NCBI GenBank assembly: GCA_963731045.1
Contig: CAVSVC010000015.1
Coordinates: 27,235-91,234, forward strand
Direction of reading: 5' to 3'
Length of the DNA stretch: 64,000 bases
Source: an uncultured delta proteobacterium
GTDB taxonomy: Bacteria > Desulfobacterota > BSN033 > UBA1163
How positions within the stretch are numbered: the first letter of the stretch is position 1; every line of letters starts with the position of its first letter. The notes below the pieces were generated by a model. The model was not told the origin of the DNA, ran no database searches, and saw only the letters and a program-made list of their open reading frames with translations. The translations under genes were made by a program, and so were the position numbers. Positions 1-64,000 of this stretch are shown piece by piece.

Positions 1-59
1 ATCCAGAGACACACGAACCCGATGCTCAACAGCACCGTCAGGAATCTTCTGATCTTCAT
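1..59 (-). CDS. 5' end of a secreted protein (signal peptide MKIRRFLTVLLSIGFVCLW...), running off the window; possibly another solute-binding protein
   Basis: ATG at 59 with GAGGAGG RBS upstream on the minus strand; basic-then-hydrophobic N-terminus. Confidence 0.6.
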   Translation of the reverse strand, partial: MKIRRFLTVLLSIGFVCLW

Positions 60-243
60 TCGTCTTCCTCCTCTCGCACAGAGATTTGATCTTTCGAAAC
101 AGGAAGAAAAGAATCTCTTACGTATGCGACCCTGACGCCCCTTCCCGTTGAAGCGTTGCCGTGTCGCCGCAGGCACACTTCTCAACTAAGCCGGCTCGAC
201 GTTGATGAAAGATGAAGCCAGAAATTCCTGATTGAATGATAGG

Positions 244-273
244 CGTATACCACAATCCTTTTTTCGCTGTCAA
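244..273 (-). promoter_or_regulatory. sigma70-type promoter for the leftward gene
   Basis: minus strand reads TTGACA-N18-TATACG with TG upstream of the -10. Confidence 0.5.
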
Positions 274-338
274 GGTTTTTCTCCCTTTCGTCTCTCTCCG
301 CGAAGGAGTGTTGCTTAAGACAGCTCTAAACAGCGGTC

Positions 339-368
339 TTGACACTAAAATTAACATTGTGATATAAA
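339..368 (+). promoter_or_regulatory. sigma70-type promoter for the TRAP operon
   Basis: TTGACA (339-344), N18, TATAAA with extended -10 TG. Confidence 0.65.
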
Positions 369-554
369 GGCGCGGTAAGAGAGTCGGGCGCGTTGCTCCG
401 TTTTCGATGGCAACGCGGGGTGCCTGCGGTTTTTTTATGCCGAGGGGGGGCGCGTAAGCGGGCTGAGAGATTTTTCCGGTTTCCCTGAGTGCCGGCCCTG
501 ACGCCTTTTGCCGTATAACGGTGTAATCGAATTCTCACAGAAAGGGGAGGAAAG

Positions 555-1589
555 ATGAAAAAGAGGACTCTTTTGACGGTATTGGGTACGGCCTGTCTCG
601 TTTTCATGTTTGCAGCTCCGTCCATGGCCCAGGTCATCAAACTGACCCTGGCCGAGCAGAATGCGGAAATGGGGTGGGGGCCGGTGCATGCGGAAAAGCC
701 GTGGGCCAAGAAGATCGAGGATGCCACCAAAGGCCGGGTGAAGATCGACGTCTTTTATGCTCAAACCCTTGCTAAGGGACCGGATATCTTTAATGCGGTG
801 AAGACCGGGGTAGCCGACATGGGGTGGTGTTTTCACGGGTACTGGCCGGACATGACGCCGCTCTCCGACGTCATCACCCTCCCGTCCCTGCCGATCCCTA
901 ATGCGGAGAAGGCCAGTGAGGTGCTTTGGAAACTTTACGAGAGATTTCCTTCTATCCGGAACGAGTACAAAGATGTTCATACGCTTCATCTGTGGGCGAG
1001 CAGCCCGTACTTCCTGATTACGACGAAGAAGCAGGTTAAGACCATCGAAGATATCAAGGGTCTAAAGATCAGGGTCGTTGGAGGTCCTCCGACCGAGCAG
1101 ATGAAGGCGCTCGGAGCCATTCCCACCCTCATCCCCATGCCCGATACCTACCTCGCGATGGACAAGGGAGTGATTGACGGAATGGGAGCACCCTGGGAGG
1201 CCATCCACGGCTTCAGACTCTATGAAATCGCAAAATATTACACCTTGGTTCCGCTCTCCGCCGTCTACTTCTCGATGTCGGTCAATAAGCAGAAATGGGA
1301 TAGCCTGCCCAAGGATATCCAGGAGGCGATTACAAGTGTCAGCGGTCTGGAAGCGGCCAAGTTCTGGGGGAGGAACTGGTTCGATACCGCCCGGGAAGGG
1401 GTCTTGGAGGCCGCCAAGAAGGGAAACTATACGATGAACATGTACTCCGTTCCTCCGGAAGAGGAGGCGAGATGGGCCAAAGTAGCGGGTGAGCCTCTCT
1501 GGAAGGAATGGGTCAAGAAGATGGAGGGCAAGGGCCGCCCGGATGCCCAGCAGGTTCTCAACACGGCCCTCGATTTGCTCAAGAAATGA
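555..1589 (+). CDS. dctP: TRAP transporter substrate-binding protein
   Basis: signal peptide; DIKGLKIRV, ALGAIP and GVIDG motifs; followed by dctQ/dctM. Confidence 0.92.
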   Translation: MKKRTLLTVLGTACLVFMFAAPSMAQVIKLTLAEQNAEMGWGPVHAEKPWAKKIEDATKGRVKIDVFYAQTLAKGPDIFNAVKTGVADMGWCFHGYWPDMTPLSDVITLPSLPIPNAEKASEVLWKLYERFPSIRNEYKDVHTLHLWASSPYFLITTKKQVKTIEDIKGLKIRVVGGPPTEQMKALGAIPTLIPMPDTYLAMDKGVIDGMGAPWEAIHGFRLYEIAKYYTLVPLSAVYFSMSVNKQKWDSLPKDIQEAITSVSGLEAAKFWGRNWFDTAREGVLEAAKKGNYTMNMYSVPPEEEARWAKVAGEPLWKEWVKKMEGKGRPDAQQVLNTALDLLKK

Positions 1590-1636
1590 TTCCCGTCAAA
1601 CAGCGAGAAAGGGGAAGATCATTTACCTGATCTTTG

Positions 1637-1669
1637 TTCGGCCCTTTACTGCATCAGTAAAGGGCCGAA
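1637..1669 (+). terminator. intercistronic hairpin after dctP (mRNA stabiliser or partial terminator)
   Basis: TTCGGCCCTTTACTG-cat-CAGTAAAGGGCCGAA perfect 15-bp stem. Confidence 0.6.
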
Positions 1670-1702
1670 TCTTCATAATTGATTGGAAGGGGTGAAAAAT
1701 CG

Positions 1703-2228
1703 ATGCAGAAGTTGCTCAATGGTTGCGAACGCGTGATGCTTTATGTTTCTGCCATGTCGGCCTTTGTCCTGATGCTGCTGACAACGGCGGATGCAGGGGG
1801 ACGGTATATCTTTAACCGGCCGATCACAGGGGCCTATGAGATTACGACGAACTACCTGATGGTCGCTGCGGTTTTCCTGGCGGTGAGCTACGGCTACCGT
1901 CAGGGCGCTTATATCCGGGTCACCTTCTTGGCGGATCACCTGCCCCGGATGGTGAAGCTCGTGGTGAACTACCTCGTCCAGATGCTCTCCGTGGGTTATG
2001 GGGTCCTGCTCGTGATCGCCACATACCAACAGGCCCTCCGCACCATCGCAACGGGGACGACCCTGAGCAGTCTCGATTTTATTCCGCAGGGTCCCGCCTA
2101 TGTGATCGTTCCTGTGGGCCTCTTTTTCATGTCCCTGGCCATGCTGCTTGACATTCGCAAGGTCAGGAAAGGGACATCTCCTCTCTTCCAGAGAGGAATC
2201 TCCTACCTGCTGTGTAACCGGCAAGTAA
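1703..2228 (+). CDS. dctQ: TRAP small permease; the ORF track reads into dctM, probably from a frameshift near 2190, so the end is approximate
   Basis: GRYIFNRPITGAYE and YIRVTFL DctQ motifs, four hydrophobic segments. Confidence 0.85.
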
Positions 2229-2259
2229 CACAAATGAATTCATTTACGGAGATCAAAAA

Positions 2260-3546
2260 ATGGTTGCTCTGCCTTTTATTGCCATGGTTATCGCTCTTCT
2301 TCTCGGCTTTCCGATCGCTTTTTCTCTCGCCGGGTCCGGCATTCTGGGCATCTATCTCACCACGGGGAGCTGGGCCAAGGTGATGGGGATTCTGGGGATG
2401 GCGCCTTTCACTGCGGTTTCCGATTATTCGCTGACCACCGTCCCCATGTTCATTCTGATGGCCTACTTCTCGGCTTCAAGCGGTCTTGCCCGCGACCTCT
2501 TCAAGGCCGGGGCGAACTGGCTGTCCCATATCCGGGGAGGCCTCGGGGTTGCGACGGTTTTCGCCTGCGGGATCTTCGGGGCCATGTCCGGGGCGAGCGT
2601 TGCCGCGGCCTCCGTCATGTCGACGATTGCTTACCCGGAAATGCGGCGTCACGGTTATTCGGAACAACTGGCAGCGGGCACGGTGGGTATCGGATCGACG
2701 CTTGACATTCTGATCCCGCCGAGCGTTGCCATGGTCATTTACGGCATTGCGACACAGACGTCGATCGCCAAATTGCTTATCGCAGGAACCGTGCCGGGGA
2801 TCATTGTAGGAATCTTTCTGGCAGTCGCCATTTTTGCCTGGGTTCGCATCAGACCCCAGGATGCGCCTGAGACTTACCGTGTGCCCATGGACGAACGCTG
2901 GGCAAGCGTTCGCCGCATCTGGCCAAGCCTTCTCCTGATCCTTGTCGTCGTCATTCTTCTCTACACAGGCATCGTCACCCCGACGGAAGTGGGCGCTATC
3001 GGCGCCTTCATGGCGGCCCTGATCGGGGCGGCGTTTGGCAGTCTCCGATGGCCGGGCATTATTGATGCCCTAAAGATGACCATTCGCACGAGTGCCATGA
3101 TCTTTATGATCATCATCGGCGCAACCATCTTCGGCTATTACATGGCCCTGAGCCGGGTGCCTCAACAGGTCGTCGCAGCGGTGACGGGCATGGACCTCAA
3201 TCGATGGGTTGTCATCATCGGGATTGTCGTGGGTTACTTCGTCATCAGCATGTTCATGGATGAAATCCCGCTCCTCCTCCTCACCCTTCAACTGACATTC
3301 CCGCTCATTACGCACCTCGGCTTCGACCCCATCTGGTTCGGAGTCATGTCGATGATGATGGTGGCCATGGGGCTCGTCTTCCCGCCGGTGGGGATGATTG
3401 CTTTTGTCGTCAGTTCGACGGCGAAGGTAGACCTGGTGAAGGTCTATACGGGGACCAGCGTCCTGATGATCGCCATCTTGATTACGACGATTCTCATCAT
3501 GGTTTTCCCCGCCATCGTTCTCTGGCTTCCTGCAACGATGCGTTAG
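2260..3546 (+). CDS. dctM: TRAP large permease
   Basis: GAMSGAS, LIPPS, TPTEVGA and GFDPIWFG motifs. Confidence 0.93.
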   Translation: MVALPFIAMVIALLLGFPIAFSLAGSGILGIYLTTGSWAKVMGILGMAPFTAVSDYSLTTVPMFILMAYFSASSGLARDLFKAGANWLSHIRGGLGVATVFACGIFGAMSGASVAAASVMSTIAYPEMRRHGYSEQLAAGTVGIGSTLDILIPPSVAMVIYGIATQTSIAKLLIAGTVPGIIVGIFLAVAIFAWVRIRPQDAPETYRVPMDERWASVRRIWPSLLLILVVVILLYTGIVTPTEVGAIGAFMAALIGAAFGSLRWPGIIDALKMTIRTSAMIFMIIIGATIFGYYMALSRVPQQVVAAVTGMDLNRWVVIIGIVVGYFVISMFMDEIPLLLLTLQLTFPLITHLGFDPIWFGVMSMMMVAMGLVFPPVGMIAFVVSSTAKVDLVKVYTGTSVLMIAILITTILIMVFPAIVLWLPATMR

Positions 3547-3767
3547 CCGGACTCCCGGTAACGATAAGACGCTGTCAGGAATGGGGGTGATTTCGGGTCT
3601 TTCACCCCTTTCTTGACCGGCATGTTCCCCGTCAAGGGGCACAAATCCTAATCGATGAAAGAAAGAAACGGTGGTTCCGAAGAGTCGGCCGGAATTGTTG
3701 GGAACGGCGTATATCAGAAAGCCCTTTCCGGGGCTCACAGAGTGGAGAAAGAAGAGAGGTGGGAAGG

Positions 3768-4097
3768 ATGGCCAGGCACGGATTGCTGATCGACTACGAG
3801 TATTGCACGGGATGCCACACCTGCGAGGTGGCCTGTAAACAGGAGCACAATTATCCTGTTGGGAAGTGGGGGATCAAGGTCAACGAGATTGTTCTGGAGA
3901 CCTTCGACAGGATTGCCATCGATTACATCCCCTTTCCGACGGATCTCTGTAACTTATGTATTCAGAGAACCCGGGAGGGGATCCCGCCAGCCTGCGTGAA
4001 GCATTGCCAGGCGGGGTGCATGTCGTACGGGCCTGTCAAAGAGCTGGCTGAAGTGATGGAGAAGAAACCCAAAACCGTTCTCTTTGCGCCGAAATAA
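3768..4097 (+). CDS. short 4Fe-4S dicluster subunit of a molybdopterin oxidoreductase (copy 1)
   Basis: CTGCHTCEVAC and CNLC...PACVKHC motifs; 109 aa; near-identical to 13161..13490. Confidence 0.88.
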   Translation: MARHGLLIDYEYCTGCHTCEVACKQEHNYPVGKWGIKVNEIVLETFDRIAIDYIPFPTDLCNLCIQRTREGIPPACVKHCQAGCMSYGPVKELAEVMEKKPKTVLFAPK

Positions 4098-4213
4098 TGA
4101 TACGAAACCGATCCAAGGATTTGGATTAAGGAGTTTTGGGTTGTTGAACAGGTTTGACAGGGGCATCTTTAGCTGCGTTTTCCATTGTGCCTAACGTGGA
4201 AAGGAGGCTTGAA

Positions 4214-5251
4214 ATGGAGAAAAAGAGAGGACTGCTTACCCTGGTAGGAATTGTCTGCCTTGTCTTCTTCTTTGTGACCTCTGCACCGGCTCAGGTGATC
4301 AAACTGACGCTGGCGGACCAGAACCCCCAGACCGGATGGGGGGGAGTGGAGGCCCTTCAACCCTGGGTCAAGAAAGTTGAGGACGCGACAAAAGGGAAGG
4401 TGAAAATAGATGTCTATTACTCCCAGACACTGGCCAAAGCGCCGGATATCTGGAATGCCGTCAAGACAGGCGTTGCGGACATGGGGTGGTGTTTCCACGG
4501 ATATTGGCCCGACATGACGCCTCTGGCGGACGTGGTTACCCTTCCTTCCCTGCCGTTTAAGAGCGCGGAGAAGGGCAGTGAAGTCCTCTGGAAGCTCTAC
4601 GAGAAGTACCCGGCCATTCAGCATCATTTCAAAGATGTTCATCCCCTCATGCTCTGGACCAGCCATCCTTACATCTTAATCACGACAAAGAAACAGGTTA
4701 AAACCCTTGAGGACATCAAGGGGCTGAAGATCAGGGTGACGGGGGGACCTCCGACAGAGCAGATGAAGGCACTGGGGGCCGTTCCCGTCCTCATGCCCAT
4801 GCCCGACGTCTACCAGGCCATGGACAAAGGGGTCATCGACGGGATGGGGGCGCCGTGGGAACCCATTCTCGCCTACCGGCTTTACGAGGTTGTAAAGTAT
4901 TACACGATTGTGCCCCTTTCTGCGGTCTATTTCTCGATGCCCATCAACAAACAGAAATGGGAGAGCCTCCCCAAGAACGTTCAGGATGACATCACGAGCG
5001 TCAGCGGTCTGGAGGGGGCCAAGTTCTGGGGCCGCAACTTCTTCGACAGGGTCGAAGCCGCCGTCGATGAGACAGTGAAAAAAGGCGGCCATACCATGGT
5101 CAAATATACCGTTCCTCCGGAGGAGGTCGAGAGGTGGACGAGGGTAGCCGGGATGCCGATCTGGAAGGAATGGGTTAAAAAGATGGAAGGCAAAGGGTAT
5201 CCTGAGGCTCAGCAGATCCTCAACACGACCCTCGATCTGCTGAAGAAATAG
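4214..5251 (+). CDS. dctP: TRAP substrate-binding protein, close paralog of 555..1589
   Basis: AAGGAGG RBS before ATG 4214; shares AVKTGVADMGWCFHGYWPDMTPL exactly with the first DctP. Confidence 0.92.
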   Translation: MEKKRGLLTLVGIVCLVFFFVTSAPAQVIKLTLADQNPQTGWGGVEALQPWVKKVEDATKGKVKIDVYYSQTLAKAPDIWNAVKTGVADMGWCFHGYWPDMTPLADVVTLPSLPFKSAEKGSEVLWKLYEKYPAIQHHFKDVHPLMLWTSHPYILITTKKQVKTLEDIKGLKIRVTGGPPTEQMKALGAVPVLMPMPDVYQAMDKGVIDGMGAPWEPILAYRLYEVVKYYTIVPLSAVYFSMPINKQKWESLPKNVQDDITSVSGLEGAKFWGRNFFDRVEAAVDETVKKGGHTMVKYTVPPEEVERWTRVAGMPIWKEWVKKMEGKGYPEAQQILNTTLDLLKK

Positions 5252-5291
5252 TAGACCCTGGATCCCGACACGTGGGAGACAATGGGAGGTA

Positions 5292-7541
5292 ATGCACATG
5301 CGGAATAAGAAAGAGGACAAGGGTGTACAAATTGTTAAGATGGGGGCCTGGTCCGGGGGACCGGGCTGTCACGGAGGGTGCGGTGTTGATGTCCATGTTA
5401 AAGATGGCCGGGTCATCAAGGTGGAAGGGGATTCTGACCATCCTTTTCTACAGGGAAGAGCCTGTCCGCGAGTTTTAGCTATGACCCAATTGATGTATCA
5501 CCCCGATCGGTTGAAGTACCCGCTCAAGAGGGTCGGGGAAAGGGGGGAAGGCAAGTGGGCTCGGATCTCCTGGAAAGAGGCCAATGACACCATCTATACC
5601 CGGATGATGGAGATCAAAGAGAAATACGGACCGGAATCGATGGTCTTCGGGCAGGGGACGGGCAGGGATGCGGGGGGACCGATTCTTCTTCTGGCCTATG
5701 CCTACGGAAGTCCGAACTGGACCCTTCTCGGGCTTTCCGGTATCTCCTGCTTTACTCCGAGGCTGGCGGGCATGTATGTCATCGAAGGTGATTTTACCTT
5801 TATGGACGCCGCTCAGTTTTCCCCTCTTCGATATCAGGATCCGGAATGGACTCCGCCCAAATGCCTGATCGTCTGGGGCAGGGAGCCCGTTGCAGGATGT
5901 TCCGACCACTATGCCACAGGCCACTGGATGGTCGATTGCATGAAGCGCGGGACGGAAATCATTGCTGTGGATCCAAGATGCACCTGGATCGCCTCCAGGG
6001 CGAAACTCTGGCTGCAGATCCGTCCCGGAACGGATGGGGCGCTGGCGCTGGGGTTGATGAACATCATCATCAATGAGGGGCTCTACGATAAAGCCTTCGT
6101 AGCGAAATGGGTCCATGGTTTTGAGGAATTGAAAACGAGGGTTCAGGAGTATACTCCGGAACGGGTTTCACACATCACGTGGATCCCCAAGGAGAAGATC
6201 ATCGCAGCGGCGCGGCTCTATGCCGAGAGCAAGCCGGCCGCCATCCAGTGGGGTGTGCCCGTTGACATGAATGCCGAGGCGACCTCCGTAGTCCAGGCCA
6301 TTACGTCACTCTGGTGCATTACGGGAAATCTGGATATTCCCGGAGGAAATGTCATCTGCAGGAGTCCTTTCGGCGTCTCGATCTATCCCTACTCCTCGGA
6401 AGAACTCACTGCGATCTATGGCGAAGCCTTCGTCAAAAAGCTCTCGGAAAAACGGATCGGAGCGGATCGTTATCCCCTGGTGAAGAATTTCAGAGGGTGG
6501 GCCTTATCCGACTCCGTTCTTGAACAGATGGAGACAGGCCAGCCCTATCCGATCAAGGGCATGTGGATCCAGACGAACAATTTCATCGCCTGCGCCGCGG
6601 GGGATCCCCGGCGTCATTACGAGGCCATCCGGAAGCTCGATTTCAACGTTGTTGTGGACCTCTTCATGACCCCCACGGCCCAGGCTGTGGCGGATATCGT
6701 CCTTCCGGCAGGGACCTTTCCAGAAAAGGACTCCGTCTTCTCTACGGGCATTCCCCTCAATGCCATACAGAAAGTGGTGCAGGTGGAAGAATGTAAGTCC
6801 GATTGGGAAATCAACTTCGAGTTGGCCAAGAGATTCAATCCGGAGATCGTCCACTGGAATAATGTGAAAGAGATGTTCTCCGAAAGAATCCGTCCCTCGG
6901 GACTCACGTTTGACGAACTCCGCAAGCAGGCCTGGGCCCTTCCGCCCAAAGGCCACCCCTCGGGAACCGCTCCGTACCGAAGGTACGAAGTGGGACTGCT
7001 TCGCCCGGATAAGAAGCCCGGCTTCCGAACTCCGACCGGTAAGATCGAGGTCTACTCCACCACCCTGGAGTCCTATGGCCTTGATCCGCTTCCTTACTTC
7101 GAGGAACCTCCGGAGAGTCCTTTGCGGACGCCCCAGATCTGGAAGGAATTTCCCCTGATCATGATGACCGGAAGACGGTCTCCTGTGCTCTTCCACAGCG
7201 AACATCGTCAGATTCCGTGGCTCCGAGAAATCGATCCTGACCCCATCGTGGAGATCCATCCGGAGACGGCCCGGGCCCTGGGGATCGAAAACGGGAACTG
7301 GGTCTGGATTGAAGGAAGACGGGGGCGGGTGAAGCGGAAGGCGAAACTCACTCCGATCGTCCATCCGAAAATGGTCATGGTTCCCCACGGGTGGTGGCTG
7401 CCGGAAAAGGAAGGAAAGGATCATCTCTATCACGTGTGGGATATCAATGTGAACCAGCTTATCCCGATGGGATGTCAGAGCAGATCCGGGTTCGGGGGCG
7501 GTCCTTACAAATCGATGCTCTGCAAGATCTATAAGGTGTAG
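5292..7541 (+). CDS. Mo/W-bisPGD oxidoreductase catalytic subunit, acetylene hydratase/catechol dehydroxylase branch (paralog 1), no Tat signal
   Basis: CHGGC...CPR Fe-S region, HPDRLKYPLKR, ISW, IRPGTDGALAL, ADIVLP and FHSEHR motifs; candidate Cys ligand in SCFTPR. Confidence 0.9.
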   Translation: MHMRNKKEDKGVQIVKMGAWSGGPGCHGGCGVDVHVKDGRVIKVEGDSDHPFLQGRACPRVLAMTQLMYHPDRLKYPLKRVGERGEGKWARISWKEANDTIYTRMMEIKEKYGPESMVFGQGTGRDAGGPILLLAYAYGSPNWTLLGLSGISCFTPRLAGMYVIEGDFTFMDAAQFSPLRYQDPEWTPPKCLIVWGREPVAGCSDHYATGHWMVDCMKRGTEIIAVDPRCTWIASRAKLWLQIRPGTDGALALGLMNIIINEGLYDKAFVAKWVHGFEELKTRVQEYTPERVSHITWIPKEKIIAAARLYAESKPAAIQWGVPVDMNAEATSVVQAITSLWCITGNLDIPGGNVICRSPFGVSIYPYSSEELTAIYGEAFVKKLSEKRIGADRYPLVKNFRGWALSDSVLEQMETGQPYPIKGMWIQTNNFIACAAGDPRRHYEAIRKLDFNVVVDLFMTPTAQAVADIVLPAGTFPEKDSVFSTGIPLNAIQKVVQVEECKSDWEINFELAKRFNPEIVHWNNVKEMFSERIRPSGLTFDELRKQAWALPPKGHPSGTAPYRRYEVGLLRPDKKPGFRTPTGKIEVYSTTLESYGLDPLPYFEEPPESPLRTPQIWKEFPLIMMTGRRSPVLFHSEHRQIPWLREIDPDPIVEIHPETARALGIENGNWVWIEGRRGRVKRKAKLTPIVHPKMVMVPHGWWLPEKEGKDHLYHVWDINVNQLIPMGCQSRSGFGGGPYKSMLCKIYKV

Positions 7542-7580
7542 TAGATTGATTCCAAAATACCATAACAACGGCAGATTCTT

Positions 7581-7646
7581 GTAGCCGCAGGCTTTAGCCT
7601 GCGAAAAATGGCTGCCAGACCAACGCAACCTAAAGGTTGCGGCTAC
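7581..7646. repeat. GTAG-type REP doublet (REPIN-like)
   Basis: GTAGCCGCAGGCTTTAGCCTGCG ... CGCAACCTAAAGGTTGCGGCTAC inverted pair, each arm an internal hairpin. Confidence 0.75.
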
Positions 7647-7729
7647 CAATCCATTGAGACAACAATTAGGAAACGTTCTGAGTCGTCTGCCGAAATCTCG
7701 GAAAAGAATTCGCCTGAAAGGAGGAAATC

Positions 7730-8705
7730 ATGAAGTATTTCATTCCCATTCTCGGTCTCGTGTCTGATGATCCTTGGGTTGAGCGTTGGAGCTACAGCGC
7801 TCAAAGCACAGTCCTACCCCGCTTATCCCATTCAGGTGGTTGTTCCCAATGACCCGGGGTCAGCAGGAGATCTGGCTGCAAGGTACTTTGTCGAAGAGTT
7901 GAGCAAGACGTTGAAAGGGTCCGCTGTCGTCCTGAATAAGCCGGGTGGGTCCTCTACCCTGGGGACGGATTATGTCGTGAAGAGCAAGAAGGACGGTTAT
8001 ACCCTTCTTTATGCAAATACCTCCGCCGTGGTCTATGCAAGGGCCACAAACCCGGAGATCGTACCGTACGATCCAGTCAAGGATCTCGACCCCCTCGGTT
8101 TCCACTGTATTCTCACACTGACGGTGACGGTCCGAGGAGATGCCCCCTGGAAGACCTTCAATGAAATGATCGACCATGCCAAGAAGAACCCGGGGACGGT
8201 CCGGTTCGGGATTCACGGCCAGGGAACGATCGATCATTTCAATCTTGAACTGATCAAGGCATGGACAGGCGCACAATTTAACGTTATCCCGTTCAAGGGG
8301 ACAGCTGCGACGACAACGGCCCTGCTGGGCGGGCATGTGGATGCCACGGTCATCGTCAATAGCCTGGTGACCCCCCATGTGAATGCCGGTAGACTGAAAC
8401 TGCTCCTCCTCACCAACAAGATGCGTGAATACCCCAATGTCCCGATGATCACGGAAGTGGGATACAAACAGAATCTGCTCTCGCCATGGTTCGGTTGGTT
8501 TGCTGCGGCTGGGACCCCTGAGGAGGCGAAGAAGGTTCTCATCCCGGCCATCGAGAAGACGACGAAGATCCCGGATTTGATCCAAAAGATCGAGAAACTT
8601 GGATTGCTTTCGGATTATAGGTCGCCTGAAGAGCTGAAGAAGACGATGATGAGCGACTATGAAACCGCCCGGGCCCTGGCCGTAAAGCTGGGTCTGGCCA
8701 AGTGA
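7730..8705 (+). CDS. tripartite tricarboxylate transporter (Bug/TctC family) substrate-binding protein; frameshift within the signal peptide near 7765
   Basis: AGGAGG RBS + ATG 7730; YPAYPIQVVVP, NKPGG, DGYTLL, LLGGHVD and PNVP Bug motifs. Confidence 0.88.
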
Positions 8706-8846
8706 TCGTTATAAGAGGTTACGGTTACGAAGCCCGTTTCGCTACAGGAAGGATGGTTACGGTTTAGCTCCAAGCCGAACAACGTAGCCGGATGACGATA
8801 CGGGCATCGTTACCGTTGCCGTCAGACGAAATCTTTGTTCTTGACC

Positions 8847-9083
8847 TCAGGGGATTTGAGGTTTCTTCAGAGGCGGGATCAAGGGCTTGTCCGTCATTTT
8901 CCCCATCTTATCCTCACTCAACTTGAACTGCGCGGGATAGAGGTCTTTGTTTCGAATCTCTTCTTTCTCGGTGTTTCTCCAGACGAAATTGCAGCGTCCG
9001 CATCGATACAGTTCCCATGCCCTGTCCCGCGGGGCCTCGAAGAATTTGATCCCTTCATCTTTTTCGCATCTCGGACAGAACAC
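8847..9083 (-). CDS. bsdD: hydroxyarylic acid decarboxylase small subunit D (BsdD/VdcD-like zinc-binding protein)
   Basis: CPRC...WELYRCGRCNFVWRNTE; C-terminal IPPL; directly downstream of the BsdC-like gene. Confidence 0.85.
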   Translation of the reverse strand: MFCPRCEKDEGIKFFEAPRDRAWELYRCGRCNFVWRNTEKEEIRNKDLYPAQFKLSEDKMGKMTDKPLIPPLKKPQIP

Positions 9084-9105
9084 GGGGGCCTCCTTACCCG
9101 TTCGA

Positions 9106-9177
9106 CGGCACTAAACCCGGGGGTTTAGTGCCGCTCAGGGTCTACTCTGAGCAAGCCCCGGCATTTATGCCGGGGAG
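9106..9177. repeat. miniature palindromic element overlapping the bsdC 3' end and the bsdC-bsdD spacer
   Basis: CGGCACTAAACCC-GG-GGGTTTAGTGCCG and CCCCGGCATTTATGCCGGGG hairpins linked by CTCAGGGTCTACTCTGAG. Confidence 0.6.
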
Positions 9178-10596
9178 CCGATGAGTTGATTTCTTCATTA
9201 AGCGTTTCAGCTCCTCGACCCACTCCGGTGCTTCTTTGGGTGGGGTAAGGAGGGAGAGACTCTCGAGTGGAAGATCAGGCGGAACAGGTTTGGTGGCGTC
9301 CAGGATCATGCGGGTCGTCAGACCTCGCGGGTGTCCCGTGGGGTCGAGAGTGGAGATCGGGGCGTTGGGAATGAGGACCAGATCCCTGTCCGCCCTGAAT
9401 CGGGTCACCAGGGCCCACATGACCTCGTTCAGGTTGAAAGGATCGATATCCTCATCCACGATCACGATGAATTTCGGATAGGCCAGTCCGTGGGGGGTTG
9501 CCAGGAGCTTTGCCCCGATGATCTTTCCGTAACCCGCTACTCTTGTCTTTGTTGAGACGATGGTGCCATACCCGTGACAGTACATGGCATTGACCGAGAC
9601 AACCTCCGGGGCCATGGCCTTGAGCTGTTTATAGAGGGTGACGCTGGTGACGAGGCCCACGATGTAGTCGTGCTCCGTCCAGGGCTTTCCGATATACAGA
9701 TTTTCAAAGATCAGGGGATCCCTTCTTCGCGTGACGGCTTTGATTTTGATTTCCGCCTGTTTGAAGGTTGCCGAATAGAACCCCGTATACTCTCCAAACG
9801 GTCCTTCAATCGTCCTGACTCTGGGGAGGATCTCCCCTTCCAGAATGATTTCAGCACCGGCGGGCACCATGAGGTCGACGGTTTCCCCCTGAATGATCTC
9901 TGCAGGCTCTCCTCTCAACGCCCCGGCCATCTCGTATTCATCTTCGTCATATTGCAGGGGCATCCCTCCCACCAGGGTGATGATCGGATCGTTTCCCAAA
10001 GCGATGGCCACGGGAAGGGGTTGATTCAATTCCTCCGCCTTTCTGAGATGGATTGCAATATCGTGCTGGGGAGAGGCCTGAATGCCGAGGCGGTCTTTAT
10101 CCATGACCTGGACGCGGTAGATGCCGACATTCTGGTTCCTGGGGTTCTCCGGGTCTTTACTGATGACGATGGCTTTTGAGAGATAAGGCCCCCCGTCGTA
10201 TTCATTGATCCGGAAGAGAGGGAGGATATCGAAGAGATTGATATCCTTTGTAAGAACAAGTTCTTTTAAGGGGGAGTGAGAAACCACTCTCGGAGGGACG
10301 GGGAACCGGTCGCATTTCTTGGCGACTTCATGGAACAACCCCTGCAGGGGGGTGTCGATCGGGAGGTCCAGCATCAATGCGTAATTCCGCCAGGACCCGT
10401 GAACATTCATGACGACCTTCTTCTGCTCATAGCCCCGTATTTTCTCAAACAGAATCGCCGGCCGGTTTGGAAACTCTCCTGCCGCGCAACTGGCAGCCCC
10501 GATGTCCGGTTCGGGAAGGACCTCCCTCTCAACCCTCAACAACTGTCCCGCTGATTCCAACCTTGTCAGGAAATCCCTGAGATCTCTATAAGGCAT
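9142..10596 (-). CDS. bsdC: prFMN-dependent UbiD-family decarboxylase, BsdC/VdcC (4-hydroxybenzoate/vanillate-type) subgroup
   Basis: start MPYRDLRDFL; NVHGSW, DGGPY, GIYR, EGPFGE, DEDIDP and DATKP motifs. Confidence 0.88.
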   Translation of the reverse strand: MPYRDLRDFLTRLESAGQLLRVEREVLPEPDIGAASCAAGEFPNRPAILFEKIRGYEQKKVVMNVHGSWRNYALMLDLPIDTPLQGLFHEVAKKCDRFPVPPRVVSHSPLKELVLTKDINLFDILPLFRINEYDGGPYLSKAIVISKDPENPRNQNVGIYRVQVMDKDRLGIQASPQHDIAIHLRKAEELNQPLPVAIALGNDPIITLVGGMPLQYDEDEYEMAGALRGEPAEIIQGETVDLMVPAGAEIILEGEILPRVRTIEGPFGEYTGFYSATFKQAEIKIKAVTRRRDPLIFENLYIGKPWTEHDYIVGLVTSVTLYKQLKAMAPEVVSVNAMYCHGYGTIVSTKTRVAGYGKIIGAKLLATPHGLAYPKFIVIVDEDIDPFNLNEVMWALVTRFRADRDLVLIPNAPISTLDPTGHPRGLTTRMILDATKPVPPDLPLESLSLLTPPKEAPEWVEELKRLMKKSTHRLPGINAGACSE

Positions 10597-10798
10597 AAGT
10601 TCCTCTTCTTTTGAAAGCCGCAAATCCTACCGGTATCTGTGTCTTCTTTTGACCCCCATTACTGTTAGCGTGCTCAGACAAATTTGTCAAGACATTTCGT
10701 ACCACATCTCCAGGGTCTTTCCGACAGCCCCTCCCAGCCGGATCCCATCCTGAAACTCCACCCGTAACCGAAGGGTGAATTCGCTTCCAGAGGCCATG

Positions 10799-10827
10799 TT
10801 GATTTTGAATGAACATTGTGATATAAG
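10799..10827 (+). promoter_or_regulatory. sigma70-type promoter for Mo enzyme paralog 2, sharing a 19-bp motif with the promoter at 339-368
   Basis: TTGATT-N17-TATAAG; AATGAACATTGTGATATAA versus AATTAACATTGTGATATAA. Confidence 0.55.
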
Positions 10828-10905
10828 CCTCTCAACACTGGCACGTTGGTTGGAAAATAGGCTAAAAATAGGTTTATATGTTTTTTTCATGAAGGAGAAG
10901 AGAAA

Positions 10906-13155
10906 ATGGCCAAGAAAGAGGGAGAAGAGAAGGTTGTTCGGACGACGGTCTGGTCTCCAGGAGCGGGATGCCACGGCGGATGCGGCGTGAAGCTCATCGT
11001 CAAGAACGGGAGACTTGAAAAGGTGGAGGGGGATGAAAACCATCCCTGGAATCAGGGGAGACTCTGCCCGCGGGCGCTCGCCCTGACGCAGTATGTCTAC
11101 CATCCCGATCGGCTGCTGTACCCTGTGAAGCGGTCAGGGGAAAGAGGGGAAGGTAAATGGACCCGGATTTCGTGGGACGAGGCGCTCGATACGATTGAAA
11201 AGAAGTTTAAGGAGATCCGGGATCAACATGGAGCGGAGTCCGTCCTCTTCTGCCAGGGAACGGGCAGAGACGTCGGGGGCCCGATCTCATTTCTGGCCTA
11301 TGCGTACGGGAGCCCGAACTGGGTGCAACTTGGTCTGGCGGGTCAGTCCTGTTATACGCCCCGGCTGGGGGCGATGTTTGCGACGATGGGGGACTACGCG
11401 GTTATGGATGCGGGCCAGTTTGACGCAAAGCGCTACGATGCGCCCGAATGGAAACCTCCGAAATGCGTCATCGTCTGGGCGACCAATCCCGTTCCGACGT
11501 GCCCGGATGCGTTTCACGGCCACTGGGTGGTGGAATGCATGAAACGGGGGGCCAAAGTGATCACCGTGGACGCCCGCACGACCTGGATGGCGTCGCGTTC
11601 AGAGATCCATCTGCAGATCCGGCCGGGAACGGACGGGGCCCTGGCCCTGGCGATGGCCCATGTGATCATCAACGAAAAACTCTATGACAAGGCCTTTGTG
11701 GATAAGTGGACTTACGGGTTCGACGAATTGAAGCAGCGGGTTCAGGAGTTTACGCCGGAGCGGGCGTCGAGCATCACCTGGGCGCCGAAAGAGTTGATCA
11801 TCAAGGCGGCCCGGCTCTATGCGGAGAGCAAGCCGGCAGCGATCCACTGGGGTCTGCCCGTGGACATGTGTCCGGAGGGGACCACGGTGGCCCAGGCGAT
11901 CACGCATCTCTGGTGTCTGACGGGGAATGTGGACAATCCGGGCGGTAATGTGATTGCCAGGCCGGCCTTCGGGGTGACGACCTATCCATTTTCCTCTCAT
12001 GAACTGACAGGCCTTTACGGCGAGGAATTCGTCAAGAAACTGACAGCGAAGAGGATCGGGGCGCCGGAATATCCGATGATTGCAAACTTCAGGGGATGGG
12101 CACAGCCGGACCTGGCCGTGGATCAGATCCTGACAGGCAATCCTTATCCAATCAAGGCCGCGTGGATCCAGACGACCAACATCCTGGGCGGCCAGGCGGC
12201 GGACACCCGGAAACACTATGAGGCCCTGAAGAAACTGGAATTCAACGTGGTGGTGGATACCTTCCACAACCCGACGACCATGGCCGTGGCGGATATCGTG
12301 CTTCCGGCAGCCTCCTTTCCCGAAAAGGAGAGCTTCCGGTCGTGGTGGTCTCCTCTGAGCGTGGTGGTTCCGGCCATCAAGGTCGGGGAGTGCAGGTCCG
12401 ACTGGGAGATCAACCTGGAACTGGCCCGGCGGTTCAACCCGGAGGCAATTAAGTATAAGAGCGTTAAAGAACTGATCGATGACCGGCTCAAGCCGGCAGG
12501 GACGACCTTTGATGAAATGGCGGCCCGGGGGAGCTGGATGATGCCTCCGGAGGGGCATATGTCGAAACCCTACCGGCGCCATGAAAAGGGCCTGCTCCGT
12601 GGGGACGGGAAGCCCGGGTTCAACACCCCGACGGGGAAGATCGAGTTCTGGTCGAAGAAATACGAGGAGTGGGGAATGGATCCCCTTCCCTACTATGAAG
12701 AGCCTCCGGAGAGCGAGGTGAGGACGCCTGAGCTGTTCAGGGAATATCCCCTGATCATGGCGACGGGAAGAAGATCCTCGGTCTACTTTCATGCGGAGCA
12801 CCGGATGATTCCTTGGATGCGGGAGATCGATCCGGATCCGGTGATCGAGATCAACACACAGACGGCGGCCGATCTCGGGATCGAAAACGGAGAGTGGGTC
12901 TATATCGAAAACAAGCGGGGAAGGATCAAGAGGAAGGCGGTCGTGACGCCGACGATCCATCCGAAGGTCGTGATGGTTCCCCATGGCTGGTGGCTGCCCG
13001 AGACCGATGGACGGGAACCGAACCTCTTCGGGATCTGGGAGATCAACTGCAATGTCTTGACCCCGACGGGAACGCAGAGCCGGTCGGGATTCGGAGGCGG
13101 AGCCTATAAGACAACCCTTTGCAGGGTGCGCAAAATCGAGAAAGAAGCGAGGTGA
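10906..13155 (+). CDS. Mo/W-bisPGD oxidoreductase catalytic subunit, acetylene hydratase/catechol dehydroxylase branch (paralog 2)
   Basis: same length (749 aa) and motifs as 5292..7541; SCYTPR candidate Cys ligand. Confidence 0.9.
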   Translation: MAKKEGEEKVVRTTVWSPGAGCHGGCGVKLIVKNGRLEKVEGDENHPWNQGRLCPRALALTQYVYHPDRLLYPVKRSGERGEGKWTRISWDEALDTIEKKFKEIRDQHGAESVLFCQGTGRDVGGPISFLAYAYGSPNWVQLGLAGQSCYTPRLGAMFATMGDYAVMDAGQFDAKRYDAPEWKPPKCVIVWATNPVPTCPDAFHGHWVVECMKRGAKVITVDARTTWMASRSEIHLQIRPGTDGALALAMAHVIINEKLYDKAFVDKWTYGFDELKQRVQEFTPERASSITWAPKELIIKAARLYAESKPAAIHWGLPVDMCPEGTTVAQAITHLWCLTGNVDNPGGNVIARPAFGVTTYPFSSHELTGLYGEEFVKKLTAKRIGAPEYPMIANFRGWAQPDLAVDQILTGNPYPIKAAWIQTTNILGGQAADTRKHYEALKKLEFNVVVDTFHNPTTMAVADIVLPAASFPEKESFRSWWSPLSVVVPAIKVGECRSDWEINLELARRFNPEAIKYKSVKELIDDRLKPAGTTFDEMAARGSWMMPPEGHMSKPYRRHEKGLLRGDGKPGFNTPTGKIEFWSKKYEEWGMDPLPYYEEPPESEVRTPELFREYPLIMATGRRSSVYFHAEHRMIPWMREIDPDPVIEINTQTAADLGIENGEWVYIENKRGRIKRKAVVTPTIHPKVVMVPHGWWLPETDGREPNLFGIWEINCNVLTPTGTQSRSGFGGGAYKTTLCRVRKIEKEAR

Positions 13156-13160
13156 GAAGG

Positions 13161-13490
13161 ATGGCCAGACACGGATTGCTGATTGACTACGAATATTGTA
13201 CAGGATGCCATACCTGCGAGGTGGCCTGCAAACAAGAACACAATTATCCTGTCGGCAAGTGGGGGATCAAGGTCAACGAGATCGTCCTGGAGACCTTCGA
13301 CAAGATTGCCATCGATTACATCCCCTTTCCGACGGATCTCTGTAACTTATGCGTCCAGAGGACCCGGGAAGGCATCCCGCCGGCCTGCGTGAAGCATTGC
13401 CAGGCAGGGTGCATGTCGTACGGGCCGGTCAAGGAACTGGCTGAAGCGATGGAGAAGAAACCCAAGACTGTTCTCTTTGCGCCGAAGTGA
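13161..13490 (+). CDS. short 4Fe-4S dicluster subunit (copy 2)
   Basis: ATG 5 bp after the catalytic subunit stop; two Fe-S Cys motifs. Confidence 0.9.
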   Translation: MARHGLLIDYEYCTGCHTCEVACKQEHNYPVGKWGIKVNEIVLETFDKIAIDYIPFPTDLCNLCVQRTREGIPPACVKHCQAGCMSYGPVKELAEAMEKKPKTVLFAPK

Positions 13491-13663
13491 GAGATAAGGC
13501 AGAGCAAAGCAGACGCTGAGGTTGAGGTTAAGGTTGAGGATGGGACCAGTCCCATTTCTACTGGTGGAAGAGACCGATTGAGGTCAACCCTTTCCGAACC
13601 TGAGATTTTTTCCAGAGGTTTTGCTGACCGGATATCATCTTCTCTAAAGAAAGGAAAAGCAAT

Positions 13664-16199
13664 ATGTCAGAGCAGATCTTTACAACCTGTGAGGTCGGAG
13701 GACCCCTCTTCGTCCACGTGAAGGACGGGAAGATCGTTCGGGTTCGACCGATGCGACTGAGCAAGGAGGACACCGGGCCCTGGACAATCGAAGTCAATGG
13801 TAAGAAGTATTCTCCTCCCAGGAAGACCACCCTGAGCACCTACACCCTTGCCGAAAGGAACCGGATCTATTCGGAGGATCGGGTGGCCTATCCGAGAAGG
13901 AGGGTCGATTTCGATCCGAACGGCGACCGGCACCCCGAAAACCGGGGGAAGTCCCCTTATGTTCGAATCAGCTGGGACGAGGCCCTGGACACCGTTTCGA
14001 AAGAGATCAAACGAGTTCAGACAACGTACGGTCAGGCAGCCGTCTCCGCCTTGACGTCGTCCCACCATAACTGGGGAAATGTCGGCTACAAGCGGAGCGC
14101 CTTCGGCCGGTTCTTCAACCTCCTCGGATTTACGGATGTCTTTGACAATCCGGACAGCTGGGAGGGGTGGCACTGGGGATCGATCCATACCTATGGGTTT
14201 TACTGGAGACTCGGCTGTCCGGAGCAGTACGACCTTCTGGAAGACGCCATGAAGAACACCGATCTCTTCGTCTTCTGGTCCCATGACCCCGATTCGACCA
14301 AGGGCGGCTATGCGGCCCAGGAATCGGCCATCTGGCGTGTCTGGCTCAACGAGATGGGGAAGAAGATGGTCTTCATCGATCCTTTCTGCAACTACACGGC
14401 CGTCCGGATGGGAGACAAGTGGCTTGCCCCCCGGCCCGGAACGGATGCGGCCCTGGCGGAGGCGATTGCGTACGTGTGGTTTGACGAGGATACCTACGAC
14501 AAGAGCTTCGTCGAGGGCCGCACGATCGGAATTGAGGAATTTAAGAAGCACATTCTCGGGAAGACGGACGGCATCAAGAGAACCCCCAGATGGGCTGAAG
14601 GCATCACAGGCGTGAGGGCCCCCACCATCCATGCCCTGGCGAGAGAGTGGGCGTCGAAGCGGACGATGCTGGGATGCGGAGCCCGCGGAGGTTTCGGCGG
14701 GGCATGCCGAACTTCTTATGGCCACGAGTGGGCCCGTCTGATGGTCTACCTGCAGGCCATGCAGGGGCTTGGAAAACCCGGGGTCAATATCTGGTCTGCG
14801 GTCCAGGGAGCCCCCTACAACGGTCAGTTCTACTTCCCGGGCTATGCGGATCCGATGGGCAGAATCACCGGGGACGGAAACCCGGACCACGTGGCAAAGC
14901 TGACAGCCGTGAATCCGGTCGAGCAGAAGCTTTATCGCACCCTGTTTCCGGATGCGATCCTGAATCCGCCCATAAACTGGATGGGAGAAGGATTCTGCGG
15001 CCAGTCGATCGAACAGCAGTTCATTCCTTACACCTATCCGATGCCGGGCCAGCCCGAGGTCAAACTCTTCTACCGTTACGGCGGTTCGTTTATGGGCACG
15101 ATGACCGATACAAACAAGTGGGTCCGGGCTTACCAGAGCCCGAAGCTGGAGATGGTCGTCAACCAGAACGTCTGGATGGATCCGGAAACGAAGATGGCCG
15201 ACATCATCTTTCCGGCCTGTACGAACTTTGAGAGAAACGACATCGCCGAGTTCAGCAACATGGGAGGTTACTCCAATCACGCCTCGCTCGGATGCAATTA
15301 CCGGATCATCGTCTACGAGAAGAAGTGCATCGAACCCATAGGAGAATCCAAGTCCGACCTCGAGATCTTCACGCTCCTTGCCGACCGGCTCGGGTTCAAA
15401 GATGATTTTACGGATGGCGGGAAGACGGAAGAGGACTGGATCCGGAAGCAGTACGATGTCTCCGACCTGCCCAAATACGTCTCCTACGAGGATTTCAAGA
15501 AGAAAGGTTATTTCGTCGTCCCCCTTCCGGAGAACTACAAACCCACGCCGGCCCTGCGCTGGTTTAATGAGGGGAGGAGGCGTGACACGCCGGATTCCCT
15601 GGCTCCCGACCCGGATAAGAAAGAAGGCCTGGGATCGTACAGCGGAAAGATCGAATTCGTCTCCCAGAGTCTTCTGAAGCATTTTCCGAAGGACAAAGAG
15701 CGGCCGCCCATGGCGAGGTACATCCCGAGTTGGGAAGGGCATGAATCAGCCCTGGCCAAGAAGTATCCCATTCAGATGATCTCTCCCCATCCGCGCTATT
15801 CCTATCACACGCATTATGATGCCCACTGCGAATGGCTTGCCGATATCCCGGGACACCGGATCCGCAAGAACGGGCACAACTGGATCGTGATCCGTGTCAA
15901 TCCCGAGCAGGCCGCGGAACGCGGAATCCGGCACGGAGACATCATCAAGGTCTTTAACGATCGCGGTGTGGTTCTTGGAATGGCCCAGATCACGGAGCGC
16001 GTGAGACCCGGCCTGATTCACTGTTATGCCTCTTCAGGAAAATATGATCCCCTTGAACCGGGCAAGCGCCGGCAGTCCAGACCGGGGCGGATGTGTGGCT
16101 ATCCTGACTCCCCTCCGGATGATGTCTAAGAACGCCCCCGGCATGGCCAGCAACACTTGCCTTGTTGAGATTGCGAAGTGGGATGGAGGAGAAGAATGA
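13664..16199 (+). CDS. athL: pyrogallol-phloroglucinol transhydroxylase large subunit-like Mo-bisPGD enzyme; extra base near 16067, corrected C-terminus ...DRGGCVAILT...VEIAKWDGGEE
   Basis: GGPLFVHVKDGKI, SSHHNWGNVGY, NPDSWEGWHWG (Ser ligand), WRLGCPEQYDLLED and PACTNFER, collinear with Pelobacter AthL as I recall it. Confidence 0.9.
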
Positions 16200-17038
16200 G
16201 CAACTACGGAATGATCATCGATTTGGAGAAGTGCTCCGGCTGCTACAACTGTTTTATGGCCTGCCGGGACGAACATTACGGAAACGACTATCCGCCGATC
16301 TCTTTGGGGCAGCCCTTTACAGGACATTTCTGGATGCGGATCCTTGAGAAGGAAAGAGGAACGTATCCCAAGGTCAAGGTGTCCATCATCCCCAAACCCT
16401 GTATGCATTGCGACGATCCGCCCTGCGCCAAGGTCGCCCTGAACGGAGCGATCTACAAGAGACCGGACGGCGCTGTGATCATCGACCCGGTGAAATCGGC
16501 GGGACAGAAAGAAATTGTCTCTTCGTGTCCTCACCGGGTGATCTTCTGGAACGAGGAGAAGAACGTACCCCAGAAGTGCACACTCTGCGCGCACATGCTC
16601 GATCAGGGGGAACCGGAGCCCCGGTGCGTGGAGGCCTGTCCGACGGGCGCCCTTCTTTTCGGAGATCTCGATGATCCCAAGAGTGAGATCTCAAAGATCT
16701 GGAAATCCGAAAAGGCCGAGGCGTTTCATCCCGAATTCGGCCTCAAGCCCAGGGTGAAGTACATCGGAATTCCCAAGAGGTTTGTGGCAGGCACGGTCCT
16801 GTACAAGGACAAAGATCTATGCGCAGAGAATGCCAAGGTCACCCTGACAGGCGGTGGAAAGAAACTGGCTGCCAGGACGAACAATTTCGGTGACTTCGAG
16901 TTTGAGGGTCTGGAGGAGGGTAAGGAGTTCAGCGTCAAAGTTGAGCATGCCGGCTATCAGCCTGAATCCTTCAAGGTCCAGACCAAGGTGGACGTGTATC
17001 TTGGGGAGATACCCCTGAAACGGGCTTCCAAGAAGTAG
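16196..17038 (+). CDS. bthL: transhydroxylase small (Fe-S) subunit-like protein with a C-terminal beta-sandwich domain
   Basis: ATGA overlap with the athL stop; CYNCFMACRDEH, PCMHCDDPPC, CTLCAH, TNNFGDFEF. Confidence 0.9.
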   Translation: MSNYGMIIDLEKCSGCYNCFMACRDEHYGNDYPPISLGQPFTGHFWMRILEKERGTYPKVKVSIIPKPCMHCDDPPCAKVALNGAIYKRPDGAVIIDPVKSAGQKEIVSSCPHRVIFWNEEKNVPQKCTLCAHMLDQGEPEPRCVEACPTGALLFGDLDDPKSEISKIWKSEKAEAFHPEFGLKPRVKYIGIPKRFVAGTVLYKDKDLCAENAKVTLTGGGKKLAARTNNFGDFEFEGLEEGKEFSVKVEHAGYQPESFKVQTKVDVYLGEIPLKRASKK

Positions 17039-17328
17039 ACTGGGGAAGAAGCTTTTTCCAGCCTTTCCGCCGAATCTGTTGTGGTTCTTTTCTGTAACCC
17101 TTTCGGGAGCCGTCATCCATGCGCTGGATGGCGGCTCCTGTCTCCTATGACACTCCAGCATGGGACGCTCCTTCTTTTGCTCTCCCCTGTCGCTTTTTCT
17201 CACAAACAATCAAGGATTTCTCGTGCGGGAAAATCCGAGTAAGCTCCTTTACGAAGCGGAACTCAGCAAACATCTTCACCCAATATCACAGATTCTTCAA
17301 ATCTCTTGCGGATAGAAAGGAGGCTGGC

Positions 17329-18279
17329 ATGGAAACAACATCGATGATGCGTCAACCGGGAAGAAGGAGCGAGGTTCCCCTACCGCCCTCCGAGGCGGGC
17401 CTACCCACGATCGAGGCCGAGCCGTGGCTGGAGGTCGACCCGGACCCGAGAATCTTCCTCGAGGGGCCGTCGTTTGACCGTGAAGGAAATCTCTATGTCA
17501 GCTCGATTTTCAACGGCCGCGTGCTGAAGATCACACCAACCAAGAAAGTGACGACGATCTTTGACAAGCCGGGCGTTCTTCCCGACGGAACAGCGATCCA
17601 TAAGGACGGGAGACTCTTCCTGGCCTGTCTGAGCGGGGAACTGATCGCACTGAACACGGACGGGAGCAATGTGACCGTCATCGAGGCCAGGTACCAGGGC
17701 AAACCGAAAAGCCTGAACGATCTCGTCTTTGACGCCAAAGGGAATCTTTACGTGACCGATTTTACGGGTCACTTCGCCGATCCCACTGGCGGGGTGTATC
17801 GCTATTCAGCCGATTTCAAGACGGTGCAGCCCGTGATTCAGAATCTCGCCGCGGCCAACGGCATCTCCTTCTCTCCGGAAGGGAACGTGCTCTGGGTCAG
17901 CGAAACCTGCAGAAATACCCTGCTCCGGCTGGAGTTGCTGGAGGACGGGATCGGGATCAATCCCATTGCCGGGGCCACGATCCCTTACCATTTCACCGGC
18001 GGGCCCGGAGGATGTGATTCCATGGCCGTCGATGTCGAAGGGAATGTCTATCAATGTCTCATCTTTCAGGGCCGAGCCCTGATCCTGAACAAGAGGGGAG
18101 TCCCTGTTGCCAACGTCCTGATCCCGGGCCGGGATGAGGGGAAACATCTGGGCTCAGCCAATCTGGCGTTCAGACCGGGCACGGACGAGGTCGTGATTAC
18201 CGGCTGGGGTGAGGGCGGAGCGTGTCTCTACAAGTTCCGTGGCCTGGCGAAAGGTTTGACTCTGTATTCGCACCAGTAG
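17329..18279 (+). CDS. SMP-30/gluconolactonase family lactonase (Drp35-like)
   Basis: AGGAGG RBS; LEGPSFD, NDLVFD, ANGISFSPEG and CDSMAVD metal-binding motifs. Confidence 0.88.
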   Translation: METTSMMRQPGRRSEVPLPPSEAGLPTIEAEPWLEVDPDPRIFLEGPSFDREGNLYVSSIFNGRVLKITPTKKVTTIFDKPGVLPDGTAIHKDGRLFLACLSGELIALNTDGSNVTVIEARYQGKPKSLNDLVFDAKGNLYVTDFTGHFADPTGGVYRYSADFKTVQPVIQNLAAANGISFSPEGNVLWVSETCRNTLLRLELLEDGIGINPIAGATIPYHFTGGPGGCDSMAVDVEGNVYQCLIFQGRALILNKRGVPVANVLIPGRDEGKHLGSANLAFRPGTDEVVITGWGEGGACLYKFRGLAKGLTLYSHQ

Positions 18280-18448
18280 GGAGAGAGGCTGATGCGGGAT
18301 GTTCCCCGGAGTCGGGCCGATCTGTCCTCGTGTCTCAGAAGGCGGATTGGTTGACAGGGCCATTGGGAATGTGCTATCTCACCTGGAACGATTCCGTGAA
18401 ATTGAGCGTGCATTTCAAAGCGCTACACCATGAAAGGAGAGGGAGGCC

Positions 18449-19690
18449 ATGAAGAAAAGATCCGGTTTGTTGTTCCTGGTGATGGTTTTCGTTCTTGTTT
18501 CTTTGCCATGTTTGATCTACGCACAGGCTGCCAAGAAACCGGCGGCTGAGTTGAAGAGCCTGAAGATCGGTGTCATCAGCGCCCAGAGCGGACCGATTGC
18601 CTACTTCGGGATGAGCGTGCTCCGGGGAGCGGAGACAGCGATCAAGAACATCAATGCGAAGGGGACCACGGGAAACGGGCCCGGGATCCTGGTAGGAAAC
18701 CAGCGCTACAAGCTGGAGATCGCCAATTATGACGATTCCGGAGACCCGGCAAAAAGTGTCGCCGGGATGAGGAAGCTTGCAGACTTGTACAAAGTTCCCG
18801 TCGTCTTGGGGCCCTTTGGGACGCCTCAGGTCTGGGCTTGCCAGGAGGTGAACACCCAGCTTGGAATCCTCTTCAATGGGATGTCGACCTCGGACCAGTC
18901 CCGAAAGAAAGGAAACGCTCTCTACATTCAGGAGCGCGTACCCGGTCTTCACTACGGGGAACCGATGGCTCAGGCCTGCTTCGACAAAGGCCTCCGGAAG
19001 GCCTGTGTGCTTACGGACATCAACGAGGCCTTCATGTCGTGGGGGAAGAAATTCAAAGAGAAATTTGAAGCCCTGGGGGGGCAGGTTCTTGCCTTCGAGT
19101 CGGTCGATATCAAGAACACGACGGATTATCACTCCGTGATGACGAGTTTCAAGGCCAAGAATCCGGATATGATCTTTATCTCCTGCTACGAAGAGCCGGG
19201 CGCCCTTGCCGCGACCCATGCCATGGATGTCGGTTACAAAGGGACGTTCCTGTTTACGTCGGAATGGGGTGCCAAGGCCGAAAAGATCGTCGGCCTTGAC
19301 AAGATTCAGGGCTCCCTGGTTCAGGCGATGAACTACACCTATTACAGAAAATACCCCGACCAGGACAAGAGAGGGGTCTTCACCGCTTTCCACAAGCAGT
19401 ACATGGACACCTACAAAGAGGAGTACGGACAGCCGGCAACGAGTATTTATGATCCGACATGGATGTTCGCCAGGGCCATGGAGATTTCGGGCAGCGTCAC
19501 CGATGCCCGCGCCATCCGGGCGGCCTGTCCGAAGGCCCTTCAGGAGGGAAAGCTTCCTCTGATCTACCCCAACAATGACGTGCTGAAGAATGGTTTGATG
19601 TATGGAGCCCCGGAACTCCTGCTGGAGGTCAAAGGAAACGGATACAGCCTGCTCAAAGAACTGAAGGTGGCAAGAGAAGTGTTGGAATAG
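18449..19690 (+). CDS. HAAT/branched-chain-type ABC transporter substrate-binding protein
   Basis: signal peptide; KIGVISAQSGPIA, YDD and YD motifs; precedes liv-type permeases. Confidence 0.87.
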   Translation: MKKRSGLLFLVMVFVLVSLPCLIYAQAAKKPAAELKSLKIGVISAQSGPIAYFGMSVLRGAETAIKNINAKGTTGNGPGILVGNQRYKLEIANYDDSGDPAKSVAGMRKLADLYKVPVVLGPFGTPQVWACQEVNTQLGILFNGMSTSDQSRKKGNALYIQERVPGLHYGEPMAQACFDKGLRKACVLTDINEAFMSWGKKFKEKFEALGGQVLAFESVDIKNTTDYHSVMTSFKAKNPDMIFISCYEEPGALAATHAMDVGYKGTFLFTSEWGAKAEKIVGLDKIQGSLVQAMNYTYYRKYPDQDKRGVFTAFHKQYMDTYKEEYGQPATSIYDPTWMFARAMEISGSVTDARAIRAACPKALQEGKLPLIYPNNDVLKNGLMYGAPELLLEVKGNGYSLLKELKVAREVLE

Positions 19691-19717
19691 ACGGTTAAGG
19701 TGATCGTCAGTCTTTGC

Positions 19718-19750
19718 TCGGCCTGGTGAAAGAGTCTCTCACCAGGCCGA
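19718..19750 (+). terminator. hairpin after the SBP gene
   Basis: TCGGCCTGGTGA...TCACCAGGCCGA stem. Confidence 0.55.
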
Positions 19751-19794
19751 ATAATCTTAAATCCTCTTTATTGAATCTATAGGAAGCGAGGAAT

Positions 19795-20673
19795 TTGCCA
19801 CGACGGAATTAGGACAATATCTGCTGAACGGGATCTCCCAGGGATGTGTCTATATCCTTCTGGCCTCCGGACTGACCCTGGTTTTTGGTATCCTGAACGT
19901 GCCCAATTTTGCCCAGGGCCACCTCTACATGGTTGCGGCGTATCTGGGTTTTTACATGGTCATGTCCTTTGGCATGAACTACTGGCTGGCCTTGGTCCTG
20001 TCGACCCTTGCCCTGGGCGTCTTCGGGCAGATCATCTACAGTCTCGTCTTTCATCGCATGCGGAAGGCGCCGGAGGTCAACCTCTTTGTCGCCGCCATGG
20101 CACTCCTCATGATTCTCGAAGGGATTGCGCTCTATTTTTTCGGCACGTCAACGAAATGGTTCATTATTCCTTACACCCGGAATGTTCTTACCTTTGGCGG
20201 CCTGGCCATTCCCCTGCAGCGTCTCATCGTCATTCTGGGGACCCTTGTCGTCATGGTGCTGTTGCAGCTCTTTATCAAGAAGAACCACGATTGGAGCTGC
20301 CCTGGAGGCGACCGCCCAGCATCGGGAGGGGGCGATGCTCTGCGGTATCAAGGTGACCCGGATTTCCGCCATGGCCTTTATCATCGGCACAGGGCTGGCC
20401 GGCATCGCGGGGATGCTCATCGGGCCCGCGGTCCTCTTAGAGCCTACGATGGGAATGGGACCGTTGCTTGTGGCATTTTCCGCAATCGTTTTCGGAGGCC
20501 TGGGGAGCATCGGCGGAGCGGTCCTGGGCGCTTTTATTCTTGGCCTGGTGGAGAGCCTTGCCTCGGGATACGTAAGCGCCAAGTACAGTCTGACCTTTGT
20601 CTTTGGAATCATGATTCTGATGCTGCTGTTTCGACCTAAAGGGTTGCTGGGCAAGGAGGTATGGAGACCATAG
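19795..20673 (+). CDS. livH: LivH-type ABC permease (start uncertain; frameshift near 20283)
   Basis: NGISQGCVYILLASGLTLVFG..NFAQG, GGLGS and LFRPKGL motifs across two frames. Confidence 0.85.
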
Positions 20674-21659
20674 AAAAACGGTCCTATTCGAAAACGGTTG
20701 CGTGGCTTCTCGTTCTGATCCTGGCCATTCTGGTCCCGCCCCTTGTGGGAGGATACCTGACGAGCATGCTCATCTTGATCGCCATCTGGACGATCATGTG
20801 CTTCAGCATGAACCTGATTTACGGGTATACCGGACAACTCTCCCTGGGCCATGCCGCTTTCTTGGGGATCGGCGCCTACGCCTTCAGCCTCATGACCGTG
20901 AAACTTCATGTTGGATTCTGGCCGGCCTTCGTGATCGCCATCGGTTTCACGGGACTCTTGGCGTTTCTGATCGGCATCCCGGCCCTCAAATTGAGGGGCC
21001 CTTATTTCATCCTGGTCACCCTCGGGTTCGCCGTGATCGTGGGTGTCGTCGTCCTCGCCTGGATCGACCTCACCGGCGGGGCGAATGGATTGGCCGGCGT
21101 TCCCAGGCCCACCCCCATCCCGCTCCCCTGGGGCGGCAAGTTACGCTTCGACTCTCTCCTTTCCATGTACTATTTTACCCTCTTTTTCCTCGTACTCATC
21201 GGCCTTTTCAGCCACAGGTTGGTTCACTCTCTGGTGGGGAAGAAGTTCATCGCCATTTCGTACAATGAGAACCTGACCGAGTCGCTGGGCATCAATACCA
21301 TGTCCCAGAAGCTGCTCAGCTTTACGATCAGTGCCATGCTGGCGGGGGTAGCCGGAGTGCTCTATGCGTCGTACAATGTGGTGATCAGTCCGGAGGTGGC
21401 GCACTTCGCCAGAGGGATGGACGTCGTGGCTTATCTCATCGTGGGGGGAGCGGGCACGATGGCCGGGCCCATTGTCGGCACGCTGGTTCTGATGGCCATT
21501 CCCGAGGTCCTTCAGGTCATGCCTTATCTGAAGACCCTGATTAACGGGGTCATTCTGATGCTGTTTATCATCTTCCTTCCGAATGGGATGACAGGCTGGT
21601 GGAGCACGATGTCGAAAAGGCTCCTGAAATCGAGGAGGGTGGCCGATGGCCCTGCTTGA
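20661..21659 (+). CDS. livM: LivM-type ABC permease
   Basis: GYTGQLSLGHAAF, LRGPYF and TGG motifs. Confidence 0.9.
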   Translation: METIEKRSYSKTVAWLLVLILAILVPPLVGGYLTSMLILIAIWTIMCFSMNLIYGYTGQLSLGHAAFLGIGAYAFSLMTVKLHVGFWPAFVIAIGFTGLLAFLIGIPALKLRGPYFILVTLGFAVIVGVVVLAWIDLTGGANGLAGVPRPTPIPLPWGGKLRFDSLLSMYYFTLFFLVLIGLFSHRLVHSLVGKKFIAISYNENLTESLGINTMSQKLLSFTISAMLAGVAGVLYASYNVVISPEVAHFARGMDVVAYLIVGGAGTMAGPIVGTLVLMAIPEVLQVMPYLKTLINGVILMLFIIFLPNGMTGWWSTMSKRLLKSRRVADGPA

Positions 21660-22413
21660 CGTTTCGGGTTTGACCAAGGCCTTTGGAGGGCTGACCGCCG
21701 TATCCGGACTGAGTTTTTCCATTGAGCCGGGGGAACTCCTCAGCATCATCGGACCGAACGGCGCCGGGAAGACGACCCTGTTCAATCTTCTGACCGGATT
21801 CTACAAACCCACGTCCGGAACCGTTACCTTCAACGGCAAGAATATCACGGGATGCAAGCCGTACCAGGTGACCCGCCACGGGATGGGCCGGACCTTCCAG
21901 ATGACCAGCATCTTCAAACAGAGTACTGTTCTGGAGAATGTCCTCATCGGCCGGGCACTCCATGCGAGGGTGGGGGTCTGCGGATCGGTCCTCAGGACGG
22001 CGGCAAGCTGCCGGGAGGAGAAGAAGGCCCTGGAGAAGGCGAGAGAGATCCTTGCTTTTGTAGGTCTGGCGGAGAGGGAAGGCAGGATCGCCGACAGCCT
22101 TACCGAGGAAGCCCAGAAGAGGCTCTCCATTTCGATGGCACTGGCAACGGAGCCCAGGTTGCTGCTTCTTGACGAGCCTACAGGGGGAGTGAATCTGGAC
22201 GAGATCAGCGGGCTCATCGAACTGGTCGGTAAGATACGGAAACTGGGTACAGGCATCTGCCTGATCGAGCATAAGATGAGGATGGTGATGAGCATCTCGG
22301 ATCGCATCATCGTTCTCAATTATGGGAAGAAAATCGCCGAGGGGACGCCCAAGGAAGTGGCCGGCAATGACGAGGTGATCAAGGCCTATCTGGGGGCCAG
22401 GTATGCTGCTTAA
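21646..22413 (+). CDS. livG: LivG-type ABC ATPase
   Basis: GPNGAGKTT, RTFQ, LLDEP, IEH, AYLG. Confidence 0.92.
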   Translation: MALLDVSGLTKAFGGLTAVSGLSFSIEPGELLSIIGPNGAGKTTLFNLLTGFYKPTSGTVTFNGKNITGCKPYQVTRHGMGRTFQMTSIFKQSTVLENVLIGRALHARVGVCGSVLRTAASCREEKKALEKAREILAFVGLAEREGRIADSLTEEAQKRLSISMALATEPRLLLLDEPTGGVNLDEISGLIELVGKIRKLGTGICLIEHKMRMVMSISDRIIVLNYGKKIAEGTPKEVAGNDEVIKAYLGARYAA

Positions 22414-23114
22414 GGTAGAAGGGATTCATACGTTCTATGGTACGTTCGAGGCATTGAGAGGGGTCTCTCTGGAGGTCAATCCCGGGGAAGTCGTGACGAT
22501 CCTGGGCGCCAACGGCGCAGGGAAAAGTACCTTGTTGAGAACGATCTCGGGGCTGATCCGGCCTGCCTCGGGAAGTATCCATTACAACGGCGAGCGAATC
22601 AACGAGATTGCCCCGGATGCTATCGTGAAGCTTGGCATCTCGCACTGTCCGGAGGGAAGAATGCTCTTTCCGGAAATGGCGGTCTCAAAGAATCTGGAAC
22701 TGGGTGCCTATGTCCGGAGAAAAGACCGCAGCCAGACGGAGAAGATGAGGCAGGAGGTGTACGATCTCTTTCCCATTGTGAAGGAGAGAAAGAAGCAGAT
22801 GGCCGGGACTCTCTCTGGTGGGGAACAGCAGATGCTGGCGATTGGCAGGGCGCTGATGTCGGGTCCCCAATTGCTCATGCTCGATGAACCCTCCCTGGGG
22901 CTGGCGCCCCTTGTGGTGATGAACATTATGGATACCCTGCTCAGGAGTCAAACAGCGGGGAATGTCTATCCTGCTGGTCGAGCAGAACGCCGCCGAGTCT
23001 TTGCGAATTGCCGACCGCGGCTATGTCCTCGAGACGGGCGCGGTGGTTGTTTCCGGCAAAGGCGATGCCCTGATGAACGATGAAAAGGTAAGGCAATCCT
23101 ATCTGGGAGCGTAG
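22403..23114 (+). CDS. livF: LivF-type ABC ATPase (frameshift near 22945)
   Basis: GANGAGKST, LSGGEQQM, DEPSLGL; LVEQN...YVLETG...SYLGA* in the shifted frame. Confidence 0.9.
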
Positions 23115-23264
23115 CAGGCTGCTGAAAAACGCCCATCTGCGGCGTTGCCCTCACCCTTCGTCGCGTTGCGGCACCTTAAGGTACCAACCGGTACGGTACC
23201 TTAAGGTACCTCACTCCTCAGGATTTCGGGGCGCCTTGCATCTGGGCATTTTTGAGCAGCCTGC
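23114..23264. mobile_element. non-autonomous MITE-like element with ~27-bp imperfect terminal inverted repeats
   Basis: GCAGGCTGCTGAAAAACGCCCATCTGC ... GCATCTGGGCATTTTTGAGCAGCCTGC; internal palindrome GGTACCTTAAGGTACC. Confidence 0.7.
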
Positions 23265-23319
23265 GAAAAATGACTTTTTCATGTTCACTGCTGGTTGAAA
23301 GGGAATTCTCAAGGAGATC

Positions 23320-25324
23320 ATGATGGGAGAATTCAGCAAGCATCTATTCGGGTCGGTGAAGATCGGTAGGGTGGAAATCAAGAACAGGATCGCCCTGGCG
23401 CCCATGGGGTTGGGGAGCATTTCTGTGAATCGGGACGGGAGTCTTGGACCCCGGGGTGTCGATTATTATATCGAACGCGTCCGCGGCGGCGTGGGACTGA
23501 TCATCACCCATGCCTGCAAGGTCGAAAACGAAGTTGATCCACTGAAGGAGGGAACGGGGTTTCCACTCGTGACCTACAAGGCCGCGGCTGCCTTTGCGGA
23601 GCTTGCCGAGGCTGCCCATGCCTTCGGGACAAAGATCTTTGTTCAGCTTTCGGCGGGATTTGGCCGCACCGGCCATCCGCACATCCTGCGCAAGAGGCCC
23701 GTGTCCGCCTCGGCTCTTCCCAACTACTGGGATTCCACCATCACCTGCAGGGAGGCAACGACGGAAGAGGTTGAGGGTCTTGTCAAGGCCTTCGGACCAG
23801 CAGCAGAGATCCTGGCGGGGGCCGGCATTGACGGAATCGAGCTCCACGGCCACGAAGGCTATCTTTTCGATCAATTCACTACCGCTATCTGGAATCGCAG
23901 GACGGATAAATACGGCGGAGACCTCGCCGGACGGCTGACCTTTCCACTTGAGGTCCTGAGGGAAATCAAGAAGCATCTCGGCAAGGATTTTCCCGTCCAG
24001 TACCGGTTCGGCCTGAAACACTACATCAAGGGCCTTCAGTCAGGGGCTGTGCCGGGCGAAAAATTTGTGGAGGCGGGGCGTGATGTCGAGGAAGGGCTGA
24101 AGATGGCCCGGATGCTGGAAGAGGCGGGTTTCGATGCCCTCCATGTGGATGCCGGCTGCTACGACAGCTGGTACTGGCCCCATCCCCCGGGATATCAGAA
24201 GTACGGTTGCATGGTCGACATGGCCGAAGAGGCAAAGAAGGTTGTCAAAATTCCCGTGATTGCAGTCGGGAGGCTCGATCTCCCGGAACTTGCCGGCAAG
24301 GTGATCGCAGAGGGCAAGGCCGACCTGGTTGCAGTCGGCAGAGGGTTTCTGGCTGATCCGTTCTGGGCAAAGAAGACGGAGGAAAGCCGGGAGAAGCATA
24401 TCCGTCCCTGCATCGGTTGCCACGACGGGTGCATGGGGAGGCTCCAAGTTGGAAAGCCTACGTCCTGCGCCGTCAACCCTTCGAGCGGCCGAGAAAGGGA
24501 TTATGCCCTACAGTGCGTTTACAAGCCCAGGACCGTGATGGTGATCGGAGGCGGGGTCGCCGGCATGGAGGCAGCCAGGGTGGCTGTGCTGAGAGGCCAC
24601 AAGGTTGCGGTTTATGAGAAGAGCGATCAGCTTGGCGGTCACGTGATCGAAGCGGCAGCCATGCCTTTCAAGGGGGGAGAGCAGAGACTCATCGAGTGGT
24701 ACAAGACCGAACTTGCGGATCTCAAGGTTGAGATTCATTTCAAAACAGAGGTAACCCCGGAGTTCGTTCGGGAGAAGAAGCCGGAGGCTGTCATTGTTGC
24801 AACAGGATCACGGCCCATCCGGTTGAGGGTACCGGGAGCCGAGAGGCAGAACGTGGTTATGGCCGGCGATTTTCTGATCGGGAGACGGGCAGTGCAGGAA
24901 AGAAGTCGTTGTCATCGGCGGCGGTCAGGTGGGATGCGAAACAGCCGTATGGCTGGCTCAGCAGGGGAAAGAAGTCACCGTCGTGGAAAAACTGCCCGAG
25001 CTTCTGATCGGAGCCCGGCCCATCCCGTGGATGAACCGGAAGATGCTTCTCGATCTTCTCGAATTCCACAAGGTCAAGGTGATGACCAACCTCAGCCTTT
25101 TTGAGGTGAATGGCGAAGGGGCCGTGGTCATCGACAGGGATTTCAGGAAGTCTACGATTGCCGCAGAGACGATCATCATGGCTGTGGGATTGGAGCCCGA
25201 CCAGGGGATTTACCGTCAGCTCAAGGGGCAGACGACCGACCTCTTTCTTATCGGCGATGCGAGAGAGGCCAAGAACATCATGAACGCCATCTGGGACGCC
25301 TATGAAGTGGCAAGAGCCATTTGA
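23320..25324 (+). CDS. old-yellow-enzyme family FMN/FAD/4Fe-4S oxidoreductase (2-enoate reductase-like); frameshift near 24890
   Basis: KNRIALAPM, ELHGHEGYLFDQF, RTDKYGG, CIGCHDGC..CAVN, two GGG dinucleotide-binding motifs, IGDA. Confidence 0.88.
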
Positions 25325-25337
25325 TTCCAGAAAAGAA

Positions 25338-25434
25338 CCAGTAATCAGTGACCAGTGATCAGTGATCAGTAAACTAACATAGAAAGCAGAAAGACAGAAC
25401 AGAGTGACCAGTTATCAGTAATCAGTGAACAGTA
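25338..25434. repeat. degenerate 7-bp tandem repeats (CAGT[A/G]A[T/C])
   Basis: accagtaatcagtgaccagtgatcagtgatcagtaa and gaccagttatcagtaatcagtgaacagtaa. Confidence 0.7.
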
Positions 25435-25486
25435 AGCAAAACTGAGAAGTTAAACTCAAAACTAATACCTGTTGCCTTTACTAAGG

Positions 25487-25616
25487 AGTCCATAATTGAA
25501 AAGACATATTCTCTCCGTTTGCCCTGAGCTTGTCGAAGGGCGCCTTGCTACGCCGTTCGTGCTTCGACAGGCTCAGCACGAACGGGTTGTTATCAGTGTC
25601 TATACAATTATGGACT
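25487..25616. mobile_element. MITE-like element enclosing a CTGAGC..GTCGAAG/CTTCGAC..GCTCAG REP-type pair
   Basis: terminal IR AGTCCATAATTGAAAAGACA / TGTCTATACAATTATGGACT (18/20 match). Confidence 0.65.
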
Positions 25617-25630
25617 GATTCGTACCTTGA

Positions 25631-25676
25631 AACCCGTAACCCGAAACCTGCAACTCGTAACGCGCAACCCGTAACC
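25631..25676. repeat. degenerate 7-bp tandem repeats (AACCCGT-like)
   Basis: aacccgt aacccga aacctgc aactcgt aacgcgc aacccgt aacc. Confidence 0.7.
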
Positions 25677-25686
25677 GGTGCAACTT

Positions 25687-26097
25687 ATGAAGAAAAAAAC
25701 ATACCCTCTCTCTTATGCCGGAAAGAAACAGAGATTCGCCCGGTCCGTTGTGGTGGGAAACGTCATCTTCGTCTCAGGCTCCAGCGGCCGGACGATTGAG
25801 ACCGGCGAGGTTTCCTCCGACGACGTGAAAGAGCAGACCCGGGTCGCCCTCGACAAGATCAAGTTGGCGCTGGAAGAAGCCGGAAGCGGGCTCGACCAGA
25901 TTGCAAAGATAACGATCTATCTCCGGAACATGACCGACTACCAGGCCATGCGGGACGCGGAGCTGGAGTATTATCAGAAGCACTGCCCCAGCCTCGTCGA
26001 AGAGCCGCCGGCCAGCACGGTCGTTCAGGTCGTTTCCCTGTCCAAGCCGAACATGCTCGTAGAATTCGACGTCATCGCAGCCCTGCCGAGTTCGTAG
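25687..26097 (+). CDS. RidA/YjgF family protein
   Basis: IFVSG, EQT..ALDKIKLALEEAG, PPAST, LVEFD; the catalytic Arg position reads PAST rather than PART. Confidence 0.85.
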   Translation: MKKKTYPLSYAGKKQRFARSVVVGNVIFVSGSSGRTIETGEVSSDDVKEQTRVALDKIKLALEEAGSGLDQIAKITIYLRNMTDYQAMRDAELEYYQKHCPSLVEEPPASTVVQVVSLSKPNMLVEFDVIAALPSS

Positions 26098-26133
26098 CCC
26101 CTTCAGGTCTTGGGAGAGAACTAATTTCTGATT

Positions 26134-26170
26134 CCCTCTCCCCTGGCGGGAGAGGGCAAGGGTGAGGGGG
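26134..26170. repeat. REP-like element (CCCTCTCCC...GGGAGAGGG..GGGTGAGGG class)
   Basis: ccctctcccctggcgggagagggcaagggtgaggggg. Confidence 0.6.
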
Positions 26171-26299
26171 CCATGTCATTACCATGGTGAGTCCCTTTAT
26201 ACCTGGCTCAACTTCAATGTTGTGATAAGTCGAACCTATCTTAAAGTGGAGTTTCATTTAGGTTGGAGACGGGTGGTCTGTCCAATACTTTCTTGAAGA

Positions 26300-27430
26300 T
26301 CAGGCTTCCAGCGTTGACAGCCACCGTCCGGCAGCAACAACAGATACGCCGTTGGCACTCTCCTCCTGCCTCAAGTTCTGCACGAGCTGAAAAGCGACGA
26401 CATCGGGCATCTTCCCGTGAAAGTAATTCAGATTGGGTGAGGGCTTGTTCTCCTGTCAGTTTGACTTCGAGGAGTGTGGTTATCCGTTCTTCTTTGCAAA
26501 TGGCGAAATCGACTTCCCGACCGTCTCTGGTTCTGACATAACGAAGAGAAAGATCCTGACCTGCCGTATCCTGAAGATACTGAACATGCTTCAAGAGGCA
26601 GACGGCACACGTGTTTTCCAGCTTCAACCCTTCGTCGCCCTTCACATAGCCGCTGTCAAAGAAGTAAGCTTTCGGCTCTTTCAACACTGCCCTGGCAATG
26701 TTGGCGTGAAAAGGTCGCACCAGAAAGATGATACAGAGGCTCTCCAGGATCTCAACATATTTCCGCACCGTATTCGGTGCGATCTGCAGGTCTTCCGCTA
26801 TGGAGTTGTAGGAAAGAGGAGACCCCACTCGTTCCCGCAGCAATTCGACGAGAAGACGAATGGCCTTGATCTCGTGAATCCTGCTGAATTCAAGAATATC
26901 CTCCCGTATGAGGTCCGTGTAATACTGATTGCGCCACCGCGCCGCTTCCGAATCAGACCCTGAAAGAAATGGCTCAGGAAAGCCGCCAAAACGGTTCAAG
27001 CAGACCCAGGGCTTCGTCGGGGGAAATCGAATCTCTGAGTTCCCTGACGGATATGGGATGCAAACGATATGGGAAATAGCGGCCGGCGAGAGATTCGCCG
27101 GTCTGGCGGAAGGTGTCGAGCCTTGCGCTGCCCGTGATCAGGATCGATTGTGCCGTAGTCCGGGTGTCATAGATCCCCTTGACGAACCTTTTCCAGTCTT
27201 TCATCTTGTGGATTTCATCCAGGACGAGCAGATCTGCGTCGTGGGACCAGGTTTGATCGCGAATAATTCGGGCATCGTCGAAATGATCATAATTCAGGTA
27301 CTGGGCATTCTTGAATTCCTTCATCAATTCCCTGGCCAGCCAGGTCTTGCCGACCTGCCGCGGGCCCGGTCAAAATGACCATTTTTTTGGCGAGATCCTT
27401 CTTTATCGGGTTATATAGGTAGCGGTCCAT
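26300..27430 (-). CDS. AAA_14 + DUF4143 ATPase (three frameshifts)
   Basis: MDRYL..., TGP(R)QVGKT, LDEIHK, TGSA, SLAGRY, GGFPE, KAYFFDSG, EN, EVDF and EVK motifs across the pieces. Confidence 0.85.
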
Positions 27431-27436
27431 TAAGAC

Positions 27437-27487
27437 TTTATAGCAACACTTTGCATAAAAGTCAAGACTATTTATGCAAAGTGTTGC
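27437..27487 (-). promoter_or_regulatory. sigma70 promoter with a perfect 17-bp inverted repeat straddling the -35 (candidate operator)
   Basis: GCAACACTTTGCATAAA-N11-TTTATGCAAAGTGTTGC; minus strand TTGACT-N17-TATAAA. Confidence 0.75.
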
Positions 27488-27516
27488 ATGGTGGTCTTGT
27501 TTGGACATGAAGGACA

Positions 27517-27760
27517 ATGAAACGAACGGTTGAGATCCTCATTGAAGGAGAGGGTTCTGAGACATGCCAAACGGAAAGCGATTGAAGAGGGTAGAGCCCT
27601 GAACGATCTGGTCCGGGATGCGATTGTGACCCATCTCTCTGCTGGCGCGTCCAGTCCTCAGATGCGGGAAAAGGCCTATCAGCTCTTCTGCGAACGACCG
27701 ATTCAGATCAACCGAAAACAATTCCAAAAGCTCCTCAACGATGACCCGTGGGCTGCATGA
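27517..27760 (+). CDS. ribbon-helix-helix antitoxin-like small protein (frameshift near 27545); no adjacent toxin
   Basis: VLRHAKRKAIEEGRALNDLVRDAI matches the RHH helix pattern. Confidence 0.5.
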
Positions 27761-27906
27761 GTCGTCGTGCCTCGTCTCTCCATCTATATTCCCCCCGGTG
27801 ATAGTGACCCAAGCAAAGTCAAAGCAAAGTCGTTGACTTAGAACGTTGATTATTATATTCTTCGCTGGTATAAGATGAAGGTAGAGGGTAAAAAAGGCAA
27901 GAACCG

Positions 27907-28404
27907 ATGCCCCGAATATTTGACAACATAGACCAGTCCATTCTCCCTGCCCTTCGAGGAACACTCGCATTATCTACACGCTCTGACTTCTGCGTGGGAT
28001 ACTTCAACCTCCGGGGATGGAAAACCATCGATGAGTTTATTGAAAAATGGTCCGGCGGACCGGATCACTGCTGTCGCCTGCTCGTTGGGATGCAGCGGCT
28101 TCCCCAGGAGGACCTCCACTCAGCCCTCAGCCTTCTGAAAACAGATGCGGGTATGGACAATCAAACTGCCACCCGCTTAAAGAAGAATTTGGCGGAGGAT
28201 TTCCGCCAACAACTGATGTTTGGCGCCCCGACAAATCAGGATGAGATCGGACTCCGGCGCCTGGCCTCACAGATTCGATCGAAAAAAGTCGTCGTAAAAT
28301 TGTTTCTCAGGCATCCTCTCCATGCAAAGCTCTATTTGCTCTTCCGTCCCGATCCCGTCAGCCCAACGGTTGGCTACCTTGGCAGCAGTAATCGGGGAGA
28401 CTGA
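27907..28404 (+). pseudogene. N-terminal fragment of a PLD-nuclease/helicase fusion of restriction-type defence loci
   Basis: MPRIFDNI, DFCVGYFNLRGW, LHAKLYL...GSSN, then an immediate stop. Confidence 0.75.
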
Positions 28405-29019
28405 AACGCATTTTTAGACAAAGCCGCCGAGGGAGGTATAACGACCTCTTGCACGCAATTAAGATCATCCAGAAACTGCCGGACTTAGACCATCTCCGCC
28501 GCTCCGAGTCTTTCCGTCGCTTCGAGGAAAAATTGTTGTAACACAATTGGTATCCTCCGTGACAGATGGAATTGGTGGATGAAGGCAGGGGAGCAAAAGA
28601 ACTCCTCATAACCTGAGCTCTTTTTTAAGATGATTAGGAAAGGTACGTTTTGTCCAGGATTCTATTATAAAAGGAAACATTCCCGTTTTTATCCATGAGC
28701 AGAAAGAATTAAAAAGGGACTTTTTCTTCTGGAGCGGCGGTATGTTTACAAAACATCTCTGCCAGTCGATATAAACAACACCTGCCAACGGAGGTAGAAC
28801 TTCGGGCAGAACTTCGACGTGAACTCAGGCTGCTAAAATGGGATTCGACGGCCAATCCCAAAAATGCGACGGCCCTGACTACCCTTTCGGGAGAGCCCCA
28901 TGGGCCCTTATTATCAGGGCGGAACCTTTAGACTTATAAATAATACGTCAGATCAGGAAACAGATATCAAGAAGAATATTCAGCGAAAAGTAAACCCTCG
29001 GTTGGGGGTCCAGCAACCT

Positions 29020-29070
29020 GTAGGAGCACCATCCTGGTGCGACTCGGTCGCGGCCGGAAGCCGCTCCTAC
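29020..29070. repeat. GTAG-type REP doublet
   Basis: GTAGGAGCACCATCCTGGTGCGA ... TCGCGGCCGGAAGCCGCTCCTAC. Confidence 0.7.
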
Positions 29071-29130
29071 CACGGGGGCGGGTAGATCTCTTCCACCGTA
29101 ACCGAAGGGTTACAACAAAAAGGGGAAGAT

Positions 29131-29200
29131 GTTACCCAGACTTTTACCCAGGATAGTTCTGGATAAAAGTCTGGATAACGCCGCAACTTATTGACATAAT
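29131..29200. repeat. att-like palindromic repeat, copy 1
   Basis: GTTACCCAGACTTTTACCCAGGATAGTTCTGGATAAAAGTCTGGATAAC plus AACTTATTGACATAA. Confidence 0.7.
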
Positions 29201-29613
29201 TATCCTTTAAAAGTATCTACAAAACCCGGGTACCCGAGATGATAACAGTCCTAACCCCAAGGAACCCTGATTTTCCATCTCTCCGTTCCAGAACAACTGC
29301 GGGAACCGGATTCTCACGTTTCTGGACGATCGGTAACGTGAAGATCTTGGATACCCCGCTCTTGGGGTTGCTATGTATGGTAAGATCTTCATTGCTACGG
29401 ATATTTTGAGGGAAATAGAAAGAAGGCGGGGGCCAGACTAGTAAATTATATTCTTGAGGCACAAAATATAATTTGCCTTTTGAGAATTATATCTCCGTAT
29501 CAATCTTGTTCCGGGGTCCAGAGCACCTGGATAACTCTTGTCAACGACGAGAGAATTGGACTGACTTTGGAACACTCGGACTTCATTGATATTTTCAATT
29601 CATGTGGGGAAAA

Positions 29614-29755
29614 GAGCGGTCAGTTTAACGTAAGAATTCCCAAAGACCTCCACCGGAAATTGGTGAGAAAGGCAGAGGAAGAGGGAGTGAGCTTAAATGC
29701 ACTCGTGACCTACCTCTTGAGCCGGACGATGGAAAAAGAGAAAGCTGTGCGATGA
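29614..29755 (+). pseudogene. C-terminal HicB-type RHH domain fragment
   Basis: SGQFNVRIPKDLHRKLVRKAEEEGVSLNALV; no HicB N-terminal domain or HicA. Confidence 0.7.
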
Positions 29756-30037
29756 AATATACGAACTCAGCCAGGAGAAGTTGGTGAAGAAGATGAAAGA
29801 GGTTTTGGGGCTACCAGTGGATTGTCCAAAGGCGATTCCGGCTGGCATCGTTGATCGTTTCGAGAGGTGGCATAAGGCGAAAGTGGTGTGAATTGGAAAA
29901 TGAATTCACGAGACGGATTTGCAACTGGTCGGATTTTAAAGGGATTTTTAACACCCCTATGAATACGATAATGGCTGTGTCCCTCTTTTCTGTGTTGTTC
30001 ATAGGGGATGAGGAAGAATGTGGCCGCTACCCTTGAT

Positions 30038-30107
30038 TTAATCCAGATTCTTACCCAGATTATTCCTGGATAAAAGTCTGGATAACATCGGAACATTTTG
30101 AAATAAC
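30038..30107. repeat. att-like palindromic repeat, copy 2
   Basis: TTAATCCAGATTCTTACCCAGATTATTCCTGGATAAAAGTCTGGATAAC plus AACATTTTGAAATAA; 21 bp identical to copy 1. Confidence 0.7.
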
Positions 30108-30190
30108 AGTACTTTTTGACATTGAAATAATTAACACCCGCGTGGTTTCAAAAGGAGATGAAGAATCAGCATTGCAGGAGATCGTGAGAG

Positions 30191-30885
30191 ATGAAAACCC
30201 ATGGAGAATGGCAGAAGACTGAGCTTGCTCGCTTCCTGGAGAAGAACCGGGACGCCCCGCTGCTCGATTCGAAGACGGTGCTCCTGGCGAATCCGAAAGA
30301 GAAGAGAGAGCTGGAAAGGATGATTAAGCAAGTCTTCTTGCCAACGATCCGTGAGACTTTGGCTTCAACTCCGTTCCGTCTCTCGGATCCGAGAGATCCT
30401 CGATTCTCATGGGTTGTTGCCGGCGGTCTCTCCGGTTGCACCTCCGTGTCCTATACATTCGTGCTGGAAGATCCGGAGCGGCCGCTGCTGCCCGGAAACG
30501 TTCCGCCGTGGTACTGTAGAGGCACAGTTACATGTTCGCTCATGGACTACATGATCAAGTTCGAGTTTTTCGTGCACCTCCCGATCAGTTTCAGCCTTCC
30601 GAAAATTCTCAGACTCCTCGGAGATCCAATGTTCTCAGGGATGCCCCCGAATCTCACAATGGAACGAGGCATCAAAGAAACGATATTTTCTTGGCTTTCA
30701 GCGAGGGATCGGGAGCCGATTGGGGAATGCGTAATCACGACCGGGCTGTCGCACATCTGCGGGAAAAGATTGATCAGAACGTGGAAGTGATCAAGGCCGT
30801 GTACGAACTTGAGGAAGACTATAAAAGCGTGAAGAGCTTCAATGTGTTACGAAATGCTCTTCGCGAGGCGTATCAGGCCTATTAG
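30191..30885 (+). CDS. hypothetical protein (~230 aa after correcting a probable frameshift near 30745)
   Basis: 199-aa ORF continuing into an overlapping frame ending ...NALREAYQAY*; no recognised motif. Confidence 0.5.
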
Positions 30886-30952
30886 GGTGAAAAGCCGGAC
30901 TTGAAGAAACGAAGTTGCAGGATCTGACCGTTTAGACGAGGAAAGGGTAGAA

Positions 30953-33388
30953 ATGGAACAATTCATCTGGACACAGTCTGGCCTTATGAGACTGGCTCAG
31001 CACAAGAAGCCCATCGTCAGGCAATGGGTTTGTGAGAGAATGGTCTCTCTTTACGGAAAAGCGGGGATCGGCGTTCTGGAAGAGCTCTTAAGAGATAAAG
31101 AGGAAAGTGTGTTGTTAGAGGCGCTCGATTACTTGGAGGAATACCCGGAAGCGGGATTTAAGGACGCCCTCCTGGAAATCTACAGGGGCCGAAAGGGCGC
31201 TATTGCTTCGAAGGCGGCCATTCTGCTTGGAGAATTGAAGGATGAGAGGCTCGTATCGGTCTATCAAAAAAAGAGGACCGCGGGGCAGATCGAATTTGAC
31301 GAACTGATCGGGGTCATCGATGGTCTGGGAGAACTGGCTACCCAAGAGGCAAGAGCCATTTTGCGAGAGAAACTTCCTGAAATATCCAGAGAAAGTGATT
31401 CCATCTTCATCAGTGCCCTGGTTCGAGCCCTGCTCATGGCAAGGGAGGATCTTTCCATCGTTCTCGATTGTTATGCCCGCAACCATGAAAGCTTAGGCCT
31501 GGAAATCCTTTACCCTCTGACTTCGCTCTGCGGCTCCTGGTACTCGCTGGAAGATCTTAAAGAGAAAGCGAAAAAAAAGCTGTTCAAAAAAACAGTGCCG
31601 TATGCGGCTTCGGATTCCCTCTCCTATCTGAAGGAGATGGGTTTTTCCTCTCTGGCAAGAGACCTTGAAGGAGCTTTTAAGAAACAGGGCTATCGCCGAG
31701 TTGTCGAGGTTGCATGGAGCCAAGCAGAAAAGATAGCCAACGAAACGGGAATGAATGTTGAATTCGCCTGCTCCTCTGAAATCAATTCGCCCCCATTGAT
31801 GAACTATCGGGTTCTTCGGGCCATACATGAGTTCCTGAATCATAGGCCGGAGGGTGGGCCGGAAGAACTGGCCCTGATTGCCGCGGTCATCCTTTCCAAG
31901 CTTATCGAATTCAGGAATGCGCTGGGCTTGAAGGTCGAAGAGATGGATGACCCGGCGATGTTCCAATCTCTGTTCGATGACCGAGACCGGCTGGAGATCG
32001 ATGGCCTCCTATCCAATAAGATTTTGAGCACCCTCGATCATGAAATGATTCTAAATCGTTGTCTTCAGGAATTGAAAGATCATCCCTCTTCCTGGGGAAT
32101 CGAACGGGCGATTGAGATGCTTGGAAAGCTCAAAGATGAAAGAGCACTTCCCGACCTGTTCGATTTTCTCAAGAGTGATCGCGATGAGGCTGCCCGCGAG
32201 GAATCTATCGAGGCTATTGCTGCCATCGGGATCTTTTCGGTCAATTATACGGAGAGGCATTTCGATCAGTTAGCCGAAAATCAAATGCGGCAGGTCCTTT
32301 ATGCCTTAGAGAATATTCCCCTCGAAGAGACAGTCGACTTCATCCTCCGCCACTGGGACAAGCTCTGGTCCCTCCATAAAGAGCCTTTCCTCAATGTTGT
32401 GGAAAGCATTGGGTCCAAGAGGTTTATCGAACCTCTCCGGAGAGAGTTGCGGGAGGGAGAAGCAATGGAAGCGGAGGTTTATTATCTTCTCTGCCACATC
32501 CATGGCGTCCAAGACGCTTTGATCCCGCGGATTGAAAAAACGATGGCGAAACGGGAGAAAGAAGTGGAGCAGAGGTTGAAGACTTTCGAGAAAGATCCGA
32601 AAGATCTTCTGGAAAAGAGCATCAAGGTGGAGCTCAAATGCCTCCAATGCCAGAAGTCGTATCATTACGACGTTGAAAATATCTATTTCCTCCCGAAGGG
32701 GAAGGAAAGATCAAAAATCGCCGACAAAATCGTGTGCAAGAATTGCAGAGCAGTTAACCGCTATGAGATTACGACCATGGGCGAGTTTGCCATTACTAGC
32801 CATCTCGTTATGACATTGGCTCTGGCAGAGAAAGGAGAGAAGATCGATCTCGAACGGAGTCCGATTAAGATGGTCGAAACGGGATTGACGGATGGCAGGC
32901 GCATGTCCTTCGACGAGGCTTTCGAATACTATCAAAAAGAGATCGAAAGGTTGCCGAATGACCCCGCGGTGAGAGTTGGATATGGAAATATCTTGATGAA
33001 AAAAGGCGAGGCAGAGGAAGCCATTCTGCACTATCGAGAGGCGTTGCGGTTGGACCCCATGGCTGTGGAGGCCTATTGCTGTATCGGAGAGTATGAAGGA
33101 GACAGAGGAAAGGTCTCTTTGGCCTATGACTATTTCAAGAAGGCGGCCGATTGCATGGACACGGGCCACTATTACAGGACGAGGGACCCTGACGAAGTAA
33201 AGCAGGCCATTTTAGATAACCTGGAGAATTTTGAGGAGATCCTGGGTAGGAGGAGCGTTGGAAGGCCTCTTCCCCTGTCTTCGGAGATCGCTAAGACGGA
33301 GAAACTGGGAAGGAATGCACCGTGTCCGTGCGGGAGTGGAAAGAAATATAAGAAGTGCTGCCTCGATAAGGAGGAACTTACCCGCTGA
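30953..33388 (+). CDS. HEAT-repeat + CxxC/CxxC zinc ribbon + TPR + C-terminal SEC-C motif protein
   Basis: LGELKDERL/LGKLKDERAL HEAT units; CLQC..CKNC; YREALRLDP TPR; GRNAPCPCGSGKKYKKCC. Confidence 0.85.
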   Translation: MEQFIWTQSGLMRLAQHKKPIVRQWVCERMVSLYGKAGIGVLEELLRDKEESVLLEALDYLEEYPEAGFKDALLEIYRGRKGAIASKAAILLGELKDERLVSVYQKKRTAGQIEFDELIGVIDGLGELATQEARAILREKLPEISRESDSIFISALVRALLMAREDLSIVLDCYARNHESLGLEILYPLTSLCGSWYSLEDLKEKAKKKLFKKTVPYAASDSLSYLKEMGFSSLARDLEGAFKKQGYRRVVEVAWSQAEKIANETGMNVEFACSSEINSPPLMNYRVLRAIHEFLNHRPEGGPEELALIAAVILSKLIEFRNALGLKVEEMDDPAMFQSLFDDRDRLEIDGLLSNKILSTLDHEMILNRCLQELKDHPSSWGIERAIEMLGKLKDERALPDLFDFLKSDRDEAAREESIEAIAAIGIFSVNYTERHFDQLAENQMRQVLYALENIPLEETVDFILRHWDKLWSLHKEPFLNVVESIGSKRFIEPLRRELREGEAMEAEVYYLLCHIHGVQDALIPRIEKTMAKREKEVEQRLKTFEKDPKDLLEKSIKVELKCLQCQKSYHYDVENIYFLPKGKERSKIADKIVCKNCRAVNRYEITTMGEFAITSHLVMTLALAEKGEKIDLERSPIKMVETGLTDGRRMSFDEAFEYYQKEIERLPNDPAVRVGYGNILMKKGEAEEAILHYREALRLDPMAVEAYCCIGEYEGDRGKVSLAYDYFKKAADCMDTGHYYRTRDPDEVKQAILDNLENFEEILGRRSVGRPLPLSSEIAKTEKLGRNAPCPCGSGKKYKKCCLDKEELTR

Positions 33389-33411
33389 GCAAGGACGACA
33401 AAAAAGGAATA

Positions 33412-33434
33412 TGTCGCACCCTTCGGGTGCGACA
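33412..33434. terminator. hairpin between convergent genes
   Basis: TGTCGCACCC-TTC-GGGTGCGACA. Confidence 0.55.
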
Positions 33435-33465
33435 CCATTTCAAAAGACGTCGCTCAGTTCCGTCT

Positions 33466-34780
33466 TTACAACTTGATCATGCTGGGCAGCCAGAGGGCCA
33501 CCGGGGGCCAGACCATGATGATGGCCATCACGAGGATGTCGAAGATCATGTATGGAATCGCAGCCCAGATGATCTGATCCATGGTGACGTCTTTCGGTGC
33601 GACCCCCTTCATCACGAAGAGGAGCATTCCGAAGGGCGGGGTCAACTGCCCCATCTCGATGTTGATGAGAAAGAGGACACCGAACCAGACCGGGTCAAAA
33701 CCAAGGGTATTCGAGATCGGCATGAACACGGGCAGGCAGATCATCATGATGGAGACACCGTCCATGAAACAGCCCATGAAACCGATGATGACCTGCATCG
33801 CAATCAGGATAAGGATCGGATGAACATGGAGGTTCTGGATGAGACCCAGGAGCCCCTTGGACGCCCCGGTGTAGGCCAGGATCGTACTGAAGGTGGTGGA
33901 TGCTGCAATGATCATGAAGACCATCACCCAGATTTCTATAGAACCTTTCAGAGAGGCTTTGAGCACCTGCCAGTTGAAGCACCTGTAGATGAGGGTTACG
34001 ATGAAGGTCGCAATGGTTCCAGAGGCGGCTGCTTCCGTGGGGGTTGCCAGCCCCAATATGATCACTCCGATCACGGCGAAGATGATAAACCCGATCGGGA
34101 CCAGATGTTTCACGGTGAGGACCACTTTCTCGCGAAAGGGAGTGGGCGGGATGACATAGTTGGGTGCGCAAGAAGGGTTCAGCCAAGCATTCAAAATAAT
34201 ATAAGCAGCAAACATTGCCCCTAATAAGACGCCGGGAATGACCCCGGCCATGAGCAAGCCGCCCACAGAGATCCCGGCGATGCTCGCCAAGGATCACTGC
34301 GAGGGCGGAAGGGGGAATAAGCATGGCGAGTCCTCCGGACCCGATGATGGGGCCTACGGACATGGAGACACTGTACCCCCTTTTTCTCATTTCAGGGAGG
34401 AGGACTGTTCCCAGCATCGCGGTATTCGCCATGGTGGAGCCGCTCGTTGCGGCAAAGATCGTTCCGCTGACAGCCGCCAGAACGCCCAGCCGTCCAGGCA
34501 CGCGGCCGAGCCACCGGTCCATAATATTAAGCGCGATATCCGCAACATGAGAATGGAACATGAGCTCCCCCATTAAAATGAACAAGGGGACCGGTGTGAC
34601 GGTAAAGATGGAAAGAGCACTGAAAATTCCGAGAGTGATATTCTTCAAGCCGGCGGAGCCCATGAAGACCAGTATGCACAGAACGTCCATGAGCAAAAAG
34701 GCAAAAGCCACTGGAAACCTTGCCAGGAGCAAAACGATCAGTCCGCCGAGGAAAAAGGTCAATACCAGCCACCATTCCAT
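33466..34780 (-). CDS. dctM: TRAP large permease (frameshift near 34290)
   Basis: PLFILMG, AATSGS, LIPPS, TPTEAA, GFDPVWFG, TPPFG. Confidence 0.9.
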
Positions 34781-34781
34781 G

Positions 34782-35300
34782 CTAATGCCCGCCTCCTTCA
34801 GGATCGGGGTTTTCGCCCTCTTCAGAATCTAGCTGATTGAATCCCTGCTACAAAGTTACGTCAAATTGGAGAACGAGAAGGAAGAATCCCAGAGGAATAA
34901 CGAACAGGACGTAGGCCATGGGCACGTCAACCGCCTGAACGTGGATCACTTTTCTCTGAAAATTTTCGATCGTGGTCAATGTTCCGTACCAGCACAGAAT
35001 AGCGCAAAGACCTGTTCCCAGAAGGCTGTGGACGAGATCGAAAATCTTCTGAGTCCGCTGGCTGAACCGGGAGACAACCAGCTCGATGGAGACGTGCTTT
35101 CCCTTTGAGAGAAGCCATGCAGACCCCAGGAAGGTTGCAAAGAGCATGGCATACTCATTGAACTGGACGATCCAGAGCGGTCCCGGAAGCCCCACGGCCC
35201 GGGCGAATATGGCATAGCCGATCGTGAGGGTCATGAAAACAAGGATGATACTAATGACCACTGCCAGGAAATCGAATACTCTGTCCAGCACCTTTGTCAT
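34782..35300 (-). CDS. dctQ: TRAP small permease (3' end uncertain; probable frameshift near 34860)
   Basis: FLGSAWLL..KHVSIEL, four TM segments, located between dctP and dctM. Confidence 0.83.
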
Positions 35301-35424
35301 GGGCGTTATCCTTATTATTTGAAAAACGCGCTTGCCCCTGCGAAGGCAGGAGCAAGCGCCCTTAAAGCCTCAGTTCCTTAACAAAAAATCTTTGTCGGAC
35401 CGGGTGAAGGTATCACTGGAGGGT

Positions 35425-36423
35425 CTATTTCTTCGTGATCATCTCATACAGTTTCTTCCCCTCTTCCGGGACCTTCTTCAGGACAATCTCCATCATGGCA
35501 TCGTCGGCCATCTTCGAGAATCTCGCAGCCTCAGCCGGCGGCAGCTGAATGATCTGCACTCCGGCTTTCTTGAACTCTTCCACTTCCCCCTGAAGCTTCT
35601 TTTCGTAGTTTCCCATCACCAGGCGTTCCCCCTTCGCAAACTCTTCCGTAAGGAAGTCCTTCATGGGGGCAGGGAGTTTCTTCCAGAAATCGAGGTTCGT
35701 CAGGACAAGCAGGGTGGGCTGATAGAAGCCCGGACGGAACATGTATTTGGTTACAGGGAGCAGACCCATGGTCCGGATCGAGGCAACAGGCTGAATATAT
35801 CCGGCGACGACCGAACGTTCCATGGCCGTATAGATCTCTGCAGGCGGGGTCACGACAGGTTCCACTCCCAGGTTCTTCATGAATTGGATGTGGGTCGGGG
35901 AGACCCGGATCTTCATCCCTTTGAAATCCTCGATCTTCTGAACCGGTTTTCCCAAATAGATGTAAAACAGGTCTCCTGTGCCCAGACGGCTCATATAATG
36001 AGCATTGGCCTTCTTGTTGTGAAGTTGTTCCAGATAATCATTCACCCCGGCCTGCCTCTCCTCCCAGGGTTTCATGGTGGTCAGGCTCATGATGTCCATC
36101 TCAGGCATGATGGAAGTATAATAGCTGGCTGCGGTCAGGATCATGTCGACCATTCCGCTGCGGAGGGCTTCGACCTGCTGCTGGGTCGGGATGACCTCGC
36201 TCGCGCCCTTATAATCGATGACCAGCTGGCCGGGAAACTTCTGATTCGCGGCTTTCTGAATCGCATCAACCACCAGTAAGAACTGCTGGGTCTCGTACTG
36301 AGCAGCCTGGGACCAGGCGGCAACGGTTCGAATGGTGAATTTTTCTGCGGCATAAGAAGCGCCGGAAAACGCTCCCAACAGAACAACGGCTGTGAAGGCT
36401 ACCGCTAAGTATCTCTTCATCAT
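35425..36423 (-). CDS. dctP: TRAP substrate-binding protein
   Basis: signal peptide; ALRSGMVD, DFKGMKIR, EIYTAMER. Confidence 0.9.
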   Translation of the reverse strand: MMKRYLAVAFTAVVLLGAFSGASYAAEKFTIRTVAAWSQAAQYETQQFLLVVDAIQKAANQKFPGQLVIDYKGASEVIPTQQQVEALRSGMVDMILTAASYYTSIMPEMDIMSLTTMKPWEERQAGVNDYLEQLHNKKANAHYMSRLGTGDLFYIYLGKPVQKIEDFKGMKIRVSPTHIQFMKNLGVEPVVTPPAEIYTAMERSVVAGYIQPVASIRTMGLLPVTKYMFRPGFYQPTLLVLTNLDFWKKLPAPMKDFLTEEFAKGERLVMGNYEKKLQGEVEEFKKAGVQIIQLPPAEAARFSKMADDAMMEIVLKKVPEEGKKLYEMITKK

Positions 36424-36479
36424 TGTCTTCTCCCTTCCTTTTTAGGTTTGTGGTGCATTCGGATCGCCATTCCTTCTTC

Positions 36480-37414
36480 TTACCTCGGAATGAAATTGAC
36501 CAGGTTCTTTCTCTCTCCGGCCAGGAATTTCTGGAGGTTCGGCTCGAAGACGGTAAGGGCCTGATCCATGTAGATGTCGCTCATTCCGCCGACATGGGGT
36601 GTTATGAGCATGTTCTTGGTCTTCCAGAAGGGATGACCCTTTGGAAGCGGTTCCTGGATAAAGGCATCGAGGGCAGCCCCTGCGATCTTCCCCGAATTGA
36701 GGGCGTCGATCAGATCCTGCTCGTTGACCAGCTCTCCCCTTCCGATATTGATGAAGAAAGTCGAGGGTTTCATCGCGGCAAAGACCTTCTTGTTGATGAT
36801 GTTCTTGGTTTCGGGCGTGTAGGGAGCCACGACGATGAAATAGTCGACCTCAGCCGCCACCTTCTCGATGTCTTCCGGCCCGTAGAAGAAGTCGATGACA
36901 TCGAGTTTTCGGCGGAAAATATCGATTCCGTAGGTGGTCATCCCAAAGGCCTTGCATTTTCCTGCAAGCTCGACACCGATGGTCCCCACGCCGAAGATGG
37001 CGACCTTCTTCTGCCAGAGAAGTTTTCCATGCCACCGTTCCCACACCTCCCGGTCCTGGTTGTGAACGACCTCGGGGATAATTCCGATTCAAAGCAAGCA
37101 TGTGGAGAAAGGCGATCTCAGACATCTGGGGCCCATGAATTCCGCGCGTTGAAGTCAGGATAACATCCTTCCGGAGAGACGGGAGGTTCAGCATATAATC
37201 GACCCCGGTGGCAGGGCCTGGATCCACTTCAGATTCTTGGCCTTCTTGATCAGGTCATCCGAGATTCTGAAAGCGAGAAGGATGTCCGCTTTTTCGATGA
37301 AATCCCCGATCTCTTCTTCTTTGGAGACGGCATGCGTCACCACCTGTGGAAATTTGGAACTGGATCTTCTTTTCGTATTCCTTGGCATCCTGTTCAAGTG
37401 ATCAATAGATTCAT
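36480..37414 (-). CDS. D-isomer-specific 2-hydroxyacid dehydrogenase (several frameshifts)
   Basis: LKWIQ, TGVD, GVGTIG, INIGRG, AALD, EPL, ITPHVGG. Confidence 0.87.
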
Positions 37415-37447
37415 GCTATCACCCTCCTTTCGGCTTATGTGGCCTAT

Positions 37448-38641
37448 CTAAATGATAACGATTTCTTTAGGGAATGCATGCAGACAGTCGCTCACCCCGT
37501 TTTCGGTGACCATATAGTTGTCGCAGGCGTTTGCCCAGGCTGTCTGGACCGGCGGCTCCCGGGTGAACGCAAATATTCATCCCGGCCCGGAGCTTCATGG
37601 GCTCGTCGTTGCGGATCAAGGGCCTTTCGACGAGATCGTAACCCTGACCGTGGGCGTGGAGCCGTCTTTCAATGGCGTAACCTCTTCTTCTGGAGGAAGT
37701 CGTTATTGGCGTCAAAGATCTCCTTCGGATCTGACCCCGGGTTTCATCATGCTGAGGTTCAGCTTCTGGGCTTCCATGGCTACCCCAAATGCATCCTGGA
37801 GGTCCTGAGAGGGTTTTCCGATCGTGAAGATCCTGCCCAGTTCCGTGTAAAAGCCCCCCGGTCCGTTGACCTCGATCAGGATGGAGAACTGGTCCCCTTC
37901 CCGGATCACCCTGTTCTGGAAGTGGCGGAACTGGAATGGAACAGGCGTTCCGGCGGGTCCGGAGTTCACGAGGATGAGCTGTCTTTCGCTCCCCTGCATG
38001 ACACAGGAATACTGGGCCTCGGCCAGCATCTCATAGGTTCTTCGACCGGGTTTGAGCGTCTTCTTCACGTGCTCCATGGCCACATCCTGGAGGGCTGCCG
38101 TCCGCTTGATCAGTTCGATTTCTTCCGGGCTCTTGATGACCTTCATCTGGTCCACCGCCTCGGTGGCATCGATGAATCTCGTTCCCACCAGATGTTTTCT
38201 CAGGTATTCATAGAAGGTAATCGGGATGTAAGACCGGCCCACAAGCCCGACGGTGGCCCGCTTCTTCTGCTTCAGGACCTTCACGGCGAGCTCGGCATCA
38301 TAGGTGCTCGTGTAGTGGACGGACTCGAAATAAGGGGCTCCCAGCCGCTGCTTCACGCCCCGCACCGACCAGGCCGGAGGAAAAGGATCTGCCGGCGGAG
38401 TCCCGCCGCAGGTGATCAGGGTCATCTCCTCGTTTGCAGGAAAGATGACGGTAAAGGGGTAGCTGTGACGGGCCGAGAAATCGCTGAACCACTTCACATA
38501 GCCGCCGAGGAACTCCTCGTCCTGACGCATCAGGAGAAAGTCGATCTTGTTCGCACGCATCATCTGGCGGGCGGCCTTCCACCTTCGTTCAAGTTCTTCC
38601 GTCGAAACACAGGTTGTTAATCTCTCTTTGACATCTTCCAT
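37448..38641 (-). CDS. M24 (Xaa-Pro peptidase-fold) hydrolase with atypical metal ligands (several frameshifts at the 3' end)
   Basis: ELERRW, IKSPEEI, EVNGPGGFYTELGR, HGQG, VHPG, CDNY. Confidence 0.8.
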
Positions 38642-38886
38642 AGTATCTTCTTCCTTTCTCTATTTTGATTCTCAACCGGGTCGGTAGCCCGGCGAAACGA
38701 GTCGAAACCACATTCTATCTCAAAACGGGCCGTATTGCCATGCCTTTGAAGAATGGTTGAAAAACACGCCCTTTTTAACCAATACGTTCTTCCCTGTCAA
38801 GGATAGACCCTGCCCCTCCTGTCGTTGACACCGGCTTTCCCGGCCCTTATAATGCGATCAGAAAGAACAGGGGGGAGAGGGGCGCC

Positions 38887-40035
38887 ATGAACTTTGATCT
38901 CACCGAGGAGCAGAAGGATATCGCCAAGGCGGCAAGGGAATTTGCGGAAGGGGAGTTTCCGGACCGGGCCCAGGAATGTGATCGGAACGAAGAATTTCCC
39001 CGAGACCTCTGGAAGAAGGCCTGCGAACTGGGTTTTGTGGGGGTTTTCATCCCCGAGGCCTACGGTGGGGCGGGTTTAGGTTTCTTTGAACACTGCCTCA
39101 TCAACGAAGAGTTCTGGAGGATCGATCCAGGGATTTCCTCGGCGATTCTCTCGACGACGTTCGGATCGGAACTCATCGTTTTCTTCGGGACGGAAGATCA
39201 GAAGAAGAAGCGACTGCCTCCCCTTTTGCAGGCCCAGGCCATCACCGGGGCAGCGATCACAGAGCCGGACGCCGGAAGCGATGTCTCCTCAGTAAGTACG
39301 ACCGGGGTCCTTCAGGGAGACGAATATGTCATCAATGGAAATAAGATGTTCATTACCAACGGGACCACGGCGAACTTTCTTCAGGTCCTCTGCGTTACGG
39401 AGCCCCAGGTCAAGTCCCGGCACGATCGGTTCAGTGTCATTACCGTCGAGACGGACCGGAAGGGATTTGAAGCGAGTAAACTGAAACATAAGCTTGGCAT
39501 CCGGGCCTCGGATACGGCAGAGATCGCGCTAAGCGACCTGAGGGTTCCCAAGGAGAATCTGATCGGAGCACCGGGACGGGGGTTCCAGCAGTTTATGGTG
39601 TTCTTCGATCACACCCGCCTCCATATCTGTGCCCAGGCCGTCGGTCTGGCCCAGGGGGCCATGGAACAGGCCATCAAGCATGTCCGGGAGAGGAAGGTTT
39701 TCGGAAAACCCCTTGCCTCCTTTCAGGCGACCCAGTTCAAGATCGCTGAAATGGCCACCCGGATCGAGGCGGGGCGAACCCTTTACCAGAAGGCCGCATG
39801 GCTTGTCGACAAGGGGAGGGTGGAATCCCATCTCATTTCCATGGCAAAGTGGCTCACCGGGGAGACGGCCGTATGGGTTGCCAATGAATCTCTTCAGCTC
39901 CACGGGGGATACGGCTTCCTTGGAGACTACCCTATCGAAAGGTTCTACCGGGATTCGAAGATCGTAGAGATTTACGAAGGGACCAAAGAGGTCGAAAAGC
40001 TGGTGATTGCGAGGGCGCTTCTCGGACGGTACTGA
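38887..40035 (+). CDS. acyl-CoA dehydrogenase
   Basis: TEPDAGSD, NGNKMFITNG, KLGIRAS, QLHGGYG, IYEGT. Confidence 0.93.
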   Translation: MNFDLTEEQKDIAKAAREFAEGEFPDRAQECDRNEEFPRDLWKKACELGFVGVFIPEAYGGAGLGFFEHCLINEEFWRIDPGISSAILSTTFGSELIVFFGTEDQKKKRLPPLLQAQAITGAAITEPDAGSDVSSVSTTGVLQGDEYVINGNKMFITNGTTANFLQVLCVTEPQVKSRHDRFSVITVETDRKGFEASKLKHKLGIRASDTAEIALSDLRVPKENLIGAPGRGFQQFMVFFDHTRLHICAQAVGLAQGAMEQAIKHVRERKVFGKPLASFQATQFKIAEMATRIEAGRTLYQKAAWLVDKGRVESHLISMAKWLTGETAVWVANESLQLHGGYGFLGDYPIERFYRDSKIVEIYEGTKEVEKLVIARALLGRY

Positions 40036-40059
40036 TCGATCGCGGGTTAGACCGTTTGG

Positions 40060-40127
40060 GCAAAGAGCATAGGGTATAGAGCAGAGAGTTTGGGAAATGA
40101 TCTTACCCTATGCTCCATGCCCTTTGC
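40060..40127. repeat. inverted pair of 7-bp GCATAG(A/G)-type tandem repeats between convergent genes
   Basis: GCAAAGAGCATAGGGTATAGAGCAGAGAG ... TACCCTATGCTCCATGCCCTTTGC. Confidence 0.6.
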
Positions 40128-40128
40128 T

Positions 40129-41774
40129 TCAGGCTTCTTTCTCGAAGCGTTTGCGTTCTTCTGCCCTTAATTCACGTCTCAGAAGTTTTCCCACCTTGGA
40201 TTTGGGGAGCATGTCGCGGAATTCGATATATTGGGGGATTTTATAGGGGGCAAGCCTTTCACGGCACCATCTCGTGAGATCGTAGGCGCTGACCCCCTTT
40301 ACATCCTGCTTGAGAACGACGAAGGCCTTGATCCTTTCGCCCACCTTCTCATCAGGCACCCCAACCACGCATGACGCGATGACCGCCGGATGTTCCTGCA
40401 GAACGACTTCGATTTCTGAAGAAGCGACCCGATAGCCCTTATGTTTGATCGTATCCACAGAGCGGTCAAGGTAGAAAAGCCATCCTTCCCGGTCGATTCG
40501 AACCATGTCACGGGTTCGATACCAGAGCCGGCCCTCCCTTTCGATAAAACAGTCAGCAGTCTCTTCGGGTTTATTCCAGTAGGCCCTCACCATGTGCCGG
40601 GAAGAGACCAGAAGTTCACCCGGTTCGCCGGGTTGAACGGTTTCGAGGGTCTCCGGATCGATCAGGGCGACCCCTTGAAGCGGGGTTACTTTGCCCGCGC
40701 TTCCCGGCGGCGCTTTCTCACCCATGGGCGTCAAAGAGACTCGCCCGCATGTCTCCGTGGCGCCATAGCCTTGATAAATCGGTTTCCCGAATTTTCTTAA
40801 CCATCTCTCTCCCACCTCCGCCGGCAGCACATCCCCTCCGCAGAAGCAGTATTTCAGGGAGCTCAAATCGTACTGGTCCACACGATCATGTTCCAGAATC
40901 ATACGGTATACGGTGGGGACGCCAAAGAAAGTTGAGACTCCGTATCGCTGAACATGATCAAAGAGACCGTCCAAATTCACCCTTGGGAGGACGACCAGCG
41001 TATCTCCGGATAGTAGGGCCCCCAATCCCACAGCCTGACCGAGGATATGGAACAGAGGGCCCCCCTGGACGATCACATCCTCTCCCTTTGGGATGAAGGG
41101 TTCACTCATTGCCCGCTGTTCAGCCACACTTTCCAGAAAGACCCTGTTCGAGAAAGGCACTCCCTTTGGGACGCCCGGTCGTTCCGCCGGTATAGAGCAT
41201 TTCCACCATCTCTTCACTTTCTCCCTGGAAAGAGCGGGAGGGAAGAAAGGGACACGTTCTTGAGCAGCTTCCCGAATTTAAAAATATTTTCGCCTGAGGC
41301 TGCTTTTCCAGTGGGAATCTTGTTAAATCCTATCCCGATCAGCCTCTTCCACCACGGTAAAGAGTCAGCAATATTTGTAAAGATCACTCTTTTCAGAGCA
41401 GTCTCCGGAAGGACCTGCGACACATAACCGAAGTTGGTGTCGAGACAGAAGATGCTTTCAGCGCCGCTGTCATTGGCCATGTACGTGAGATCGGCCGGGG
41501 TGTAGATCGGTGACACCGGGATGGCAACGACCCTCAACCGCATCAGCGCAAACCAAGCCACAATCCACTGTGGACAGTTTGGAAGATAAAGGATGACCTT
41601 GTCTCCTTCTCTGACACCGAGACGATGAAGATTGGCCGCCAGATGCTGCACCATTTCGTGCAATTGGGAATAGGTCCACTTTACCCCCAGATAGACCATG
41701 GCCGACTTGTCCGAAAAATCGCGTGACGATCTTTTCAAATTGTTCGTAGATGGAAGCCGACGGCTAATTGCCAT
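40129..41774 (-). CDS. AMP-dependent acyl/aryl-CoA ligase (frameshifts near 41740 and 41200)
   Basis: YTGGTTGRPKG across the shift, QGYGATE, RTRD, KHKGY, LPKSKVGK. Confidence 0.88.
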
Positions 41775-41876
41775 GACTCCTCAATTTACCCCATCAAGAT
41801 ATGCATTTCAGATATTCGCGTAGAGCAATTCGCAAGCTGCGATTTACCCCTGACCTCTGGCCACTGACGGATCCTC

Positions 41877-42620
41877 TTACACTCCAAAATACGCAGCCTT
41901 GACTTCCGGATTGTCCATCAGTTCCTGACCCGTTCCGGAGAGGATCGGAATACCATTTTCAATGACGTAACCCCGGTCAATGACAGGCAGAAGAGGTCGG
42001 GCGAATTGTTCTGTGACCAAGAGGGTGACTCCTCCCTGCCGGATCTGTTTAATGGCTCTTCCCACGTCCTGCTGGAGAAGGGGGGAGAGCCCAAGCAAGG
42101 GCTCATCCATGAGGAGCAGCCGGGGTTTCGTCATCAAAGCCATGCCGATCGCCAGCATCTGCTGCTCTCCACCGCTGCAGAACCCGGCTTTTCGCTTCCG
42201 GATACCGTTCAGATGATGAAAGACGCTATAAACAAATTCATAGCTTTTCTTGACCTCTGAATCCTTTCTCAGATAGGTTGCGATCTTCAGATTTTCTTCC
42301 ACCCTGCTTTCGGAAAAAATCGGATGCCTTTCACGGCACAAAACGATTCCTTTCTTGACCCGAATGCTCGGTTTGGTGTTCGTAATCTCTTCCCCGACAA
42401 ATCTCAACTCACCCAGGACAGTGATTCTTTCTCCGCCCCTGCGGTCTTCTTTCTTCTTCATATCCAGGATCAGACCCGAGATGGTGTTCATCAGGGTGGT
42501 TTTCCCGGCGCTGTTTGATCCGAGAACCCCAACGATCTCCCCTTCCTGAACCTCCAAACTCACATTGTTAATGGCGAGGGCATTCTCAAAAAAGACCATG
42601 AGGTTCTTCACGTGGAGCAT
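41877..42620 (-). CDS. livF: LivF-type ABC ATPase with an insertion after Walker A
   Basis: GSNSAGKTT, SGGEQQM, DEP, AAYFG. Confidence 0.87.
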   Translation of the reverse strand: MLHVKNLMVFFENALAINNVSLEVQEGEIVGVLGSNSAGKTTLMNTISGLILDMKKKEDRRGGERITVLGELRFVGEEITNTKPSIRVKKGIVLCRERHPIFSESRVEENLKIATYLRKDSEVKKSYEFVYSVFHHLNGIRKRKAGFCSGGEQQMLAIGMALMTKPRLLLMDEPLLGLSPLLQQDVGRAIKQIRQGGVTLLVTEQFARPLLPVIDRGYVIENGIPILSGTGQELMDNPEVKAAYFGV

Positions 42621-42621
42621 T

Positions 42622-43380
42622 TCAACCCTCAGTCTCGTTTCCCAGGTAGGCCGCTTTGACGGCATCGCTTTCCATCACCTCCCGGGGAGAGCCGTCGGCG
42701 ATCTTCTCTCCGAAATTCAGAGCGATAACCCGATGCGTGATGCGGAACAGTTCTTTCAACCGATGTTCGACCATCATAATGCTTAACCCTTCAGCACTCA
42801 GTCTCTCAATGATCGGAAGGGTGCTGGCCACTTCTGACAGAGACATCCCGGAAAAAAGCTCGTCCAGAATGAGCACATCCGGTCGCAGGGCCAGGCATCG
42901 GGCCAATTCGAGACGCTTGAGATAACCATGAGGGAGGCTGGACGCCACCTTGTAAGGTACGGAGGAGTCCCGTTCAAAGCCCACCTCTTCCAGAAGGTCG
43001 ATGGCCACATCATCTCTTTCTCCGTACCGCCCGCCTCTTAACCGCTTCACCCGGGAGGAATACAGGGGGATGATCAGGTTCTTGAAGGCGGGTAACTGAT
43101 AAAAGGGTTTTACCATCTGGAAGGTCCGGGCAATCCCCATCTCCGCTATCTTGTAGGGCATCCTGCCCGTCAGATCGACTCCCTGATACGTCACTTTCCC
43201 GGAATCGGGTTTGACAAATCCTGTCAGGAGATTTACCAGGGTGGTCTTTCCGGAGCCATTGGGCCCGATGATGCCGAGGAGTTCTCCTTTCTCCAGGGAA
43301 AAACTCACTCTCACCATGGCGGCCACCCCGCCAAAGTTCTTGCTAAGCCCTTCAACCTTCAAGATAATTTTATCTTCCAT
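42622..43380 (-). CDS. livG: LivG-type ABC ATPase
   Basis: GPNGSGKTT, RTFQ, LDE, VEH, AYLG. Confidence 0.9.
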   Translation of the reverse strand: MEDKIILKVEGLSKNFGGVAAMVRVSFSLEKGELLGIIGPNGSGKTTLVNLLTGFVKPDSGKVTYQGVDLTGRMPYKIAEMGIARTFQMVKPFYQLPAFKNLIIPLYSSRVKRLRGGRYGERDDVAIDLLEEVGFERDSSVPYKVASSLPHGYLKRLELARCLALRPDVLILDELFSGMSLSEVASTLPIIERLSAEGLSIMMVEHRLKELFRITHRVIALNFGEKIADGSPREVMESDAVKAAYLGNETEG

Positions 43381-43381
43381 C

Positions 43382-44392
43382 CTATCCGATATCCACCATT
43401 CGTTCGAATTGGTGATACTTTCTCCGCATATAGTGAAAGATCCCTTCGGGCAAGCCCACCACGCAGATGATCAGCAGGGCGGAGTAGAAAACGACCCTGA
43501 GTGTTCCGAAGGCTCGAAGGACTTCGGACAGAGGGACGAGGATGAAAGCCCCGATCACCGGGCCGGCAAAAGTGCCCACACCCCCCAACACGGCAGCGGT
43601 GAGGGGCAAAATAGAATAGTCCATTGCAAAGGCAGGCATCCCTACAAACCGGTAGTAATGAGTCATGAAGGCGCCGGTAAAAGCCCCTGACACACCCGCA
43701 ATAAAAACAGCCTGGATCTTGAACCAGTGGACATTGACCGCGCCGCTCATGACGGCACGGTCATTGTCCCGGATCCCTTGAAGCACCAGGCCATAATCCT
43801 CATTGATCAATCTTCGGAATCCAAAGAGGCAGAGGATCATGGCTAAGACGGGGACATAGAGCTCGATCCACAAGTTGGGTAGGGGGGAGAGGGCGCTCAT
43901 CCCCTCCGTCCCTCCAAGGATCTTGGTGGTCTCGATGAAGCGGGATAGCAGCAAGGGTAGGGTTAACGTGACAATGGCGAAGTAGACCCCTCTTAGTCTC
44001 AACACGGGTAAGAGCAAAACCGTAGAGAAGAGGGCTCCGCCCAGTGTGCCCAGAGGGATGGTCAAAAGAGGCGGCAAGCCCAAGGTATGATTCAGGAAGC
44101 CTGTCAGATAGGCCCCTGCGCCGAAGAAGAGGGATTGTCCCAGGGAGATCAATCCCACGGAGGCCATCAAATCCCAGCTCAAGGCAAGCAAGGCAATGGC
44201 ACAGGTGATCACCAGAACCTTTTCCCAGTAGAGTCCCACGACTCCTTTCAGGAGAGGAAGAACCAGCAACAGGAGAACGGGCAACGCCCTGGGCAATGAA
44301 AGATAGATCATTTCGCGATAGGAAGAAAGGGCGAAGATGTCGTCACATCTCGCCTTAATCCCGCGATCGAGCCTCTCTCTCCGGTATTTCAT
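43382..44392 (-). CDS. livM: LivM-type permease
   Basis: SLGQSLFFG, LRGVYF, GGVGT. Confidence 0.88.
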   Translation of the reverse strand: MKYRRERLDRGIKARCDDIFALSSYREMIYLSLPRALPVLLLLVLPLLKGVVGLYWEKVLVITCAIALLALSWDLMASVGLISLGQSLFFGAGAYLTGFLNHTLGLPPLLTIPLGTLGGALFSTVLLLPVLRLRGVYFAIVTLTLPLLLSRFIETTKILGGTEGMSALSPLPNLWIELYVPVLAMILCLFGFRRLINEDYGLVLQGIRDNDRAVMSGAVNVHWFKIQAVFIAGVSGAFTGAFMTHYYRFVGMPAFAMDYSILPLTAAVLGGVGTFAGPVIGAFILVPLSEVLRAFGTLRVVFYSALLIICVVGLPEGIFHYMRRKYHQFERMVDIG

Positions 44393-44498
44393 AGATCCCC
44401 TAATCTCTATTTTCTCGCACGTGGGTTTCTGCTCCTGACTTCTCCGCTCACATCGGCGGAAAGGTCAGGTGTTTTCTGCCTTCCGCCTTCTGTATTTC

Positions 44499-45372
44499 TC
44501 AGACTCTCTCTTCCAGTTCCTTGAACTTGCCAAACAAACCTGACGGTTTGATTGCAAGGATGACAACGATCGCTGCCAGATAGACGACCGTCATCCATTC
44601 TGGCGAAAAGTAAATGCCCGTGATCACCTGGGCGTATCCGAGGATCAGGCTTGCCACGAGAATTCCTGGAACACTTTCGAGCCCTCCCACAATTCCAACG
44701 GCGACAGCGATCAGTAGGACTTCATACCCGGTATTGATGGAAATGATCCCCAGAGGAAGGATAACAAGGGCAGCCACAGCAGCCATGGCCGAGCCAAAGG
44801 CCAGGCTGAGTGCTGCGGTCCAATCCGATTCGATGCCCAGCGAAATGGCCGTCCGTTCATTCTGGGCGATGCCTCTGAATGCCAGGCCAATCCGGGTGTA
44901 GTGGGTGAAAGTAGTAGAGAAAGAGAACCATGGCCAGACCGATTCCAATGATGAAGAGACGCTGATAATCCACGGGGACTCCGGCGATGACCACCATGCC
45001 TTTCATAAAGTAGGGCAGTGTGAACTCGTAGGTCACAAAGCCCAGCCAGCGGAATAGCTCCAGTATCCCGACGCCCAGGGCGAACGTCGCAATGACCTCG
45101 GATAAGGGGATCCCCCGCACTCTCAGAAGGATGACCCAGTAGGTGACGAACCCCAGGAGTCCGACAATCCCTATGGTGGCAATGACGGCCAGGGCGAAGG
45201 GCATCTTCAGAGAATTGAGGAAGATCCAGGCGAGAAACCCGCTGAGAAGGTAGAAACCCCCATAGGCAAAGTTGGCCACACCGCTGATGCCGAAGGTCAG
45301 GCTGAAGCCCATGGCGATCAGAGCTAAAATGACGCTATTGACAAGGCCGTAAATGAGGATGCTGGGAATCAT
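44499..45372 (-). CDS. livH: LivH-type permease (frameshift near 44910)
   Basis: AMGFSLTFG..NFAYG, GGLES, KPSGLFG. Confidence 0.86.
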
Positions 45373-45386
45373 GCGTCTGCCTCAAA

Positions 45387-45557
45387 GAGACTGTGTCGCA
45401 ATTCGGATCTCGCCCTTCGACAAGCTCAGGGCGAACGGCTAAGTAATTGATTCCTAAATTGTCATGGTCCGTTCGTGGTGAGCCCTTCGATAGACTCAGG
45501 GCCATGAGCTAAGCCGAATGGCCTGTCGAACCATGAACGGACTCACGACACAGCCTC
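45387..45557. mobile_element. MITE-like element with nested CTTCGAC..GCTCAG REP-type units
   Basis: terminal GAGACTGTGTCG / CGACACAGCCTC (11/12); internal CCCTTCGACAAGCTCAGGGCGAACGG, the inverse of the unit at ~25515. Confidence 0.6.
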
Positions 45558-45613
45558 AAAGGGGAGGGGTGATCCGTCATCCATCGATCACCCCTTTCGA
45601 GAGAGACGCCCCA

Positions 45614-46903
45614 TCATTTTTTCATGTAAGGAGGAAGCTCAATCTTTCCTTCCGCAACCGCTTCCGGGAAGACGACCACTCTTGTACCGGGTTTCTTCCA
45701 TTGAAAGGCGCAGCCCAGGGCGGTCTCTTTCGGGTCAAAACCGTAAACGACCTGATGGTCTTTGCCGAACCTGATTCTTCCAATCACCCCGGTCATATCC
45801 GTTTTTTCGAGGGCGGTCACCAGGGCATCCGGGTCAACCGTTTTGGCACGCTCAATCGCATTGGCCATCATGTAGACCGCGTCATAGCTTGGCCCTGGAC
45901 CGTGACCCGAAAGCTTCATCCTTGCTTCCTTTCCCCACTTCTTGCCGAAATTCTCATTGAAGGCAACGGACTTGGGGACGCCCTTGACCGGAACAGGTCC
46001 AATCTCAAATTGAACATTGACCATTCCTTCCACTTCTTTTTCAAAGACGTCCCAGGCATTTTCAGGAGCCGCAGGACTGATAAAACCGGCAAGGAGCGCT
46101 GGGATCTGCATGGCGCGGGCCTGTTTGAGCAGGATGCCGCTTTGGGGCATGTCAAAGATCGGAACGATCACCTGTGCATTCTGGGCTCTCACCTTGATCA
46201 GGGAAGGAGAGAACTCAGAGGCCCCTGTCGCATAAGTATCGGAACCAACGACTTCCCAGCCGTTTTCCTTAAACCACTTCTCCAGGCCTCCGCCGGTCCC
46301 TTTCGCCCACAACACGTCCTGAACGATAAGGTACGCTTTGCTGAAACCGAACTCCTTTTTCAAAAAAGCCATGACTCCCTGCAGATACATCACAAGATAG
46401 GGGGCATTCAGGCAATTCCGGAAGTTGTATTTGTATTTGTCGTATTCGTCTACGACCTTCTTCTGGAAAAGGGGTGTCATGGCAATGGAACAGACATAGG
46501 GCAGTTTATACTTGGAGATGAGGTCCATGGAGGACAAGAGGACCTCGGAGCGGAAATTGCCCAGCACGATCGCATGGGGTTTTTTCTCCAGGATGAGCTT
46601 TTCCATGGCCGTCAGGGCATCGTGGACCGGGATCCCCGGCTCATGCTCTCGGGTATCGATGGAGAAGGCTCTGAGCGGATGCTTGGTACTGCCTACCGCC
46701 ACCCCTCCCCTGGCGTTGATCTCTTCGACGGCCATCTGAACGGCCATCCACCCATCCCGTCCTTCGATGGAGCCAAGGGCCGTGGGGACCCCTATCACGA
46801 TGGGGTCCCCCGGCTTCAGCTGAGCCCGGGAGAGGGAAGAGAGAGCAAGCAAAGAGGTTAGTACAGAAAAGACAACTATGCCAAACGACACAATTCTTTT
46901 CAT
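45614..46903 (-). CDS. HAAT-type ABC substrate-binding protein
   Basis: signal peptide; AVEEINARGG, YDA, ALEKTD..GVIG. Confidence 0.88.
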   Translation of the reverse strand: MKRIVSFGIVVFSVLTSLLALSSLSRAQLKPGDPIVIGVPTALGSIEGRDGWMAVQMAVEEINARGGVAVGSTKHPLRAFSIDTREHEPGIPVHDALTAMEKLILEKKPHAIVLGNFRSEVLLSSMDLISKYKLPYVCSIAMTPLFQKKVVDEYDKYKYNFRNCLNAPYLVMYLQGVMAFLKKEFGFSKAYLIVQDVLWAKGTGGGLEKWFKENGWEVVGSDTYATGASEFSPSLIKVRAQNAQVIVPIFDMPQSGILLKQARAMQIPALLAGFISPAAPENAWDVFEKEVEGMVNVQFEIGPVPVKGVPKSVAFNENFGKKWGKEARMKLSGHGPGPSYDAVYMMANAIERAKTVDPDALVTALEKTDMTGVIGRIRFGKDHQVVYGFDPKETALGCAFQWKKPGTRVVVFPEAVAEGKIELPPYMKK

Positions 46904-47059
46904 AACCCCACCCTCCTTTAAGAAGATCTGAAAAGTTTACCTATTCTTGAGTCTCTTGTCAAAGGAAAAAAGTGGAAACCTGTGGACCCATCGGATGCCA
47001 AAGGGAAAATCCTGGAAGGGTGGTTGAAATGGCCCTCAACGCGTTTTACAATTGCCGCG

Positions 47060-48640
47060 ATGGAAAAAGTGGATTGCCTTTTTCTCCACATCCCTAAGTT
47101 AAGAAATTATTACCGGCCTTTCGGCCATTTCCTTTCCCTCAATACGCTTCCCACCGGACTTCTCGGACTGGCCGATCATCTTCATTCCCATGACCTCTCA
47201 ACGGAAATCGTTCACCTCGGGGTGGAAAGAATTGAAGATCCCCAATTCTCCGTTCTTCGTTATCTCGATCAGAAAAGACCGAGAGTTGTCGCGTTTGATC
47301 TTCACTGGCACCCTCAGAGTTTTGACGTGATGGAGACCGTGAAAGAGGTGAAGGCCGCCTTCCCATCCCTTTTTGTTCTTCTGGGAGGACACACGGCGAG
47401 TTTCTACCATGAAGAGATTCTCAGAAATTTCAACGACGTCGATGGAATTCTTCGCGGCGAACCGGAGTTGCCTCTCTTGGAGCTGGTGAAAACCCTCGTG
47501 GAAGGGAAGGACGACCTGTTCTCGATTCCCAACCTTTCATGGCGAAGAAGAGGCAGGGTGCTCATCAATCCTCTCTCCTACGTTGCGTCCGGGGAGGATT
47601 TAAACCGGCTCTGCTTCACTCATTTCCCCCTGTTGAAAAATTACCCGATCTATGTTCGGTACCTTGCTCATCCCTTTTACCTGAGAGGAATCTCGAATGA
47701 GAGGCATTGGCGGAAACATCCGCTCAAGTCCCCAGTTTTCAACCTCCCTGTAGGGCGTGGCTGTCCTGTCCAGTGCACCTGGTGCAGCGGCGGGATTTCC
47801 TGCCAGAAGACGATTTCGGGAAGGACCGAGGTGATCTTCCGAAAGACGGAAAAAGTTCTCGAGTCGATTCGGGAAGCCCTCTCCTATGGGTTCAAGACCC
47901 TCCATATCTCTTTCGATCCTACTCCGCAGCACCCCGATTACTTTCTCGACCTCTTCTCCCGGATTTGCGAAGAGAAATTGGGCGTGGATTGTTTTTTTGA
48001 ATGTTACGGCCTGCCGACCCCTCGCTTCATCCAGTCTTTTAAGGAGACGTTTCCCGGACCTCAATCCCGTCTGATGCTCTCTCCCGATGCAGGGTCGGAC
48101 CGGCTTCGTAAGGCCCATAAGGGATTTGCGTACACCAATCGGGCCTTCATGGAGACTCTCGGGCAGCTCGATCAACACGGGGTCTCGTGCGAGCTTTTCT
48201 TTGCTCTCGGGATTCCATTTGAGGAAGAGAAGGATTTCTACCAGCTGCTCCAACTTCAGAGCGAAATCCGAAGGCAGTATTCCTGCGTGAAAGGGATCCG
48301 GACTTCCGTGCTGGGGATGGAGCCGGGATCCCCCTGGCATGCGGATCCCGAAACCTTCGGTATCAGCACCTCCCTGCGGAATTTCATGGATTACTATCAG
48401 TACCACTCAGGAGAAGACAGCCTGCTCTCTTCCCCGGGGTACTGGATTCCCGGCCATTTTGAAGGGGCAAGGGATGAAGAGCATTTCAAGAAGATCCTGC
48501 AGGAGATGAAATGCCGCCATTTCTGTTCCTATCATCCGGGCGAAGGGAAAACATCCCATCCTTACTGGGGAAAGAAACGCTGCGACCTGTCGAATCTTTA
48601 CTGGAAAACAAGGGAGTGGCTCCAGCGAAAGAGGGCGTGA
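47060..48640 (+). CDS. cobalamin-binding-domain radical SAM protein
   Basis: LGGHTAS and LRGEPE B12-domain motifs; GRGCPVQCTWC (CxxxCxxC). Confidence 0.82.
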   Translation: MEKVDCLFLHIPKLRNYYRPFGHFLSLNTLPTGLLGLADHLHSHDLSTEIVHLGVERIEDPQFSVLRYLDQKRPRVVAFDLHWHPQSFDVMETVKEVKAAFPSLFVLLGGHTASFYHEEILRNFNDVDGILRGEPELPLLELVKTLVEGKDDLFSIPNLSWRRRGRVLINPLSYVASGEDLNRLCFTHFPLLKNYPIYVRYLAHPFYLRGISNERHWRKHPLKSPVFNLPVGRGCPVQCTWCSGGISCQKTISGRTEVIFRKTEKVLESIREALSYGFKTLHISFDPTPQHPDYFLDLFSRICEEKLGVDCFFECYGLPTPRFIQSFKETFPGPQSRLMLSPDAGSDRLRKAHKGFAYTNRAFMETLGQLDQHGVSCELFFALGIPFEEEKDFYQLLQLQSEIRRQYSCVKGIRTSVLGMEPGSPWHADPETFGISTSLRNFMDYYQYHSGEDSLLSSPGYWIPGHFEGARDEEHFKKILQEMKCRHFCSYHPGEGKTSHPYWGKKRCDLSNLYWKTREWLQRKRA

Positions 48641-48652
48641 AGGTCTTCTCCT

Positions 48653-50271
48653 TTATTCCCACGGAAATCTGCTTTCTCTGAGGTCGAGCAGGATGCTTCC
48701 CCCGGCCACCTTCCCCTGTCCAACGGCCCTTGCAAGGGACGTTGCAAGAAGCTGGAGAGAACGATCCTGTGGGAAGACGGACTTCGCTCCTTCGATCATG
48801 GAAAGGGCTTCATGAAAATGCCCTGACCTGCACAGTGCCATCGCTTCTGCTACGGCGGGGACCACTCGATTCTTCAAATCCCTTACTTCCAGGGCCTCAT
48901 GATCGTACACCTCGGCAATCGTGACAGGGATGGAACTGCCCTTGATGAGAATTTCTCCGAGCAGGCGAAGCCGGTGAGGAGGTCCCTTCATGAGCTGGTC
49001 GGCCACCCGGTCCGAGATGACCATATCGACGCCGAGGTGTTTCGTCAACTCCTCGAGTCGCTTTGCCAGATTCACGGTCAGACCCAGTACGGTTGAGTCC
49101 ATCCGGGCGGGGGAGCCGATGGTTCCGAGAATGACGGGCCCGCTGTGGAGCCCGATTCCGATCCGGACCCTTCTACCGTCCGGCGGAACCTCTGTGTTGT
49201 TGAAATCCCGAACATCCGACAACAGATCCACTCCGCAGGCCACGGCCCTCTGCGCAGCCCCGGCTCCTTCAAAGAGGCACAGAAGGGCGTCTCCCAGGAA
49301 TTTATCGATGGTGCCCTGCCGGGTATCTACGATCCGGGTGAAACGTTTGAAGAGACGATTGACAAACCCCACAAGGTCACCGGGCGTCAAGTTCCTCCGA
49401 AAGCACTGTGAATCCCCGGATGTCGCAGGAGAGGATGGTGACCGTTTGCCGGTCGGCCTCTCCGAGATGAATGGAGCCTAAGCCGCCGGCAGCAATCCGC
49501 CGCAAATAAGCGGGGGGGACAAAGCGCTCAAAGACGTCCCGGGCCTCGTGAACCGTTTTTTCCAGAGCGCGCACATGGAGGGCCATCGCCGCCGTCAGAG
49601 AAAGGGAAAGCCACAGAGACGTGAACCAGATCACCTGGCCCTTCATCAAGGCGATGAGTGCCTACCGAACGAAGGGCGTCGTGAAGTCCGCCCAGCAACC
49701 AGAAGAGCAGTCCGATCACAACAGGGATCAGGTGCACGGGGCGTGGATTTCCGGAGCGCCGGATTCTCATCCACATCCACAGCAGGGAGAACAGACAGGC
49801 CGTGAGACAGAAGGAATAGATTGCGGGCTTCAGCAACCTGGACTGAGGACGAAGAATCTCCGGAGCCATCTGGTGGATCTCCAGGGGAAGACTGAGGAGA
49901 TAAGGACCCCTCCCCAAAAGGACAAAGCCGGTCAAGATGAGGGAGATCGCAGTAATGACCCACGATACGATCCGGGGTTTCTCGTTGAACAGAGAGGAGA
50001 TAAACCATGTCCAGCTGGCAGGCAGAAGGGCTAAGGCAGCCAGACTGATCCGATAACCGAGAAGGATTGACGGAGGCGATTTCTGCAGACCGTATGTGAC
50101 CTCGCCCCAGAAAAGAACCGCTGAGAAGAGGTAGAAAAGAAAAAGGCTACGCAAGGGGCTATAGGTGCGATAAAACCCCAGCATTGCCAGACAGAGAAGG
50201 GCGAAGATTCCGTTGACCGCGAATCCGATGAAATGACCGACGCTGTAAGAGGGAATGAAGTCAGGGAGCAC
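48653..50271 (-). CDS. membrane-anchored class III adenylate cyclase (N-terminal multi-TM domain; two frameshifts)
   Basis: ERFVP, CDIRGFT, KFLGDA, GIGLHSG, DSTVLG..VNLAKRLE. Confidence 0.85.
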
Positions 50272-50699
50272 CGATCGCTCTTAGTCCCAATAGGGGTTTC
50301 TCATCAGTACAGGATCTACCGATAAGTCTCCGCAGGGTGGATCGTGCAAAGAGAGTCCATCTTCTTTCCGATGGACGAAATCCCGAAATGCCGAGTTGCC
50401 CCTCCGTTCGCCAGGGACCTTGAGGTTGGTCTTGTGCGACAGGTCTGTTCCTCAAATTACCATGCCTGGAAGGTTTGTCAAGAGAAAAAAAGAGAGAGAA
50501 AAAGGAGAAAAGATGAAGAAGCGTCCCCCATCGGAAGGTGTGAACAAACGGGTCTTGTGTCACTTACACACGGAAGGACGGGAAGATCTCGGAAACCTTA
50601 CCCAGATCCCCTGTCGCCTCCTTTCAGGGGCGCTGGATCTAACGCCCCTGCAGCACTGTCAATCGATTCCCAAAGGCCTCGGGTAGACCCGGACCGGTT

Positions 50700-51251
50700 C
50701 TAATCGCCGTGTCTCCCTTTGCCTCTGCCTCTATCCCGATCTCTATCCCTGTCGCTGTCTTTCCCTCTGCCTCCCTCATGCTCCCATCTCTCTCCGTGCC
50801 ATTCCCTGCCGCCATGTTTTTCCCAGTGTTTTGTCTTCTCCCAAGCCCTCCAGTTCTTTTTGAGTTCTCCGTAGGGAATGTGTTTGCGGCTGTGTCCCGG
50901 GGGCAAGTGGCGATGATTCGGTGGCAGATGGACGAGGGCGACCGGAACCCGTTCAGGAGCGAGAAAGACCCAACGACCGTTGTAGGTATCGGACCGATAC
51001 CAATGACCCTGATGAGGGCGATACCAGTGGCCGCCAAAGAAGAAGATGTCTACCTCCACTTCCGGGGCATAGTAAACGTACGTCTGCGGTATGACCGTTA
51101 CTGGAGGCGGTACGTGGATCCTGAGGGGAGGCGGTGCGGGGATACTGATTCCAACATTGATATTGACCTCGGCAAAGACTCCTTTTAAATGGCCCATGCC
51201 GATGAAAAGCATGATCGCTGCCAATACGGCCACGAACGTAACCTTCTTCAT
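50700..51251 (-). CDS. secreted Pro/His/Trp-rich hypothetical protein with a charged tail
   Basis: AAGGAGG RBS, signal peptide, PAPPP, PPGH, IPYG, DRDRDR tail. Confidence 0.75.
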   Translation of the reverse strand: MKKVTFVAVLAAIMLFIGMGHLKGVFAEVNINVGISIPAPPPLRIHVPPPVTVIPQTYVYYAPEVEVDIFFFGGHWYRPHQGHWYRSDTYNGRWVFLAPERVPVALVHLPPNHRHLPPGHSRKHIPYGELKKNWRAWEKTKHWEKHGGREWHGERWEHEGGRGKDSDRDRDRDRGRGKGRHGD

Positions 51252-51647
51252 AGAGATAGCCTCCTTCGTTGCGGGACCTCAATTTACGAATCGCCCCCTT
51301 AAGGAGCAAATTCAATGCCAACAGGGAAGCGGATTTGACCACTTGAATTATAAGACAAATTTCCAAAAACAGGCTTCAAACCGACGCACGATGTGACACT
51401 TTTTGCCCCTTCTCCGACATCGAGTTCATTTTTGTCTGGTTATCCCCGTCTCAATCCATTCGCATGTGCCAGGATGATGATTGGCCCGGTGGAGATTTTG
51501 TTGGTGGAGATTTTGTTTGACAGGCTTTCTTTTGCATATTATGGTAGTACTCCGGAAGGGTTGAGAAGGAGCGTAGGTGAATTCTTCGATAAGTCTGTGC
51601 AGCTCCAGGTGAGTGGGGTCGGCCGACCGAATAGAGGGGTGAACGTC

Positions 51648-52766
51648 ATGGGCATGGATAACGCGATCTTCTTAGAGGTGATCGAGTGGTTTGACGAATC
51701 GGGAAACGAAATGGTTCACCGGATTCCCGAGAAAGGGTCCGGCGAGATCAAACTCGGAGCACAGTTGATCGTGCGGGAGAGTCAGGCTGCCGTCTTTTTC
51801 TACAATGGAAAGGCCTATGATGCCTTTGCTCCGGGCCGGCATACCTTGACGACGGCAAATATCCCCATTCTCAACAAAGTCCTCAGCCTGCCCTGGGGAG
51901 GGACCAGCCCCTTAAGAGCGGAAGTCTATTTCGCCAGCATGAAAGTCTTCCCGAACCTGAAATGGGGCACGCGCGACCCGGTTGCTTTCAAGGACTCCAA
52001 ACTCGGTTTGATTCGTCTCAGAGCTTTTGGGATCTTTAATGTGAGGGTGGTTCAACCTGTCCTTTTTGTGAATACCCTGGTAGGAACCCAGGGGGTCTAT
52101 ACGACGGAGGAGATTGAAGAGTATCTCAGCCAGGTCATCGTCTCACGGTTCAATGATTATCTTGGGGAGCATCTTGATACCGTCCTGAATCTCCCGGGCC
52201 AGTATGATAAGCTTGCGGCAGGCCTCGTTGGACGCCTGCAGAATGATCTGAGCCGCTACGGCCTGGGACTCTATCATCTGTACATCATGTCGATTACCCC
52301 TCCCCTGGAAGTGCAGAAGGCCATCGACGATAAGAGCCGACTGGGTATTTTTGATGATCTCAATCGTCTCTTAAAGCTGAAGGCAGCCATGGCCGTCGAG
52401 AAGGCATCCGAATCGCAAGCGGAAGCCGGAGCGGGCATGGGCATGGGGCTCGGGTTCATGATTCCCGCCCTGTATGCGGATTTTTTCAGAGACGCCCGTT
52501 CGCCGGGGTCTCTGGAGACGTTCCAATGCCCCGATTGCCACCATCCGGTTACAAAAGAGGCCAGGTTCTGTCCGGACTGCGGACACCAGTTACTCATCTT
52601 TCAACAGTGCTCTCAATGCGGAAAGAACCTGCCTCCCCAGGGGAGATTCTGTCCGAAGTGCGGGCACCCGGCAGGAGAAAAGCCCCGTTCCAGAAAATGC
52701 CCCCACTGCCATGGGGAGAATTTACCCGAGTCCATCTATTGCAACCAGTGCGGTGAAAAAATCTGA
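51648..52766 (+). CDS. SPFH/Band-7 (YdjI-like) protein with C-terminal zinc ribbons
   Basis: [28 protein letters not shown], six CxxC pairs. Confidence 0.87.
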
Positions 52767-54013
52767 AACCCTTTCCTGGAAGATTGAGCATGAATGCCCT
52801 CAATGCGGGGGTCCCGTCACGCTGGAGGAGACCGACCGCCTTTTTTCCTGTGCCTACTGTAGGGTCAGGCTCTATCTTCTGTCTCGGGACTACTTCAGAT
52901 ACTCTCTCCCCGCGTCCGAATCTTTCTCCAGGGATATTCTCTTTGTCCCCTATTGGCGGTTCAAAGGGACCGTCTTCTTCTGTACCGCCAATGGAATAAA
53001 ACACACGTTCAATGATGTCAGTTCTTTAGCCTCTCTCCCACGCATTCCTGCCGAACTCCCTCGGTTTCAGACCGCAAACCTTGAAGCTGAGGTTTCTTTC
53101 CGCTAAAAGGGAGGGAAGGTTCTTTCAGCGTCAGGTCCCTCTGAGCAGGGTTGTTCAAAACATCGAAAAGCGATTTAAGCTTGCTGAGGACCTCGGTTCT
53201 TCGGACCCTATTTATCATGAGGCATTCATCGGCGAATCGGTCAGTTTGATTTATTCCCCGGTGTTCATTCAGGGACGCACGTTTCATGATGCGGTCCTCG
53301 GAACGTCTGTGGCTTCCATACCGGAGGATTTCGTTGACGACCTCCTGACCTTTGATCAGGAGAAGAATTGGGAGGTTCGTTTTGTATCGACGTTATGTCC
53401 TCGATGCGGGTGGGACCTTCTCGGCGAAAGGGACAGCGTTGTTCTCTTCTGCAAAAAATGCGATTCCGTATGGGAGACGTCTGAAGGCGGTTTGAAAGAA
53501 ATCGATTTCGGGATGATCCCGGTGAAGGAGGAGAAGGCTGTCTATCTGCCCTTCTGGAAGATGGAGGCCGCCATCGAAGGGCTTGCGGTTCGATCCTATG
53601 CCGATTTGTTACGGATGGCCAACGCCCCCGTCGCCTTCAAGAAGGAGTGGGAGGACTTGGGTTTCTATTTCTGGGCCCCGGCCTTTAAGATTCCTCCTGC
53701 CCCCTTCCTGAGATCAACCCAGGCCCTGACGCTTTCCGAACCCCAAGGGGAGGTGGAAAGGGGTTTACCCCCTTTACCTCTTTATGCGGCCAACTTCCCT
53801 TCAAATGAAGCCGCGGAGAGCATAAAACTGACCCTTGCCAATATTGCCGCCGACAAGACGAGGTTTTTTCCCAGGCTCAGGGAGATAGGGATTCAGGTCA
53901 GAAAGCATGAATTGATTTTTCTACCCTTTATATCCGTGGGAAATGAATTTGTGCAATCCCACACCCGAGTCTGCATCCACAGAAACTTTCTCCAACTGGG
54001 AAGATCTCTCTGA
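52753..54013 (+). CDS. zinc-ribbon hypothetical protein overlapping the SPFH gene end (frameshift near 53040)
   Basis: CPQCGG..CAYC, PYWRF, CPRCG..CKKC, LPFW. Confidence 0.7.
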
Positions 54014-54287
54014 AGCAAGAACACCGTGTCAGAGAAATTGGGCAATTTTTTTTGTTTGATGTCAGAACGTTTCATGCTATACTTTCATTTATCATATCCC
54101 ATCTAACAACCATTTTATCATAGAGCCGTTTGCGTTTTACCACGCGCCCGTCTTGCCAGGGCGAAGACCCGTTTGAGGCGGAGAAAAGCCGGAAGATTTA
54201 CGGTTTTCCGGAGAATCGGGATCGGCGATTCTCCGGAGGCACGAGAGGTGCGTCTGTTTCAGGGTTGCAGTTCAGAGGAGGGAAAAA

Positions 54288-54963
54288 ATGAAACTTTTCA
54301 ACATCATATTGGTTCCATGCAATTCGGCCGGCGACTTTTACGCGAAATTCAAGAAGAGGATGGTCTTTCACACTGTCCTGGAAACGGCCAAACTGGTTTT
54401 CATCGTTCTGGTGAGCGTTTTCTTTATGCTGGAGTATCTTCTGCCTTTTGTCCAGACGACCCTGCATGTCAACCTTCCGGCGGGATCTTTCGCGATGACG
54501 AAATCCGGCCAAGATGCGGACGTGAAAGAAGTCCTGACCCTTGCCAAGATGATTCGACTGATCACCGATCATCAGGTTTCGGAGAGTAAAGCCTTGAGGT
54601 ATGCCGGATTGATCTGCCACGCCTCACAAAAATATGAAGTGAATCCGCTGGAAATCATTGCGCTCATCATGGCGGAGAGCTGTTTCAAGGAAAACAGTAT
54701 CAATAAAGAAACAGGCGATTACGGGCTCGGGCAGATCAACTGGGAACACTGGGGCAAGGACTATCGATACTCGCCCCAGGAGCTCTTGGACCCCTCGGTC
54801 AATATCTTCCTGACCTGTCATGTCTACAACTTCTTCGGAAAGGATATTCGGAAAGTACCACCGGGGCAACGGCATCCAGTCCAGGGCTTACATCGTGAAT
54901 GTGAAAGGCATTCTTTCGACGTTGAATGCGTTTGCCGAATTGGATAAGGAGAATATTTCCTGA
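54288..54963 (+). CDS. membrane-anchored lytic transglycosylase (SLT domain); frameshift near 54845
   Basis: ALIMAES catalytic Glu, GLGQIN, LLDPSVNI; shifted frame gives YHRG...AYIVNV. Confidence 0.8.
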
Positions 54964-55046
54964 AAGCGGGTACGCTGAGAGACGAAACGAATCCTGGCCG
55001 AAAGGATTGATGCCTATCTCCCGCGGAAATCTCAAAGGAGCGAACG

Positions 55047-56636
55047 TCAAAGTTTAGGCCGGGACAATACCTTGCCCGCCCGGATCCCCGTTAATCTCTG
55101 TCCTGAAACAGCCGGCTGTCCGTTCACGATCACGTGTTCGATGCCTTCCGGGTACTGGTGAGGTTTCTGAAAGGTCGCCCTGTCCTTTACGGTGGCAGGG
55201 TTAAAGACGGTGATGTCGGCGATCATCCCTTCTCTGATCAATCCGCGGTCCTTCAGGCCGATGCGATTGGCAGGGGCCGAGGTCATCTTTCGGACCGCGT
55301 CCTCCAGCGTGAGGATACCGTCTTCCCGCACGTATTTGCCGAGAACCCTTGGAAAGGTTCCGTAGTACCTTGGATGAACCGCTCCCTTGCCAAATTGCAC
55401 AAGGCTTCCGTCGGATGCCACCATCCCATCGGGAGACCTCATGATCCGGACCACATCCTCCTCCTGCATGCTGAAGGAGACGACACCGACGTCCCCGGCA
55501 AGGAGGATGTCGATTGCCGCATCCACAGGTTCTTTCTCTTTGATCCTACCGATCTCGGCAAGATGTTTCCCCTCCAGGCCCGGATCATGAGCAACGATGA
55601 CGAGGAAGAGATTTTCCGGGCCTCCCCTCTTTTCTATGGACAGGAGCATTTCAGCCCGGATCTTCTCCCGAGTCGCAGGATCGAGAAGACGTTCTTTCAT
55701 TCTGACTTCGCCCCCGGCCTGGGCCCAACGGGGGACGACCGCTCCAGTGAGGCTGGTGGATGAGGCGTCGTAAGGATACTGGTCGAAGGTGACATCCACG
55801 CCTCTGTCTCGTGCAGCCCTGATGAGATCGAGGACCTCGGCTGATTTTCCCCAAACGGGCCTGCCCAGCGCTTTCAAGTGAGATATCTGCACGGGAATCT
55901 TTGACTTCTCTCCGATTTCGATGGCCTCTTTCACCGCTGCAGTCAGACCGACATGATAGTCGCTTTCGTCCCGGATGTGGCTTGCATAGATACCGCCGTA
56001 CCGGACTGCCACCCGGGCCAGCTCCACGACCTCTTCGGTTCGGCTGTAAGAACCCGGCGCATAGAAGAGGCCGGTTGACATGCCGATGGCCCCCTGCTGC
56101 ATGGCTTCGGCCAGCAGGGCCTTTATCCGCTTCATTTCGTTCTGCGTCGGGGTACGGTCAGCCATGCCCATCACCTGTCTTCGAATGGTTGCCTGACCGA
56201 CCAGAAGCGCAAAGTTGATTCCCAGACCGGACCTTTTCAGACGGACGAGGCTTTCCCCGACAGGGTAGACGGACTCCCCGCAATTTCCTCCCACGAGGGT
56301 CGTTACACCCTGGCGGAGATAGTTGTAAGCGAGAGGAAGTCTCTCGATTTCCTCGTCGGTATGGGTGTGGAGGTCGATGAATCCCGGCGCAATCACCAGG
56401 CCGGTCGCGTCGATCCGTTTGTCTGCCTTTGCCGCCTTCAGAAGACCGATCTTCGCAATGCGGCTCCTTCGAATCCCCACATCCCCGTAGTACCACGGCC
56501 CGCCTGTGCCGTCGACGATCTTTCCTCCCTGGAGGATGATGTCATAGGAACGGGAAACGGAGGCCCTCGAGAGGGTGATGCTGAAGACGGGAAGGAACAG
56601 GGCAGATACGGTCAATCCTGCGATGAAGGGCCTCAT
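55047..56636 (-). CDS. N-acyl-D-amino-acid deacylase (amidohydrolase) with a signal peptide
   Basis: APGFIDLHTH, GNCG, STGLFYAPG, SHIRDE, SHLK, HPRYYGTFPR. Confidence 0.88.
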   Translation of the reverse strand: MRPFIAGLTVSALFLPVFSITLSRASVSRSYDIILQGGKIVDGTGGPWYYGDVGIRRSRIAKIGLLKAAKADKRIDATGLVIAPGFIDLHTHTDEEIERLPLAYNYLRQGVTTLVGGNCGESVYPVGESLVRLKRSGLGINFALLVGQATIRRQVMGMADRTPTQNEMKRIKALLAEAMQQGAIGMSTGLFYAPGSYSRTEEVVELARVAVRYGGIYASHIRDESDYHVGLTAAVKEAIEIGEKSKIPVQISHLKALGRPVWGKSAEVLDLIRAARDRGVDVTFDQYPYDASSTSLTGAVVPRWAQAGGEVRMKERLLDPATREKIRAEMLLSIEKRGGPENLFLVIVAHDPGLEGKHLAEIGRIKEKEPVDAAIDILLAGDVGVVSFSMQEEDVVRIMRSPDGMVASDGSLVQFGKGAVHPRYYGTFPRVLGKYVREDGILTLEDAVRKMTSAPANRIGLKDRGLIREGMIADITVFNPATVKDRATFQKPHQYPEGIEHVIVNGQPAVSGQRLTGIRAGKVLSRPKL

Positions 56637-56803
56637 CCTCTTGTTTTCCCCCGGAAGGAATGATCCATAAGAAGATGTACCAGAGTGAAGAGGGCAAGTC
56701 AACCCTTCGAGGCAACGGGTGGGAAGATCCGGGATCTCGTTTGACAGGATTTCATCCTTTGAGGCATGATATGATTCATGCCTCAAAGGGAAGGGACCCC
56801 ACC

Positions 56804-57529
56804 ATGCTGCATCTGAAAGAAGTGAGACTCTTAGCAGACCGATTTCCCACAACGGATCATTACCCCTTCAATCTCCAGGTGCTGCAACAGACCCGGAGGG
56901 TATCCTTCTCTTCACCGGTCACCTTCTTCGTCGGGGAGAATGGGTCCGGCAAATCGACGCTTCTGGAGGCCCTGGCCCGCCGGTGTCAGATACACATCTG
57001 GAGCGGGGAGGAGAGAACCCGTGCAGTGGTGAATCCCTACGAGCAGAGGTTGTTCCTCTACACAGAAGTGGACTGGACAGAGGGTCCCCTGCCGGGATCG
57101 TTCTTTTCAGCCCAGATCTTTCGGAACTTTGCCCAACTGGTGGACGAATGGGAGGCTGACAACCCGGGACAGATCGACTATTTTGGCGGAAAGTCGCTCT
57201 TGACCCAGTCCCACGGCCAGTCGCTCATGTCATTCTTCAGAGCCCGTTATAAAATCAAGGGGCTCTATCTCCTGGATGAGCCGGAGACCGCTCTCTCCCC
57301 CAGAAGCCAGGTCGGGCTCCTGAAGCTTCTTCAGGAAATGAGCGGACTGGGACATGCCCAATTCATCATTGCCACGCACTCCCCCATCTTGCTGGCCTGT
57401 CCGGATGCCGTCATCTATAGTTTCGACCACGCCCCGGTCAGAAACATCCATTACGAGGAGACGGAGCACTACCGTATTTACAAGCACTTCATGGAAAACG
57501 GGATCAAATATCTTGACCCGTCGACATAA
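56804..57529 (+). CDS. stand-alone ABC-like predicted ATPase
   Basis: GENGSGKST, SHGQ, LLDEPE, ATHSP. Confidence 0.85.
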   Translation: MLHLKEVRLLADRFPTTDHYPFNLQVLQQTRRVSFSSPVTFFVGENGSGKSTLLEALARRCQIHIWSGEERTRAVVNPYEQRLFLYTEVDWTEGPLPGSFFSAQIFRNFAQLVDEWEADNPGQIDYFGGKSLLTQSHGQSLMSFFRARYKIKGLYLLDEPETALSPRSQVGLLKLLQEMSGLGHAQFIIATHSPILLACPDAVIYSFDHAPVRNIHYEETEHYRIYKHFMENGIKYLDPST

Positions 57530-57558
57530 CATCGGTGGAATCGTAAGGAGGCTGATGC

Positions 57559-58605
57559 ATGTCTGTGTCCAACCAAAAAGATCCAAACAGGGATTTGTCC
57601 ACCTTCCCCCCTTACCTGCAGATTTACTTTCTGAGCAAAGGTGCGGCGATTTCGACTGCCCTCTCGTTGATCGCGGAGTTGGGTGTCGCCGATCTCGTTG
57701 CAGAGGGTCCAAAAAGCAGTGAAGCCCTTGCCCGGGCGACGTCAACGCATCCGGGCGCCCTCGACCGGGTTTTGCACCTTCTGAGCAGTGTCGGCGTATT
57801 TACGGAAGTCTCCCCCGGTTGCTTCGGCTTAACGCCTCTCGGAGAATGCCTGCGCACCGGCACACCCGGATCGATGAGGTCATGGGTGAGAATGGCGGGT
57901 TTCAAGGTATGGTACCAGGTCTATCCTGAAGCGCTTTACAGCCTCCGGACCGGTCAACCCGCGTTCAGGAAAACGGTCGGAGCGGACTTCTTTGACTACC
58001 TTGCCGCACACCCCGACGAAGACGCTCTCTTCAATGAAGCGATGACAAACTTCGGCCAGGAGAACTCCCCTGCGGTGATCCAGGCCTATGACTTCTCCGG
58101 CATTCATAAGATCGTTGATGTGGGGGGCAGCCACGGGTCACTCCTTCTGGCCATCCTGCAAGCCCATCCTGAAATGACGGGGATGCTGTTTGACCTGCCC
58201 CACGTGGCAGAGAGCGCCCGCAAAAGGATCGCAGAGGCCGGCTTTGCTCACCGCTGCGAGGTTGTCAAGGGCGACTTCTTCGTTTCGTTGCCTGCCGGCT
58301 GCGATGCCTACCTGCTGCGATGGATCATCCACGACTGGGACGACGAGCGCGCCCTGAAGATCCTTCAGACCTGCCGCAGCGCCATGAAGAGAACGGCCCG
58401 CCTCCTGCTCGTCGAGGCTATCATCCCTCACGAAGATGCGCTTCACGCCGGCAAAGTCATCGACTTCGACATGCTGGTGGCCTTAGGCGGAAAGGAGCGC
58501 ACGGAGGAGGAATATTCAGCCCTCTTTGACGCGAGCGGCTTCCGTCTGAATCGAATCCTTCCCACAGCTTCCCCCATGTGCATTATCGAAGGGATACCGA
58601 GGTAA
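57559..58605 (+). CDS. SAM-dependent O-methyltransferase with a dimerisation domain
   Basis: VDVGGSHG, FDLPHV, GDFF, IIHDW, ERT. Confidence 0.88.
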   Translation: MSVSNQKDPNRDLSTFPPYLQIYFLSKGAAISTALSLIAELGVADLVAEGPKSSEALARATSTHPGALDRVLHLLSSVGVFTEVSPGCFGLTPLGECLRTGTPGSMRSWVRMAGFKVWYQVYPEALYSLRTGQPAFRKTVGADFFDYLAAHPDEDALFNEAMTNFGQENSPAVIQAYDFSGIHKIVDVGGSHGSLLLAILQAHPEMTGMLFDLPHVAESARKRIAEAGFAHRCEVVKGDFFVSLPAGCDAYLLRWIIHDWDDERALKILQTCRSAMKRTARLLLVEAIIPHEDALHAGKVIDFDMLVALGGKERTEEEYSALFDASGFRLNRILPTASPMCIIEGIPR

Positions 58606-58829
58606 GTGAAACAGGATTCTTTGATAAATCAAGCCGTTCGACAGGTGGGATTCGAGCTGGGGATTTAGCTCAATTCTGGCTGTTCGTCAGGCAAAACGAC
58701 GGTCCTCCCCCTTCCAACAGCTACAGGATAAAACCGGATAGAATACCCAATTCACCCCATTTACATTCCTGAGAATTTTTGATAAGATGGAAGAGATTGT
58801 TGCAACTTTGCGACGAAGATGGAGTAATC

Positions 58830-59222
58830 GTGCAAAAGATCCTGATCGTCGACGACAACATCCTATTTCGAAAACTCCTGAGGGAGAGTTTGCAGTCTCA
58901 ATCCCCCTCTCTCATCATATCGGAGGCAAGGGATGGAGAGGAGGCTCTGCGGATGGTGCTGACCGACCACCCCGACCTGATCTTTATGGACATCCGCTTG
59001 CCCAACGGAAATGGCCTGGAACTCACCCGCTTGATCAAAGACCTGAATATCGGCATCAAGGTTGTCATACTGACCAGTTATGACCAACCTGAGTATCGTG
59101 ACGCGGCGTTCCGTAATAGGGCCGATCATTATGCCTCAAAGGACTCCTTTATGTCTCTGATCAACGGTCTTTTTTCACCGAATTCGGTTGGCGGAGAAGG
59201 TGTGAAGAAATCAAGAGGTTAG
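58830..59222 (+). CDS. single-domain response regulator (receiver)
   Basis: ILIVDD, MDIRLP..NGL, LTS, K. Confidence 0.85.
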   Translation: MQKILIVDDNILFRKLLRESLQSQSPSLIISEARDGEEALRMVLTDHPDLIFMDIRLPNGNGLELTRLIKDLNIGIKVVILTSYDQPEYRDAAFRNRADHYASKDSFMSLINGLFSPNSVGGEGVKKSRG

Positions 59223-59503
59223 GAAGACAATACCCTGCCGGAACAAAGGGGCGGAGCCCCATTTGCCGCACCTTCTCACTTTGATCCCGAAAACCCATTT
59301 CGATCCCCCTTTCCGACGACTACGCAAAGGCCCCGTATCATGCCGATTCTCGATTGAATTGAGATCCGGGTGGGCTTTTCCTTATTTCTGACAGAAGATC
59401 GGGCAGGAGAGTGTTCCGGTTTCGCTCTGTGATTTCATAAAGATGGGAGTCAGGCCTCCTCTTCAGCTCGGAGACGAATCCTTCTCCCCTCTCATCTTCT
59501 CGG

Positions 59504-60286
59504 CTAAGGGGTAAAGAGCGGATTTGGACTGTCGATCAGGGAAGGGGCACCGCCTTCTCCCGTGACTTCCTCGTATTCAGGGGCAACGATTCCCCTCCGC
59601 ACCATCATATCATAAATGAGATTTGAACGTTGAACGACGTATCGCTGATTTCCAGCAGGGTTGTATCGCCTTGGGTTCGGCAGAACGGCCGCAAGCCGAG
59701 CCGCTTCCCGAGGGGCCAAATCAGAGGAGGGTTTTCCGTAATAGTGTCTCGATGCCGCTTCGACTCCGTACAGGCCTTCCCCCCACTCTACCCCGTTCAG
59801 ATAAAGTTCCAGGATCCTTCGCTTGGAGAGTACCTTTTCCATTCTCCAGGTAATGACGGCCTCGACTATCTTTCTGAAGGGGTTCTTGGCAGGGGAGAGA
59901 TAGAGATTTCTTGCAAGCTGCTGGCTGATGGTGCTCCCCCCGAACTTGAACTTCCGGCTTTTGATATCTTTTTCAATTGCTTCCCGTATCGCCTCGTAAT
60001 CAAAACCCTCATGCCTCCAGAACTTATCGTCTTCAGCGATCAGGACGGCCTTGACCAGATAGGGGGATACCCTGGAGAGAGAAACCCAGACTTGTTGAAT
60101 TCTGATTTTTCGTCCCTTCTCTGCCCATTCCCTCTCACGATATTTCATGAAAGCCGTTTTTTGAAGGTTCCCTTTTTTCAGTTTTGAGAGGTCAGGCATC
60201 CAGAGAAGATAGGCGAGGGACAGGGCTGCGAAGAAAACAAGAACGAACCCGCAACCTTTCAACCATTTGTTCCTTGCCCTTGTCAT
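59504..60286 (-). CDS. mtgA: monofunctional peptidoglycan transglycosylase
   Basis: AEDDKF..HEGFD, GGSTISQQLARNL, RK..E, ELYLN. Confidence 0.9.
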   Translation of the reverse strand: MTRARNKWLKGCGFVLVFFAALSLAYLLWMPDLSKLKKGNLQKTAFMKYREREWAEKGRKIRIQQVWVSLSRVSPYLVKAVLIAEDDKFWRHEGFDYEAIREAIEKDIKSRKFKFGGSTISQQLARNLYLSPAKNPFRKIVEAVITWRMEKVLSKRRILELYLNGVEWGEGLYGVEAASRHYYGKPSSDLAPREAARLAAVLPNPRRYNPAGNQRYVVQRSNLIYDMMVRRGIVAPEYEEVTGEGGAPSLIDSPNPLFTP

Positions 60287-60317
60287 GCGGAGTTTCCCAC
60301 GGTCAGCCTCTCTGTCT

Positions 60318-60953
60318 TTATTGCCTGACGAAGGGGTTACGGTGCCTTTCGTACTCGATCGTCGAGGTGGGGGCTGAACCGTAGTTATGGCCGGGGAAGA
60401 CCACCGTATCACCGGGGAGGGTGTATAGTTTATTCCGGATGGATGATTCCAGGATTTCCCAGGAACACCCGGGAAAATCCGTTCTTCCAACGGATCCGAC
60501 AAAAAGCGTGTCGCCCGTAAATACTGTTCCGTCCGTGTAGAGACAGACTCCCCCCGGTGAGTGTCCGGGTGTATGGATGACGCGCAATTCGACCTTCCCC
60601 ACTCGAATTCTGTCCCCATCTTCAACACGGATGTCAGAGGGAGGAGAAGGCTTTGCATGAAACATTTCAAGAAGATCGTCCGGCGTTTGAACGAGGAGCC
60701 CCGCGTCCTCCTGGTGGATGACGATCTTGGCGCCTGTCCTTTTCTTCATATCCTGGTTTCCCATGATGTGATCGACGTGGGCATGGGTGTTCACGATATA
60801 CTTGATTTTCGTAATTCCCTTTGATTCCGCTTCGGAAACGAGCGAGTCCGTTTCATCGGCCGGGTCAATGAAAAGTCCCTCTCCCGACTCTTCGTCTCCG
60901 ACCAGATAGCAGAAGATTGAAAACTGGCCCACTTCGTATTGTTCAAGAACCAT
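60318..60953 (-). CDS. metallo-beta-lactamase-fold hydrolase (glyoxalase II-like)
   Basis: THAHVDH, TPGHSPG, TGDTLF, PGH. Confidence 0.9.
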   Translation of the reverse strand: MVLEQYEVGQFSIFCYLVGDEESGEGLFIDPADETDSLVSEAESKGITKIKYIVNTHAHVDHIMGNQDMKKRTGAKIVIHQEDAGLLVQTPDDLLEMFHAKPSPPSDIRVEDGDRIRVGKVELRVIHTPGHSPGGVCLYTDGTVFTGDTLFVGSVGRTDFPGCSWEILESSIRNKLYTLPGDTVVFPGHNYGSAPTSTIEYERHRNPFVRQ

Positions 60954-61022
60954 TCCCGCCTCCTCTCTCAGTTACTCCCCATAATATACGTTATTTCTCC
61001 CATGGATTCACCTTCCCCAGTC

Positions 61023-61062
61023 AAAAAAAAGACCCCGGCATGGACAAACGCCGGGGTCTTTT
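61023..61062 (-). terminator. intrinsic (possibly bidirectional) terminator downstream of the csp gene
   Basis: AAAAAAAAGACCCCGGC...GCCGGGGTCTTTT. Confidence 0.75.
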
Positions 61063-61085
61063 CTCAGTTTAACAAGTCTCTTTTC

Positions 61086-61289
61086 TTAGCTCACGACGAC
61101 AACCTCTGTCGCCTGGGGACCCTTCGGTCCCTGGGAGATTTCGAACTCCACCTCATCTCCTTCGTAAAGGACTTTGAACCCCTCCTTCTTAATGGCGGAA
61201 AAGTGCACGAAGACGTCATTCCCGTCATCCCTGGAAATGAACCCATAGCCTTTCTTCTCGTTAAACCATTTAACACGACCTTTGGCCAC
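61086..61289 (-). CDS. cspA: cold-shock protein
   Basis: GRVKWFN, KGYGFI (RNP1), VFVHF (RNP2), GPKGPQA. Confidence 0.93.
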
Positions 61290-61706
61290 TACAACTCACC
61301 TCCCTTCCCTCTGGAATAAAGTAAGTTGTAATAGCCTTTGGTCCTGAATAAAAAAAGCCACAGCAGTCCTTACAGCACTTTTGTGGCTCTTTTTGATCCA
61401 AACAAACTACTCCTTACAACTTACGTAGCAGTTATTATTATATTTTTCTTTTTTGAATGTCAAGTCTTTTTTTACCGTCGGTGTTACCGTCTTTTTTTCC
61501 GTTTTCTCCCGGGAGGCCCTTTCCAGGAATGTCTTGCCATGACCCGGTCCGCAAGAAGGCCACTGACCCGGGCAAGTCATATCCTCCACCCGTATCCCAT
61601 TAAAGTCGCGGGTCATTTTTTTTGTGTCCCTTTTGACTTGGGTCAAGGGAAAGCATGTGGAAAAGGGTTATTTTATAATTGAAAATAACAGAGCGGAGGG
61701 AGCATC

Positions 61707-62492
61707 ATGACAACGAGAAAGATTGTTAAGATCGATGAGGAAAGGTGTAACGGCTGCGGACTCTGCATTCCCAACTGTGCTGAGGGGGCTATTCAGATTG
61801 TGAACGGCAAAGCCAGGCTGATCAACGACAAATTCTGTGATGGATTGGGCGCATGCCTCGGGCATTGCCCGGAGGATGCAATCCAGGTCATCCAGAGGGA
61901 GGCAGAGGATTTCGACGAAAAGGCGGTGGAAGCATATCTTCATGGACAAGACAAACCTGCGCCTGAATTGAAACCTCGACCTCAACCTGCCCTTGCTGGT
62001 TGTCCTTCTTCCCGGCCAAGGCAGTTCAAGGCCTCTGAAGAGACGACTGCATCGGGTCCGCCCGCTCCGTCTGTCTCCATGCTTGCAAATTGGCCTGTTC
62101 AATTGAAGCTCGTTCCGGTCAATGCACCCTACTTTGACGATGCGGACTTACTTGTAACTGCGGATTGCGTTCCCATTGCCTATGCCAATTTCCATCGGGA
62201 TTTCATGAAGGGAAAGGCCGTGGTGGTGGGCTGTCCCAAGCTGGATGATATTCAGCACTACCTGGAGAAACTGACCGAGATTTTCAAGAACAATTCGATT
62301 AAGAGTGTGACCCTTTCATACATGGAAGTCCCCTGCTGCTTCGGCCTGGTCAGGGCGACAGAGGAAGCGATTGCGGCCTCGGGGAAAAAGATCCCCTTGA
62401 AAAAGGTGAAGATTGGAATCCAGGGAGACATCAAGCCGGAAGGGGAGGTCCGAGGTCTTCCCTCTGCACGTCCGGTCGGTAACGCACATTAG
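61707..62492 (+). CDS. 4Fe-4S dicluster protein with a C-terminal ADCV/GCPKLD/MEVPCC domain
   Basis: CNGCGLCIPNC, CDGLGACLGHC, WPVQL, MEVPCC. Confidence 0.87.
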   Translation: MTTRKIVKIDEERCNGCGLCIPNCAEGAIQIVNGKARLINDKFCDGLGACLGHCPEDAIQVIQREAEDFDEKAVEAYLHGQDKPAPELKPRPQPALAGCPSSRPRQFKASEETTASGPPAPSVSMLANWPVQLKLVPVNAPYFDDADLLVTADCVPIAYANFHRDFMKGKAVVVGCPKLDDIQHYLEKLTEIFKNNSIKSVTLSYMEVPCCFGLVRATEEAIAASGKKIPLKKVKIGIQGDIKPEGEVRGLPSARPVGNAH

Positions 62493-62534
62493 AAGAAGAA
62501 CAGGAGATTCGGCAGTTACATTCAGCAGACCCAG

Positions 62535-62699
62535 TTAGCTTTTTCTGGAGGTCTTCGCAATAAATGCTGTAATGAGCTGTTCCACTTTCTTATCTCCGCA
62601 TTTCGGACATTTCATGCGGGAAGCGTCATGTTCCTTAATGCTCAGGGTGAGTGTAAATTTCTTTTTGCAGCTCAGGCATCGATAATCATAGGTGGGCAT
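62535..62699 (-). CDS. FmdB-family zinc ribbon protein (54 aa, absent from the ORF track)
   Basis: MPTYDYRCLSCKKKF...KCPKCG; GAGGA RBS. Confidence 0.82.
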   Translation of the reverse strand: MPTYDYRCLSCKKKFTLTLSIKEHDASRMKCPKCGDKKVEQLITAFIAKTSRKS

Positions 62700-62779
62700 C
62701 TCATCTTCCTCCTTTGTGAAGTCAGTACAGATTCAGAAAAAATCACCAGAGACTAATATATAAATTCCGACGTTTTCTG

Positions 62780-64000
62780 TCAATAGGAAGTACTGGTACT
62801 GGAAACGCCTTTTTTCTGCTCCAACCGGCGTTTCCTCTGATGAAGAAGCTCCGTTTCTTTCGGATGATGGCCGGTCATTTCCAAAGCCCTGTCCACATAG
62901 GCAATGGCCCGATCAAGATCTTTCTTCCGGTGCTCGTAGTACTTTGCCAATTCAACGAAAGGAAAAGGATCCTTATGGGAACGGAAGGAGACCATCTCCT
63001 CCCACAGGGACAGCGCCTTTTCCCCCTTCCCTGTTTTCTTGAAGGCCATGGAGAGCCACTTCATCACCTCCCACCCCAGATCGTCGTCACACCGGCTCAG
63101 AGCGATTTCAAAACAGGAGACGGCCTTCTCCGGGTCTTTGTGGTCCCAGAAGAGCTTCCCCAGGGCGAAATGTTCCACCCCCTTCCGGGGCCGTGCAGCC
63201 CCAGGGTCATGATACACAAGGTGGATCCTCCCTGCCAGGGCCGCCATGGCGAGGATGTCCATCTGATTATGGTAAAAGACCCGGGAAATCCTGCCTGCGT
63301 CTCCTGTCCGGAGATAGTCAAAGTAGAGGGAGGGAATGAATTCAGACGGGACGTCATCCTCTCTTTCCATGCCCAGAAGCCGGGATTCGAGAGTGACCAG
63401 CCGGCAGTTTTCGTAAGAGCCTTTCCAGATCTTCCTGGAAGGAAAGAGCAGATCGAAATTGGGGATTTCCCTGATCCTGGATATCATCCGGGAGAGGATA
63501 AACCGGGTCTCCAGCAGGGGGATATCAAAGTGCCTTCCGTTGAACGTGACCAGGTACTGGAAAGATTCGAGCAGATGATTCAGTATCGAAAGCGAGGCCT
63601 TCTCTTCAACATAATCCCTCATAAAGAGCTGTTGAATCAAGAATCCGTCTCCCTCAAAGAAACCGAGACCGATCAGAAATGCAAACGTGCCGGTCCCTCC
63701 GGACAACCCCGTGGTCTCCGTATCGAGGAAGAGGGTCTTCCGTAAGTCCATTTCCTTCAGTCGCATATCTTTTGAGAGAAGGTGAGCAGGCTGGGTGGAG
63801 ATATTCAGAACCTCTTGCAGGGAGATCTCGCCAAAGCGGAAATGGGGAGGGTAAGCCGTTTTTGCGAGAAAGGTTTCCCCATGGGGCGTTGAGACAATCT
63901 CGCCCTTCACCAGAGATTCAATCGGAACGGTCTCCTTCTTCTGATAGACTTTTTTCGGTTCAAAGACCCGATTCAGTCTCTGTTTCAGATCGGTGAGGAC
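62780..64000 (-). CDS. YprB-like RNase H-fold (DEDD) protein with a TPR C-terminus; 5' end outside the window
   Basis: FLDTETTGLSGG, TFNGRHFD, YHNQMD, ELAKYYEH; frame open to the window edge. Confidence 0.87.
   Translation of the reverse strand, partial: VLTDLKQRLNRVFEPKKVYQKKETVPIESLVKGEIVSTPHGETFLAKTAYPPHFRFGEISLQEVLNISTQPAHLLSKDMRLKEMDLRKTLFLDTETTGLSGGTGTFAFLIGLGFFEGDGFLIQQLFMRDYVEEKASLSILNHLLESFQYLVTFNGRHFDIPLLETRFILSRMISRIREIPNFDLLFPSRKIWKGSYENCRLVTLESRLLGMEREDDVPSEFIPSLYFDYLRTGDAGRISRVFYHNQMDILAMAALAGRIHLVYHDPGAARPRKGVEHFALGKLFWDHKDPEKAVSCFEIALSRCDDDLGWEVMKWLSMAFKKTGKGEKALSLWEEMVSFRSHKDPFPFVELAKYYEHRKKDLDRAIAYVDRALEMTGHHPKETELLHQRKRRLEQKKGVSSTSTSY

Follow-up and report, generated by a model that had tools for sequence, protein, structure and literature searches.

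Gordonibacter-type catechol dehydroxylases comprise Cldh, Dodh, Gp Hcdh and Eadh1/2, as named in PMC7028382, PMC11585353 and bioRxiv 10.1101/2025.01.17.632430. They are soluble α–β enzymes without Tat signal, with a catalytic subunit of about 750-800 aa and an adjoining gene for a ferredoxin of ~110 aa; a review (PMC11574389) describes them as α–β enzymes that lack the Fe-S motif seen in Eggerthella dehydroxylases. Enzymes of the Eggerthella type (Dadh, Cadh and E. lenta Hcdh) are larger (about 1000-1200 aa), and have a Tat signal and three subunits with a membrane anchor. Published accounts assign both types to the same reaction class, with reported identities of 17% between Gp Hcdh and El Hcdh and 29% between Cldh and Dadh. 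‘Smaller Cldh-like enzymes’ in Gordonibacter appear in the eLife methods (PMC7028382), and a Gordonibacter gene cluster for ellagic acid is described as combining a decarboxylase and transporters with a pair of dehydroxylases of this kind (bioRxiv 10.1101/2025.01.17.632430). Two other enzymes are relevant, namely acetylene hydratase from Pelobacter acetylenicus (PDB 2E7Z) and the transhydroxylase AthL/BthL (PDB 4V4C), a Mo enzyme acting on polyhydroxybenzenes.

The window, i.e. the whole stretch of 64,000 nt that was analysed, encodes two catalytic subunits and two ferredoxin-like partners:

5292..7541, + strand: MoA (P0001), bis-MGD catalytic subunit (Cys153, Asp205, His27, Cys203)
10906..13155, + strand: MoB (P0002), bis-MGD catalytic subunit (Cys149, Asp201, His23, Cys199)
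3768..4097, + strand: fdxA, ferredoxin-like partner (109 aa, 9 Cys, two-cluster type; Fer4_11/Fer4 matches)
13161..13490, + strand: fdxB, ferredoxin-like partner (109 aa, 9 Cys), with its start 6 nt beyond the stop codon of MoB

According to the window translation, MoA and MoB are intact genes for proteins of 749 aa each, 62% identical (464/745), both with Molybdop_Fe4S4, Molybdopterin and Molydop_binding domains. Their conserved N-terminal cluster region begins at residue 16-26, no RR motif is found in the N-termini, and at most 16 codons lie upstream because the open frames have only 765 and 764 codons. There is thus no room for a Tat signal, as the first-pass annotation had claimed, and domain annotation of the neighbouring genes revealed no membrane anchor gene. 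MoA and MoB are predicted to be soluble, cytoplasmic enzymes, with none of the Eggerthella-type features. The small Fe-S partner noted at first reading was found twice. fdxA ends 1.2 kb before MoA and is 97% identical to fdxB; the genes differ at 30 of 330 nt (26 synonymous and three non-synonymous codons), and the 60 nt upstream of fdxA resemble the 3′ end of MoB (73%). A homologous ferredoxin of ~110 aa adjoins the Mo gene in 28/28 Eggerthellaceae paralog loci, where the small gene product is 41-57% identical to fdxB, and in seven of the eight loci of environmental relatives.

The proposed active-site pattern was located by script in both proteins. CHGGC occupies positions 26-30 in MoA and 22-26 in MoB, SCFTPR positions 152-157 (Cys153) and SCYTPR positions 148-153 (Cys149), and the Asp closes WGREPVAGCSD (195-205, Asp205) and WATNPVPTCPD (191-201, Asp201), exactly 52 residues after the Cys in each case, as had been claimed. 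Acetylene hydratase is the closest solved structure to MoB (7.3e-85), with the DMSO-reductase-family fold in common. In the HMMER alignment to 2e7z (residue numbering as in PMC12096430), MoB Cys149 faces the W-ligand Cys141, and the equivalents of Trp293 and Trp472 (W315 and W482 in P0002) are retained. These likenesses would suit an acetylene hydratase or another non-redox hydratase, a reading that is close to refuted by the remainder of the comparison. MoB His23 faces Asp13, the residue after the second cluster Cys; the four-Cys cluster motif is broken, with the first Cys lost and an insert of 3-4 residues; a P-D-G/A insert follows the Trp179 equivalent; and a dedicated ferredoxin subunit is present and conserved. 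Asp201 lies two residues past the position aligned with Trp179, a second-shell active-site residue hydrogen-bonded to Asp13 in acetylene hydratase (PMC7970554). P0002 reaches only 289 bits against 2e7z, all 150 representatives of 50% clusters listed outscore acetylene hydratase against P0002 (at least 360 bits), and acetylene-hydratase-like sequences (C-D-I-x-C) fall in a separate clade. The first-pass statements that His replaces Asp13 in CHGGC and that these proteins are not acetylene hydratases are thus borne out.

Family placement relies on a FastTree phylogeny of 168 sequences (SH-like supports, midpoint root), built without the characterised Dodh, Cldh, Gp Hcdh and Dadh, whose accessions are absent from the cluster listings. 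MoA, MoB and all 26 soluble Eggerthellaceae (Gordonibacter/Raoultibacter) paralogs sampled form a 61-leaf clade (support 1.0), with the acetylene-hydratase-like sequences outside (representative P0266, 607 bits to 2e7z). MoA and MoB lie in a 16-leaf environmental subclade (support 0.995) of Firmicutes, Desulfobacterota and Chloroflexota MAGs, joined to the gut radiation with a support of only 0.83. The grouping with Gordonibacter-type paralogs was recovered, but MoA and MoB form an environmental sister branch and are not nested in the gut radiation. A wider superclade of 76 leaves (support 0.93) takes in the Tat-bearing Raoultibacter protein P0274 and would include the Eggerthella type if P0274 represents it. 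Membership of MoA and MoB in the clade of soluble, two-subunit, Tat-less Gordonibacter-type enzymes is supported by these sequence comparisons. They are 40-50% identical to uncharacterised Gordonibacter/Raoultibacter paralogs; in one Raoultibacter genome, P0002 finds 30 full-length matches at 40-49% identity, the best reaching 740 bits, and matches at E≤1e-150 occur in 25 of the 61 sampled genomes of that family (up to 50% identity, 759 bits). Proteins of one sampled genome (G024) share clusters at the ≥90% level with entries named as Gordonibacter pamelaeae and Gordonibacter sp. 28C, the same organisms for which the eLife methods mention the ‘smaller Cldh-like enzymes’. The window genome has two copies only of the soluble Mo paralog, against dozens in Gordonibacter-type genomes.

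The alignment of this clade qualifies the idea that the Cys/Asp signature is diagnostic. The ligand Cys is non-discriminating, since it is also found in acetylene hydratase (Cys141) and in 128 of 130 family representatives. The Asp201 equivalent occurs in 59/61 members inside the clade (Glu in the other two) versus 7/108 outside. Its spacing from the Cys is 52 in 43 members, both Glu rows among them, and 53 in 15; the remaining three spacings are 50, 54 and 41, the last in a truncated row without the Cys. P-R follows the Cys in 60/61 members, the His23 equivalent is present in 57/61, and W-[ST]-x-P-G-C-H is found in 19/19 Gordonibacter ORFs. MoA and MoB share this degenerate form of the proximal Fe-S motif (W-S-x-P-G-C-H) with the Gordonibacter type, along with C-x-x-P-R and an Asp 52-53 residues past the ligand Cys. 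Hallmarks of the clade are C-x-x-P-R with Asp at +52 (W-x9-D), the His, and the disrupted Fe-S motif, and the Cys/Asp pattern of MoA and MoB is, on the aligned sequences, not due to chance. The first-pass annotation also ascribed C-x-x-P-R and W-x9-D to Dadh and an essential Cys/Asp pair to the Gordonibacter hydrocaffeate dehydroxylase; the main text of PMC11585353, on Gp Hcdh, has no words starting with ‘Asp’ or ‘mutagenesis’.

The top NCBIfam matches, Fdh-alpha (296 bits) and PhsA (281-292 bits), and PsrA in the PDB (9.9e-68) would fit an enzyme that reduces an inorganic compound or a small S- or N-oxide, in the manner of polysulfide/thiosulfate, formate or DMSO enzymes. Such a function is very unlikely, with every NCBIfam match far under cut-off (666 and 694), predicted cytoplasmic enzymes, no membrane anchor gene nearby, and a clade placement and an aromatic-acid context that point elsewhere. 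This context consists of the following genes:

555-1589, + strand: TRAP transporter DctP (Pfam DctP 6e-43)
1679-2383, + strand: TRAP transporter DctQ (Pfam DctQ 3.5e-24)
2260-3546, + strand: TRAP transporter DctM (Pfam DctM 2e-78)
4154..5251, + strand: second DctP-type solute-binding protein (Pfam DctP 1.5e-40; NCBIfam TRAP_S1 above cut-off)
7767..8705, + strand: TctC-family (tripartite tricarboxylate transporter) binding protein (Pfam TctC 3e-46)
8847..9083, − strand: VdcD, non-oxidative hydroxyarylic acid decarboxylase small subunit (NCBIfam NF041205 80.4 bits, cut-off 30)
9142..10623, − strand: VdcC/UbiD-type hydroxyarylic acid decarboxylase (NF041204 VdcC 648.2 bits, cut-off 650)
13664-16129, + strand: AthL-like, pyrogallol hydroxytransferase-type Mo enzyme (pair: Pfam AhtL-like_1st 5e-23; PDB 4v4c_A 1.5e-251, 840 bits)
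16178-17038, + strand: BthL-like partner in the pyrogallol hydroxytransferase-type pair
17119..18279, + strand: SMP-30/gluconolactonase/LRE-like (SGL) beta-propeller protein (Pfam SGL 1.7e-29)
18449..23083, + strand: Liv-type ABC importer with binding protein, permeases and two ATPases (Peripla_BP_6, BPD_transp_2, ABC_tran)
23320..25104, + strand: OYE-type Fe-S flavoenzyme of the BaiCD/bilirubin-reductase/enoate-reductase kind (Oxidored_FMN 2.6e-57 and Pyr_redox_2)

MoA and MoB sit in a polyphenol-degradation gene island, where 25 kb take in VdcC/VdcD and AthL/BthL as well as three uptake systems of the carboxylate/aromatic kind. DctPQM (555..3546) is predicted to serve carboxylate uptake. The VdcC product also matches TIGR00148 (403.6 bits, cut-off 244.85) and PDB 7ae4, a ‘phenolic acid decarboxylase’ (4.9e-167); a search of the genome, which is 82% complete, yielded no UbiX/VdcB partner. 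All NCBIfam matches of the OYE-type flavoenzyme are below cut-off, their alignments ending around position 506 of a model of ~641. The AthL/BthL pair, immediately downstream of MoB-fdxB, belongs to a different family branch from MoB, 4V4C being absent from the 52 PDB matches to P0002 at E≤1e-10. The transporters are of TRAP, TctC and Liv types, whereas gut clusters are described with MFS and LuxR genes instead. Collectively, the TRAP/TctC/Liv, VdcCD and pyrogallol-transhydroxylase neighbours favour hydroxylated aromatic acids as substrates of MoA and MoB. Among environmental relatives, the context of the Mo-fdx pair is not conserved. The DctPQM-DctP-Mo-fdx order recurs in relative G081 and AthL/BthL lies beside the MoB-fdx ortholog in relative G064; overall, AthL/BthL accompanies the pair in one of the eight relatives' loci and TRAP in two of the eight.

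The same family and architecture could serve another oxygen-atom-transfer reaction or substrate class, such as non-catechol dehydroxylation (alpha-ketol, phenol, hydroquinone), reverse water-dependent ring hydroxylation or an aldehyde/alcohol-linked reaction. Residue 199 (MoB numbering) is Cys in 16/16 members of the environmental subclade and Asn in 43/45 other clade members, and ~20 further positions set the subclade apart from these 45, so that the substrate class may differ. Cys199, together with the subclade-specific Thr151 and Leu154 that flank the ligand Cys, lies in or near the predicted pocket. In a branch 56% identical, the gene is found between aldehyde:ferredoxin oxidoreductase and Fe-alcohol dehydrogenase in 3/3 loci, homologues in a Firmicutes MAG are named ‘associated with bss3’, and one family member is a corticoid (non-catechol) dehydroxylase (PMC11574389). 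Against this stand the acid/base and ligand signature of MoA and MoB, identical to that of the Gordonibacter paralogs, and window neighbours that encode enzymes for hydroxyaromatic acids in place of AOR or ADH. Such a divergent function is possible but rather unlikely.

The favoured explanation, with moderate confidence, is that MoA-fdxA and MoB-fdxB are paralogous cytoplasmic two-subunit enzymes of the Gordonibacter type, most likely dehydroxylating hydroxylated aromatic acids. The analysis establishes the family, the signature, the ferredoxin partner and the gene context; the reaction, substrates, residue roles and electron path we infer as follows. The alpha subunit would hold a bis-MGD Mo (or W) through Cys153/149, next to a degenerate proximal Fe-S site, and the 109-aa two-cluster ferredoxin would be the beta subunit. 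Acids of gallate, protocatechuate or hydrocaffeate type may be imported by the adjoining TRAP, TctC and Liv systems and undergo reductive loss of a ring hydroxyl. The substrate hydroxyl would bind the reduced metal, the conserved acid/base residues His23 and Asp201 might help tautomerisation and protonation, and after oxygen transfer to the metal two electrons would come back via the ferredoxin subunit. Products or parallel substrates may pass to the island-encoded VdcCD decarboxylase and AthL/BthL transhydroxylase.

The host is a sediment-type deltaproteobacterial genome. Its RpoB is nearest to those of Syntrophaceae/Thermodesulfobacteriota MAGs, which places it, on this marker, as a Thermodesulfobacteriota MAG outside the Coriobacteriia. 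Lateral transfer of the MoA and MoB genes is suggested, because the nearest named homologues are from Firmicutes. The first-pass proposal of environmental dehydroxylases outside the Coriobacteriia agrees with this host, but the idea is already in print, environmental homologues having been proposed as dehydroxylases in eLife 2020 (PMC7028382). MoA and MoB share their family with the enzymes by which gut bacteria remove hydroxyls from plant catechols, a kind of find that is sound but had already been anticipated.

The window carries two genes for bis-MGD catalytic subunits of the DMSO reductase family, MoA (protein P0001) and MoB (P0002), and two genes for small ferredoxin-like partners.

3768-4097: fdxA, second copy of the ferredoxin-like gene, 1.2 kb upstream of MoA
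5292-7541, + strand: MoA, intact, 749 aa
10906-13155, + strand: MoB, intact, 749 aa
13161-13490: fdxB, ferredoxin-like protein of 109 aa with 9 Cys, starting 6 nt past MoB

MoA and MoB are 62% identical (464/745) and both contain the Pfam domains Molybdop_Fe4S4, Molybdopterin and Molydop_binding. No NCBIfam model scores above its cut-off, the best being Fdh-alpha (296 bits, cut-off 666) and PhsA (292 bits, cut-off 694); a role as inorganic reductases is very improbable. The motifs on which the first-pass annotation relied all sit where it had placed them, namely CHGGC at residues 26-30 of MoA and 22-26 of MoB, the ligand-Cys motif (SCFTPR at 152-157 in MoA, SCYTPR at 148-153 in MoB) and an Asp exactly 52 residues past that Cys (Asp205 in MoA, Asp201 in MoB). 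A Tat signal, which the annotation had found missing, indeed has no room, since N-terminal conservation sets in at residue 16-26 and the open frames span just 765 and 764 codons.

Homologues were collected by an exhaustive HMMER search with P0002, in which the best 150 representatives (50%-identity clusters) score 360-1040 bits, all above acetylene hydratase (AH, PDB 2e7z). After removal of 22 representatives with lengths outside 640-900 aa, the other 128 together with MoA and MoB make up a family set of 130 sequences. In its tree, both window proteins fall inside a 24-leaf clade (support 0.99) characterized by a W-S-x-P-G-C-H N-terminus, C-[YF]-x-P-R and a P-D-G insert bearing the Asp; AH-like representatives, with C-D-I-x-C, lie outside. 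The proximal Fe-S motif of the catalytic subunit is degenerate. In place of the canonical first cluster Cys, which 103 of the 130 family sequences have, MoB has Val15 and MoA has Ala19, a 3-4 residue insert (S-x-P-G) precedes Cys22 of MoB, and only Cys22, Cys26 and Cys54 are left there as cluster Cys. A like pattern is found in 19/19 Gordonibacter ORFs, and W-[ST]-x-P-G-C/D-H is present in all 19. In three Dehalococcoidia proteins (P0061, P0065 and P0111), the N-terminal Cys is shifted by two residues (G-C-G-S-H versus G-x-G-C-H), so that even the remaining cluster Cys varies within the family; in some Gordonibacter and Raoultibacter members, Asp replaces that Cys (P-G-D-H).

Entry to the Eggerthellaceae came from P0274, a Tat-bearing tree neighbour from Raoultibacter phocaeensis; a search of genome contigs with this protein recovered only five loci. 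One Raoultibacter timonensis genome contains 30 end-to-end matches to MoB (40-49% identity, best 2.1e-222), and matches at E<=1e-150 occur in 25 of the 61 sampled Eggerthellaceae genomes, with maxima of 759 bits and 50% identity. Against uncharacterised Gordonibacter paralogs, identity lies at 40-48%. In clusters at >=90%, proteins of one of these genomes (G024) group with sequences named Gordonibacter pamelaeae and Gordonibacter sp. 28C, and those of another (G060) with Gordonibacter faecis/avicola. Cluster look-ups of 30 proteins with guessed start codons, three of which gave sequences absent from the collection, returned the names Gordonibacter, Raoultibacter and Adlercreutzia, and none of the accessions of Dodh (WP_041239388.1), Cldh (WP_114568826.1), Hcdh (WP_035577003.1, E. 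lenta), Dadh (WP_086414988.1) or Cadh (WP_114556713.1), for which numbers are given in the methods of PMC11585353.

A wider tree of 168 sequences combines the two window proteins with 12 near homologues (of 120), 17 Gordonibacter and 9 Raoultibacter sequences and the 128 representatives (MAFFT, columns with <50% gaps, FastTree LG+G, midpoint root). MoA and MoB belong to a 61-leaf clade with support 1.0, outside which lie the AH-like sequences. Within it, they are part of a 16-leaf environmental subclade (0.995) with sequences named Moorella sulfitireducens, Clostridiales bacterium PH28_bin88, Desulfitobacteriia, ‘associated with bss3’ Firmicutes, Desulfatiglandales and Dehalococcoidales. Its 45-leaf sister (0.83) contains all 26 Eggerthellaceae sequences, whose last common node (41 leaves, 0.95) excludes the window genes; these belong to a sister subclade and do not nest within the gut sequences. 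A superclade of 76 leaves (0.93) also takes in the Tat-type Raoultibacter protein plus 14 further neighbours, and the AH-like pair falls in the opposite half of the tree. An earlier tree with one spurious out-of-frame ORF (RAOU_L013) gave the same clades.

Column counts come from that earlier alignment, where the 108 sequences outside the clade include RAOU_L013. Of the 61 clade members, 59 have Asp in the Asp column and the other two have Glu; of the 108 sequences outside, 7 have Asp and 83 a gap. In 43 members, among them the two with Glu, this position follows the Cys by 52 residues, and in 15 by 53. Pro152 and Arg153 are conserved in 60/61 and His23 in 57/61, and further clade-specific residues are Asp168, Asp402, Trp315 and Glu631. 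Residue 199 separates the two subclades, being Cys in the environmental one (16/16) and Asn in 43 of the other 45 members.

Gene context agrees with the small soluble Fe-S partner noted in the annotation. A ferredoxin gene of ∼110 aa adjoins the Mo gene at 28/28 fetched Eggerthellaceae loci, where the small gene product is 41-57% identical to fdxA and fdxB, and at 7 of 8 loci from environmental relatives. This conserved adjacency supports an alpha-beta pairing. Among the scanned neighbour genes, no family of membrane-anchor type was found. The two ferredoxin-like proteins are 97% identical, although MoA and MoB share just 62%; their genes differ at 30/330 nt (26 synonymous and 3 non-synonymous codons). 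The 60 nt upstream of fdxA (stretch 3708-4097 compared with 13101-13490) match the 3′ end of MoB at 73% identity and look like what remains of a Mo gene that was lost or displaced.

This architecture recalls one of the two known dehydroxylase types. Gordonibacter-type enzymes are soluble, Tat-less alpha-beta proteins with bis-MGD, as are MoA and MoB, both with 749 aa compared with 770 aa in Gp Hcdh (PMC7028382 and PMC11585353, available text). Eggerthella-type (Dadh-like) enzymes possess a Tat signal, a four-cluster beta subunit and a membrane anchor, whereas MoA and MoB have no Tat signal, a beta subunit of 109 aa with 9 Cys, and no anchor gene among the neighbours. According to the available text of PMC7028382, Dodh and similar enzymes of G. 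pamelaeae, labelled ‘smaller Cldh-like enzymes’ in this eLife 2020 study, are smaller, lack Tat and are encoded beside a small 4Fe-4S protein gene, with AH as closest characterised relative. The same text lists environmental putative dehydroxylase homologues in Azoarcus, Thauera, Desulfobacula, Geobacter, Desulfomonile, Desulfitobacterium and Streptomyces, so that the idea of environmental dehydroxylases is already in print; the authors’ operational cut-off is >30% identity to a characterised dehydroxylase. Gp Hcdh has two subunits, the catalytic one Tat-less, of 770 aa and 17% identical to E. lenta Hcdh (PMC11585353, available text). As to the essential Cys/Asp pair that the annotation ascribed to this enzyme, the main text of that paper contains no word beginning with ‘Asp’ and no ‘mutagenesis’. 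Gordonibacter enzymes are described in a review as alpha-beta and devoid of the Fe-S motif of Eggerthella catalytic subunits (PMC11574389, available text), and the term ‘Gordonibacter-type’ is in use in a preprint (10.1101/2025.01.17.632430, available text). Hydroxyhydroquinone dehydrogenase BtdLS was also considered; its BtdS is a DoxX-type membrane protein and not a small ferredoxin (PMC10084136, available text), and its architecture is therefore a misfit.

The relation to AH deserves separate attention, because AH 2e7z is the top solved-structure match of P0002 (7.3e-85, 289 bits); dehydroxylase-named chains are absent from the 52 PDB-chain matches of P0002 at E<=1e-10. The Cys ligand, part of the signature that the annotation set against AH, cannot tell the two enzymes apart: Cys149 of MoB aligns with Cys index 138 of the AH chain, i.e. 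native Cys141, and this column is Cys in 128/130 family sequences. The numbering offset of +3 is set by ‘C-D’ at index 9-10, which corresponds to Cys12-Asp13 (PMC12096430, available text). The annotation’s point on the catalytic Asp of AH holds, with His23 (MoB) and His27 (MoA) aligned with Asp13 of AH, while AH-like representatives retain C-D-I-x-C (P0266, for example, scores 607 bits to 2e7z). Furthermore, AH has a four-Cys N-terminal cluster and works without a redox partner subunit, whereas MoB has three Cys left and MoA and MoB come with a conserved ferredoxin partner. Despite the structural match, a hydratase function of MoA and MoB is thus very unlikely. Trp315 aligns with AH Trp293, and residue 199, two before Asp201 and the one that is Cys in the environmental subclade, aligns with AH Trp179, a second-shell residue that hydrogen-bonds Asp13 (PMC7970554, available text). 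An active-site location of Asp201 is therefore plausible, as judged from the alignment.

Collectively, clade, signature, partner and lack of Tat signal make membership of MoA and MoB in the Gordonibacter-type branch a well-supported assignment at the sequence level. To this extent, the annotation’s reading of the pair as environmental catechol dehydroxylases stands; the reaction is one that we infer. With confidence a little better than even, MoA and MoB would reductively dehydroxylate hydroxylated aromatic acids. Catalysis would then follow an oxygen-atom-transfer scheme, as proposed for Dadh (PMC7028382, available text), with His23 and Asp201 acting as proton relays. A different reaction or class of substrate inside this family has a lower but appreciable probability; one family member dehydroxylates corticoids (PMC11574389, available text).

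The surroundings bear on the substrate. MoA and MoB lie within a block of ∼25 kb, which also encodes the following.

TRAP system with an additional DctP
TctC binding protein
VdcC (648 bits to NF041204) and VdcD (80 bits, cut-off 30), hydroxyarylic acid decarboxylase
AthL/BthL pair of pyrogallol-phloroglucinol transhydroxylase type (840 bits to pyrogallol hydroxytransferase 4v4c_A)
SGL-type propeller protein
Liv-type ABC importer
BaiCD/enoate-reductase-like flavoenzyme

A cluster for ellagic acid likewise combines two Gordonibacter-type dehydroxylases with a decarboxylase and transporters (10.1101/2025.01.17.632430, available text). UbiX/VdcB (TIGR00421) was not found in the whole 82%-complete genome, although VdcC and VdcD are in the window; dsrA was not found in this genome either, and at such completeness neither result amounts to absence of the gene. 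Past 26 kb, GC falls from 0.55-0.57 to 0.48-0.50. The low-GC stretch 26000-34000, with a DUF4143 gene (26241-26999, minus strand) and a gene for an 811-aa HEAT/TPR/SEC-C protein (30953-33388), is probably the edge of the catabolic island. The first Liv permease gene (19844-20639) looks split: a 246-aa ORF matches only BPD_transp_2 positions 28-150 of 269 and ORFs overlap, which may reflect a frameshift or an assembly error. The flavoenzyme (23320-25324 region) matches BaiCD/bilirubin-reductase-like models only to ∼506 of 641 and its end is overlapped by a 131-aa ORF in another frame, so that a frameshift is possible. Region 33695-48640 holds a second, partly truncated TRAP set (DctM match over 156 of 413 model positions), an acyl-CoA dehydrogenase, an AMP-ligase fragment, another Liv-type ABC system and a B12-binding radical SAM protein.

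The host lies outside Coriobacteriia, as the annotation held: its RpoB matches proteins named Syntrophaceae, Thermodesulfobacteriota and Desulfobacterota MAGs at 85-88% identity. The nearest named homologues of MoB are from Firmicutes (79%). Of the 40 relatives searched, two have true orthologues (86-88%), and only 5 of 401 phylum-sample genomes (the window’s own included) have a match at E<=1e-230; the 82%-complete MAG contains no clade member besides MoA and MoB. Taken together, the patchy occurrence and the high identity between phyla point to lateral transfer. At the 8 environmental-relative loci, TRAP genes are found at two, AthL/BthL at one and a UbiD-like gene at one. This survey indicates that Mo subunit and ferredoxin form a conserved unit in a variable pathway context, as expected for a many-substrate family. 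In a 56%-identical branch (L060 of G229, L061 of G407 and L062 of G454), the genes lie between an Fe-alcohol dehydrogenase and a tungsten-type aldehyde:ferredoxin oxidoreductase, which hints at another substrate or electron-donor module. At locus L053 (G081:C26, 14881-18257), an 88% orthologue is followed by a partial second Mo gene copy (306 aa, 88%) with internal TAG/TAA.

The Cys199 environmental subclade and its tie to a decarboxylase and a transhydroxylase are features worth pursuing. It is tempting to speculate, though we consider it rather unlikely, that this subclade is a distinct class by which free-living anaerobes remove gallate/pyrogallol-type hydroxyls for catabolic funnelling and not for respiration, that together with VdcCD and AthL/BthL it makes polyphenols converge on phloroglucinol ring-cleavage, and that the whole island is mobile among Firmicutes, Desulfobacterota and Chloroflexota. 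For mechanistic work, the Cys/His/Asp signature and the Cys199/Asn split offer concrete residues, in a family for which the searched chains include no solved structure. If MoA and MoB are active dehydroxylases, a reaction studied so far only in human gut Coriobacteriia would extend to sediment-type bacteria that are syntrophic or related to sulfate reducers. Dehydroxylation would then be tied to the classical anaerobic trihydroxybenzene pathway, with a bearing on the mineralisation of tannins and lignin phenolics in anoxic settings.
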